Positions 1-45,664 of a DNA stretch of 45,664 bases are shown in pieces. Under the pieces are notes generated by a model. It did not search any database and was not told where the DNA came from. It saw only the letters and a program-made list of their open reading frames with translations. The stretch comes from a bacterium. GTDB taxonomy: Bacteria; Zhuqueibacterota; Zhuqueibacteria; Oceanimicrobiales; Oceanimicrobiaceae. The DNA is taken from positions 1 to 45,664 of the forward strand of contig JBHHXT010000020.1 of the NCBI GenBank assembly GCA_046757165.1, written 5' to 3'. The stretch's first letter is position 1, and each line of letters starts with the position of its first letter. The position numbers were made by a program, and so were the translations under genes.

Positions 1-527
1 GTCACCAGCTCGGGGTACCGCCGGCGGAAACTCTCGGCGATCAAGCAATCCCAGCAAACCGGTTGGTGTACTTCCAGCACCTGCGGAAGCGTCTCGATTG
101 CGATCTCTTGCCACTCGACCAATTCGCCCGCCGGGCTCCTGAGCGCCGGTTTATGGTCGTGCCAGTGGACCGCTCCGAAAGGCTTTGCACAGTAAACACA
201 TGCCTTGTCCTGGTACCAACTCCCGAGAATATTGCGAACCTTGCACGCCTCGGGCGTGTCTTCAAGCTGCGAGAGACACGCCTGCCCGCACTCCTGCCGC
301 TCGGGCCAGCGCGTACACTGGTTCAAGCGCAGCCGCTGTTCCCCCACCATGTAGTTTACCGCAGTGAATTTTCTGTCGACTTTCACTCCGGCGGGTTGTT
401 TCGTCTCCGGGCAGGTCACCAGCATTGGACCGCGGTACTTCAGACTCCCTTTGATGGCCAGCACCAGAAAAAAGACGACGGTGAGCAGGAAAGCTGCTCC
501 GACAATGAGAAGAATGGCGTTTGGCAT
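1..527 (-). CDS. Membrane-anchored Cys-rich hypothetical protein (3' end runs off the window)
   Basis: Hand-translated, not in the ORF track. GGAGG precedes ATG at 527 and the frame is open to base 1: MPNAILLIVGAAFLLTVVFFLVLAIKG (TM) ...VTCPET...CTRWPERQECGQAC...EAC...CVYC...HWHDH...VCWDC...RRRYPELVT. Confidence 0.85.
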   Translation of the reverse strand, partial: MPNAILLIVGAAFLLTVVFFLVLAIKGSLKYRGPMLVTCPETKQPAGVKVDRKFTAVNYMVGEQRLRLNQCTRWPERQECGQACLSQLEDTPEACKVRNILGSWYQDKACVYCAKPFGAVHWHDHKPALRSPAGELVEWQEIAIETLPQVLEVHQPVCWDCLIAESFRRRYPELV

Positions 528-558
528 TTGGTTTCCCTCCTTTCACCACTTCTCGTTA

Positions 559-795
559 CCCACATCTTTCGCTGGACACAGGGGGCTAATATTGCACTCC
601 TAACGGAGTGCTTGTATGTTTGTGGGACGATTTGGCCATAAATATGTCACCGCTACGCGGTTTTGTACGCCCTACACAATGGTCAACGCCGTAGGCGTGA
701 AATGTTTATAGCACCAATGCGACAGCAAAAACAACCTAAGCCCCTTTAGGGGCAAGATGTTAGACAATGCCCCTGTGTTCAGCAATATTTGTGGG
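559..795. repeat. Composite palindromic REP/MITE-like element
   Basis: Outer imperfect inverted arms at 559-586 and 769-795 enclose four related short hairpins (594-611, ~638-662, ~685-709, ~738-761), two in each orientation. Confidence 0.65.
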
Positions 796-882
796 ACAGG
801 ATAAGTTTCACCAGGCGAGCGTAACCCCGTTCGCGCCTGACACGTTATTTTCTAGGACCTTTGAGAAAGCCCGGTTCGCGTC

Positions 883-1755
883 TCATGCGTTGCCAACACG
901 GATGGACAGCACAGGATAGGGGGCAATCCGGATCACCTTTTCGGTGACGCTGCCAAGCAGGACTTTTGACAGCCCGGTGTGTCCATGCGTCGCCATGGCA
1001 ATCAAGTCGATATCCCAATCCTGGGCAAAAGCCAGGATGCCGTAGCCGGCAGAGCCCGCATGATGGTTGATAAATTTCTTCGTCACGATCTGGTCAAACT
1101 CCTGCGGCAGTTGCCATTTCTCCGACAGCTTCTGCTTGAGTTTCTCAAAATACTCGTATTCTTTCGTCTGTCCTTCGGGGTCGAGGCTATGCCCCATCTC
1201 GACAATGTGCAGCAGGCTGATCTCTGCCCCGAGTTTATTCGCCAATGAAGCAACTGTGGGCAGGATGGCATAAGACATTGGCGAAAAATCCACCGGCACC
1301 AGAATGCGCTTGATCGGCAGGCCGTTAGGCTTCGGATGTACGGTCAACACGGGTCTGTCCGCCAGGCGCGCCACCTTTTCCCCGGTCGCGCCCAGAAACA
1401 AGCGCTCGAAGTTCGAATGTCCTTTTGCGCCCAGAATCACCAGATCGAAGTCCGATTCTTTCGCATACTCGACGATCTCGATATAAGGCGTGCCGGCCCG
1501 GATCACCTTCTTTAGTTTACCGGTCCAATCGTTGGCAAAATCGCTAAACTTGTCCGCCAGGTCCTCTTCCCGTTGCAAGCCATAAGTGGGAAAGTCCGGC
1601 ATCAACGCCGAGTATGCCTCTGTTATGTTTGGCGAGACATGCAACAGAACAAGCTCGGAAGAAAAAATCTCTGCAAATGCCCGGGCATATTGCAACGCAT
1701 GCCGCGAGGCATCGGAAAAATCAACCGGGCAAAGTATTTTTGTGAAAAGGGCCAT
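883..1755 (-). CDS. Universal stress protein, tandem UspA domains
   Basis: Two domains: KILCPVDFS...DLVILGAKG...FLGATGEKVARLADRPVL and RILVPVDFS...DLIAMATHG...LLGSVTEKVIRIAPYPVL. Confidence 0.95.
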   Translation of the reverse strand: MALFTKILCPVDFSDASRHALQYARAFAEIFSSELVLLHVSPNITEAYSALMPDFPTYGLQREEDLADKFSDFANDWTGKLKKVIRAGTPYIEIVEYAKESDFDLVILGAKGHSNFERLFLGATGEKVARLADRPVLTVHPKPNGLPIKRILVPVDFSPMSYAILPTVASLANKLGAEISLLHIVEMGHSLDPEGQTKEYEYFEKLKQKLSEKWQLPQEFDQIVTKKFINHHAGSAGYGILAFAQDWDIDLIAMATHGHTGLSKVLLGSVTEKVIRIAPYPVLSIRVGNA

Positions 1756-1922
1756 CGGTGAATCCTCTTTCTCTCAACCGACGTGAGAGGTGTGACTGTC
1801 GGGGCAAGAAAATGGCTAAATGACGCGAAGCGAATGACAATACGCGTCATTAACCCTGGTTTGGACCACGACGAAGCAGGTCAATTAAACGTTTGCGGCT
1901 GCGCCGCACCAGAGTTAGGTCA

Positions 1923-1938
1923 AGCAAGCAACATGCCA
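1923..1938 (-). promoter_or_regulatory. Sigma-54 (-24/-12) promoter upstream of the USP gene
   Basis: Minus strand reads TGGCATG-TTGC-TTGCT, matching TGGCAYG-N4-TTGCW, about 170 bp upstream of the USP start. Confidence 0.8.
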
Positions 1939-1966
1939 GAGAAGATGATCGAAGTTGGATATTAAA

Positions 1967-1979
1967 AATCAACAACTTA
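1967..1979 (+). promoter_or_regulatory. IHF binding site
   Basis: AATCAA-CAAC-TTA matches WATCAA-N4-TTR exactly and lies between the sigma-54 promoter and the candidate enhancer sites. Confidence 0.65.
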
Positions 1980-2011
1980 GCCGCGATGTTTCCGTGAAAG
2001 CTGCTGAAGGT

Positions 2012-2058
2012 CTCTCAATTGCGGGAAATTGTCCGGGGCTGATTCTTGCCTTTGGGAA
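2012..2058. promoter_or_regulatory. Candidate tandem enhancer (UAS) sites for the USP promoter
   Basis: CTCTCA-ATTG-CGGGAA (2012-2027) and TTCTTG-CCTT-TGGGAA (2043-2058) are degenerate versions of the palindromes at 9253 and 9459. Confidence 0.5.
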
Positions 2059-2110
2059 GGAATTCTGCGCACTCCCGCGAACCGACCTCTCGTCACGAAC
2101 ACGTCACTCT

Positions 2111-2863
2111 TCAGAATACGTCTATCTGCAACCCAGTCGCCTCTTGAGCCCGCCGGGCGATTTGCATGAGTCTGGCGCGCTCGACCGTGTGCAGTGCATT
2201 GTCTGCCGCAACCCGGTCGAGGCTGTAGATTTGTACCCAGAGCGGAGCAATTTCCCGCAGGGCGTCAATCCAGGTATCCACCTGGGCCTCCGTGCTGTTG
2301 TCCACCCGGCCGGCCACAAACATGCTCTGAATGACCACCCGGTCAAGAGATTTGATGCCGGCGAGGATATCGGAGAATCGCACCGGGGGCACCCCGTGGT
2401 TCATCCTCTTGAAGGCAGCTTCATTGCCGACATCCAACTTCATCATGGGCAGGTCGATTCTGGCAAATGTCTTTCGCAGTTGCGGGTCCGGGGTGGTTGT
2501 TCCGTTGGACAGCAGGGCGAGTTTAAAGTCGAGACGCAACGTGGCTCTCATCTTCAAAACCCTATTCACAATGGTTTCAAAATCCGGGTGCAGCGTCGGC
2601 TCCCCATTCCCCGAAAAGGTCAGGTAGTCGAATGTCAGCCCCGATTTCAGCACCTCCCCAATCGCAAGCTCGATTTCCCGCAGAGGAGGAAGACCATCTT
2701 TGGCGTCCGGCGTGTTTGTCCATCTCGACGTCCAACCATATTGACAGTAGCAACAATTCATCGAGCACAATTTGGCGGTTAACGGAAGCAGGTTGACGCC
2801 CAGGGAGCGGCCTAACCTGCGGGACTGAACCGGGCCATAGATGATCTTCTTCTGTAACTGCAT
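2111..2863 (-). CDS. Radical SAM Fe-S oxidoreductase (TYW1-like/COG0731-type)
   Basis: IYGPVQSRRLGRSLGVNLLP, CSMNCCYC (CxxxCxxC) and TFSGNGEPTLHP. Start placed at ATG 2863 because the 3184 start overlaps the upstream gene. Confidence 0.9.
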   Translation of the reverse strand: MQLQKKIIYGPVQSRRLGRSLGVNLLPLTAKLCSMNCCYCQYGWTSRWTNTPDAKDGLPPLREIELAIGEVLKSGLTFDYLTFSGNGEPTLHPDFETIVNRVLKMRATLRLDFKLALLSNGTTTPDPQLRKTFARIDLPMMKLDVGNEAAFKRMNHGVPPVRFSDILAGIKSLDRVVIQSMFVAGRVDNSTEAQVDTWIDALREIAPLWVQIYSLDRVAADNALHTVERARLMQIARRAQEATGLQIDVF

Positions 2864-3021
2864 CGCTTCGAGCTTATCCTGCTTTGGTTTTGCACCACAC
2901 TCTTGTACTGTTGTATTTTTGATTGGGTTCAGAGATTCTCTCCGGCCACCCGGTAGGTGAATCAGAGTTGTCAGTTTAAGCAAACCGCCGGTTATCGTCA
3001 AGTCCTTTCGGGAGATTTTCC

Positions 3022-4110
3022 TTATTTCGTCAACACCAACTTCCGGACTGCCACAAAATGCAGAGCCTGGAAGCGGTAGATGTAAATCCCGCTCGCCACC
3101 CGGGCTCCACTGGCATCCCTGCCGTCCCAAACGGCGTTGTGACGACCACCGCTCCTTGGCCCGGCTACCAGCGTCTGCACCCATTGCCCGCGTAGATTGA
3201 AAATCGCAAGACTGACCTCGCTGACCTCGGGCAGCGCGAAACCAATCGTGGTGCTCGGGTTGAACGGATTCGGAAAATTGGGATAGAGAGCAAAGCTGCC
3301 GGGCCTCGAGTCAACAGGGCGCTGCACCGAAACCGCCACTGATGGACCAATAGCGAGTCCCGAAACTGCCAGAACGCCAATGGGCCCAACGACGCTGCCC
3401 TCAGCCGTCGTTTTGTTAATTGCAATGAGAAAATTGTCGTTTTGCCCCCCACCCTTGCAGCCAAACATGTTGCCGTCATCGTCGAAGACAATGTCAGGCG
3501 TGGCTGCGCTGTCGACGTTGGTCAACCCAATCAGCGTCGCCGCAGCGGTGACCGGATCGACGGAGTAGATCTCATCTTCAGCCAACCCGCCGCCCGAAAG
3601 GTAGAGCCTGCCGTCCGTCGGGTCAAACGCCAGACCGGCGGCGCCAAACACCCCGGTGTCTCCTACCAGGGTCACCTGCGCAGTCGTGGTGTCGATGGTG
3701 TACAAGTCGCCGTCATTTGCCACACCGAACAAACCATCGTTGGCATCAAAGGCGATGCCCTCGATGGTTGTGATGCCGGTGCTGCCCAGCGTCACCGCCG
3801 AACCATCAGCGGCGTCAATGAGGATGAGTTCGGACGGATTGCCCTGCTTATCGACCGTCGTACCGTAAATGGAACCGGTCGAATTGATGGCCAGACCGGG
3901 CACGCCATCTTTGCCGGTGGCGCCCACCACCGTTCCTTCGCCGGTCTCGAGATCGATGGTCAGCAGACTGCCGGCGGCAGGCCCTCGTTTGCCGGTCGAG
4001 GCGTAGCAAGTGCCAGCGCTTGCCTTCGCTGGCGCGTTTCCTTTTTCGGTGCCAAGTGCAGTGGTCGAGATGACTAGCAGGACTGCACTAATTCGAATAA
4101 CCGCATTCAA
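3022..4110 (-). CDS. Secreted beta-propeller-repeat protein with FlgD-Ig/T9SS-type C-terminal domain
   Basis: Repeats of type LxTIDxxTGxxTxVGxTG...GLAF, then NFPNPFNPSTTI...WDGRD...ASGIYIY. Probable TTG start at 4110 after GAGG gives a signal-like N-terminus; the ORF extends to 4197. Confidence 0.85.
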   Translation of the reverse strand: MNAVIRISAVLLVISTTALGTEKGNAPAKASAGTCYASTGKRGPAAGSLLTIDLETGEGTVVGATGKDGVPGLAINSTGSIYGTTVDKQGNPSELILIDAADGSAVTLGSTGITTIEGIAFDANDGLFGVANDGDLYTIDTTTAQVTLVGDTGVFGAAGLAFDPTDGRLYLSGGGLAEDEIYSVDPVTAAATLIGLTNVDSAATPDIVFDDDGNMFGCKGGGQNDNFLIAINKTTAEGSVVGPIGVLAVSGLAIGPSVAVSVQRPVDSRPGSFALYPNFPNPFNPSTTIGFALPEVSEVSLAIFNLRGQWVQTLVAGPRSGGRHNAVWDGRDASGARVASGIYIYRFQALHFVAVRKLVLTK

Positions 4111-4233
4111 GACAACCTCGCCGTTTGAGTTTTCACCTGAGGGGCGTTTCCGCCCATTGACAGGGCCAAAAATACAAATTGCCACGCACTTTTTCAAGTA
4201 CGCGGCAATGGATTCGCAAACAATTTGATTCTC

Positions 4234-7200
4234 CTATTTCGTCAACAACAACTTCCTTGTCGCCACAAACTCCTGGGCCTGCAAACGATAGAGGTAAACA
4301 CCGCTCGCCACCTGCAAGCCGCTCTTGTCCCGGCCATCCCAGATGACTTTGTGACGGCCTGCCGCAACCGGCTGTGAAACCAAAGTCCGCACCAACTGCC
4401 CGCGAATATTGTAAATCACAAGCTTCACCTTGCTGGCCTCGGGCAGAGCAAAGCGAATGGTCGTGCTCGGGTTGAACGGATTGGGATAATTGCCCTCCAG
4501 GGCAAATTCTGTTGGCAGCGCCTCACCCGAATCGGTGGACAAGGTCAAGAGCCCCATGTCCTCCAGGCCCCTGGCGGGAGCCGGCGGCAAGCTCGTTCCT
4601 GCGCTGTGGTGGAAAAAGTAGCCGCCGCTCCGTGTCCGAATCTGGCGGGCACAAACCGAGCCACGGAAGCGGATATTCTTTGAAAAAGAAACCTGCGCGT
4701 TTGGAGCAACGATGGTTCCAAAGAAGACCACATTCGAGCCAAACTTCATCTTGCTCCTGCTCAGGTAGTTCAAAGTCACCTGGTCAGAGCTCCTGTCACC
4801 GTCTGGCAGCAGCTCCATCTTGCCGTTGTTGCGGAATTTGAACAGCTTGACCACATTCATGGTTACCGGGCCGGTGCGCGCGTCAATCTCGAGCGTGCAG
4901 TTTTTGTTGAACTCCAGGCGTTCGAAGAAGTACTCACCGGTGGCGCCGGTGTGTGCCAGCTCCAGGGTTGCGCCTTTGCTCAACCTGACGGCGCCGTAGG
5001 TGCCCGGCGGCAGAAACAGCGTCTTGTTTTTCCTGACCTTGCGGTTGTCTTTGTTGGCGGTGAACGGCGCTAACGTAAATGGCACGGGAACGATGGCAGC
5101 GTTTTCATCGGTCGTGCCCGTGATCTCGACATTGCTGCTGAGACGAATGTCCGTGGCTGACAGCACGTCGCCCTCGATGCGCGTGTGTTTGCGGATTTTG
5201 ATTTTCCCGACCGCCGTCACATTTCCGATGTGGTCAGTTTCTCCCGCGTTGCCTTTGTTGAATTCGAGCGGACCGTTGGAGTGCATGTCCCCTTCGCTGA
5301 AATGGCGACCTCGTTTAAGGGCTTTGGTGGCCAGGAAAAGTAGATTTGTGATGTGGTCCGGAGCGCCTATGCATTTGGAGAATTCGGAGGTATTGTCGTC
5401 AGGGTCTGTGGCCGTGGCTGTGAGAAACGTTCCGGCGGCAAACGGTTTTGCCAGAACAGCAGTGAAGCTTGCGTCGCCGGAACCGTCTGTTGTTACGGTG
5501 GTAGCGCCGAGAAAGGTTTCACCTTCGCCGTGGTCCGAATCATCGCAGACGGTGTTTGAAAAAAACTCGAGTCTGAATACCGTGTTCGAGAGGCTGTTGA
5601 GGGTGCCTTCAATAACAACACCGTTAGCAGCCGCGGAGGTGAGGACTGGGAAATTTTGCAGGTTGTTCGGGCCGGTGTCGCCGTCGCCGGGGTCGTTTGC
5701 ACTCACGCCGTCTGCCGCGTTTGCGGGTCCCAGGTCGATTCCAAGACCCTCATTCGAAAAAATGGAGTTACGGGAAATACGGTTCTGAGCGGACCCGGCT
5801 ATCAGCAGGAGACCAGGAGATTCATTGAAGGCGATAACGTTGCCAGCCCTTTTTTGTTGGCCGCCAATCAAGTTTCCATTCACCGCCGGAACGCCTATGC
5901 CCTCTCTGACATTACCAAGGTGTTTCTTACCTTTAGCATCCGTACCAATGTAATTTCCTTGCACAATATTATTATTGGAACCAAGAAAGATTCCAAAACG
6001 TCCATTTGCGGAAATGATGTTGCCGGCCCGCTTCTTGGTACCGCCAACAGTGGTGTTATCAGCCAGGTTGATTACCAGACCATTTCTCTTATTCCCTAGC
6101 GCCTTCGTGCCCTTAACATCTACACCAATATGATTACCCTGAAGAACGTTCCCTGTCGCGCCACTGCCCCCTATCACGACTCCATTACCTGTACTGCCCA
6201 TACCATTGCCAGAAATAACGTTGCCAGCACCTTTCTTCGTCCCTCCGATTGTGTTGTTGGGTGAATCGATCACGCGTATGCCCCCGCCTTCATTAGCCAG
6301 AGCTTTATTACCCTTCGCATCCGTGCCAATGAAATTGCCTTGCACTAGGTTGCCGGCGGTACCGCTACCACCAATAGAGACACCTACCCCATCGTTGCCA
6401 GAGATTATATTGCGCGCCCCCGCAGTTGTCCCACCGATCGTGTTGTTGGAGCCGTTAATGCCGACACCGGTACCGCTATTACCCAGATCAGCAGTGCCAT
6501 TGACGTCGGTCCCGATATAATTACCCTGCACCAGATTGTTGCTGGCACCGCTACCGAAAAAACCGACACCTGTCTCTGTATTCCCTGAGATAATATTACG
6601 CGCTCCTGCTGTCGTTCCACCAATAATATTGTTTTGGGTTTCTTCGAGAGACACACCAATGCCATTGCCTATAGCGACAGTACCGGTGATGTCTGTGCCG
6701 ATATTGTTTCCCAGCACCTGATTGCCGGTTGAGTTAGTACCGAAGATATGAACGCCCCTGGAATTCCCGGAAATTACATTGCCTGCTTCTGCTGTTGTTC
6801 CGCCGACAATGTTGTTGGAAGCGCCCTGTTCAATTTGAACACCGAAACCACCATTGCCCAGAGCAGAGGTGCCAGTCACATCAGTGCCGATGAAGTTGCC
6901 CTGAACGATGTTTCCCGTACTATTGTTGAAGATCCCAATGCCTGTTCCATCATTGCCGGAAATAACATTGAGCGCCCCGGTAGTCGTCCCACCGATGGTG
7001 TTGTTGGAGCCGTTAATGCTGACCCCCCCGCTATTACCCAGGTCAGCGGTGCCAGTAACGTCGGTGCCGATAAAGTTGCCTTGCACGAAATTGCCGCTGG
7101 CGCCGCCACCGAAGAAACCAACGCCCGATCCTCCATTACCTGAGATGATATTGCGGGCCCCTGAAGCAGTTCCGCCAACAGTGTTACCAGGAGCTTCTTC

Positions 7201-7974
7201 GATAGACACGCCGACGTCGCCGTTACCCAGGGCAGCCGTGCCATTGACATTTGTGCCTACAAAGTTGCCCAGCACCTGGTTGCCGGTTGCATTAGCACCA
7301 AAGATATGAATCCCGCGAAAGATATTGCCTGACAGGAGATTACGCGCTGCAACTGCGGTCCCACCGATGATGTTATTGGGAACTTGACTAATACCCACAC
7401 CAAAAGGTGTGTTCCCCAGGCTGACTGTACCTGTGACGTCGGTGCCGATAAAGTTACACTCGACCAAGTTGCCGCCGTTCGTACTGATGTCGATGCCATT
7501 GCCGTCGAAGCTATGGATCACCAAGCCCCGCACGGTACTGTTGCCGGCGGAAATACTCAAACCACTTGTGTTGCCTGCGTTTGTGCCATCTAATTCTATC
7601 AACAGTGTCGGCGGCCAGCTATCACAGCTCGCGCCTGTCTGAGTTAGGCCGTCGATAACCACCGGGTCGGTTATGGTGGGTAGTCCGGATTGCGGTGAAA
7701 TTGTGTGCGGCCCTGCGCCAGGGATGTCGAATGCGATCGTATCGGTGCCAGAGTTGGCATTGGCGTCAAGAATCGCCTGCCGCAATGATCCCGCGCCACT
7801 ATCGCTGGTGTTGGTGACCGTGAAGGTGCCAGCGTATGTCACATCCAGGACTGCCCGCAACATCAGTGCGGCCAGAGTACAAGTCAGCCCGGTCGATGGA
7901 ATCAGGGCGCCTTTGAGAAACGCAAGAATACTGACATTCAGCATCTTCTTCATACTTGTAAGTGCTCGTTTCAT
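4234..7974 (-). CDS. Large secreted right-handed beta-helix repeat protein with basic C-terminal domain and T9SS-type tail
   Basis: GGAGG precedes ATG 7974. FTVTNTSDSGAGSLRQAI cap, nine GNxIGTDxxGxxxLGN...GG...N(I/V)ISGN repeats, DPGDGDTGPNNLQNFP...TSEFS module, NYPNPFNPSTTI tail. Confidence 0.9.
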   Translation of the reverse strand: MKRALTSMKKMLNVSILAFLKGALIPSTGLTCTLAALMLRAVLDVTYAGTFTVTNTSDSGAGSLRQAILDANANSGTDTIAFDIPGAGPHTISPQSGLPTITDPVVIDGLTQTGASCDSWPPTLLIELDGTNAGNTSGLSISAGNSTVRGLVIHSFDGNGIDISTNGGNLVECNFIGTDVTGTVSLGNTPFGVGISQVPNNIIGGTAVAARNLLSGNIFRGIHIFGANATGNQVLGNFVGTNVNGTAALGNGDVGVSIEEAPGNTVGGTASGARNIISGNGGSGVGFFGGGASGNFVQGNFIGTDVTGTADLGNSGGVSINGSNNTIGGTTTGALNVISGNDGTGIGIFNNSTGNIVQGNFIGTDVTGTSALGNGGFGVQIEQGASNNIVGGTTAEAGNVISGNSRGVHIFGTNSTGNQVLGNNIGTDITGTVAIGNGIGVSLEETQNNIIGGTTAGARNIISGNTETGVGFFGSGASNNLVQGNYIGTDVNGTADLGNSGTGVGINGSNNTIGGTTAGARNIISGNDGVGVSIGGSGTAGNLVQGNFIGTDAKGNKALANEGGGIRVIDSPNNTIGGTKKGAGNVISGNGMGSTGNGVVIGGSGATGNVLQGNHIGVDVKGTKALGNKRNGLVINLADNTTVGGTKKRAGNIISANGRFGIFLGSNNNIVQGNYIGTDAKGKKHLGNVREGIGVPAVNGNLIGGQQKRAGNVIAFNESPGLLLIAGSAQNRISRNSIFSNEGLGIDLGPANAADGVSANDPGDGDTGPNNLQNFPVLTSAAANGVVIEGTLNSLSNTVFRLEFFSNTVCDDSDHGEGETFLGATTVTTDGSGDASFTAVLAKPFAAGTFLTATATDPDDNTSEFSKCIGAPDHITNLLFLATKALKRGRHFSEGDMHSNGPLEFNKGNAGETDHIGNVTAVGKIKIRKHTRIEGDVLSATDIRLSSNVEITGTTDENAAIVPVPFTLAPFTANKDNRKVRKNKTLFLPPGTYGAVRLSKGATLELAHTGATGEYFFERLEFNKNCTLEIDARTGPVTMNVVKLFKFRNNGKMELLPDGDRSSDQVTLNYLSRSKMKFGSNVVFFGTIVAPNAQVSFSKNIRFRGSVCARQIRTRSGGYFFHHSAGTSLPPAPARGLEDMGLLTLSTDSGEALPTEFALEGNYPNPFNPSTTIRFALPEASKVKLVIYNIRGQLVRTLVSQPVAAGRHKVIWDGRDKSGLQVASGVYLYRLQAQEFVATRKLLLTK

Positions 7975-8550
7975 CTCTTGACCTCCGTGGTTGATGTGAG
8001 CGTTGTGCGTCGCGGCCCGAATGAGCCATGGCTCCCAAGGAAATCTTGCCATCCCTGGTCGAGGCCTTGAACAAGCGCTCACAACTCTACTAAAATCTAT
8101 GAAAAGACAGCGGCGAAAATAAGATTTGCCGCAGGTCTATTCCGGTCGCCAGGGTAACGTTACCCTCAGCGGAAAATGAGTTCGATTTGATGAAAAGACT
8201 CGAGACGAAGCGAAAATCTTAGATCTATCCTGGTCAGATGAGCATTCTGTGTCGCAGCGGCGCGGCGAACAAACACTCCTACGCCGAGCGTGCGAGCGAG
8301 TGTTCAGCGTTTTCTCGTGAGAATTGGGCGTGGATTCGACTGTCTCCTGCGCGAGCCTCCGTTGCCGCGCCAAATCGACTGGTCATCCTTAACCGTGGAG
8401 AGTGAGAGGCGACTGGGTTGCGATCGTTGTCCGTTATCAAGAGCCCAATTCAGTATCGCAACTTCCCCCTTTGTTTCATTTGGCAATGAACTCTGGGATC
8501 AATCACGTAGTACGCGCAACCCGGGCAGGTTGCGTAGAGGAATCTGGATT

Positions 8551-8570
8551 TGATTAACAATAATTAATCA
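8551..8570. promoter_or_regulatory. Operator-like palindrome
   Basis: TGATTAA-CAATAA-TTAATCA, perfect 7-bp arms, in the intergenic region upstream of the beta-helix gene. Confidence 0.35.
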
Positions 8571-8707
8571 TAGTCAGCGTTCGTTCACATTGTGGCAGAT
8601 TATGTGGGAAAGCCAGCGCGAGCAAAAATCCATTGAAGAAGCGCCAAATTATGTAGATACTGGCTGCGCATCCGTGACCCGGTACTTCAAACGGTGTGCG
8701 GGTTCAC

Positions 8708-9088
8708 TCAAGCTCTTAGAGCCAGATTTGCATACGTCAGGATTTTTTTCATCTTGACCGGTTTGTTCAGAAAAGCAAACGCGCCCGCCATCATGGCCTC
8801 TTCATAAGTTCTCGACTCACCGTCGACCGTGATGATGATCACCTTCGATTGCGGTGATTCTTTGTGGATTTCCTTCAACAACGTCAAGCCAGAGATGCCG
8901 GGCATGTGGATATCAGAAAGAATAAGCGGGTAGGACTCATGCGACAACATCTGCCGGGCTTGCAGACCACTGGAGGCGATACTGACCTCGTAGCCGGCTT
9001 TCTTCAGAATCTTACTCAACGACCGTCTGAATTCTGAGTCATCGTCGACGATCAATACGCGCTTCGCTTTGAATTCCTGGTTGTCCAC
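8708..9088 (-). CDS. Single-domain response regulator (receiver only)
   Basis: VLIVDDD, phospho-acceptor ILSDIHMPGISG, FLNKP; 126 aa, GTG start, no output domain. Confidence 0.93.
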   Translation of the reverse strand: MDNQEFKAKRVLIVDDDSEFRRSLSKILKKAGYEVSIASSGLQARQMLSHESYPLILSDIHMPGISGLTLLKEIHKESPQSKVIIITVDGESRTYEEAMMAGAFAFLNKPVKMKKILTYANLALRA

Positions 9089-9138
9089 CTTTTGTCTCTG
9101 AAAAGCTGCTGGTGAGGGTCTCTCGACTCCGCAAAGAA

Positions 9139-9154
9139 AGAAAAAACCATGCCA
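9139..9154 (-). promoter_or_regulatory. Sigma-54-like promoter (variant -12) for the receiver gene
   Basis: Minus strand reads TGGCATG-GTTT-TTTCT. The -24 element is perfect, but the -12 is TTTC rather than TTGC. Confidence 0.4.
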
Positions 9155-9252
9155 TGGTATGCGCAGGTCGCGCTGTTGGATATAGGAGCACTAAACCTCA
9201 TTTTTATATCCATTTATGTGATGCTTCGAACTGCGTTTTTCACCTGGTGAAA

Positions 9253-9298
9253 TTCTCAGTTTTGAGAAAGATGTTAAGATTCTTCTTTATTGTAGGAA
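9253..9298. promoter_or_regulatory. Palindromic activator site(s)
   Basis: Perfect TTCTCA-GTTT-TGAGAA at 9253-9268 and weak TTCTTT-ATTG-TAGGAA at 9283-9298. Confidence 0.6.
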
Positions 9299-9458
9299 AT
9301 GGGCCGCCTTTTGCCGCAAACCAGGAGGTCACCCCTGAAAATGAGGAGATAGCGCGAGGCTTACAACCACAGCCAGGACTCACCGTCGCCACTGCCCGCA
9401 AAGGGACGGCTTTGCGGCTATTCAAATGGAATTAGCATGGCCCACAAACCGCGCTTGC

Positions 9459-9474
9459 TTCTCACTAGTGAGAA
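9459..9474. promoter_or_regulatory. Palindromic activator site
   Basis: Perfect TTCTCA-CTAG-TGAGAA, followed by a TTCCCA half-site at 9481. Confidence 0.6.
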
Positions 9475-9573
9475 TGCTCATTCCCAAAAGAAATAACTCA
9501 TCGGAGGTCTTTTCCGAGATACTTGTTTGTAAATAAAGAAGATAATACTCATCTCAGAGCAGACGCAACACTT

Positions 9574-9589
9574 CGGTACACCTTTTGCT
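9574..9589 (+). promoter_or_regulatory. Sigma-54-like promoter for the kinase-regulator operon
   Basis: CGGTACA-CCTT-TTGCT has the correct GG-N10-GC spacing, 100 bp downstream of the 9459 palindrome. Confidence 0.55.
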
Positions 9590-9737
9590 AATCCCCCTGT
9601 GGCTTTCATTCTTGTTGCAAATATGTTTGATACCTCTTAAGTTATGAGAGCGCCTGGTCTCGCAGATGATGAAAAAAATGCGGGCATCGCCAAGCGGACC
9701 AGTCCCGTACTCTTTCACTGCCGAGATTCTGAAGTAG

Positions 9738-12227
9738 ATGAGCGATCGCAAGAGCCTTTTCTTTTTGATCTCGATCATGGCCATGGTCGTCGTGGTCGCA
9801 GGAAGTGTGGGGATCTACGTCCTGTACAATGCAGCGTTCGAGCAGCAACAGGCGTTGTTGGTCGAAACGGTTGTCAGTCAGGCACGCTTGATGGAGGCCG
9901 TCGCCCGATTCCACGTTGAACACAGTGACGGAGACCTGCGGAAGAAACCTCATGCGGCTGCTTTGAGCCAGATCACCGATGCCCATAAACGCTACGAAGG
10001 ATTAAGACAGACAGGTGAGTTTGTGCTTGCAAAACGGGAGGGGGAGCAGATTGTTTTCCTGCTCCGCCACCGAGACCAGGATCTGGACAACCCAGAGCCG
10101 GTTCCTTTTGATTCCAACCTGGCGGAACCGATGCGGCAGGCGCTCTCAGGACGTTCCGGCACCACGGTCGGCCGCGACTACCGCGGTGTGCCCGTGTTGG
10201 CCGCCTTCGAACCGGTGGCGTTACTGAATTGGGGCATTGTTGCCAAGATAGACCTGGCAGAAATCCGAGCACCGTTTCTACGCGCCGGGATTATTGCTGC
10301 CCTGGCCGCCATTTTGGCCATCCTGGTCGCTGCCGTTATGTTCTTCCGGATCACCGACCCCTTAATCCGACGGGTGGTTGAAAGCGAAATCAAGACCCGC
10401 ACCATCGTTCAAACTGCTGTCGATGGTATCATCACGATCGATGAAGCGGGCGTGGTGCAATCCTTCAATCCGGCCGCTGAACGCTTGTTCGGCCATGCCG
10501 CGAACAAAGTGATCGGCAAGAATGTCAAAATGCTCATGCCCGACCCTTTCTATCAGGAACACGACGCCTACATCGAGAATTACCGGCAGAGCGACCAGAA
10601 AAAGATGATCGGGATTGGCCGCGAGGTGGTCGGCATGAGAAAAGATGGCGCCACCTTTCCGATGCAGTTATCGGTGAGTGAGTTCTTCCTGGGCACACAG
10701 AGGATGTTCACCGCAATTGTGCGGGATATTGGCGAGCGTATTCAGGCCCAAAAAGCCCTGCAGGAAAGTCAACGCTCCTTGGCAACTCTGATGAGCAACC
10801 TGCCCGGGATGGTCTATCGCTGCCGAAACGATCAGGATTGGACCATGGAGTTTGTGAGTGAAGGGTGCGTCGATTTGACCGGGTACCAGCCCTCTGATCT
10901 GGTCGGCAACAAGAGATTAGCCTACAGCAGCCTGATCCACCAGGCCGACCAGAAAATGGTCGCGGAACATGTTCAAAAGGCTGTCTCTGAGTGCCGGCCT
11001 TTTCGTGTTGTCTATCGTATAAGAACGGCAACCGGCAAACAAAAGTGGGTGTGGGAACAAAGTCAAATCGTTTGTTCGGCCAATGGCACGTTGACAAGTC
11101 TCGAAGGGTTCATCACCGACATCACAGACCGTGTGCACGCGGAGCAATCTTTGCAAGCAAGCGAGGCCAGAATTCGCGCCATCGTGGAAACTGCGGTGGA
11201 CGCGATCATCACAACGAACGAGCACGGGATCATTGAATCTGTCAATAGCGCAGTGGAGCGCCTGTTCGGCTACGCACCTGACGAGGTCGTTGGCCAGAAC
11301 GTGAGTATGCTCATGCCTCTGCCGTTTCGAGTAGAGCACCACGGGTACATCAAAAGTTATTTGCAAACCGGAGAAAAAAAGATCATCGGCATCGGCCGGG
11401 AATCGATAGGGCGTAGAAAGGATGGCACCACCTTTCCCATTCGGTTGTCGGTCAGTGAATTCTTTCTCGGGGAGCGTCGGATGTTCACCGGACTGATCCA
11501 CGACATCACCGAACAAAAAGCGATGGAACAGAGAATCTTGCAGTCGGAACGACTGGCAGTGATCGGCAGGATGGCCGCCAAAATAGCGCACGAAGTCAGG
11601 AATCCCCTGTCATCCATCAGTTTGAATGCCGAGCTCCTTGAAGAGGAGCTCCAGGGCCTCGCCGTTTGCGACACTGAAGAAGCCAGATCTTTGTTGCAGT
11701 CGATGATCAACGAAATCGATCGCGTCACCTCGCTCACCGATGAATATCTGCAGTTCTCCCGCTTGCCGGAATCCAACCTGGTTGAGGGGGATTTGAATGA
11801 GCTGCTCAGGGAGATGCTGGAGCTGCTGACGCCGGAGTTGAAACAAAAACGCATCGAATTGGAGAGCCGGGGTCTGAAACAGAAGCTGGAGCTCCCGTTT
11901 GACCGTGCGCAAGTCAGGCGCGTGCTATTAAACTTGATCCGAAATGCCATCGAGGCCATGCCGAAAGGTGGATTGCTCAAAGTTTGGAGTATGAGAAATG
12001 CACACACGGCGGTCATCAGCATCCGGGATACCGGGTGCGGCATCCCGCAACATCTGGTCGGCAATATCTTTAGTCCGTTTTTCACCACCAAGGATTTCGG
12101 CACCGGCCTGGGTCTGGCCATTTCCCAGCAAGTCATCAATGAACATCAAGGCCAGATTACTTGTGAAAGCAACGTCGAGCAAGGCACGACGTTTCGCATC
12201 GAACTTCCCATCAGGGAGCACAAATGA
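9738..12227 (+). CDS. Membrane sensor histidine kinase with three PAS domains (two FixL-type heme-PAS)
   Basis: Two TM helices flank a Cache-like region. PAS1 LMPDPFYQEHDAY...IGIGREVVGMRKDGATFPM; PAS3 LMPLPFRVEHHGY...IGIGRE. H-box AHEVRNPL, N-box NLIRNA, DTGCGI, FFTTK, GTGLGL. Confidence 0.95.
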   Translation: MSDRKSLFFLISIMAMVVVVAGSVGIYVLYNAAFEQQQALLVETVVSQARLMEAVARFHVEHSDGDLRKKPHAAALSQITDAHKRYEGLRQTGEFVLAKREGEQIVFLLRHRDQDLDNPEPVPFDSNLAEPMRQALSGRSGTTVGRDYRGVPVLAAFEPVALLNWGIVAKIDLAEIRAPFLRAGIIAALAAILAILVAAVMFFRITDPLIRRVVESEIKTRTIVQTAVDGIITIDEAGVVQSFNPAAERLFGHAANKVIGKNVKMLMPDPFYQEHDAYIENYRQSDQKKMIGIGREVVGMRKDGATFPMQLSVSEFFLGTQRMFTAIVRDIGERIQAQKALQESQRSLATLMSNLPGMVYRCRNDQDWTMEFVSEGCVDLTGYQPSDLVGNKRLAYSSLIHQADQKMVAEHVQKAVSECRPFRVVYRIRTATGKQKWVWEQSQIVCSANGTLTSLEGFITDITDRVHAEQSLQASEARIRAIVETAVDAIITTNEHGIIESVNSAVERLFGYAPDEVVGQNVSMLMPLPFRVEHHGYIKSYLQTGEKKIIGIGRESIGRRKDGTTFPIRLSVSEFFLGERRMFTGLIHDITEQKAMEQRILQSERLAVIGRMAAKIAHEVRNPLSSISLNAELLEEELQGLAVCDTEEARSLLQSMINEIDRVTSLTDEYLQFSRLPESNLVEGDLNELLREMLELLTPELKQKRIELESRGLKQKLELPFDRAQVRRVLLNLIRNAIEAMPKGGLLKVWSMRNAHTAVISIRDTGCGIPQHLVGNIFSPFFTTKDFGTGLGLAISQQVINEHQGQITCESNVEQGTTFRIELPIREHK

Positions 12228-13597
12228 GGGGTCAACAAATGTTCGCAAAATCAGTTCTCATCGTCGATGATGAAGTAAGCGTCCGCCTGTCTCTGGAAAA
12301 AGCCCTGAGCAAAGCAGGCTACCTGACCAGAACCGCTGGCTCCGGCAGCGAAGCTCTACAACTTCTGGAGAAAAGATCGGTCGACCTCGTTCTCTCGGAC
12401 CTCAAGATGCCAAACGGCGACGGTTTTGAACTGCTACGAGAGATAAAAAGGACCCACCCCAAAACAGAAGTGATCCTCTTGACCGGCTATGGCACGATCG
12501 AAAAGGCGGTGGAGGCGATGAAGGAGGGCGCATATGATTTTATTACCAAGCCCTTCAAGAAAGCCGTCATTTTGAGTACGGTGGAGCGGGCCATCGAACG
12601 CCAAAACTTGCGGCAGGAGAATCGCTACTTGAAAGCGCAGTTGGGCAAAGGGAAGCCCTACAATACCATCATCGGCAAAAGCCAGGCGCTGAAGGACGTG
12701 CTCGCCATGGTCGAGCGGGTGGCGCCGCTCACCTCGACTGTGCTGATAACGGGCGAAAGCGGCACCGGCAAAGAACTTATCGCGCGCGCGTTGCATAACA
12801 AGAGTCCCCGCATCGACAAGCGGTTCGTCCCGATCAACTGTGCGGCCATCCCCGAAACCCTGGTTGAAAGTGAGCTGTTCGGGCACATCAAAGGCTCCTT
12901 CACCGGCGCCATGCGCGACAAGAGCGGGTTGTTCAAAGTCGCCGATGGCGGCACCATCTTCCTGGACGAAATCGTCAGCGTGCCGCTCAATCTGCAAGTG
13001 AAGCTGCTGCGAGCTATCGAGCAAAAAGAAATCCTGGCCGTCGGCAGCACCGAACCGGAGATCATCGATGTTCGCATCATCGCCGCCACCAACAAAAACC
13101 TGGCAACCCAGGTCGAGAAGGGCCATTTTCGCGAAGACCTGTACTACCGCTTGAACGTCGTCGGCATCACCATCCCCCCTTTGAAAGAGCGAATCGAAGA
13201 TATCCCTGAGCTCATGAGTCATTACATCCAGGTCTACAACGCACAGCTAAGCAAACAAGTCCGGGGCGTCGACGACAACGTTCTCCCCTTCTTGATGGGC
13301 TACGAATGGAAAGGCAACGTGCGTGAGCTGGAAAACTCCATCGAACGCGCCATGATTCTATGTGACGGCGATGAGCTCACCCTGGCCCACTTTCCGCATA
13401 TCTCTTCCAGCAAAGACAACTCGAAAACATGGCGCGGCGACTTGAAGGCCTCAGTTCGACAATTCGAGCATGAGGCGATCTTGAGAACTCTGGAGATGGC
13501 AGAACACGACAAAACCAAAGCAGCAAAAATTCTCGGTCTGAGCTTGTCCTCACTCTATCGCAAGATGACCGAGTTGGGTATCGATTTGAAGGCGTAG
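12224..13597 (+). CDS. Sigma-54-dependent NtrC/AtoC/ZraR-family response regulator
   Basis: Receiver (LIVDDE, LSDLKMP), AAA+ (GESGTGKE, ESELFGH, GSFTGA, FLDEI, FREDLYYRLNV, WKGNVRELEN) and Fis-type HTH. ATGA overlap with the kinase stop; alternative start 12239. Confidence 0.96.
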   Translation: MRGQQMFAKSVLIVDDEVSVRLSLEKALSKAGYLTRTAGSGSEALQLLEKRSVDLVLSDLKMPNGDGFELLREIKRTHPKTEVILLTGYGTIEKAVEAMKEGAYDFITKPFKKAVILSTVERAIERQNLRQENRYLKAQLGKGKPYNTIIGKSQALKDVLAMVERVAPLTSTVLITGESGTGKELIARALHNKSPRIDKRFVPINCAAIPETLVESELFGHIKGSFTGAMRDKSGLFKVADGGTIFLDEIVSVPLNLQVKLLRAIEQKEILAVGSTEPEIIDVRIIAATNKNLATQVEKGHFREDLYYRLNVVGITIPPLKERIEDIPELMSHYIQVYNAQLSKQVRGVDDNVLPFLMGYEWKGNVRELENSIERAMILCDGDELTLAHFPHISSSKDNSKTWRGDLKASVRQFEHEAILRTLEMAEHDKTKAAKILGLSLSSLYRKMTELGIDLKA

Positions 13598-13711
13598 CTG
13601 AACAGGAAGGCAATAACACCAGCTATCGTTGGCTTTTGCAAGCGGCTTCTTCAGACATTATTCAGGAGGAATCTATTCGGCTGCTACCTCACATTTGAAT
13701 TGAGGGGGGCG

Positions 13712-14635
13712 TCATTTCGTTTTGTGCGCTTCGATGACCTTTTTTGCCTCCTGCACCGATTGCGCATTCTTTAGACCCACCCTGATTTCTTCAAGGTGGT
13801 CAAGAGAAAGCGTTTTGTCAATCTGGTCGAAGAGCCGCAGCCCCGCCGCGCCAAATTTGATGTCCAGGACGTCGTAAATCGTTTGTCTCAGGCCTTTTTC
13901 CAAGCCTTTCTCCATTCCCTCTTCGCGTCCTTCTTCTCGTCCCTCCTTTCGTCCCTCCTTTCGTCCCTCCTTTCGTCCTTCTTGTTTGATCTCTTGATAG
14001 AAGCGCGTTTTCTTAATGTTGGAAATCAATGGCTCAGTCATTCTCTCTATCTCCTCTCTTGTAAGATTGGATAGTTTGTTGATCAATAAGTTGATGAGCA
14101 GCTCAACTGCTGTTTCTTTCAGATTCGGGTCTTGAATTTCATCTGAGACCTGCCGGGCTACCTTGCTTGCGACACTATACACCTCTTCGTTCGGTACTGT
14201 GATGATCTGCAGCAAGTTGAGCGGAAACTTCTCGAGATGCTCCGGGGCGAGCTTGCTCAAATAGACTCTCCGCAAACGGCTTGTCTCAAAAAATTCGCGA
14301 TAATGGGGATGAACCCCCGGATCGACTGTCTCGTCCGGAAAGATGACAACCGCACGCCAATTGTTCTCCGGTTGATACTGCCGCAGATACAAAAATATCT
14401 CACCGAAGAATCTGGAGTAAAAGTCCAGCTTCTTGCCAAACTGCACTTCGACAAAGTAGATCGGGTCTTCTATCAACTGAGGGAGAAACATGCCATCGAA
14501 TCGAAAGGCTTGCCCTTTGACCTCCACCGCCTTGAAGATATATTTTCCGCCTTTCTGTGTATCTTCGTCGATGATCGCAAAGAAAGCTGTTGGAAATCGT
14601 GAAAAGAATTGAAAGAAGAATGAGTCTGTTTTCAT
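13712..14635 (-). CDS. Rpn-family recombination-promoting nuclease/putative transposase (DUF2887-like)
   Basis: MKTDSFFFQFF start, FRFDGMF...IYFVEVQF PD-(D/E)xK-like core, C-terminal (EGRK)n/(EGRE)n coil. Confidence 0.85.
   Translation of the reverse strand: MKTDSFFFQFFSRFPTAFFAIIDEDTQKGGKYIFKAVEVKGQAFRFDGMFLPQLIEDPIYFVEVQFGKKLDFYSRFFGEIFLYLRQYQPENNWRAVVIFPDETVDPGVHPHYREFFETSRLRRVYLSKLAPEHLEKFPLNLLQIITVPNEEVYSVASKVARQVSDEIQDPNLKETAVELLINLLINKLSNLTREEIERMTEPLISNIKKTRFYQEIKQEGRKEGRKEGRKEGREEGREEGMEKGLEKGLRQTIYDVLDIKFGAAGLRLFDQIDKTLSLDHLEEIRVGLKNAQSVQEAKKVIEAHKTK
13937..13980. repeat. 12-bp tandem repeat encoding EGRK units
   Basis: TCGTCCCTCCTT x3 plus a partial copy, inside the Rpn gene. Confidence 0.9.
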
Positions 14636-14789
14636 TCTCTTGTTCTCTCTTCAACTTTTGTAATCTATGAAAAACAGCGATAAATGCAACTAGAAATATG
14701 AGATCTGGGTTACTTCATAACACCTGCTGGACTTTTTTGAACCCGGTAATTGTTAAGAAAACACAAATACCAAAACGCGGAGAAGCAAT

Positions 14790-15197
14790 ATGAACCTTCA
14801 AGTTGGCCAGAAAGCCACGCGCAGCCTCACCCTGACACGGGAGCACGTCGAAAAATACTATGAGATAACAGGAGACAGGAATCCGCTTCACTTTGATGAG
14901 ACGTTCGCCTCCAAAACCAAATTCAAGAAACTAGTGGTCCAGGGCGGTCTCACCACCGGGCTATTGCACGCGCTGGTCGCAATGGACATGCCGGGCCCGG
15001 GCACGGTTTTTCTGAATCAAAACTGGAAGTTCACGGCGCCGGTTTTTATCGGAGATACGATTACTGCGGAAGCGACGGTTGTGAGTGTCCATGGGAGCAA
15101 ACCCGTTTGCCAGCTCGACTTCAAGGTCATCCGCCAAACGGGTGAAACCGTGCTGGAAGGGGAGGCCTGGTGTTACCGGTTCAGCCCGGTCCCCTAG
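14790..15197 (+). CDS. MaoC-family dehydratase ((R)-enoyl-CoA hydratase-like, hotdog fold)
   Basis: ITGDRNPLHFD hydratase motif, MPGPGTVF, FTAPVFIGDTI. Confidence 0.9.
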   Translation: MNLQVGQKATRSLTLTREHVEKYYEITGDRNPLHFDETFASKTKFKKLVVQGGLTTGLLHALVAMDMPGPGTVFLNQNWKFTAPVFIGDTITAEATVVSVHGSKPVCQLDFKVIRQTGETVLEGEAWCYRFSPVP

Positions 15198-16384
15198 TTC
15201 TCGACGTTGAGTATCGGTCCCTGATGCCAATCGATTTCGGGCTCATCATGCTGGATGAACGCATAAACCTGCAAGCGATAACGTCCCGCGTTCGCCGTCA
15301 CCTTGAATCGAAGTGGGATGCGATAGACTGTACGGTCAGGCTGTAAACACAGCGAACGCGAGCAAAGAAGCTCTGATTGACCACTGGTCAGATTAACTGC
15401 ATGGACCTGAGCCGTCAACGGTTTTCTCGCCATCGCCAAAACGGATGCATTCCTGCCAGAGATTTCGCAATCAATTTCACCCCCCAGGGCGTTGTCGTGC
15501 GCCAATTTGTTTCGGCCGCCACCATTCGAACTTGCCAGGCGCACGCCGGTGATCTCGAGTGCCAAAGCCCTCACGGCCGCGTCGACGTCTTTTTCTTTAT
15601 TGCTCTCCGGAAGGGGCCCGGAACTCATGGTCGCTGCTGTACGGGGCCGCTCGCGGTCGATACGTTTTCCACTGACCTTTGCTTTGGCTTCGTCGCCGCT
15701 GTTCTCAATCTGACCAATCGATTCAGAAACTGGCTTCGCTTTCGTGCTTTCAGATGGTTCCTGTGGTGCGGAGCCACCCGAGGCTGCCACTTCGCTCGCA
15801 GCCACTCCAGCAGGTTCATCCCCAATCGCTTTCGAGGGCGGAACCGGGTCGCTTGTTTCAGGCATAGGTTTGGCTTGTTTTGAGGGTACTTTCGTCTCGG
15901 CACCTGTTGAACTCTTGCTTTCCGGCGCGGCGACATCTTTCACACGGGTGTCTGCCAGACCCGCACGCGAGCCCGTCTTTGCTCCACCTTCCCTGGCTGG
16001 CTTTGAACCGCTGACTTTCTCGCGGGAGGCCGTTTCAGCGGGTTGCTCTTGCTCCCGGCTGTGGGAGAGAAGATTAGCAGCTCCCATCCAATCCTGACTT
16101 CTTATGATCGCAGCCGACACCAGGACTCCCGTGCGTTCCATCAACTCCTTCGACAGTTCCGGTGGCGCATACTGCGCAAGCTGTTCATATTTGAAGATCT
16201 CGAGACTGCTCAAAGCATACTCAATCCTGGCATCGATGCCATCGATTTTCGTGAAGTCATCGCGCTCCACTCCCGGAATCTCCACCTCCGGCACGACAGG
16301 CTTCTGGTAGGCTCTTTTGTTCCCTGACTTCGAGCTTCTATTCTTTTTCTTGTACCGCTTACCTTTCATGTTTTGCACACTCAT
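15194..16384 (-). CDS. Hypothetical protein with helix-hairpin-helix-like domain, low-complexity linker and C-terminal beta domain
   Basis: GAGGAG precedes ATG 16384. Basic N-tail, DDFTKIDGIDARIEYAL...YEQLA...QDWMGAA (HhH/DUF4332-like), S/E/K/P/A-rich linker, beta-rich C-terminus. Confidence 0.75.
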   Translation of the reverse strand: MSVQNMKGKRYKKKNRSSKSGNKRAYQKPVVPEVEIPGVERDDFTKIDGIDARIEYALSSLEIFKYEQLAQYAPPELSKELMERTGVLVSAAIIRSQDWMGAANLLSHSREQEQPAETASREKVSGSKPAREGGAKTGSRAGLADTRVKDVAAPESKSSTGAETKVPSKQAKPMPETSDPVPPSKAIGDEPAGVAASEVAASGGSAPQEPSESTKAKPVSESIGQIENSGDEAKAKVSGKRIDRERPRTAATMSSGPLPESNKEKDVDAAVRALALEITGVRLASSNGGGRNKLAHDNALGGEIDCEISGRNASVLAMARKPLTAQVHAVNLTSGQSELLCSRSLCLQPDRTVYRIPLRFKVTANAGRYRLQVYAFIQHDEPEIDWHQGPILNVEN

Positions 16385-16491
16385 TGTATTCTCCTCAAAC
16401 ACTCAGTGGTGCCCTTAAACAGTACAGTGCCTTGGACAGCTTTACTGCCGTGAGGCGATGTTTTGCTTCGTTAACACGAAACAAGTGGAGA

Positions 16492-16521
16492 AGCGCTGGC
16501 TCCGGATCCGAAGCCAGCGCT
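16492..16521 (-). other. Intergenic stem-loop between two co-oriented genes
   Basis: AGCGCTGGCT...AGCCAGCGCT with perfect 10-bp arms and further inner pairing; no U-tract. Confidence 0.6.
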
Positions 16522-16545
16522 CCATCCCTGGCCGCTCAATTCTGA

Positions 16546-17364
16546 CTATACTGGATTATAAACCAGATACCTGCACGCCCGATCGTGCTGGATCTCAGGA
16601 CCGGCGGTTCCTGAAATGAAGAAGAAACCCGGTTCTGTGTCCGGATCATAATGATCCGTGCTGACGAGTGCAAACGGCTGCCCCGCATCCGTGATATCCG
16701 CGGTCATGTTGGTCTCGTAGAGATTCGGGTTGAGACCGGGGTTGGCCGGGACGAAAAATGCCAGGAAGAAATTCAGGGCCGGTGGAAATGCACCAAAGGT
16801 GCCGGCAAAGGTGAAGTCGAGTTCGTTGTTGACGGTTGTCAGATTGATGGTCTCGAATCTGACTCGATAGTTGTGCCCACTCAGCGCCACTGTACCGGGA
16901 ATGCCACCCCCTAATAAATCGGGCGCCGGGTTCACAAACACGACGCCAAGCATAATCGCCAGTTCGCCAGCCGCGATGATCTTGCCCGGTCGCCAGGCCG
17001 GATCGGTATAGATCTGAAAGGGGCCCGCCGTAAAGCCGTTCCAATAAGAATAATTCAGAAACGTGGTGGGCCCGCCAGCCCTTGTCAGAGCGTCCCCATT
17101 GCGCCGCTTGGCCTCTGCCAGTTCTGCCACGCGATCAACGTAGCTGTCTGTCCGGTCTTTCAAAAAGCCGGCATAAGAGCGCAGAAACTTGGTGGTTTTC
17201 TCGACGGCTTCACCTGGGAGTTCAAGCTGCGGCGTCATTACATTGACGCTGACACCCTTGATTCCAGGATCGAGCCCGAGGGTTTCGGCAACGGTGCTGC
17301 CACTGCCATTCCCGTTCCCGCCAGCCTTGACGGTGAGCTCCGGAGGTTCAGTTATGATAGCCAT
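16546..17364 (-). CDS. Hypothetical protein (Pro/Gly/Phe-rich C-terminal domain)
   Basis: AAGGAG precedes ATG; 272-aa ORF with no signal peptide and no family that I recognise. Confidence 0.8.
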   Translation of the reverse strand: MAIITEPPELTVKAGGNGNGSGSTVAETLGLDPGIKGVSVNVMTPQLELPGEAVEKTTKFLRSYAGFLKDRTDSYVDRVAELAEAKRRNGDALTRAGGPTTFLNYSYWNGFTAGPFQIYTDPAWRPGKIIAAGELAIMLGVVFVNPAPDLLGGGIPGTVALSGHNYRVRFETINLTTVNNELDFTFAGTFGAFPPALNFFLAFFVPANPGLNPNLYETNMTADITDAGQPFALVSTDHYDPDTEPGFFFISGTAGPEIQHDRACRYLVYNPV

Positions 17365-17533
17365 AAGACCACTCCTTTGGATTAAATGAATAAGAATTGG
17401 CTCGTGAACAACAATCCTTGCTGTTCATCAGTTATCATGAGTAGCACACCTCGAGATAACTCTCAAACTAATGTTATTTTCTTCATTTATTGTCGAGAAA
17501 GAATGCCGGGGAAATAATTTTTTCAGAATTTTG

Positions 17534-17561
17534 TTGACAATTTGCCATAATCTTCTACAAT
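17534..17561 (+). promoter_or_regulatory. Sigma-70-type promoter upstream of the ECF-like gene
   Basis: TTGACA-N16-TACAAT in an AT-rich divergent intergenic region; palindrome TTTGCAC-AAAA-GTGCAAA downstream at 17607-17624. Confidence 0.5.
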
Positions 17562-17790
17562 GTTAAAGATGTCACCAGGCTTTGTGGTACGACTTTCATC
17601 ACAACTTTTGCACAAAAGTGCAAAGGAGCATGGAATAGACCACCGTGACATCCTAACGAAAGCGTAGCCGTCGCAATTGCTCTTTTTTCCCCAAAACAGG
17701 ATTCCGCGAAAGATAATAAGTGGTGGACGTGACAGCAGGGCCATGACGATCAGATTGCGTCTCATTTAATGGCAGAGGTGGATTCGGAAT

Positions 17791-18438
17791 ATGTGTCGCT
17801 TGGATGAGCCCTTACCTTTAGAAAAGTTGTTGTCTTACTGCTATGATGCGAAGTCGGAGTTTCATGAGCGCGGCTGGCGGGAGTTTTTGAGACGGTACAA
17901 GAAGTTCATGTACAATATCATCATCAATACCTGCCGGCAGTATCGGGTGACGCGCCTGAACCGGCAGTTTTCAGAAACCGTCAATGATATTTTCAACGAG
18001 GCCTTGAACACCTTGCTCAAGGACGACTACCGGGCCCTGCGCAGCGTCCAGGCAAAAGATAATGAAAAACAGTTTTTGTCATGGCTGGCGGTGACGTGTC
18101 ACCGCTGCGCCTCGGCCAATATCAAGAAGTACTTCAAGAATTCCCTGGTAGAAACCGATCCGACGGCATTTGCCCCTTACATGAACACACTCTCCTACAG
18201 CGAGCTGTGGCCACTTTATGAAGAACTGGTGAACGATATGCGCAGCAGCTCCAGGGCCAGCCGCAAGAACCTGGAACGGGATATCTATCTCTTCATGCTG
18301 TACAAATGGGAACAGTTGCCGCAGCCAATGATCCGCACCATCCCCTGTTTCAAGAAAACTGGCATTCGCGTCATCGAAGTTGCGACGGCGCGAATGTTGA
18401 AGTATCTAAAAGAATTGCGAAAATACGAAAATCGTTGA
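17791..18438 (+). CDS. Divergent ECF-type sigma factor-like protein
   Basis: Region-2-like pattern GWREFLRRYKKFMY...VNDIFNEAL...YRALR...FLSWLAVTCHR. Region 4 is only loosely recognisable (ERDIYLFMLY...ARMLKYLK). Confidence 0.7.
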   Translation: MCRLDEPLPLEKLLSYCYDAKSEFHERGWREFLRRYKKFMYNIIINTCRQYRVTRLNRQFSETVNDIFNEALNTLLKDDYRALRSVQAKDNEKQFLSWLAVTCHRCASANIKKYFKNSLVETDPTAFAPYMNTLSYSELWPLYEELVNDMRSSSRASRKNLERDIYLFMLYKWEQLPQPMIRTIPCFKKTGIRVIEVATARMLKYLKELRKYENR

Positions 18439-18465
18439 GAAGTTTGTAGGCGTTGTTCTCACATT

Positions 18466-18879
18466 ATGGGTGAAAACAGGATGAGCGATCATCGCAAACT
18501 TGGACATGCCCTGGCATTCCTGGATGCAGAGGTGGAAAAGAGCAAAAGCTTCGAAGCTCAGCAGCTCTCTGATGCAATGATGGATTATGTGCAGCACTTG
18601 CACAAGGTTCGTGCCTCGATTCTGGCTGAAAACCGCGTCGAAGGCATTTTCGACGCGATTCCGACAACCTACTGCCACTCGGAAACAGCGTACCTGGCTG
18701 GCAATGAGGATTTTTTCGTCGCCAGGTTTACCATCGCGCGCGTGGATGCAGAGGAAAGTAAACCCTGCCAGAATTTGTCGAAGCACCTGAACGATTGCTT
18801 CAAATGCTTCACTGTTTTTACCGAGGTGCTGCGCGATTTTTACAACAAGAAACAGGTCTTGACAGATGAATATGCTTAG
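18466..18879 (+). CDS. Soluble protein with ZAS-type zinc motif (putative anti-sigma component)
   Basis: HLNDCFKC (HxxxCxxC) with upstream YCH and PCQ; directly follows the sigma-like gene; alternative start 18481. Confidence 0.65.
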   Translation: MGENRMSDHRKLGHALAFLDAEVEKSKSFEAQQLSDAMMDYVQHLHKVRASILAENRVEGIFDAIPTTYCHSETAYLAGNEDFFVARFTIARVDAEESKPCQNLSKHLNDCFKCFTVFTEVLRDFYNKKQVLTDEYA

Positions 18880-18897
18880 GAACAGAGGACAGAAGCC

Positions 18898-20049
18898 ATG
18901 GACAATCAGATAAAGATTCCCCATCAAACTATCGTACGCTATCTGCGCCGCCAGCTCGCTGCGGATGAAAAAGCGCGCATTCAAACCATCAAGCAAGAAG
19001 ACAAGTCTTACGAATTTCTATTTGATCTCCTCGATACTCTCAGAAGCAAAGCAACCCTCAAAAAACAAATCACGGATACGACCCCTCTTTCTATCACCTT
19101 CTCCCAATTAGACGACCTGCTCGTGGCAATCTTTGCGGGCCAGGCCACCCGCCAGCAGGCGCAGCAGTTCATCGACGCCCTGATGTTCACGCCTATCTTT
19201 TATGAGCGCTTGCTGGTCCGGCTGCCGGCGGTTACGCCAGCACTGGCCATGGTGGAAGTGGCAGAAATGGCGCAAGTGGCCATACAATCGGATGAAGCGA
19301 TCCTGCGTGAGAGAATCTCGAGAAAAAGAGACTCCTCTGAACAAAGAAGCAGGCTCGTGCCGGTTGCAACCCCGCTGAGAAGGAGGCTGGGGGAATGGCT
19401 CGACTGGGTCGTGGGCCATCCGGGTTACGCTGTCGGCTCGGCGTTGGCTGTAGTCTTCATCGCGGTGCTGCTGACGCCAACCGTTTTGCAGCTCCTCAAA
19501 GACCCGTACGCTGCTTATGTGTATGATCAACGGATTCCATACCCATACTCAGCAATCATTTTTCGCTCGCCATCCGGCTCGCCGCAGGAAGAATCGGACC
19601 ATCAGACTTTAGAGACGCAATTCCGGGCGGCGATGGGGGACTATCTGTCCAGGAAGTATGAGCGGGCGCTCCTGCGCCTGGAGCGACTCCTGCCGCTGGT
19701 AGACAACCTGCTGGCACAGACGCCTGAACGCGAGGCTCTGGCGATCTTTCGCGATTACTATTTCTATCTGGGCGTGTCCCACTTTGCGCTTTCGAGGAGT
19801 CGGGAGCGCGATTTGACAAAAGAGGGCGTTCGGCAACATAATCGCGCAGCCATACGCTATCTGGCACGAGCACAAACGCTTGCTTCGGAAAGTGATCCGG
19901 ATTCGATGGATCGCGAAACGTTCTTCCTGGGGCTGGCATACGGATTCGGCCAGCAAAAAGAAAAGGCTGCTGAGCAGTTGAGAATAATCCCCGAGTCCAG
20001 CAGCCATTATGAGAAAAGCGTCAGCCTGATTCGCGAGTGGTCTGAGTAA
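18898..20049 (+). CDS. Single-pass membrane anti-sigma-like protein with C-terminal TPR-like domain
   Basis: Helical N-terminus (IVRYLRRQLAADEKARI), TM YAVGSALAVVFIAVLLTPTVL, TPR-like YFYLGVSHF and TFFLGLAY. Confidence 0.7.
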   Translation: MDNQIKIPHQTIVRYLRRQLAADEKARIQTIKQEDKSYEFLFDLLDTLRSKATLKKQITDTTPLSITFSQLDDLLVAIFAGQATRQQAQQFIDALMFTPIFYERLLVRLPAVTPALAMVEVAEMAQVAIQSDEAILRERISRKRDSSEQRSRLVPVATPLRRRLGEWLDWVVGHPGYAVGSALAVVFIAVLLTPTVLQLLKDPYAAYVYDQRIPYPYSAIIFRSPSGSPQEESDHQTLETQFRAAMGDYLSRKYERALLRLERLLPLVDNLLAQTPEREALAIFRDYYFYLGVSHFALSRSRERDLTKEGVRQHNRAAIRYLARAQTLASESDPDSMDRETFFLGLAYGFGQQKEKAAEQLRIIPESSSHYEKSVSLIREWSE

Positions 20050-20077
20050 GAACTGCCGATGAGGCAAAGCGATTATT

Positions 20078-20105
20078 TTTTTTCGCAGACCTCGCTGCGA
20101 AAAAA
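20078..20105. terminator. Hairpin after the anti-sigma-like gene
   Basis: TTTTTTCGCAG-ACCTCG-CTGCGAAAAAA. The U-tract is on the minus strand, so termination on the plus strand is uncertain. Confidence 0.45.
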
Positions 20106-20253
20106 GTCATTGGTGCTTCGCGCCGTCATTTGCCCAGCGGGCGTCATTTGGTCCTTGCTTGCCCAATGACGAGCGAAGCTCAAATGACGGTTTTTTCAGT
20201 AATGTCTGGCGCCAGGCGCCTGAACTATCCCATTCAGGAGAGGAGGTAAAAAC

Positions 20254-20820
20254 ATGGCAAACGGCTTTATCAAAGGTGTCACCCAACCCCAGAGGAAACG
20301 GGTGGTGGTCAAGGAGGAGGAATTTGGGCCGCTGAACGAGTTCGTCAACAATGATGATCGCCTTTCCGGGTTTCCAGTGGAATTTCGCACCGGGTTGCAC
20401 ATTCTGGCATTCATCCAAAAACCCACCGATGACCCAGAAGACGAGCCCGAACCCATCAACAGCACCTTTATTTCCGCACAGGTGAGCAAGCTGGGTGGCG
20501 ATGGACACAACACGACGATCATTCTGGCCATCGACGGGAGAGTGGTATTCCGCGAAAGCTTCAAGACCGTGGAGACCCTGGGCCTGAAAAAGCGAAACAA
20601 TCCGTATGGCGTCGTTTTCCACAAAGGCAAAAAGGGCGTACGGACGCTGACGATTGGATTTTCTGTGCCCCTGTTCTTTCTGTCGAAGTTGGAGTTGTAT
20701 GCCAAAGTAGAAGAAGACGATGTGAGCAAGATCGTCTCGAATGTGATCTGGGGAACGGAAGGAAGTGGGGATGGGGAGCCACCTAACGGACCAGGTGGCG
20801 GTGAAGACCCCTTTCCTTAA
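20254..20820 (+). CDS. Hypothetical cytoplasmic protein
   Basis: Strong GGAGG RBS; 188 aa, beta-rich core (IILAIDGRVV...NNPYGVVF...TLTIGFSVPL), acidic Gly/Pro tail. Confidence 0.8.
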   Translation: MANGFIKGVTQPQRKRVVVKEEEFGPLNEFVNNDDRLSGFPVEFRTGLHILAFIQKPTDDPEDEPEPINSTFISAQVSKLGGDGHNTTIILAIDGRVVFRESFKTVETLGLKKRNNPYGVVFHKGKKGVRTLTIGFSVPLFFLSKLELYAKVEEDDVSKIVSNVIWGTEGSGDGEPPNGPGGGEDPFP

Positions 20821-21018
20821 ACGGCTGTGCAACACTAGTTTGCCAATTGTCCCGGCACGGTAACATCGTTTCTGAACGTCGCGCCCGTGCGGAACAAAGT
20901 TGCAGAGTGTCGCAAAGGATAAACAGCTTCGTCAAAACACGGGTTATTCCTCTGCGTGTCTGTATTTCGCATGGGCGGGACCGTCCGACAATAAAGTGAT
21001 GTTCGAGGGGAGGAACGA

Positions 21019-24000
21019 ATGTTCGAGCTGAACGAAACATCCAGCGTATCTAGCCGTCCCGGTTGCCTGATGACTCAGTCTCATCGGCCAACTCAATACT
21101 CCAGCTTCCTTCGTTTTATGCTCGGATTGCTGGTCGCGCTCCTGTTGTTCGCCGAGGCCACCTCCGCCCACGCCGTCCTGCAAGAAGATCTCTCCACCAC
21201 CATGTCCCAATTCTATCACGAGTTAGAGCTGGTGGCGGCGGATTCCTCCGGCGACCTCATCCAGATGTTGCAGGATTTCGTAGAACGCTATCCGAGGTTT
21301 GAACGCGCATATCTGCACCTGCTGGAGCACTACATCTTTACCGGCCAGATTCAAGAAGCTCAAACCTTTTTCCTGCAATTGGCAAAAGAAAGGCGCCATC
21401 GGCGAAACAGCCACTGGATGCTGGCCAAAATCTTCCAGCATAACAAGGACCCACAAGCCGCTTTGCAAGCATTTATCGTAGCCCTGCAAGATTCGTTGCA
21501 GCCAGGCCCAAAGCTGCTGAGTGATTTTCTATGGTTTGATAACAGACACTTGAAACGGTACAATGACCCCGAGTTTGTCAAACAACTGAACCTTGACGAC
21601 AAGACCCGAGATATTGCTGATGCCATCCATACTTTCCTGAAATTGGACTTTCGCAAGGCCACAGGACGCTTTGAGCGATTACCAGCGAGGGCTTCAAACG
21701 ATCCGAATCTTCTGTACACCTGGGGGTATTGCCATCGGCGACAGGGACACGATGAGGAAGCCAGGGTGCTCTGGCAGAAGGGCCTCGAGATTGCCCGCAA
21801 GCAGGGGGACCTGGAGTCAGAAGCCAAGTTTCTGTTGGTATTGGGGAATCTGTACCGTTCGTCTCAAAACCCGGAAAGGGTCTTGTGCTACTTCGATTCA
21901 TCCTACGCTATCGCTAAGAGAATCAATGACCTGCAAAACATGGAATACCTGGCCGGAAACCGAGCCATTATTTATCGAGAAAGGGGAGATTACGCGCTCG
22001 CCGAGGCGTTTTTCCGCAAAGCCATCGCAACCTCGAGGCAGTTGAGATCTGAATGGAAACTGTCGGTCTGGTACTCACACCTGGGCTGGCTATTTCACCA
22101 CAACGAGCAGTATGATACGGCATTAGAATACTATGACTTGAGTGCAAGTTTTGCCAGGAAGACCAATCATGAACAAATGTTGCTGCAAGCCTTGTTGAAC
22201 AAGGCCAGAATATACAACAGCACAGGACACACGCGATTAGCAGAAGGCTTCTATGATGAAGTGAACACGCTTGCTGGCAACAAGGGTATGGTTGAATACA
22301 CCCGTAGCGCTCGCGAGGGCTTAGCGGACATTTATCTTGCAGAAGGCAAAGTCGAGAAATCCAGAAGAATCTACCATGATCTACTAAGCTCGCCTATTCA
22401 TAAGCACGGCTATTTGGCAAACCGCGCCTACTGGAACATTCAGACCGGGCGTTCCCATCTGGCGGAATACGCCTATGAGTCCGCCAGGCAGAGCTTTCAG
22501 CAGGCGCACAAACTCTCGAAGGTGGCCCAATCAGACCGCTTGACTGTATGGTCCTTCATCTACCTAGCTCGGATGGACCTTCTTGCAGGGAGGTGGACTG
22601 AAGCACAGAAGAATTACGTCCAGGCTTTAGAAATCGCCAGAAGCGAAGATAACGATAGCCTACCCGCAATCCACCTCGGTCTCGGCAACGTTTACAAGGC
22701 GAGGGGGGAACGAACCAAGGCTATCACAGAATACCGCAAAACGGCAAGAATCGTCGAGAAAACGCGCGCAAACCTCGGCGTCCGCCAATTTCGAGTGGCG
22801 TATTTTGTCGCCGCCTCCGAGGTTTACAACCAACTCATCGATTGCTATTATCAATGGTACCTGGACTCCAACCAATCTGCACTATTGGACAGCCTCTACT
22901 ACTATGTCGAAATGACACGCAGCCGGGCCCTCAGAGACCTGAAACTGCAGAAAATGGCCAACCGCAAGACGCGACCCGCACAGCAAGCGGTCTCCTCCTA
23001 CGAGCAGGTCTGTCAAAACCTGCAGGTCAAACAACGAAAGCTGCGCGAACAAACAAAGCAAAGAACGCTCAGCGATAGCACATCGGAGAAACTCCTGGCA
23101 GATATTGAAATAAGCCGGTTGTCTCTGATTGAACAAAGACTTCGCCTTGCCGAAAACTCGTCTGCTGACGAGGTGATGCAACAGCAGCCACAGCAGGCGC
23201 TATTCGACGTAAGACCACAAACAACCGAATTTCATCATCCAGTGTTACTCTATCACTTGTCGAAGAGCGCGTCGTTTGTTCTTGCGCTCGTGAATGGGGA
23301 AAAGAAGCTTATCCAGTTGCCCATCTCCGCGTCGCAGGCGCGACAGGCTGTAAATTCGCTCGTCGCGCCGCTGCACCGGTTCACCATGCAGGGCTTTGTG
23401 CAAACACCGTTTCATGCAAAGATTGCGTATGAGTTATACCAGAAGCTCGTCGAGCCGGTCGAAGCCGCTCTAAACCTGCCGCAAAATCTCGTCATCGTCC
23501 CGGATATCGATCTGATGAATCTGCCGTTCGAAATGCTGCTGACCCGGCCAGCCGATAAGTCGCACTACACGCCTCAGGATAAGCCGACCTATGCCCCGTA
23601 TTTTTTGCAGCACCGGTATGCCATCACCTACAGTCCATCGAGCCTGCTTTTGGAGTCCTCATCAAGATGGCGCATGGGTCGCCCGGGTGTTCTGGTTTTC
23701 GCCGATCCCTTTGAAGAAACGCCGTTGCTGGCACAGCAACAGGATGAGAGTGCGGCAAGCGACAGGCTTGCTGCCTCGTACAGGCCGGATGACAGCGGCA
23801 GGAGCGTGCGGCAGCTCCGTTTGCGAGCTGGGTTGCGTTTGCAGGGCTTGCCGTTCGCAAAAGTGGAGGCCCAAAAGATTGATGAGATCGCACCGTGGGC
23901 AAAAATATACCAGCAGACGGAGGCCACAGAAGCTGTTTTTTTCAGGGAAGCAGCACGATTCGACATTCTGCATCTTGCGACCCATGGCTTCGTCGACAGC

Positions 24001-24534
24001 ACCTACGACGCGTTTTCCGGCCTGGTGCTGGCCGCTGGCCCGGACTCGACCGAGGACGGGTTTCTCATGGGGTATGAAATCGCCGAAATGAACCTCGATT
24101 GCGACCTGGTCACCCTGAGCGCGTGTGAGACGGGCAGAGGAAAATTGGTCACCGGAGAGGGCGTGCTCGGGCTGCCTCGTTTGTTCCTGAGTGCCGGAGC
24201 AAGATCGGTTCTGCTGACGCGCTGGAAAGTTGACGACCTGTTTTCCGCGCAATTGATGCCACAGTTTTACCGCCATCTGCTGCAGGAGAACCGGTCAAAA
24301 GCGAACGCTCTTGCGGAAGCAAAACGGGCGGTGCTCAACGAGGGGCACGAGCAAGGCGGCGTTTACTATCAACATCCCGTGTTCTGGGCGGCGTTTAGTC
24401 TCTTCGGAGACCCGGGGCAAAACAAGATTGATATTTCGAACGGCCTGACGGTTGCGAAATATTTTGCCGTCGCTCTGTTTCTCCTGATCGGCATACGCAT
24501 CTACGCGCGGCGGCGGCCCTCGGCGGTCTCGTGA
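21019..24534 (+). CDS. TPR-CHAT (caspase/HetF-like) cysteine protease, predicted exported and membrane-anchored
   Basis: N-terminal hydrophobic signal (FMLGLLVALLLFAEATSAHA), TPR array, catalytic ILHLATHG and LVTLSACETG, LVIVPD, HPVFWAAF, C-terminal TM followed by RRR. Confidence 0.93.
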   Translation: MFELNETSSVSSRPGCLMTQSHRPTQYSSFLRFMLGLLVALLLFAEATSAHAVLQEDLSTTMSQFYHELELVAADSSGDLIQMLQDFVERYPRFERAYLHLLEHYIFTGQIQEAQTFFLQLAKERRHRRNSHWMLAKIFQHNKDPQAALQAFIVALQDSLQPGPKLLSDFLWFDNRHLKRYNDPEFVKQLNLDDKTRDIADAIHTFLKLDFRKATGRFERLPARASNDPNLLYTWGYCHRRQGHDEEARVLWQKGLEIARKQGDLESEAKFLLVLGNLYRSSQNPERVLCYFDSSYAIAKRINDLQNMEYLAGNRAIIYRERGDYALAEAFFRKAIATSRQLRSEWKLSVWYSHLGWLFHHNEQYDTALEYYDLSASFARKTNHEQMLLQALLNKARIYNSTGHTRLAEGFYDEVNTLAGNKGMVEYTRSAREGLADIYLAEGKVEKSRRIYHDLLSSPIHKHGYLANRAYWNIQTGRSHLAEYAYESARQSFQQAHKLSKVAQSDRLTVWSFIYLARMDLLAGRWTEAQKNYVQALEIARSEDNDSLPAIHLGLGNVYKARGERTKAITEYRKTARIVEKTRANLGVRQFRVAYFVAASEVYNQLIDCYYQWYLDSNQSALLDSLYYYVEMTRSRALRDLKLQKMANRKTRPAQQAVSSYEQVCQNLQVKQRKLREQTKQRTLSDSTSEKLLADIEISRLSLIEQRLRLAENSSADEVMQQQPQQALFDVRPQTTEFHHPVLLYHLSKSASFVLALVNGEKKLIQLPISASQARQAVNSLVAPLHRFTMQGFVQTPFHAKIAYELYQKLVEPVEAALNLPQNLVIVPDIDLMNLPFEMLLTRPADKSHYTPQDKPTYAPYFLQHRYAITYSPSSLLLESSSRWRMGRPGVLVFADPFEETPLLAQQQDESAASDRLAASYRPDDSGRSVRQLRLRAGLRLQGLPFAKVEAQKIDEIAPWAKIYQQTEATEAVFFREAARFDILHLATHGFVDSTYDAFSGLVLAAGPDSTEDGFLMGYEIAEMNLDCDLVTLSACETGRGKLVTGEGVLGLPRLFLSAGARSVLLTRWKVDDLFSAQLMPQFYRHLLQENRSKANALAEAKRAVLNEGHEQGGVYYQHPVFWAAFSLFGDPGQNKIDISNGLTVAKYFAVALFLLIGIRIYARRRPSAVS

Positions 24535-24574
24535 ATTCGACTGTAAGGTCGGGATGAACCCCCGGCCATAGATT

Positions 24575-24772
24575 GGGGCTGTCCCAAAAGACCAGAAATG
24601 TCATTCCGGCCGAAGGGAGGAATCTGACGAGCCACCAATCGTAGGATTCACGAAGACAACTACTTACATCGGAGTCCTTGCATTAACAGATTTCTCGCTT
24701 CACTCGAAATGACAGGCCCCAAGAACCTTTTTGGACAACCCCATGACACAAAAGTGGATTTTTGGGACAGCC
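24575..24772. mobile_element. MITE-like palindromic insertion
   Basis: Left end GGGGCTGTCCCAAAAG (24575-24590), with two right-end copies (24727-24742, 24759-24772) and internal inverted arms GTCATTCC...GAATCTG (24600-24626) and CAGATTTC...AAATGAC (24687-24713). Confidence 0.6.
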
Positions 24773-24816
24773 TCTGCTGCGTTTCACACTACCCTTCAAC
24801 CAAAGGGAGAAGAACT

Positions 24817-27800
24817 ATGCTACCAACAAAGCTTCGGCACAATTGGGCCATTGTTGCGTGTTTCCTGGCCCTGGTTTGTTTCGCCGGGTTTCATGAGGAC
24901 GCGCGCGGCGGGAATGGCCGCTTCAAAGACGGGGCCTTTGATATCATTGTCACCCTCAGCCCCAATCTGACCGACGCAGATGTTGACACGCTGCAGAGTC
25001 GTTTCACCAACGCCAGCAGATTGCTCTACAATGCCACGGAGGGTCAGGCCCGGTTTGGCAGGGTCTTTATGCTCAAGAACTTCGTCGGCAAACGATTCTC
25101 GGATATCAGAATCTCCTTTTCCACCACGCCTCGCGAGGCACGCACGACCGGCCGTCTGGGTCGCGCAGGCCAGCGAGTTTACCTTTATACCAGGAACAAT
25201 ATCTACTCCAGCGATGTCGAGGACTCCCGGCAGACGATTGTGCACGAGTGGGCACACTATGCGTTTGATCTGCTCGACGAATACAAGGACCAGAACAACG
25301 TAGAAGGCAAATGGTGTATCGACCCGCCCTCCGATGGTGGAACGGTAACAGCATGTCTCATGGACAACTACAAAGCGCCCTCCCATCAGCACGTGACCGA
25401 ATTCTGCTGGTCGAGAATTGTTGATGAAACAGATGTCGGCAATCACGACCCGAACCACGACACAAAGCAGGAAGCAATCCACCATGAATCTTGTTGGCAG
25501 ACAATCATGGGCACGTATCGTTTCTTTACCCTGGCCGATGCAGGCCCTGACCCGGAAGTTCCAGGTTGTTTTGTATCACCGGATTTTATCATTCCCGCCG
25601 ATCCCCGGGTACGGGTCGCACTGGTGCTGGATAATTCAGCCAGCATGAACGGGCCGGGCAGCGAGGACAGCACCACCAATGGCGACACCGATGACAGCGA
25701 TGGCGAGCCGACAAAATTCGATTTCCTGAAAACGTTTGCCAACCTGTTTCTGGATCTGATCTCGACCAGCCAGAACAAGACCGAGCTTCAGATCATCTCC
25801 TTTAACTCGGAGGCGACGGAAATCTGGCCGCTCCAGTTGCTCGAGTCAAGCAATCTTACGGCGGCACAAAACTCGGTAAACTCTCTGACAGCAAGCGGAT
25901 TCACAAACATCGGCGCCGGCATGATCATGGCCCGGGACTCTTTGCTGAAAACGAACACGCCTGAAGAGGACCCCGGAATGAAGGGCCCCATGGTCATGGT
26001 CCTGGTGACGGACGGTTTTCACAATTATCCTCCTGAGACAGAGGAGACCCGTCCCGAGGCCGTCCTGCCAAGCCTTGTCGACGCCGGCATTCACATCCAT
26101 CCCGTCTCCCTGGGCGACGCGACGGATGAGGCGTTGATGAGCGACATCGCAGATTCTTCAGGCGCGGTTTTCTGGCGCGCAGAAAATTCCGTCCGCTTCG
26201 GCTCGAGTATGGCAGAACTCGCGGCCAACATCCTCGAAGGCTCGAACATGGGCAGCGAACAAAGCGGAAGCATCAGTGACAGCTCGCCCCCCACCTCCTC
26301 CATGAATCCCGCCAAATCGAGCAGGTTGCTGAGCAGCACGGTCCCGGTGGTGACAACGCCAACGCCCGCCCTCGAACCCATTTTTGTCGAGGCGGACGCG
26401 GACCAGGTCTTCTTTGATCTGGTCTGGTCCACGGGCAACTCCCGGCTGAACCTGCTGCTCGTCACCCCGGACGAGGAGCTGCTCCACCCGGATTCGCTCA
26501 GAGCTGCCCCCCGTGATGACATCAAAATATTCGAAGGCGACAGATATCAGTTGTATGCCGTCACCAAACCGGACAGCGGCGAGTGGAATTTCATGGTGGT
26601 GGCTGAGACCGCGCCCGAGCCGACGACGTTTGTGTTTCAGGCGCTGGGAATCAATCCGGCGGTCGAGCTCAATGTTCATGTTGAAAAGCAAGAACGAGAG
26701 CCTGCAGTTCTGGACAGTCAATCCAGGTTCCATCAGGCTGCACCGCTCATCCATATTGAAGCCGTCGCGACCGATACGCTGCCGCTCATCAACATCGACC
26801 TGGCAGCGAAAGTAACAGCGCCGGACGGCAGCGTCAGAACCATTCAACTCTCAGACAGTGGCCGCGTGCGATTGGATGGCGACAGATTCGCAAACGATGG
26901 CATCTACTCTGCCGACATTTTTCCGGCCGGCTTCGAAAGTGGCAACGGCTCCTACCGGGTTGAAGTGACGGCAACGGTTGACCAAAACGTTGCCCGCGTT
27001 GTCCCGGGCGACGACCCCGGGCCGGATTTTGGCGACCGGGAGCTCACCAGAGTCAGGAGCTTTCGCCGCCATATGTCCGTTCACGAGGTCGTCACCGAAC
27101 TTCCTGACGACAGCCCGGATGATACGGACAACGACGGAATCATTGATGACCTGGACCGGTGTGACGAAGACTCCGACGGAGATGGAACCCCGAATTGCGA
27201 GGACCTGGATTCCGACAACGATGACTATGCCGATGCGGACGAAACCACCGCAGACACGGATGAAGACGGCATCCCGAATTTCCTCGACCCGGATTCTGAT
27301 GGCGATGGCATCCCCGAGCTCGATGACCCGACGCCATACAAAGCAGACACCGGCTTCATCTACGGCGTCGACGAAGACCATGGCAGATTTGTCAGGATCG
27401 ATCCGACCGCCACCACGCCTGAGCTCCTCGATTTGGGACGGGTCGTGGACGCGGAAACCGGAAAGAAGATCAAGGACATGGAAGCTCTGACCTGGGACCC
27501 CGAGACAAGAAGCCTCTTCATGTTTTCAAACAGCCGCAAAGCACTGTTCAGGATCAGTCCGGACCGGCTTGCGGGACCGCCAGAAACCGGAGTTATCCGG
27601 GCGGAGCTGGTCGGCAAAGCCCGCAGCGAGGTGCACGCCATGTCGATTCATCCGGTGACCGGAGAACTCTACGGCGTGGCCAGGAAAAAATATCTGGCCC
27701 GAGTTGACAAAGCCACTGGCAGCCTGACCCGCATTGGCAAATTGGGGTTCAAAGACGTCGAAGGGTTGGCATTTACCGTTGCACCGGATCCTGTACTCTA

Positions 27801-28083
27801 CGGCGTCGACAACAAAACCGGCAAGCTCATTCGAATCGAGCTCACCACTGCCTCTGCCACATCGGTTCATCCTGAAAACAAGATCGGGTTTCGGGAAGTG
27901 GAGAGCCTCGTTTTCGATCGCGAGGGCACCCTGTTCGGATTTAGCGACAAACCAGAAGACAAACTCATCAAGATCGATGTGGCCACCGGCATCGGCCGCA
28001 AGGTCACCGTGCGCGGCACGCACGGTTTCGATATCGAAGGGATGGCCGTTATCTGGGGGACCCGGTTGTTGACAGGAAGATAG
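24817..28083 (+). CDS. Secreted CLCA-like zinc metalloprotease with vWA, Ca-binding DxDxDG repeats and C-terminal beta-propeller
   Basis: Signal peptide from ATG 24817; ASRLLYNAT, HEWAHYAFDLLDEY, EFC...NH...SCWQTI; vWA LVLDNSASM...TNIGAG...LVTDG; DRFANDGIYSA; TSP3-like repeats; propeller repeats. Confidence 0.88.
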   Translation: MLPTKLRHNWAIVACFLALVCFAGFHEDARGGNGRFKDGAFDIIVTLSPNLTDADVDTLQSRFTNASRLLYNATEGQARFGRVFMLKNFVGKRFSDIRISFSTTPREARTTGRLGRAGQRVYLYTRNNIYSSDVEDSRQTIVHEWAHYAFDLLDEYKDQNNVEGKWCIDPPSDGGTVTACLMDNYKAPSHQHVTEFCWSRIVDETDVGNHDPNHDTKQEAIHHESCWQTIMGTYRFFTLADAGPDPEVPGCFVSPDFIIPADPRVRVALVLDNSASMNGPGSEDSTTNGDTDDSDGEPTKFDFLKTFANLFLDLISTSQNKTELQIISFNSEATEIWPLQLLESSNLTAAQNSVNSLTASGFTNIGAGMIMARDSLLKTNTPEEDPGMKGPMVMVLVTDGFHNYPPETEETRPEAVLPSLVDAGIHIHPVSLGDATDEALMSDIADSSGAVFWRAENSVRFGSSMAELAANILEGSNMGSEQSGSISDSSPPTSSMNPAKSSRLLSSTVPVVTTPTPALEPIFVEADADQVFFDLVWSTGNSRLNLLLVTPDEELLHPDSLRAAPRDDIKIFEGDRYQLYAVTKPDSGEWNFMVVAETAPEPTTFVFQALGINPAVELNVHVEKQEREPAVLDSQSRFHQAAPLIHIEAVATDTLPLINIDLAAKVTAPDGSVRTIQLSDSGRVRLDGDRFANDGIYSADIFPAGFESGNGSYRVEVTATVDQNVARVVPGDDPGPDFGDRELTRVRSFRRHMSVHEVVTELPDDSPDDTDNDGIIDDLDRCDEDSDGDGTPNCEDLDSDNDDYADADETTADTDEDGIPNFLDPDSDGDGIPELDDPTPYKADTGFIYGVDEDHGRFVRIDPTATTPELLDLGRVVDAETGKKIKDMEALTWDPETRSLFMFSNSRKALFRISPDRLAGPPETGVIRAELVGKARSEVHAMSIHPVTGELYGVARKKYLARVDKATGSLTRIGKLGFKDVEGLAFTVAPDPVLYGVDNKTGKLIRIELTTASATSVHPENKIGFREVESLVFDREGTLFGFSDKPEDKLIKIDVATGIGRKVTVRGTHGFDIEGMAVIWGTRLLTGR

Positions 28084-28304
28084 CGCAGGGAGTGAACGGC
28101 GGACTTTGTTCAGCAGGTTACCGATCCAACACGGTCTCCGACTGTGTTTTATGTCTCATGCGGTTAGTTGAAATGACTATCTAGGCTCAGCGGGGTGCTG
28201 ACGGACTTCTGAGCCTCAAATCTCCACCAAACTCTCAGCGAAATTCCAATGCCAGAAATTCGCACAAAGGTAGCATCCGATCTGCCGGCCTGGAAACTTC
28301 ATGA

Positions 28305-28541
28305 ACCCCGAAAGCACGAAGTTCACGAAGACTTGAGCTGAGCACCATTGGCAAGTATCTGAAGCATTACAACCAGGTAGCCTATGACCAGGTGCTCAAC
28401 TTGGTGAAGAAAGCTCAGGATGCGATTACCATTTGTGAGGTGACGGGTCGAAGCATGAATACGATTGTGCAGTATCTACGGTTGGTAAGAAATTTCCATC
28501 CTGAGTTATCAGTAGATATGTCTTTCCTTTTTCCATCTTAG
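28305..28541 (+). pseudogene. Start-less gene remnant, possibly DUF1670-like HTH protein
   Basis: Open frame ...LSTIGKYLKHYNQVAYDQVLNLVKK...ICEVTGRSMNTIVQYLRLVRNFHPEL...* after an in-frame TGA, with no good start. The family resemblance is from memory only. Confidence 0.35.
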
Positions 28542-28622
28542 GGGGTACAGTAGCAAAACAGTGAAATTGAACTAAGCCCTTATCAATCAATGGGGCGGCG
28601 GCATGACAGAACCGCGGTGAGG

Positions 28623-31600
28623 CTACTGCGTTCCCTGCGCCTTGCTCTTTGGCGGTTGCTCCACGATGACCGCCGGAATGGCCTGTTCATGGACCAACTG
28701 ATTGAACGCCGGCAAGTCCGCGCTCAGAACCGCATGGAACTTCGTCAACTCTGAATCGATGGCGGCGGTGAGCTCTTCCTTTACGGCGATCGCCTGTGCG
28801 GTGGGGCGAAAGTCGCCGAAGGAGGATGTGCTCGCCAGTGCGCTCAGCTTGTTGTTCAGTCGTATTGGGAAGTTGAGTGGGTCCTGGCGGCTCTGGTTTT
28901 TCGTTTGGTAGAGTGTCTCTTCGATGCGGGTGATCTTCGCGACCAGTGCCTCGCCGGCCTCTTTGATTTTTTCGCTGCCGGGCCGATTCTTCAGCCGCTC
29001 CAGCATCTCGTTGACCTGCTTGCGAATGGTCCGGATCTGCTTGATGCCCTTGTGGGTTTCGGTGAGCTTGTCACGCATGGCGATCAGGAAATCGAACTGT
29101 GCTTGCAGGTCCTCCGGTGTCTCGGTGGAGCGCGGGTCTTTCAGGATCTCAAAGGACACCGTGCTCGAATCCTCTCCGACGACGAGACGCGCCTGGTAGG
29201 TGCCGGGCACCGCTTTCGGGCCCTGCAATCCGCCGGCCCAGAGAATGATGCCCTCGAACTTCTCCGCCTCCTGATAGCGCATGTCCCAGACAAACCGGTT
29301 CATTCCGGCTTTGACAGGCAGTTGCTTTTGCTTCTCTTCTTCTTTCGCTTTCGGCGTGAAGCGGGTAATCAGGGTGCCGTTTTCATCGAGAAACTCGAGT
29401 ATGACCGCGCTGCTATCCGGCGCTTCCTTGAAATAGTAGTGCACCAGCACACCCGCTGGCAGGTTCTTGCCGGCATTGGGGGTCTCGCGTGCGTTGCCGC
29501 GCAGGCGGTAGGTTGGTCGTGGCTGGTACAACCAAAAGTCGCTTTGCGCCACGCTTTCGGAGAGCTGATGCAGCGGTGTCAAGTCATCCAGCACCCAGAA
29601 CGACCGGCCCTGGGTCGCCACGATGAGGTCGTTTTCCTTGATGGCCAGGTCTGTAATGGGCACGACAGGGAGATTGAGCTGAAACGGCTTCCAGCTTGCG
29701 CCATCGTCAAACGAAATGACCATGCCGTTCTCCGTCCCGGCGTAGAGCAGGCCCGGGCGTCTCGGGTCGGCGCGGATGACGCGGGTAAAATGGTCTGGCG
29801 CGATGCCTTCGGTGATTTTTTTCCAGGTCTTGCCGTAGTCGACGGTCTTGTAGAGGCAGGGCGTGAAGTCATCGAGTTTGTAGCGCGTTCCGGCAACATA
29901 GAGTCCGCCTGGCTCGCCGGGGTGCGCTTCGATGCTGTTGATTTGCATCCACTCCGGCATGAGCTTTGCCGGCGGGGTGACGTTTTGCCAGTGCTTGCCG
30001 CCGTCGCGGGTGAGGTAGATGAGTCCGTCGTCTGAACCTGTCCAGATGACGCCTGGTTCGTGCGGACTTTCGATCGCCGCAAAGATGGTGGCATAATACT
30101 CGACGCTCGTATTGTCTTTGGTAATTGGTCCGCCGGATGGGCCGAGTTTGGTGGTGTCTGCCCGCGTCAGGTCCGGGCTGATGGCCTGCCAGGTCTGCCC
30201 CTCGTCCCGGGTTCTGAACAGCACGTTGCCTGCCGTGTACAGGGTGTTGGCGTCGTGTGGTGAGAAAAAAATCGGAAAATTCCACTGGAAACGGTACTTC
30301 CAGTCTTTGGCGCCATGTCCCATGGGATTGTCAGGCCAGACGTTGATGGCACGGACTTCGTCGGTCTCGTGGTTGACGCGTGTCAGAAAGCCATCGTAGG
30401 ATCCGGCGTAGACGATCTCTGGATTCTGTGGATGGGGCGCGATATGGCCACTCTCACCGCCGGCGGTCGGTTCCCAATCGCGCTCGGTCAGTGCGCGGCC
30501 GCTGGTGCGGTGGAGGATGCGCACGGTGGAGTTGTCTTGTTGCGCGCCATAGATACGGTAAGGAAAGTGGTTATCTGTGGTCACGCGGTAGAACTGCGCC
30601 GTCGGTTGGTTGTGGTACGTGCTCCAGCCCTCACCGGCGTTGAAACTCACCTGGGCACCGCCATCGTCGCCAACGATCATGCGCGCCGGGTCTGTTGGTG
30701 CAATCCAGAGGTCGTGGTGGTCACCGTGCGGCGTGTCGATTTTTTCGAAGGTCTTGCCGCCGTCCTTCGAGCGCCAGAACCGGACGTTGAGCACGTAGAC
30801 GAGATCCTCGTTTTTCGGGTCCGCGTAGATGCGGGTGTAGTACCAGGCGCGCTGTCGCAGCTTGCGCTCTTCGTTGATCTTCGTCCATTTCTCGCCGCCG
30901 TCGTCTGAGCGAAAGACGCCGCCATCTTTCGCCTCGATGATGGCCCAGACCCGGTTGGGATTGGCCGGCGAAACAGTCACCCCGCTGATGCCGATCATGC
31001 CCGCGGGCAGTCCCTCATTGCGGGTGATCTCTTTCCAGTTGGTGCCACCGTCAGTTGATTTCCAGATCGAGGAGCCTTCGCCCCCGCTTTCCAGGCTGTA
31101 AGGGGTGCGGATGACCCGCCAGAAGCTGGCGAACAAGATGCGCGGATTTCTGGCGTCCATAGCCAGGTCGACTGCGCCGACTTCCCTGCTGACGAAAAAA
31201 ATTCGCTGCCACGTTTTGCCGCCGTCTTTGCTGCGGTAGACGCCGCGCTCGTCGTTCGGTCCGAACAGGTGCCCGAGCACGGCTGCGTAGACCAAATCCG
31301 GATTTTTCGGATGAATGCGGATGCGCGGAATGTGACGTGAATCCTTCAGCCCGATGTGCGCCCAGGTCTTGCCGGCGTCGGTGGATTTCCACATGCCGTC
31401 GCCGTGGGAGACATTGCCGCGCACGGTCACCTCGCCGCCGCCGACATAGATGACGTTCGGGTCCCACTCGCTGACGGCCACCGCGCCGATGGAGCCGCCG
31501 AAGAATCCGTCCGAGACGTTCTTCCAGGTCTGGCCGCCGTTTGTCGTTTTCCACACGCCGCCGCCCGTACCGCCAAAGTAGTAGGTCATGGGGTCGCCTG

Positions 31601-31787
31601 CCACGCCAGTGACGGCTGCCGACCGTCCGCCGCGGTAGGGGCCGATGCTGCGGTAGGTCAAACCGCTGTAGAGAGTCTCGTCAAAGGCGATTTTTTGGGC
31701 CAGGCCCGGTTGCAGAAGCAAGAATTGGAACAGGACTGAAACGAACGCCACTGACACCGTTCGAATATTGCAGAAACGTGTATGCAT
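28623..31787 (-). CDS. Secreted VPS10/BNR (Asp-box) repeat glycosyl hydrolase-like protein
   Basis: GGAGG RBS, signal peptide, RSIGPYRGGR, and many Asp-boxes (WKSTDAGKTW, YRSKDGGKTW, FRSDDGGEKW, ISFDDGASW). Confidence 0.92.
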   Translation of the reverse strand: MHTRFCNIRTVSVAFVSVLFQFLLLQPGLAQKIAFDETLYSGLTYRSIGPYRGGRSAAVTGVAGDPMTYYFGGTGGGVWKTTNGGQTWKNVSDGFFGGSIGAVAVSEWDPNVIYVGGGEVTVRGNVSHGDGMWKSTDAGKTWAHIGLKDSRHIPRIRIHPKNPDLVYAAVLGHLFGPNDERGVYRSKDGGKTWQRIFFVSREVGAVDLAMDARNPRILFASFWRVIRTPYSLESGGEGSSIWKSTDGGTNWKEITRNEGLPAGMIGISGVTVSPANPNRVWAIIEAKDGGVFRSDDGGEKWTKINEERKLRQRAWYYTRIYADPKNEDLVYVLNVRFWRSKDGGKTFEKIDTPHGDHHDLWIAPTDPARMIVGDDGGAQVSFNAGEGWSTYHNQPTAQFYRVTTDNHFPYRIYGAQQDNSTVRILHRTSGRALTERDWEPTAGGESGHIAPHPQNPEIVYAGSYDGFLTRVNHETDEVRAINVWPDNPMGHGAKDWKYRFQWNFPIFFSPHDANTLYTAGNVLFRTRDEGQTWQAISPDLTRADTTKLGPSGGPITKDNTSVEYYATIFAAIESPHEPGVIWTGSDDGLIYLTRDGGKHWQNVTPPAKLMPEWMQINSIEAHPGEPGGLYVAGTRYKLDDFTPCLYKTVDYGKTWKKITEGIAPDHFTRVIRADPRRPGLLYAGTENGMVISFDDGASWKPFQLNLPVVPITDLAIKENDLIVATQGRSFWVLDDLTPLHQLSESVAQSDFWLYQPRPTYRLRGNARETPNAGKNLPAGVLVHYYFKEAPDSSAVILEFLDENGTLITRFTPKAKEEEKQKQLPVKAGMNRFVWDMRYQEAEKFEGIILWAGGLQGPKAVPGTYQARLVVGEDSSTVSFEILKDPRSTETPEDLQAQFDFLIAMRDKLTETHKGIKQIRTIRKQVNEMLERLKNRPGSEKIKEAGEALVAKITRIEETLYQTKNQSRQDPLNFPIRLNNKLSALASTSSFGDFRPTAQAIAVKEELTAAIDSELTKFHAVLSADLPAFNQLVHEQAIPAVIVEQPPKSKAQGTQ

Positions 31788-32244
31788 CGCTATCCCTCCG
31801 GTTTAGATGGTGACTATGGTGGCAATATAACAAATCTTTGCGTTGCTCGCAACAGAATGCCCACCGAAGGTCCCCGAAAGCACCGAGTTTCACCGAATTC
31901 TTTTTATCTCATAATTTATTATCGGAGAACAGTTTGCAGCGATTCAGTCCCCTCAGTCTGAGCGGCAGGGATGTGAATCATATCAGGTAGTAGCGATAGG
32001 AGCGGATGTTTTCCATCATGCTCAAAATAGTAGCCCCCGCAGATCAACGCTGTTGAATTACTTTCGGAGTGACTTGGCCTCATATTCTGTAGACTACAAG
32101 CCTGGCTGGCAAGCGCTTCTGACAATGGCAAAGGTGATGTATTGGCGCTATCCGAGAGCTACTACAACCCGTTTTTCCTACACAGTGAGAGATGTCACAT
32201 GCGGCCTCCATGAAATCTTGTTCATCTCGACCGGCCGTTTGATA

Positions 32245-35200
32245 CTAGCGCAGAAGCATCAATTTCCTCACCGACCTGTAATGCGCGGCTTCCAGCTTGT
32301 AGAGGTAAATGCCGCTGGCCAGGGGCGCCCCCGAAGTGTCTTTGCCATCCCAGGAAACGGCATGAAAGCCAGCCGGTTGCCGGCCCCGGACCAACACCCG
32401 GATAAGCTGTCCAATGAGATTATAGATCTCGAGCTTGACTGGCGAGCTCCTGGGCAGGTCATATTGAATCGTGGTCTGCGGATTGAACGGATTCGGGTAG
32501 TTCTGCTGCAGAAAAGACTGCGCCGGCATGCCCGGTGGCTCCAAAGTCTCGACATGGGTGACAACATCGACCGTTCCGTTGTCGACGTCTGCGAAAAAAA
32601 CAAAGGGCTCGTGTTTGCTATCCAGGCGGGAGGCGGGTGCGCGTGCCGGTGCGGACGAAAGCTGCCCGAAGGCGTTGACAGAGACGGTAAAGTCTACCTG
32701 CGAGGAATCATTGAAAATCCAGGTCTTAAAGCCCGTTTTTTCACCCGGCGTCAGGGTGCCGTCGCTGCCCAGCAGGGCGCTGTAATCGAATCGGGCGGTT
32801 GCGCCGGTCTGGCCATTATCGGCGTTGTCGATAGTCACTGCCGGGGGCGATGGGGCCAGGTGCAGAATTTCCACCGAGAACGGTGCAAAGAGAGCCTGAG
32901 CAGAGATGTTCTCAAACCTGACATCAAACTTGAATTGATGGGTTGCATCATCGAAAACCACATTGGCCGCCTCTGGCCTGAGCAGATGGTTGAGGTTGTG
33001 CTCCGGCTGCTGCGTAAGATAAAGCACCAGGCCGTCATGGTCGGAAGCACGCAGAGGGGTCGCGGTGTCGTCGAACAGAATGCTGGCGGCGTCGGCGTTG
33101 CCACGCGCGATCTCCATGCCGCTCACGAAGGGATGCAGCGCCTGGGAGGTCAACAGGTGGTCGAGGGTTTGCGCATTTCCCCTGAAAACAAACGAATAGC
33201 GCTCTCCGGCTGGCAGCCTGAAGATCTCGTTGGTCAAGTCCGGATCGAATTCGTCTGTACCCGGACGCTGCGCCTGACTTTCATCGGCGGGCGCCCCCAT
33301 GATCTGGCCGAGCACATGGACATAACCGTCGGTAAAGTGGAAAGCATTGAAGTCGCCGGCGACCACGAGTTTGATGTCAGGCTCTGCGGCTTGCAGTCCG
33401 GCAATGAGTTTTGACACCGAAACCGCTTGCGCATGCCGCTTCCGGCGCACCCGCGTCGAGTCGCTGGTGTCGATGCCTCTGCGGGAACGCAAGTGCAGGT
33501 TCAGGACCACGATGCGTCTCTCGCCCGGCAGCCGGGCAAAGAGCAGCAGAGGCGGCCGGTCGTGTAACAGGCTGCCGTCGAAAGAAAATCGCTCATTCTT
33601 GCCTTTTTGCACAACCGAATCCACCTGAACCACAGTGCGCGTCAGGAACCCCACATCGATATCACGGTTTCCTTCGACAAGGTGAGCCGTATAGCTGAGC
33701 GCGCTGTCATCCGCGTGAATCTTCTGCGCCAGGGCATGCAGCGTGCTCAGATTCTCGACTTCCTGCACCGCCAGAACGTCCGGCGCCCGTAAGACCTCCC
33801 GAATGAACCTCGAAAGCTTGGTGAGTCGATCCTGGAAATTGCCATCGGTTTCAAACAATCGTAACAGATTTAGCGTGCCAATCGTGCTTTCCCCCTGCTG
33901 CCTGGCCCGCACCGGGCGCGGCAGAGGAGCCTGCTCCACCGCAAGCGCTGTCGGCCACAGCTCATACCCGCCAAATTCAAATCCCACGACTCCCGTCGCC
34001 TGGAAGGTCGAGCCGGCGTTGATGCGCAGATTCGGCTGGCCCAGACGGTCCGGATCGAGCTCGAAAACTTCCGGGTTGCCATCCCAGAGCGGCAATCCCG
34101 ACAAGCCCGGAAATTCGATTCCAGGTTCGCGAAAGGGCCGGTTGCGGCTGGCGACGATGTGCACTTCGGCCACCCGGTCGGAGGAGAATTGTTGATTGGG
34201 GCCGGAGACGAGCCCGGCGGCAATTTCAACCAGCATGCCTTCGAATCGCTCCAGATCGGGCACCGGCTGCGGCTGGTCGGGTGAGGGGGTGTCCGCATTC
34301 AACGTCACGGGTGGCGGCAAAGGCGCGCCAGATGCCCTGACGGTGAGCTCGGTCACATTTGTGAGCTGGGTGAATCCGAAAAACTCCGCAACCTCGCCGC
34401 TGAAATCCACCCGATCCCCAACCGTTGCCGGAGGCGGACCGCCTGTAAAAACAAAAATGCCGTTCGAGGTGCGCGGGTCGGTGTCGCTGCGCTCAGGCGG
34501 CGTCTGAACAAAAAATCCGTTTGGCGCCACGGCGGTCACGATATTGTCTTCGGTAGCGACGACTTCCCCGATCAAGGGACTGGTGGCCCCATCACCCTGG
34601 ATTTCAAAAATCTCGGTTATGTCAGAGGAAGAGAAACATGCCGCGAAGCGGGTGCCGTCGACGCGTGTGCCGGGGGAAAAGAGCGCCCCGCCGGCACCGG
34701 TGGCTGTCGAGTGCTGCGCCAGGGGCACCGAGCCGGTGATGTCCGGGTCGCGGGTGAGGGACTGGTCGCTGCTCGCTTCCGGGCCATAGGTCAGGCTGGC
34801 CATGTCAGAGGCGCCGTCGTTCAACACAATGGTGTCGCCACTATTGTTCAGCGCCAGCAGACCGGTGCTGGCTGTTTGTACCTCAGCGCCGCCAAAGGTG
34901 CCGTCCGGCGACCCGCCACCAAACAGGACGATGGCGCAGCCGTCTGGCAGCACGGTGTTGTCGGGGAACGTGTGCCGCACGCGCAGACCGTCTGAAAGGG
35001 TCCAGCCCGACAGGTCGAGGGAATCCCCGGAGACATTGACGATCTCCACAAACTCGTCGTCCGAGCCGTTGCGGATGGAGTCGCCGTTGGCATCGCCGTC
35101 CGGACTGAGCGCCGGGTCGGCAAGGATTTCATTGATCACCGCAAGCCGCCGGGCTTCATTGTCGAGGATCACAACCGTGGCACTATCCGGAGAACCAATA

Positions 35201-36186
35201 TCTGCCCCAGCCACCGGGGTCAGGGCCAGCGTGAAGTCCTCCGGTCCTTCGGTCTGGCCGTCATCGTTCAAAGGCACGCGTACCCCGGCCCTGCTTTGCC
35301 CGGAAACGAAATGGACGGTCTGTCTCGTGCTGTCATAGTCCTCGCCAGCACCGAGCGGCAAGACGCCTCCGCTTGCGCTGCCCTCCCTGAATCTCACCTC
35401 AACAGTAGATGGACCGGTGAGATTGCCCGTTCGGGTCACCTCTACCTGCGCGCCAACCGCGGTGCCATCTTCGTTGTATTCGTAAAGTGCTTGCGAGAAT
35501 CGGGCCGTTGCCGTGGTCGCTGGCAGGAAAATCTGGCCGGTGTTACACTTGTCAAAGGTGTTGAGCGCAGCCGCCTGCCAGGAGAAGTCCTCGAAGGTTA
35601 TCCCGCTGCCGGTAAGCTGCAGGGAATGGCCGGCCGGCGTGCTGCTGTCCTCCTGGACACCGATATCCAAACTGGTCATGCCCGCTGCCGGGCCGCTGGC
35701 GGCGGTAAAAGAGCCTTCGTAGCTGAGAAACTGCACTACTGCGCCAGACTGATCGACCAGCGCCAGCCCGTCCGGTGCGCCGTTCTGGATCCCCCTCCGT
35801 GCAAATGCCAACGTGCCAAACCCATTGCACTGATCCGGAACGATACCGCTCAGGTCGATGGTGGTGTACACGTTGCGCTGACTGGCGTTGCCGTTGTAAA
35901 GCGCAAGGCTCCAGCCGGTCAGGTCCGTGCCCGCGGGTGCGGCAATCTCGACAGCCTCGCCCTGGTCGGCGCCAATGTTGTCGTAATGGATCTCGTTGAT
36001 GAACACAGGCGTCTGGGCCCGGGCTGCTTGCGCTCCCAGGTGCATCGAGAACACCAGGCAAAAAGAAGTGAAGAGAGACAAGCCCTTTTCGGGATCCGGT
36101 TTCCGCCGCCGGCGCCAGCGTCTGACTAAACGGGCACCTGAACGGAGGTGCCGCCACACAAACTTCGCCGGAATGACCTGGCACAT
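32245..36186 (-). CDS. Extracellular nuclease (ExeM/NucH-like): LTD, Calx-beta, LTD, OB-fold, EEP domain, T9SS-type tail
   Basis: VFINEIHYDN and VINEILADP lamin-tail domains; EIFEIQG...GFFVQ; EEP motifs LAVQEVEN, AGDFNA, LDHLL, SDHD; NYPNPFNPQTTI. Start codon uncertain. Confidence 0.9.
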   Translation of the reverse strand: MCQVIPAKFVWRHLRSGARLVRRWRRRRKPDPEKGLSLFTSFCLVFSMHLGAQAARAQTPVFINEIHYDNIGADQGEAVEIAAPAGTDLTGWSLALYNGNASQRNVYTTIDLSGIVPDQCNGFGTLAFARRGIQNGAPDGLALVDQSGAVVQFLSYEGSFTAASGPAAGMTSLDIGVQEDSSTPAGHSLQLTGSGITFEDFSWQAAALNTFDKCNTGQIFLPATTATARFSQALYEYNEDGTAVGAQVEVTRTGNLTGPSTVEVRFREGSASGGVLPLGAGEDYDSTRQTVHFVSGQSRAGVRVPLNDDGQTEGPEDFTLALTPVAGADIGSPDSATVVILDNEARRLAVINEILADPALSPDGDANGDSIRNGSDDEFVEIVNVSGDSLDLSGWTLSDGLRVRHTFPDNTVLPDGCAIVLFGGGSPDGTFGGAEVQTASTGLLALNNSGDTIVLNDGASDMASLTYGPEASSDQSLTRDPDITGSVPLAQHSTATGAGGALFSPGTRVDGTRFAACFSSSDITEIFEIQGDGATSPLIGEVVATEDNIVTAVAPNGFFVQTPPERSDTDPRTSNGIFVFTGGPPPATVGDRVDFSGEVAEFFGFTQLTNVTELTVRASGAPLPPPVTLNADTPSPDQPQPVPDLERFEGMLVEIAAGLVSGPNQQFSSDRVAEVHIVASRNRPFREPGIEFPGLSGLPLWDGNPEVFELDPDRLGQPNLRINAGSTFQATGVVGFEFGGYELWPTALAVEQAPLPRPVRARQQGESTIGTLNLLRLFETDGNFQDRLTKLSRFIREVLRAPDVLAVQEVENLSTLHALAQKIHADDSALSYTAHLVEGNRDIDVGFLTRTVVQVDSVVQKGKNERFSFDGSLLHDRPPLLLFARLPGERRIVVLNLHLRSRRGIDTSDSTRVRRKRHAQAVSVSKLIAGLQAAEPDIKLVVAGDFNAFHFTDGYVHVLGQIMGAPADESQAQRPGTDEFDPDLTNEIFRLPAGERYSFVFRGNAQTLDHLLTSQALHPFVSGMEIARGNADAASILFDDTATPLRASDHDGLVLYLTQQPEHNLNHLLRPEAANVVFDDATHQFKFDVRFENISAQALFAPFSVEILHLAPSPPAVTIDNADNGQTGATARFDYSALLGSDGTLTPGEKTGFKTWIFNDSSQVDFTVSVNAFGQLSSAPARAPASRLDSKHEPFVFFADVDNGTVDVVTHVETLEPPGMPAQSFLQQNYPNPFNPQTTIQYDLPRSSPVKLEIYNLIGQLIRVLVRGRQPAGFHAVSWDGKDTSGAPLASGIYLYKLEAAHYRSVRKLMLLR

Positions 36187-36534
36187 AGCTTAACCGTAGT
36201 TATTGGTACCTGACGAGTTCTTTTCTGTCACTTTTTTGACAAGACCTTTTGGTGGCACACTTTTTTCGAGTTTCGAGTTTAGGATTTCGGATTTCCGGTT
36301 GTCAAATCCCGCGCCTTCTGCGGGGCTTGTCCGGGTTAGGGCGAGCATCTCTGCGGAATGTTAACAAAAAGAAAGGAAAAAAGCAACGGTATCGCGGACT
36401 CGCGGCAGAAAAAAACACCGCGGCCAGCGGGCCACGGCGGTTTTCCACCGACCATGTCCGGGCCGCGGCGGTGTCTCCCACTCGGGTAGGGACAGGAGGA
36501 CTTTCATGCAACAAAACTCTGGAAGTCGGGGAAC

Positions 36535-36561
36535 CTGCCGAAGGCGTGGAGCCTTCGGCAG
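36535..36561. repeat. REP-like perfect hairpin
   Basis: CTGCCGAAGGC-GTGGA-GCCTTCGGCAG, 11-bp stem, no U-tract. Confidence 0.6.
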
Positions 36562-36679
36562 ATTACTCCCAACCCGGATATGGGAAACAGGATGATCTTA
36601 GTTGGCGTAAGAGCTACAAAAGCTATTGGAGCAAAGTGCGAAATCTTGCACGCAGAGATGTTCTTTCTTCAGAACATCA

Positions 36680-36829
36680 TCACAAACCTTGACTTGTTTG
36701 CCTTTCGCTCATAACTCTTGTCGAGGTCTCCCCGGCCTCAGAACCACAGCGGTTCAAGACCAGGACAGACATGACCTGCAGGGTGACGATGAAAGCCAAC
36801 AATACCAGAAGTTTTATGATAGAGACCAT
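36680..36829 (-). CDS. Putative 49-aa small membrane protein
   Basis: Hand-translated, below the ORF-track size cutoff. GGAG precedes ATG; MVSIIKLLVLLAFIVTLQVMSVLVLNRCGSEAGETSTRVMSERQTSQGL. Confidence 0.5.
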   Translation of the reverse strand: MVSIIKLLVLLAFIVTLQVMSVLVLNRCGSEAGETSTRVMSERQTSQGL

Positions 36830-37078
36830 TTTGACGCTCCACAGATTTTAGACTGCCATTTACCTATAATATTTCAGATGGGCCTGATTTCTTGCATCTA
36901 TCACGAAAAATATTTTCGACTCACCTGGGCATTTTTCGGATTCCCTGAGACCGTATCAAGATCTCTAATAGACTAAGATACGGTTAGGAGGCAGATTTTC
37001 TCAGATGGAGATGAAACGCTTCGAGTTTTATGGAAGGCTTTTGCTCGAGGCCAGGCCAGTCCCGACACAGTCGACTCC

Positions 37079-39697
37079 CTACTTCAACAGCATCATTCGT
37101 CCCGACTGGCTCGACGGGCCTATGGTGACGCGGTAAAAATAGACGCCGGAGGACGCAGGCTCGCCCTGTTGGTTTGTCCCGTTCCAGTGGATGGTATACT
37201 CTCCGGGTGGTTTTTTGCCGTTCAGGAGAACTCGTACCAGCTCGCCTTTCAAGCTATAGATTTTGAAGGACACGTGAGCCGCGTTTTCGACCCAGCCGGG
37301 GATTCGTAAGCGAAACGTCGTGCTCGGGTTGAACGGATTCGGGTAATTCGGAGTGACGGAGAACTGGTCTGGTCTCTCTCCTTTGGGTCGGTGCGCTTCT
37401 GAAATCGAGTGTTTTAGCGTGAATGCCCCCTCGTCTAACTTGACTGGCAAAAACGTCATCCCTTCGATGTCATGTCCAATGGCGCCGGAGATGGGAAACT
37501 CCATGCCGAGTCCAAACTGGCGTTCGATAGTAATGAATTTCTCCCTGCCGGAGTCGCTAAAGCCGAACAACCGGCCGTCGCCGCTGAAGGTTAACGCCTC
37601 AACGTTCTTGAACCCGATTTGAAACGGGCTCACCGGGGTGGCGGTTCCACGCGAGGTGTCAAGAATGAGGAGCTGATGGCTGTCGTTGTCAACGCCGTAC
37701 AGTTTCGGTTCATTCCCGGGCGAAAACGCCATGGCTTCAATGTCAGAGAAGGGCAATCGTCCTATTTTGGTCACCGTTGCCGATTGCTTGTCGATGGTCA
37801 CCAGAATCGACTTCTTGTTGTCGACGCCGAACATGGTTCCTGTCTGCGGGTGGATCGCGATGCCGTCCAGGTCTGTCGATCCGGTACGACCGACCAGCTC
37901 GGCCGGCACGATGTCATTCGCCAGCGGTTGCTGGAAGAAGGAGGCCATGATCTTGAACAGTCGACCGCCCTTTCTGTTTGAAATGATGAAAACATGCCCG
38001 GAATCAGGATCCCGCGCCATCGCCTCCATCTCTGGAATGGCTTTTCCGTTGTATAGAATTGTACCGAACTCAACAAGCTGAGGGATGGCGGGTGGAGAAT
38101 CCGTGCTGATATCAACTCCTACCAGCGTCCGGCGGTCTTCATCGACGCCGAGGAGCAGCCCGCGAACGGCGGGCTGCGTTCGCCTGACATGGATGGTATC
38201 CGCGCAGCTCGTGCTGTCACCGGCATGGTCGAAGAAGGTGCAGCTTGCGACAATCGTGTTGTCACCGGCCGCAAGCGGAATTCTGGCGCGTATTTGCGCG
38301 CTGCTCGAACGCTCGACGGGAACCTCGTTGATCCGGCAGGTGCTGGTTATCTCTGGCAGACCCCCTCTTGCCTCTGCTGCGGCGGTGACCCAGATGCTGT
38401 CGGCCTCAACCGCCTCATGGTTGTCAGGAGAGATGATCGCGACCTGGCAGTTCAGCCTCTCCACCCATGTCGCGGTCACGGCTGCCGACCTCAGCGTGTC
38501 TCCAGATTCGCTGGTTATGGCCGCAACAATGGTGTCTGTGCCTGTTTGGCTGCCGGTATACACAAAATGCGCCAGGCCTTCGCTGCCGGTGGTGTCGGTC
38601 GCGGTGGTGTTGGCATGGGGGCCGCCTGCGATGAGGAACCTGACCGCCTTACCGACAACGGCTCGGTCTTGCCTGTCGTGCACACGCGCCGTGATCTCGT
38701 GCTCCGTCTGTAGCAAATGGATCGCCGAGTCAGGGGATAGGTTGACAAACTCATTGACCGGCATGCTGAAAAGGACATAGGCGAAAAAGAGATTGTCCTT
38801 GCCGGCGATGTTCCGGGTCCAGATGCTGAGGCGCGTGTCATCGGGGCCCAGGAAAGGCTTGAGGTCATAAAGCTCATCGTCTGCATCGTTCAGGTCGAGG
38901 GGGTTGGCGTTGTCATCCCCGAGCCCTCCGACGGTCAGGAGCGCCCCGCGGGCGGCCTCTCCATCATCAGCCCCCCCGGCGCGCGAGGTCAACGGTTGGT
39001 CGTTCACTTTGACGGCGGTGTACTCTCCCGGCTCGAAACTGGAGGCGATGCCCAACCCCAGATCGAGGAGAGTACGCTCTTCACGCGGATCGAACCGGCC
39101 TCGCAAGTCGAGGTCCTCGATCCCGAATCGGGCACCGCTCGTATCTTGTGACCCGAAAAACAGCACGATGCGGCTCAAATTCGCCGGCGGTGGAACCTCG
39201 AAGACCACAACCAGGATTTCCCCCTCGATCCCCTCACTATCCACTTCGTCGACATCCAGCTCGTGCCGGCCGGCAGGTTGCGACTCCAAATAAGGCTTGA
39301 CAATATCCGTCACCTCTGCCCAGTGGTTGAAGGAGCTGAGATCGCTCGGAAACGCGAACTGCCAGACAACGTCCTGACCTAGTAGCTTGACCTCCCCGGG
39401 CATGAGGAATCGACGGAAGAAGGAAGTGGTCGCGGCTGCCAGGAATGCCTTGCGCACGCTGCCTTCAGGCGGCTTTTCCACGGTCAGGGTGCCGGACTCA
39501 GACCGGGTGCCCAGGCCGTCTACCGAGACGACGAACGGCCCGAGCTGGTCGTACATTTCCATCAGCGCGAATGTTCCTTTTTCTGGAGTGGTCGAGTCTT
39601 CTGGCCGACGCTCCTGTGCCGGCAGACCTCTGAGCATAAGCAGGCTGGTCAGTAAGGCAAGGTACCCGATTCTTTTACGCAACTGTCCCTTCACCAT
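37079..39697 (-). CDS. Secreted multidomain protein: N-terminal beta domain, Ig-like (Big_1) domains, beta-propeller, T9SS-type tail
   Basis: GAGGAG precedes ATG 39697; signal peptide; VRFLIAGGPHAN...GTDTIVA Ig-like domain; propeller GVDED...DIEGMTF; NYPNPFNPSTT. Confidence 0.88.
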   Translation of the reverse strand: MVKGQLRKRIGYLALLTSLLMLRGLPAQERRPEDSTTPEKGTFALMEMYDQLGPFVVSVDGLGTRSESGTLTVEKPPEGSVRKAFLAAATTSFFRRFLMPGEVKLLGQDVVWQFAFPSDLSSFNHWAEVTDIVKPYLESQPAGRHELDVDEVDSEGIEGEILVVVFEVPPPANLSRIVLFFGSQDTSGARFGIEDLDLRGRFDPREERTLLDLGLGIASSFEPGEYTAVKVNDQPLTSRAGGADDGEAARGALLTVGGLGDDNANPLDLNDADDELYDLKPFLGPDDTRLSIWTRNIAGKDNLFFAYVLFSMPVNEFVNLSPDSAIHLLQTEHEITARVHDRQDRAVVGKAVRFLIAGGPHANTTATDTTGSEGLAHFVYTGSQTGTDTIVAAITSESGDTLRSAAVTATWVERLNCQVAIISPDNHEAVEADSIWVTAAAEARGGLPEITSTCRINEVPVERSSSAQIRARIPLAAGDNTIVASCTFFDHAGDSTSCADTIHVRRTQPAVRGLLLGVDEDRRTLVGVDISTDSPPAIPQLVEFGTILYNGKAIPEMEAMARDPDSGHVFIISNRKGGRLFKIMASFFQQPLANDIVPAELVGRTGSTDLDGIAIHPQTGTMFGVDNKKSILVTIDKQSATVTKIGRLPFSDIEAMAFSPGNEPKLYGVDNDSHQLLILDTSRGTATPVSPFQIGFKNVEALTFSGDGRLFGFSDSGREKFITIERQFGLGMEFPISGAIGHDIEGMTFLPVKLDEGAFTLKHSISEAHRPKGERPDQFSVTPNYPNPFNPSTTFRLRIPGWVENAAHVSFKIYSLKGELVRVLLNGKKPPGEYTIHWNGTNQQGEPASSGVYFYRVTIGPSSQSGRMMLLK

Positions 39698-40115
39698 TCG
39701 TTCTCCTCTGTGAGCACACCGTAACCGCAGCAATACGTGAGAACTCTATCCTGGATGGAAAATGCGTTCCCCTGATGATTGACTCGGATGAGACTGCACA
39801 CCCCTCAAATGAGGCGCCGTGCAGCATGGCTGGAAGCAGGCAGCCAGAGTGCCTGAGTCCCGGGAGACAATGAACATAACGGAGGATAAGATGAACTCGC
39901 GGACCGAATCGCAGAAACTGTCGAATGTGAGCCAGGTTTGATGCGCCAAAAGGGGTCGCATCGGGTAAAAACTTCTATCCCCCGTCAATATTTCGCAAAG
40001 AATACGAAATATGATAGAGAAATGCAACAATTTTCTAACGAAATCCGCAAAAAATTGTTGATAGTTTATTCGATTTTCCCTACTTTGATTTTGGGTTAGC
40101 CTTAAAGGTGTTCCG

Positions 40116-42281
40116 ATGAGAGCAAAAGTATCTGAGTCGAACAAAGTGATGAGCATGAAAACGGGCTCGAGGCACGCCAGGGTTGTTTTGTTTTTTGTCT
40201 TCATTTGTTGCCTGCTCGTTCCCTCTTTGCGTGCAGAAACAGACTCGCGTGATGATAGCTTCAAGGAACGGTTCGTCAGAAAAGTACAGGGCGTCGTGCT
40301 CCAGGAAGTCGCAAATAAAATTGACGGCTACTATGCGAGCGGGGTCGGCAAAGATGACTCTCACTTCCGCACTTACACGGATATTGTGATCGAGCTGAAG
40401 GTGAGGAGGTGTGAAAAAGATATCTATTCAGAATGGCTGCAAGAAGCCGCATCTGGCAAAAGCTATAAATTGAGAGAGAGACCGGGGCCCAGGGTCAGAT
40501 TTCAGAAGCCGGAACCGGGAGATAATTGGAGGAACGGGCAGATCAAGCTCTACCGGGAGAAAGAAAAAAAGGCGGCCATTTATTTTGGGGAGCTGTTTCT
40601 GGACGTTGTGTCCAATGACGACTCCGGCCTGGTGTTTACTTCCCTCTCTCTCCGCTTAGACAGATACTATGTACCCAAGGAAAGTGACAAACAAGAAGAG
40701 GATTCCAGGGACTTTAAGATTAAACTGGATGCAGATGGCTTGGTGGGATTTGACGAGACCGGTCCGCCCGCGCCTCCCGCATCTTCCACTGATGATATGA
40801 AAGTCGGGCAAGCCTATAAGAAACTTGAAATTCAATTCATCGATGCTATAAGTCGTGTCGTTCACAGCGGGACGAGAGACAGCATTGCTACACAGTGGAG
40901 TGACAGTCTTGACAGGGAATTCAAGGGGCTTGTTGACGAAACAACCTTTTATGATTATTATTCGCCTTTTTCAACAAGCTGTCTGGAGCGGGCGCAGGCG
41001 ATGTTCGGGAATTACCTGTCACAATATGATTTGCAGTTTCCTGGCAGGGACATTGACCGGTTGAATGTCTTGGCAGAACTGGCGGACTCTGTGCGCAACA
41101 AAGAACGGATATTCAAGTTTAGTCTGCTCGAATATGTTGGAACTCAAAAAACGTCTGACCACCCCTACGAGTATTATGATCCCCAGGTTGTCACTAAACA
41201 GCGCAGGCTGGAACTCATCCCAGCGGAGTATAGAAGTCACTTCCAAAGAAGCGCTCAGGACTCCAACTTATATTTTTTCAAGATTCAGGATATCTTGCCA
41301 AAGTACTACCACCAGGTGGCCATCAGAAGGGGCCAGGTTCTCAACATTACGTTGTCGCAACAAAACCTCCTGCTCAAGGATACCCGACGCCTGGCGGATT
41401 TCTTCAGCCATGTCTCCATCGAGTCAGAGCCGATTCGCCAGGACATCATCTCCTTTATCGCAAACTATGCCACCTCCATTATGGTTGGCGACAAAAGGGG
41501 ATTGCGCGCCGCCTGGAGTGAAGATATCGCCGTGAGAAGATTCAAGACCGCATCAGAACTGCCAGATAGTTCTAAGGGCGAAAATATCACTATCGCTTTG
41601 CACAACCTCTCCAAGAAATACGATGTCTGGGTCATGTACGAAGACAGGAAGGATTATGTCAATTACATCTTATCGGAGCTCCGGGAAGATGGCAAACCGG
41701 CGTGGGTACGAGGGGAAAAGGCCAGTCAAGTATGGCAAAGCCCTGATTTTATTTTCAAGACACGGCTGCGGCAGATTTGGCTTGACTTGAACAAGGTCGA
41801 TCGCAAGCTGCACTACCTCGACGTCGCTGAAGTAAATTTTTGGATAAATGTCTTCAACATTGCACGGGCGCGCGAGCTGCTGAGCTCCGGGGCTAAGCCA
41901 ACCCCTCTTTTCATGTTCGGTACCTGGCTTTATCTCAAGCACTTGTTTCATGACGACGTTATTCTTCAGAACACGAAGAGTAAGTGGAGAAACGAGAATG
42001 CCTGCATTGATGCGCTCCTGAACGTTGAGCTGCCCAGCATTGAAGACAGTGCGTTTGTGGCTGAGCTCCGCAAGCTCGCTGACCGTTGTGATGAATCCAT
42101 GATGAAGGAACAGTTGCTTGCGTTTTTCAGCTCTGACGACTATGACAGGCTTCATCTCGAATACAATCCCTATCATCAGACCTTTATCCAGATTCTATAT
42201 ACGGTGACACGCCAAAAAGAGCTGTTGCAATTTCAGGATGCACCGGAGCCGAGCAATGTCATACTGGATGTCGACCGATGA
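40116..42281 (+). CDS. Hypothetical exported protein
   Basis: 721-aa ORF with signal-like VVLFFVFICCLLVPSLRA; true start may be 40149 or 40155; no motif recognised. Confidence 0.8.
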   Translation: MRAKVSESNKVMSMKTGSRHARVVLFFVFICCLLVPSLRAETDSRDDSFKERFVRKVQGVVLQEVANKIDGYYASGVGKDDSHFRTYTDIVIELKVRRCEKDIYSEWLQEAASGKSYKLRERPGPRVRFQKPEPGDNWRNGQIKLYREKEKKAAIYFGELFLDVVSNDDSGLVFTSLSLRLDRYYVPKESDKQEEDSRDFKIKLDADGLVGFDETGPPAPPASSTDDMKVGQAYKKLEIQFIDAISRVVHSGTRDSIATQWSDSLDREFKGLVDETTFYDYYSPFSTSCLERAQAMFGNYLSQYDLQFPGRDIDRLNVLAELADSVRNKERIFKFSLLEYVGTQKTSDHPYEYYDPQVVTKQRRLELIPAEYRSHFQRSAQDSNLYFFKIQDILPKYYHQVAIRRGQVLNITLSQQNLLLKDTRRLADFFSHVSIESEPIRQDIISFIANYATSIMVGDKRGLRAAWSEDIAVRRFKTASELPDSSKGENITIALHNLSKKYDVWVMYEDRKDYVNYILSELREDGKPAWVRGEKASQVWQSPDFIFKTRLRQIWLDLNKVDRKLHYLDVAEVNFWINVFNIARARELLSSGAKPTPLFMFGTWLYLKHLFHDDVILQNTKSKWRNENACIDALLNVELPSIEDSAFVAELRKLADRCDESMMKEQLLAFFSSDDYDRLHLEYNPYHQTFIQILYTVTRQKELLQFQDAPEPSNVILDVDR

Positions 42282-43324
42282 GAAGAAAACAGCCACATGG
42301 TTCATCCAGGGGGGAAAAGCTCACGGTGATAGTGGGCTTCCTGACTGCCACCGTTCTCCTCGCGATGGGGTCTTTGCCCGCGTTGGGCCAGAGAAAGATC
42401 ATATTTGATGCCAGGCTTGTGGGAGGCGTGGAGGTTGCGCCTAAACCCGAAACGGGCGAGTATGAGAAACTGGAAGAGATCGAAAAGTACCTGACAAACA
42501 CAACTATCGACTTTCGTCGCGATCAAGCTGATACGATCATCAATGCGAACCAAGACAGCGTGGAATTACAGCTTCAAATAAAGGTTGCCATTTACATTGC
42601 TCCCGCATTAGAAGCAGCTATCGATGATTTTTGTTTGAGGCTCAAGACACCCGACCTCGAATCTCCTTTTCACCTCCAACTTAACGCGGAGATTGAGAAC
42701 AAACACTCTGGTAAACGGCTGCTACAAAACTTCCACGCTTCTGTTATTTTCGTGAATCACCCAGGCAAAGATTTGAACCTGAGAGAATATTTTGCGCCAG
42801 GCAAAGCCACCCTTAAGGTCATCAGAACGAGCGACCGCTGTCAGCGGGATTCGGGCCGCATGGCAACCATTACGGTTGGTAGCACTCAAGCGGTAACCGC
42901 ACCGCCGATTACCACAGTGACTCCCAGGCCGAAAGACGACTTTGTCGATAGAACAGAGATCGCATTCCGGGCATCTTATGGGCTCTATTTTCTCCCCGTT
43001 TTTGACGTCACCGCCTATGCCGCCCTCTGGGAGCATCGGGTTTTCTCAAAAGGCGAAGCATGGAAACTCATTGGGGTCTCTGGCCTGGGTGCGCTTGAAA
43101 TTGTTCTCAAAAAGAAGGTGAAGTTTTTCCGAGAGAGAGGCGGGGAAACCAACATCGCTTTTACGGTCTTGAATCTTGGCTTGCTGCTGGCGGATCTCAG
43201 TGATGGTGAGCTGGATGTGTTTGGCGCCATCGAAGCACGAAAGACGCCGGAAATCGGGCTGCCGCCGGACCTGCCGCCAAGGACGACTGCAAAATTGCCC
43301 TTTCAAGTCAACCTCAGCTTCTGA
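42278..43324 (+). CDS. Hypothetical exported or membrane protein
   Basis: ATGA overlap with the upstream stop; hydrophobic N-terminal segment ending ALGQ; amphipathic/hydrophobic C-terminal segments. Confidence 0.8.
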   Translation: MRRKQPHGSSRGEKLTVIVGFLTATVLLAMGSLPALGQRKIIFDARLVGGVEVAPKPETGEYEKLEEIEKYLTNTTIDFRRDQADTIINANQDSVELQLQIKVAIYIAPALEAAIDDFCLRLKTPDLESPFHLQLNAEIENKHSGKRLLQNFHASVIFVNHPGKDLNLREYFAPGKATLKVIRTSDRCQRDSGRMATITVGSTQAVTAPPITTVTPRPKDDFVDRTEIAFRASYGLYFLPVFDVTAYAALWEHRVFSKGEAWKLIGVSGLGALEIVLKKKVKFFRERGGETNIAFTVLNLGLLLADLSDGELDVFGAIEARKTPEIGLPPDLPPRTTAKLPFQVNLSF

Positions 43325-43330
43325 TCTCTC

Positions 43331-45664
43331 ATGAACCTCCCGGCATCTACTCGAGGAACGAATCGGGGTTTCCCATCGAAACAGATGAATCCGTTTCGGG
43401 TTTGCATGGTCGTGCTGCTGAGCGTCTGGCTTCCGGGGTCTGGCATGGCGTCGGAAAAGACGTCCTTTGCATCCCTGCCGGTCGGCGTGAGCCGCGGCGC
43501 CGTGATTCTGGCGGACTTCAACGGGGATGGTGCCCTGGATCTCTTCCTCTCCGGTCTCACGGCTGGCGCCACCCCGATGGCCAAAGTGTACTTCTTTGCC
43601 GATCAGTCCGTCTCAGATTCTCTGTCCTTTACCGGTGTTGTCAACAGCGCCGCTGCGGTTGGCGACCTGGACAGCGATAATGACCTCGACTTGCTGCTGA
43701 CGGGGATGAGCCAGGACAGTGCGGTGAGTCGAGTCTACTGGATGCAAGATGGTCTTCCGGCTGATAGCACAGACCTTCGGGGCGTGTTCAACAGCGCCGC
43801 GGCCGTCGCGGACCTGGACAACGATGGCGATCTGGACCTCCTCCTGACCGGCACCTGCAATGCGGACACCGCCGTTTCCATGATATACCGCAACCAGGCC
43901 GGCGATTTTGTTTTGACGCCTGCTCCCCTTCCTGATGTCACCCGCGGGGCGGTGGCCTTTGCCGATTGGGACAACGATCAGGATGTCGACTTTTTGCTCA
44001 CGGGCTGGGATGAGGCGCAGCGCAAAGCTATCGCCTGGCTGTATCGCAATGACAACGGACACTACGAATTCGAGCGCGCGTTGAAAGGCGTTTTTGACAG
44101 CGCGGTGGCCTGGGGGGACTACAACGACGATGGCCTGGTGGACCTGGTGCTGACCGGTGACACCAGTCAGGGGGCAGACATTATCACGGTCATTTATCGA
44201 AATACCGGCGACGGCTTCCTGCAAAAACAGAAACTTCAAGGTGCGGCAACCGGAGATATCGCCGCGGGAGATTTTGACAACGACGGGGACCTGGATTTCA
44301 TCATCGCCGGCGACAACGGGCCCGGGGGCATCGCTGAGATGTATGAGAATGACACTGGCACTTTTCACCTGGCAGAATTTGGACTGCTCCCTGTCACACA
44401 CAGTGCCCTGGCTGTCGGGGATTATGACGACGATGGCACGCTCGATGTCGTCCTGGCCGGTGAGTCGCAGGCAGGATCTCCGGTGACCGTCCTGTATCGA
44501 AATCCAAGCTCCGATATCGATTCTGCTCCCCATCCGCCACAAAATCTCACGGCCACCAACAAAAGAGATGCAATCAAACTGAGATGGCAGCCGGCGAATG
44601 ATGACCGGACGCCTGCTGAGGCGCTGACTTACAATTTACAGATTGGCTCTCTGCCGGGGGGCGTCGACGTTCTTTCCCCGGGCGCGGACCTCGACTCTGG
44701 ACAGCGCAAGATTTTCCAGATGGGCAATGCCTGGCAGAATTCAGCCTGGACCGTTCGAGGGTTGGAAGAAGGCACCTACTCCTGGCGGGTGCAGGCCATC
44801 GACCATGGCTTTAAACCATCTCGATTTTCGCCAGAGCAGCACTTTCTCATCGACCGGACGCCTCCAGCCCGTCCCACCCTCCTCGAGGCTATCGTCGATA
44901 GTGCGCAGGTGACGTTGATCTGGTCCCGAACTCCCGCCCCTGACCTGTGGCAATACCGGATTTATGTCCGGCCGGAGGCCGGTGATTTTGCACTGCGCGA
45001 TTCTACCTTCGGAGACACCTCGATAACCATCAGAGATCTGACCAACGAGGTCGAGACCTCCTTCATCGTCACGGCCGTTGACGTGAGTCGCAATGAGAGC
45101 GATGCGTCAAACGAGATACAAGCGACTCCCTTTGCAGTGCCCTTTTCCGATGGATTTGTGCCTTTTCCACCCTTAGTCCAGGGTGACGCGGCGTGGGGAG
45201 ATTACGACTCCGACGGTGACCTGGATCTTATCCTTACGGGTCTCAACGGCACGCTCCCGGTGACACGGATTTATCGTAACGATTTGGACGCAGAGAGGTT
45301 CGTCCTGGTCAATGAGGCCTTACCCGGCGTCTATGATAGCTCGGTGGCGTGGGGCGATTATGACAACGACGACGATCTCGACCTTCTCATCGCAGGAGAA
45401 ACAAGTGACGGTTCTTTCATCTCGCACATTTATGAGAACAGGCGTGAAAACGGCCCACCTACGTTTGTGCTGACCCCGGACAGATTGCTCCCGATCCGGT
45501 CCGGCGCCGTGGCCTGGTGTGATTTTGACAACGACGGGGATCTGGATGCCATTGTTTGCGGAGAGGGCAGAGAGAGCGAACCGGCGACAAGACTTTACCG
45601 CAACATGGGCCAGCCCGGGTTTGCCGAGTTGACGACCTCGATGCCAGGATTCAAAGAGAGCACC
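43331..45664 (+). CDS. FG-GAP/VCBS repeat protein with fibronectin type III domains (runs off the window)
   Basis: Not in the ORF track. Frame from ATG 43331 (or 43385) gives a signal peptide, many (W/A)(G/A)D(Y/F/L)DNDGDLDL repeats and FN3-like PPQNL...LRWQ...YNL...WRVQAID. Confidence 0.92.
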   Translation, partial: MNLPASTRGTNRGFPSKQMNPFRVCMVVLLSVWLPGSGMASEKTSFASLPVGVSRGAVILADFNGDGALDLFLSGLTAGATPMAKVYFFADQSVSDSLSFTGVVNSAAAVGDLDSDNDLDLLLTGMSQDSAVSRVYWMQDGLPADSTDLRGVFNSAAAVADLDNDGDLDLLLTGTCNADTAVSMIYRNQAGDFVLTPAPLPDVTRGAVAFADWDNDQDVDFLLTGWDEAQRKAIAWLYRNDNGHYEFERALKGVFDSAVAWGDYNDDGLVDLVLTGDTSQGADIITVIYRNTGDGFLQKQKLQGAATGDIAAGDFDNDGDLDFIIAGDNGPGGIAEMYENDTGTFHLAEFGLLPVTHSALAVGDYDDDGTLDVVLAGESQAGSPVTVLYRNPSSDIDSAPHPPQNLTATNKRDAIKLRWQPANDDRTPAEALTYNLQIGSLPGGVDVLSPGADLDSGQRKIFQMGNAWQNSAWTVRGLEEGTYSWRVQAIDHGFKPSRFSPEQHFLIDRTPPARPTLLEAIVDSAQVTLIWSRTPAPDLWQYRIYVRPEAGDFALRDSTFGDTSITIRDLTNEVETSFIVTAVDVSRNESDASNEIQATPFAVPFSDGFVPFPPLVQGDAAWGDYDSDGDLDLILTGLNGTLPVTRIYRNDLDAERFVLVNEALPGVYDSSVAWGDYDNDDDLDLLIAGETSDGSFISHIYENRRENGPPTFVLTPDRLLPIRSGAVAWCDFDNDGDLDAIVCGEGRESEPATRLYRNMGQPGFAELTTSMPGFKEST

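Follow-up and report, generated by a model that had tools for sequence, protein, structure and literature searches.

The window analysed here (the whole stretch of 45,664 nt, positions 1 to 45,664 of contig JBHHXT010000020.1, assembly GCA_046757165.1, forward strand; GTDB phylum Zhuqueibacterota) carries six ORFs on the plus strand, at 17791-18438 (215 aa), 18466-18879 (137), 18898-20049 (383), 20254-20820 (188), 21019-24534 (1171) and 24709-28083 (1124), confirming the six co-oriented genes described in a previous sequence-only reading. Genes are named below by their first coordinate, and the features of interest are:

15194..17364, minus strand: divergent two-gene unit (15194-16402, and 16546-17364 of unknown family), possible sigma output
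17534..17561, plus strand: sigma-70-type promoter match, TTGACA-16-TACAAT, upstream of the sigma gene (consensus match only)
17791..18438, plus strand: predicted ECF sigma factor of divergent sequence, with sigma2 and sigma4, undetected by Pfam (profile, AlphaFold model)
18466..18879, plus strand: predicted soluble zinc anti-sigma-like protein, repeating the two-repeat cytoplasmic domain of 18898 as a free protein (alignment, cross-hits)
18898..20049, plus strand: predicted single-pass anti-sigma-type protein with cysteine-less cytoplasmic repeats, helix, linker and TPR-like ectodomain (alignment, relatives)
19564..19566, plus strand: codon of Arg223, predicted P1 residue (Phe-Arg/Ser, bond after Arg; conservation, co-variation)
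20254..20820, plus strand: slot gene, beta-rich domain and acidic Gly/Pro tail ending Phe-Pro, candidate ligand (family, slot statistic)
21019..24534, plus strand: TPR-CHAT protease predicted to be exported (signal peptide) and anchored in the membrane at its C-terminus (Pfam, motifs, hydrophobic segments)
24709..28083, plus strand: CLCA-like secreted metalloprotease/vWA/propeller protein, accessory, possible output (HExxH, vWA)

Although 17791, 18466, 18898 and 20254 had no family match in Pfam or NCBIfam, most of the six genes form one conserved module. The earlier reading had been staked in advance on co-occurrence in other genomes, and the gene order does recur across the phylum, with a second full copy of the module in the source genome (contigs C177 and C15, overlapping by 32 nt). 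Among 49 ORFs of the 18466 family (fetched loci, window included), counts which include kin and hence are not independent, the sigma gene lies directly upstream of 46 and the anti-sigma gene directly downstream of 41; moreover, a CHAT gene stands within 6.5 kb in 26 of the 31 18466-family loci with at least 7 kb of room. The sigma/anti-sigma/CHAT trio was also found in Bacteroidota and Acidobacteriota records.

The CLCA-like gene, in contrast, was rejected as a core part of the module, since it follows CHAT in four loci only and is a clade accessory. The metalloprotease identity proposed for it stands on an HEWAH..DEY motif at residue 179 and on a vWA domain, while its Pfam CLCA match (19.6 bits) falls under the 25.6 curated cut-off, and TIGR00868 far under its own; the real start is probably near 24820. 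On the other side of the module, the divergent 15194..17364 unit is a possible sigma output: the 16546 family occurs in 9/167 genomes of the phylum, plus locus L026, and adjoins a sigma or CHAT locus in five of ten places, whereas 15194-16402 gave a weak helix-hairpin-helix match, in a relative.

Pfam alone detected nothing in 17791. Nevertheless, a profile of 32 relatives matched AlgU/RpoE over both sigma2 and sigma4 (E 3.6e-7), as well as the SigW structure, and the AlphaFold model (pLDDT 90) is all-helical and two-part; its top Foldseek rows are ECF sigmas, though at weak E-values of 0.02 or more. With sigma2 and sigma4 in about 200 aa and the other sigma regions absent, the layout is that of ECF (group IV) factors, and by profile and model 17791 is a predicted divergent ECF sigma, as had been suspected. 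The promoter at 17534..17561 matches 11/12 consensus positions, and 9/26 related sigma genes have a similar pattern upstream (0.63 on average in shuffles); in the flanking DNA, a simple k-mer survey returned AT-rich words only and no shared ECF-type motif. Induction of neighbouring genes by the freed sigma, as proposed, is only a possibility, and the sigma operon has a housekeeping-type promoter match.

The HxxxCxxC motif reported for 18466 is present as HLNDCFKC, and Cys70, His107, Cys111 and Cys114 are at least 90% conserved in 22 aligned sequences. This is the zf-HC2/ZAS ligand pattern of HxxxCxxC plus an upstream Cys, with an upstream spacing of about 36 residues; in typical ZAS domains the spacing is shorter. 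Furthermore, 18466 gave cross-hits to the anti-sigma N-terminus (hhalign E 2.3e-4, probability 44%), and in one locus (L088) an 18466-type domain is fused to a sigma. The predicted model is confident and helical with no clear structural match, fold searches not rising above background; a PDB profile search gave one chance-level row only, and a word-based homolog search returned 18466 itself alone. Judged from alignment, 18466 is a putative soluble copy of the anti-sigma's cytoplasmic zinc domain. HxxxCxxC is absent from 18898 and from 26/28 type A anti-sigmas, whereas aligned distant relatives carry one or two such motifs; across loci, the anti-sigma lacks it in 32/39 having an 18466-type gene versus 5/39 without that gene. 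The predicted zinc ligands are thus lost by 18898 and carried instead by 18466.

For 18898, the single-pass anti-sigma assignment is supported by one hydrophobic helix (residues 182-200) and by anti-sigma-type relatives; the TPR part of that description was not recovered by a Pfam search of 18898 itself, zf-HC2 and TPR being carried by its relatives. Arg223 lies 23 positions past the helix and is the most conserved column of the linker, occupied in type A anti-sigmas by Arg (27/28) or Lys (1/28). The predicted site falls 16-50 residues past the helix across anti-sigmas, one truncated sequence row excepted, and is directly followed by Gly, Ser or Ala in 66/74 pairs. In this context, Arg223 is the predicted P1 residue of a CHAT cut, in Phe-Arg223 followed by Ser. 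The linker Arg is also kept in anti-sigmas with no adjacent CHAT (10/11 of type C and 6/7 others, one of the seven later CHAT-linked) and may therefore be cut in trans or serve some other function.

The exported CHAT protease with an intact His/Cys dyad was corroborated for 21019. The CHAT domain matched at E 7e-63 (Pfam 213 bits against a cut-off of 24), TPRs were matched too, and hydrophobic segments at 30-48 and 1143-1161 account for the predicted signal peptide and anchor. His989 and Cys1036 form the dyad expected of CHAT in clan CD, and an outer-side location is predicted for both TPR/catalytic partners. Clan CD proteases hold S1 acids on helix alpha1 and loop L5 (PMC4626109, PMC4357240), and Glu950 and Asp1073 of 21019, predicted S1 acids assigned by motif, fall on these places; from them an Arg specificity may be inferred. 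CHAT-type proteases are known to cut after Met, after Leu and after Arg (PMC11506125); in Sb-Csx29, which cuts after Leu, the Asp1073 column is occupied by Ser. An Arg-rich CHAT loop before Leu944 was considered as a mirror of the anti-sigma site and rejected, the loop being absent or different in other CHAT types.

The linker residue and the predicted pocket of the protease appear to change together across relatives, albeit in few events. Among 84 anti-sigma/CHAT pairs, all 57 Arg/Lys sites are paired with Glu950 and all 18 Met sites with a non-acidic residue at 950. In the first 74 pairs (35 from the initial set, 39 fetched later), Glu950 and Asp1073 accompany every one of the 57 Arg/Lys sites, and Glu950 is the sole column among 342 with at most one mismatch; the ten added pairs comprised eight Met and one Leu, all non-acidic at 950, and one His with Glu/Asp. 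On quick and FastTree trees, two independent pairs lie on well-supported branches, one of them concordant and the other showing no difference (with His left out, both are concordant), and a sign test on two pairs is unable to reach significance; with only two to three independent switches, the co-variation is not statistically established. Two possible counter-examples, both dropped rows, are L093, where Arg is aligned and the CHAT has Leu, and L264, where Arg was placed by eye and the column reads Leu.

The description of 20254 as a plain orphan was abandoned, since it occupies a conserved slot for Pro-rich peptides: fast-evolving Pro/Gly/acid-rich peptides fill this slot in 20/30 loci versus 2.5% of random windows. 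Its family has eight members, with Phe187-Pro188 invariant, and the CHATs beside them form one clade in the TPR-region tree; a metagenome scan found no relative, and the Atlas no usable match. As a candidate ligand, 20254, chiefly its tail, would bind the CHAT TPRs. 20254 itself lacks a predicted signal peptide, and for many slot peptides the predicted location is the cytoplasmic side, away from those TPRs.

Gene order, domain build, catalytic dyad, conserved linker residue and co-variation with two protease positions were all observed, and on this basis 21019 probably acts as the first-cut protease on 18898, with a predicted cut after Arg223 that would lead to release of 17791. The cytoplasmic domain of 18898 and its soluble zinc-bearing copy 18466 would jointly hold the sigma until a ligand, most likely the Pro/acid-rich tail of 20254, bound the CHAT TPRs and aligned the dyad; CHAT would then remove the ectodomain between Phe-Arg223 and Ser; RseP, encoded elsewhere in the genome, would cut the helix, and the freed sigma would transcribe its targets, for which the CLCA-like gene and the divergent 16546 unit are candidates. 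The RseP gene is present and intact in the source genome, and a single-pass anti-sigma beside its own sigma, with an RseP-type second protease, is the RseA/MucA-type layout. E. coli RseP reportedly requires a hydrophobic new C-terminus; Arg is not hydrophobic, which counts against a cut after Arg223. More speculatively, and with a modest chance of being right, such loci could form a damage-alarm family, in which a locus-specific cytoplasmic Pro-rich tag reaches a periplasmic caspase-fold receptor upon membrane breach or kin lysis, the receptor cuts the anti-sigma, P1 (Arg, Met, Leu or His) shifts along with the pocket, and several insulated channels coexist per cell.

Three other readings were weighed. 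CHAT might mainly process the slot protein to a signal peptide that binds the anti-sigma TPRs, another protease making the first cut. Tandem-repeat borders in some slot genes fit the local CHAT type, namely 12-residue units ending Gln-Pro-Arg in the second locus of the source genome, His-Gly repeats in the His-type locus L047 and Asp-Arg-Gly repeats after the Arg-type CHATs L239/L245/L260, and the retention of Arg in anti-sigmas with no adjacent CHAT agrees with it as well. We regard this as unlikely, however, since it leaves unexplained why the anti-sigma residue follows the CHAT pocket, and the 20254 family (eight members) has no conserved Arg-Gly/Ser site; slot-protein processing and anti-sigma cutting by CHAT are not mutually exclusive. 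A slimmer chance is given to the linker Arg as a pseudo-substrate, with 18898 docking in and inhibiting CHAT, whose output would be cuts in other proteins. The gingipain prodomain places an Arg into S1 as inhibitor (PMC4357240), and the same P1/S1 match would result; nevertheless, the small residue after the site (66/74), like the location of the site just beyond the membrane, suits a cleavable first-cut site, and the sigma and zinc-domain genes would be left without a trigger. Least probable is a sigma answering mainly to zinc/redox loss at 18466, with the membrane and protease genes as secondary or co-inherited input, for although the sigma and an 18466-type gene are found with no gene for the membrane protein in L036, L076, L083, L089 and contig C201 of the source genome, in two cases immediately preceding a Rieske gene, and 18898 has lost its predicted zinc ligands, the anti-sigma directly follows most 18466-type genes and the P1/S1 match is kept.

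The preferred reading, of CHAT as first-cut protease on the anti-sigma, has several known counterparts. In AlgW-MucA-AlgU with MucE, and in DegS-RseA-sigmaE, a membrane-anchored periplasmic first-cut protease, activated by a C-terminal peptide, likewise acts on a single-pass anti-sigma; AlgW and DegS are HtrA serine proteases with PDZ sensors (PMC8545111), whereas a clan CD cysteine protease with TPRs is encoded here, and the ligand candidate varies from locus to locus. In the type III-E Csx29/Csx30/CASP-sigma system a TPR-CHAT cuts a sigma inhibitor, as predicted here, but in the cytoplasm and activated by Cas7-11 and RNA (PMC10028731), while our proteins are predicted outside the membrane. 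No Cas family was found among 22 window proteins, the window proteins that were scanned showed neither a CRISPR nor a CBASS gene, and PADLOC gave a TPR match only (8 window proteins and 3 relatives). ECF54 also places an ECF sigma gene near a TPR-CHAT gene, but is confined to Actinobacteria, with no putative anti-sigma and with subtilases and carboxypeptidase-regulatory domains as neighbours (PMC7826278); here an anti-sigma-type gene is present and such neighbours are absent.

The Myxococcus xanthus system DdvA/DdvS is closer than the Csx29/Csx30 analogue put forward by the sequence-only reading, whose candidate proteolytic signalling cluster is partly supported, by co-occurrence and sigma build and, for the predicted CHAT cut in 18898, indirectly by the P1/S1 co-variation, without CLCA as core or an orphan gene. 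DdvA is the best PDB match of the CHAT profile (E 1.7e-9), and the two systems share an ECF sigma, a CHCC-type zinc anti-sigma domain, one helix and a periplasmic TPR-CHAT (PMC11506125). DdvA is a single chain whose active site is incomplete and for which neither a cut site nor a signal is known, and its authors propose a CHAT linker cut ahead of RseP (PMC11506125). At the column of Asp1073, DdvA retains Asp; DdvA/DdvS governs a CBASS/CRISPR island. Unlike in DdvA, separate genes encode the zinc domain, the anti-sigma and the protease here, three in all, with a predicted cut site and with a peptide slot gene between them; no longer relatives of the 18898 ectodomain turned up when looked for, which is weak evidence. 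In a literature search with most subscription papers beyond reach, a separate CHAT cutting a TPR anti-sigma was not described. The DdvA paper leaves open whether a periplasmic CHAT is the anti-sigma first-cut protease (PMC11506125), a question untestable in DdvA because neither signal nor site is known, whereas the split system offers a soluble substrate, a predicted scissile bond, two pocket residues, natural specificity variants and a candidate ligand. If true, the reading would explain what a large group of so far unannotated caspase-like proteins does in bacteria, given CHAT domains in 154/167 genomes of the phylum and the trio in Bacteroidota and Acidobacteriota, and would provide peptide-gated protease/sigma switches for synthetic biology. 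In brief, the closest known system is Myxococcus DdvA/DdvS, found here in split form.

The six co-oriented open reading frames (ORFs) claimed for 17791..28083 were all found as stated, and the cluster is a real, conserved module. Pfam and NCBIfam name two of the six only, the last two: 21019 (TPR and CHAT) and 24709 (vWA, with a sub-threshold CLCA match). One promoter-like feature was found:

17534-17561: sigma-70-type promoter match, upstream of the sigma gene 17791 (consensus match only)

Since 9 of 26 related sigma genes also have a similar pattern upstream (shuffle mean 0.63), the operon looks constitutively expressed, not self-induced.

The product of 17791 had been described as a divergent sigma-like protein, and a profile of 32 relatives, which aligned with AlgU and RpoE over sigma2 and sigma4 (E 3.6e-7 to 7e-6), bears this out. 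Of 61 related genomes, 35 contain relatives. AlphaFold models the protein with confidence (pLDDT 90), and the top rows of a Foldseek search were ECF sigmas, none of which reached E 0.001. Among 1.84 billion representatives the family profile recovered 204 clusters at E <=1e-30, with a weak Pfam sigma match in one of six proteins scanned from that list. 17791 thus represents a divergent ECF subfamily overlooked by standard annotation. The related protein P0131 (796 aa, without a Pfam hit) carries a 17791-type sigma fused at its C-terminus; its N-terminus resembles vWA-type conflict-system proteins.

The order sigma, zinc protein, anti-sigma and CHAT recurs in the fetched loci, so that the co-occurrence expected by the sequence-only reading was observed in other genomes. 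ORFs of the family of 18466, the soluble zinc protein (n=49), lay downstream of a sigma gene in 46 cases and upstream of an anti-sigma gene in 41, with a CHAT <=6.5 kb away in 26 of the 31 with enough room. Three layouts recurred:

Type A (the window): sigma, zinc protein, anti-sigma, slot gene, anchored CHAT
Type B: additional membrane genes upstream of CHAT, small gene downstream
Type C: sigma and anti-sigma without CHAT

The source genome holds a second type A locus, divided between contigs C177 and C15 (32-nt overlap); its contig C272 carries a plain sigma/zf-HC2-TPR/CHAT trio. Profiles detected sigma in 14 of 79 named CHAT loci, with sigma/anti-sigma/CHAT trios from Bacteroidota and Acidobacteriota records and a type A locus in L107, which bears the label uncultured Calditrichaceae. 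The CLCA-like protease was only partly confirmed as a cluster member: ORF 24709 is present, but a CLCA-like gene follows CHAT in four loci only. The C-terminal propeller of the 24709 product (27350-28080) has 36-44% identity to several other secreted proteins of the source genome (37448-38161; C282, C57, C154). Type B loci (L030, L046, L047, L058, L062, L065 and others) add a two-helix membrane protein (with HExxH in L030), a protein of 140-350 aa and, downstream of CHAT, a small two-helix gene with a Pro/Gly motif; none of six extra proteins tested had a Pfam family. Type C pairs in L049, L050, L052 and L063, often downstream of a DUF5916 gene, precede one common gene type, which by its N-terminal motif looks like RNA 3'-phosphate cyclase.

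A regulated-proteolysis switch is the probable working of this module, and we infer its steps beyond gene order and motif. A ligand would bind the TPRs of the CHAT 21019, which would cleave the membrane anti-sigma-type protein 18898 after Arg223; RseP, whose gene is intact on contig C64, would then cut the helix of 18898, and sigma 17791 would be set free.

The gene between anti-sigma and CHAT evolves fast, frequently measures 40-70 codons and includes a stretch rich in Pro, Gly and acidic residues. By a criterion fixed only after the sequences had been seen, 20 of 30 type A intervals passed; the opposite strand gave 1 pass in 30, and random windows gave 37 in 1500. The window's copy, 20254, had been called an orphan, a label that no longer applies, as it belongs to this conserved slot in a family of eight members, all ending in Phe-Pro. 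Despite sigma genes of differing type, the eight adjacent CHATs group together as a single clade in a tree of the TPR region, for which co-inheritance could be an alternative cause. Three members are lipoprotein-like, while 20254 itself lacks an export signal; in many helix-bearing slot peptides basic residues follow the helix, so a cytoplasmic tail is predicted. On the boldest reading, the slot ligand would reach the CHAT TPRs as a breach or lysis signal; on a plainer one, by some export route. In the second locus (C177 start/C15 end), the slot gene encodes a short leader plus six or more tandem units of 12 residues, the majority with Gln-Pro-Arg at the end, a repeat that accounts for the assembly break. 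That the CHAT acts instead in peptide processing is unlikely.

The predicted cut site came from an alignment of anti-sigmas made blind to the proteases. One linker column is conserved, the one that holds Arg223 of 18898. Of 28 type A anti-sigmas, 27 have Arg there and the other has Lys; Met occupies the column in 7 of 8 type B2 proteins, and those of type B1 show Leu, His or Arg. CHAT column Glu950 varies along with it. By motif, Glu950 and Asp1073 appear to map to the S1-acid positions of clan CD proteases, in which, according to the available parts of PMC4626109 and PMC4357240, P1 Arg is bound by acids of helix alpha1 and loop L5. A test set of 80 more CHAT loci, fetched afterwards, gave 51 anti-sigma/CHAT rows; 8 rows without an aligned residue, L207, L208, L222 and L242 were left out, as were L074, L100 and L093 from the first set. 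Across 74 pairs, every one of the 57 Arg/Lys sites was matched by acidic residues at positions 950 and 1073 alike, and the acid at 950 was absent in 16 of 17 other sites; Glu950 held 0.68 of 0.78 possible bits and was the only column among 342 with <=1 mismatch. Gly, Ser or Ala followed the predicted P1 in 66 of these pairs. A third set, picked by a profile built from non-acidic CHATs (20 new and 11 re-read regions), gave 10 usable pairs: 8 Met sites and 1 Leu site, all with Phe/Leu/Ile at 950, plus a single His site with Glu. Over 84 pairs, Glu950 accompanies 57 Arg/Lys sites and a non-acidic residue 18 Met sites; Leu sites have a non-acidic residue (2) or Gln (1), and His sites Gln (4) or Glu (2).

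On the tree, the co-variation comes down to three lineages, two of them Met/Leu and well supported, the third His/Leu, and well-supported branches yield two independent pairs, one concordant and one without difference (both concordant with His set aside), too few for any test to attain significance. The argument is therefore not one of statistics: the best column is where clan CD chemistry would place it, and its residues are complementary. Possible counter-examples are L093 and L264; most other dropped rows, by eye, have Arg-Gly or Arg-Ala next to a Glu-type CHAT. The Arg is kept in anti-sigmas without an adjacent CHAT, yet a CHAT occurs somewhere in 154 of 167 genomes. A pseudo-substrate role, with 18898 inhibiting the CHAT, is less probable still than peptide processing.

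Further CHAT loci were observed. L243 and L250 encode, before Glu/Asp-type CHATs, secreted proteins unrelated to the anti-sigma, with Val-Arg-Ser or Leu-Arg-Gly motifs; presumably FecR-like, they are possibly other CHAT substrates. In a paralogue on C4 (14548-17880), the catalytic His is replaced by Pro and one conserved Pro by Ala, and it is likely inactive. In a separate family (L230, L246, L257, L285-L289), CHAT is preceded by a protein of 380-470 aa, and most of the loci also carry an opposite-strand gene of 940-1000 aa; sigma was not detected at these loci.

Anti-sigma function appears divided between two proteins, as 18466 shares homology with the cytoplasmic part of 18898; comparing their profiles gave E 2.3e-4 at 44% probability. 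Distant members of both families carry HxxxCxxC twice; the motif is gone from the membrane protein in the clade of the window, and the soluble 18466 retains Cys70/His107/Cys111/Cys114. The membrane protein lacks it in 32 of 39 loci with the soluble gene versus 5 of 39 without. Moreover, an 18466-type domain is fused to sigma in L088, and sigma and soluble gene occur without the membrane protein in five places; we infer that 18466 would bind sigma. The family occurs in 39 of 167 phylum genomes, and fold searches with the 18466 model gave no clear structural match. On C201 (7497-8616) and in L036, sigma and soluble zinc protein, without the membrane anti-sigma, lie immediately upstream of a Rieske gene. 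Zinc or redox control via 18466 is the least likely working of the cluster.

Of the 10 places in which the divergent 16546 unit was observed, 5 adjoin a sigma or CHAT locus. The unit belongs to a mobile-looking cassette (window 15194-17364 (-); L026, L058, L265-L272) of 16546-family, trypsin-like, HhH-containing and SLT-domain proteins, often adjoining a CHASE2/sigma-54 activator; the window retains just two of its genes. The trypsin-like identity is our assumption from motifs, Pfam giving no name, and 16546 look-alikes in Atlas are unnamed Actinomycetota proteins. The stretch 40116-43324 (+) encodes two proteins, of 721 and 348 aa, that are predicted to be exported; neither belongs to a Pfam family or has a paralogue in the source genome. 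A repetitive ORF at 43613-44542 (-), without a Pfam family, reads like the shadow of a + strand gene running off the contig end.

In the literature searched on the topic, with subscription journals largely outside its scope, no sigma/anti-sigma/separate-CHAT arrangement is described. Judged against the available portions of the sources, the cluster falls outside type III-E CASP (PMC10028731) and ECF54 (PMC7826278 supplement). It looks like a split version of DdvA/DdvS (PMC11506125), but zinc domain, anti-sigma and CHAT are unfused here, so it is not of DdvA type; in the part of that paper available, its authors propose CHAT for the first cut, which they could not test. DdvA retains Asp in the Asp1073 column (PDB 8ROT alignment), hinting that it would favour a basic P1. 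In its working, the cluster would resemble AlgW/MucA/MucE, as that system is described in the available part of PMC8545111.
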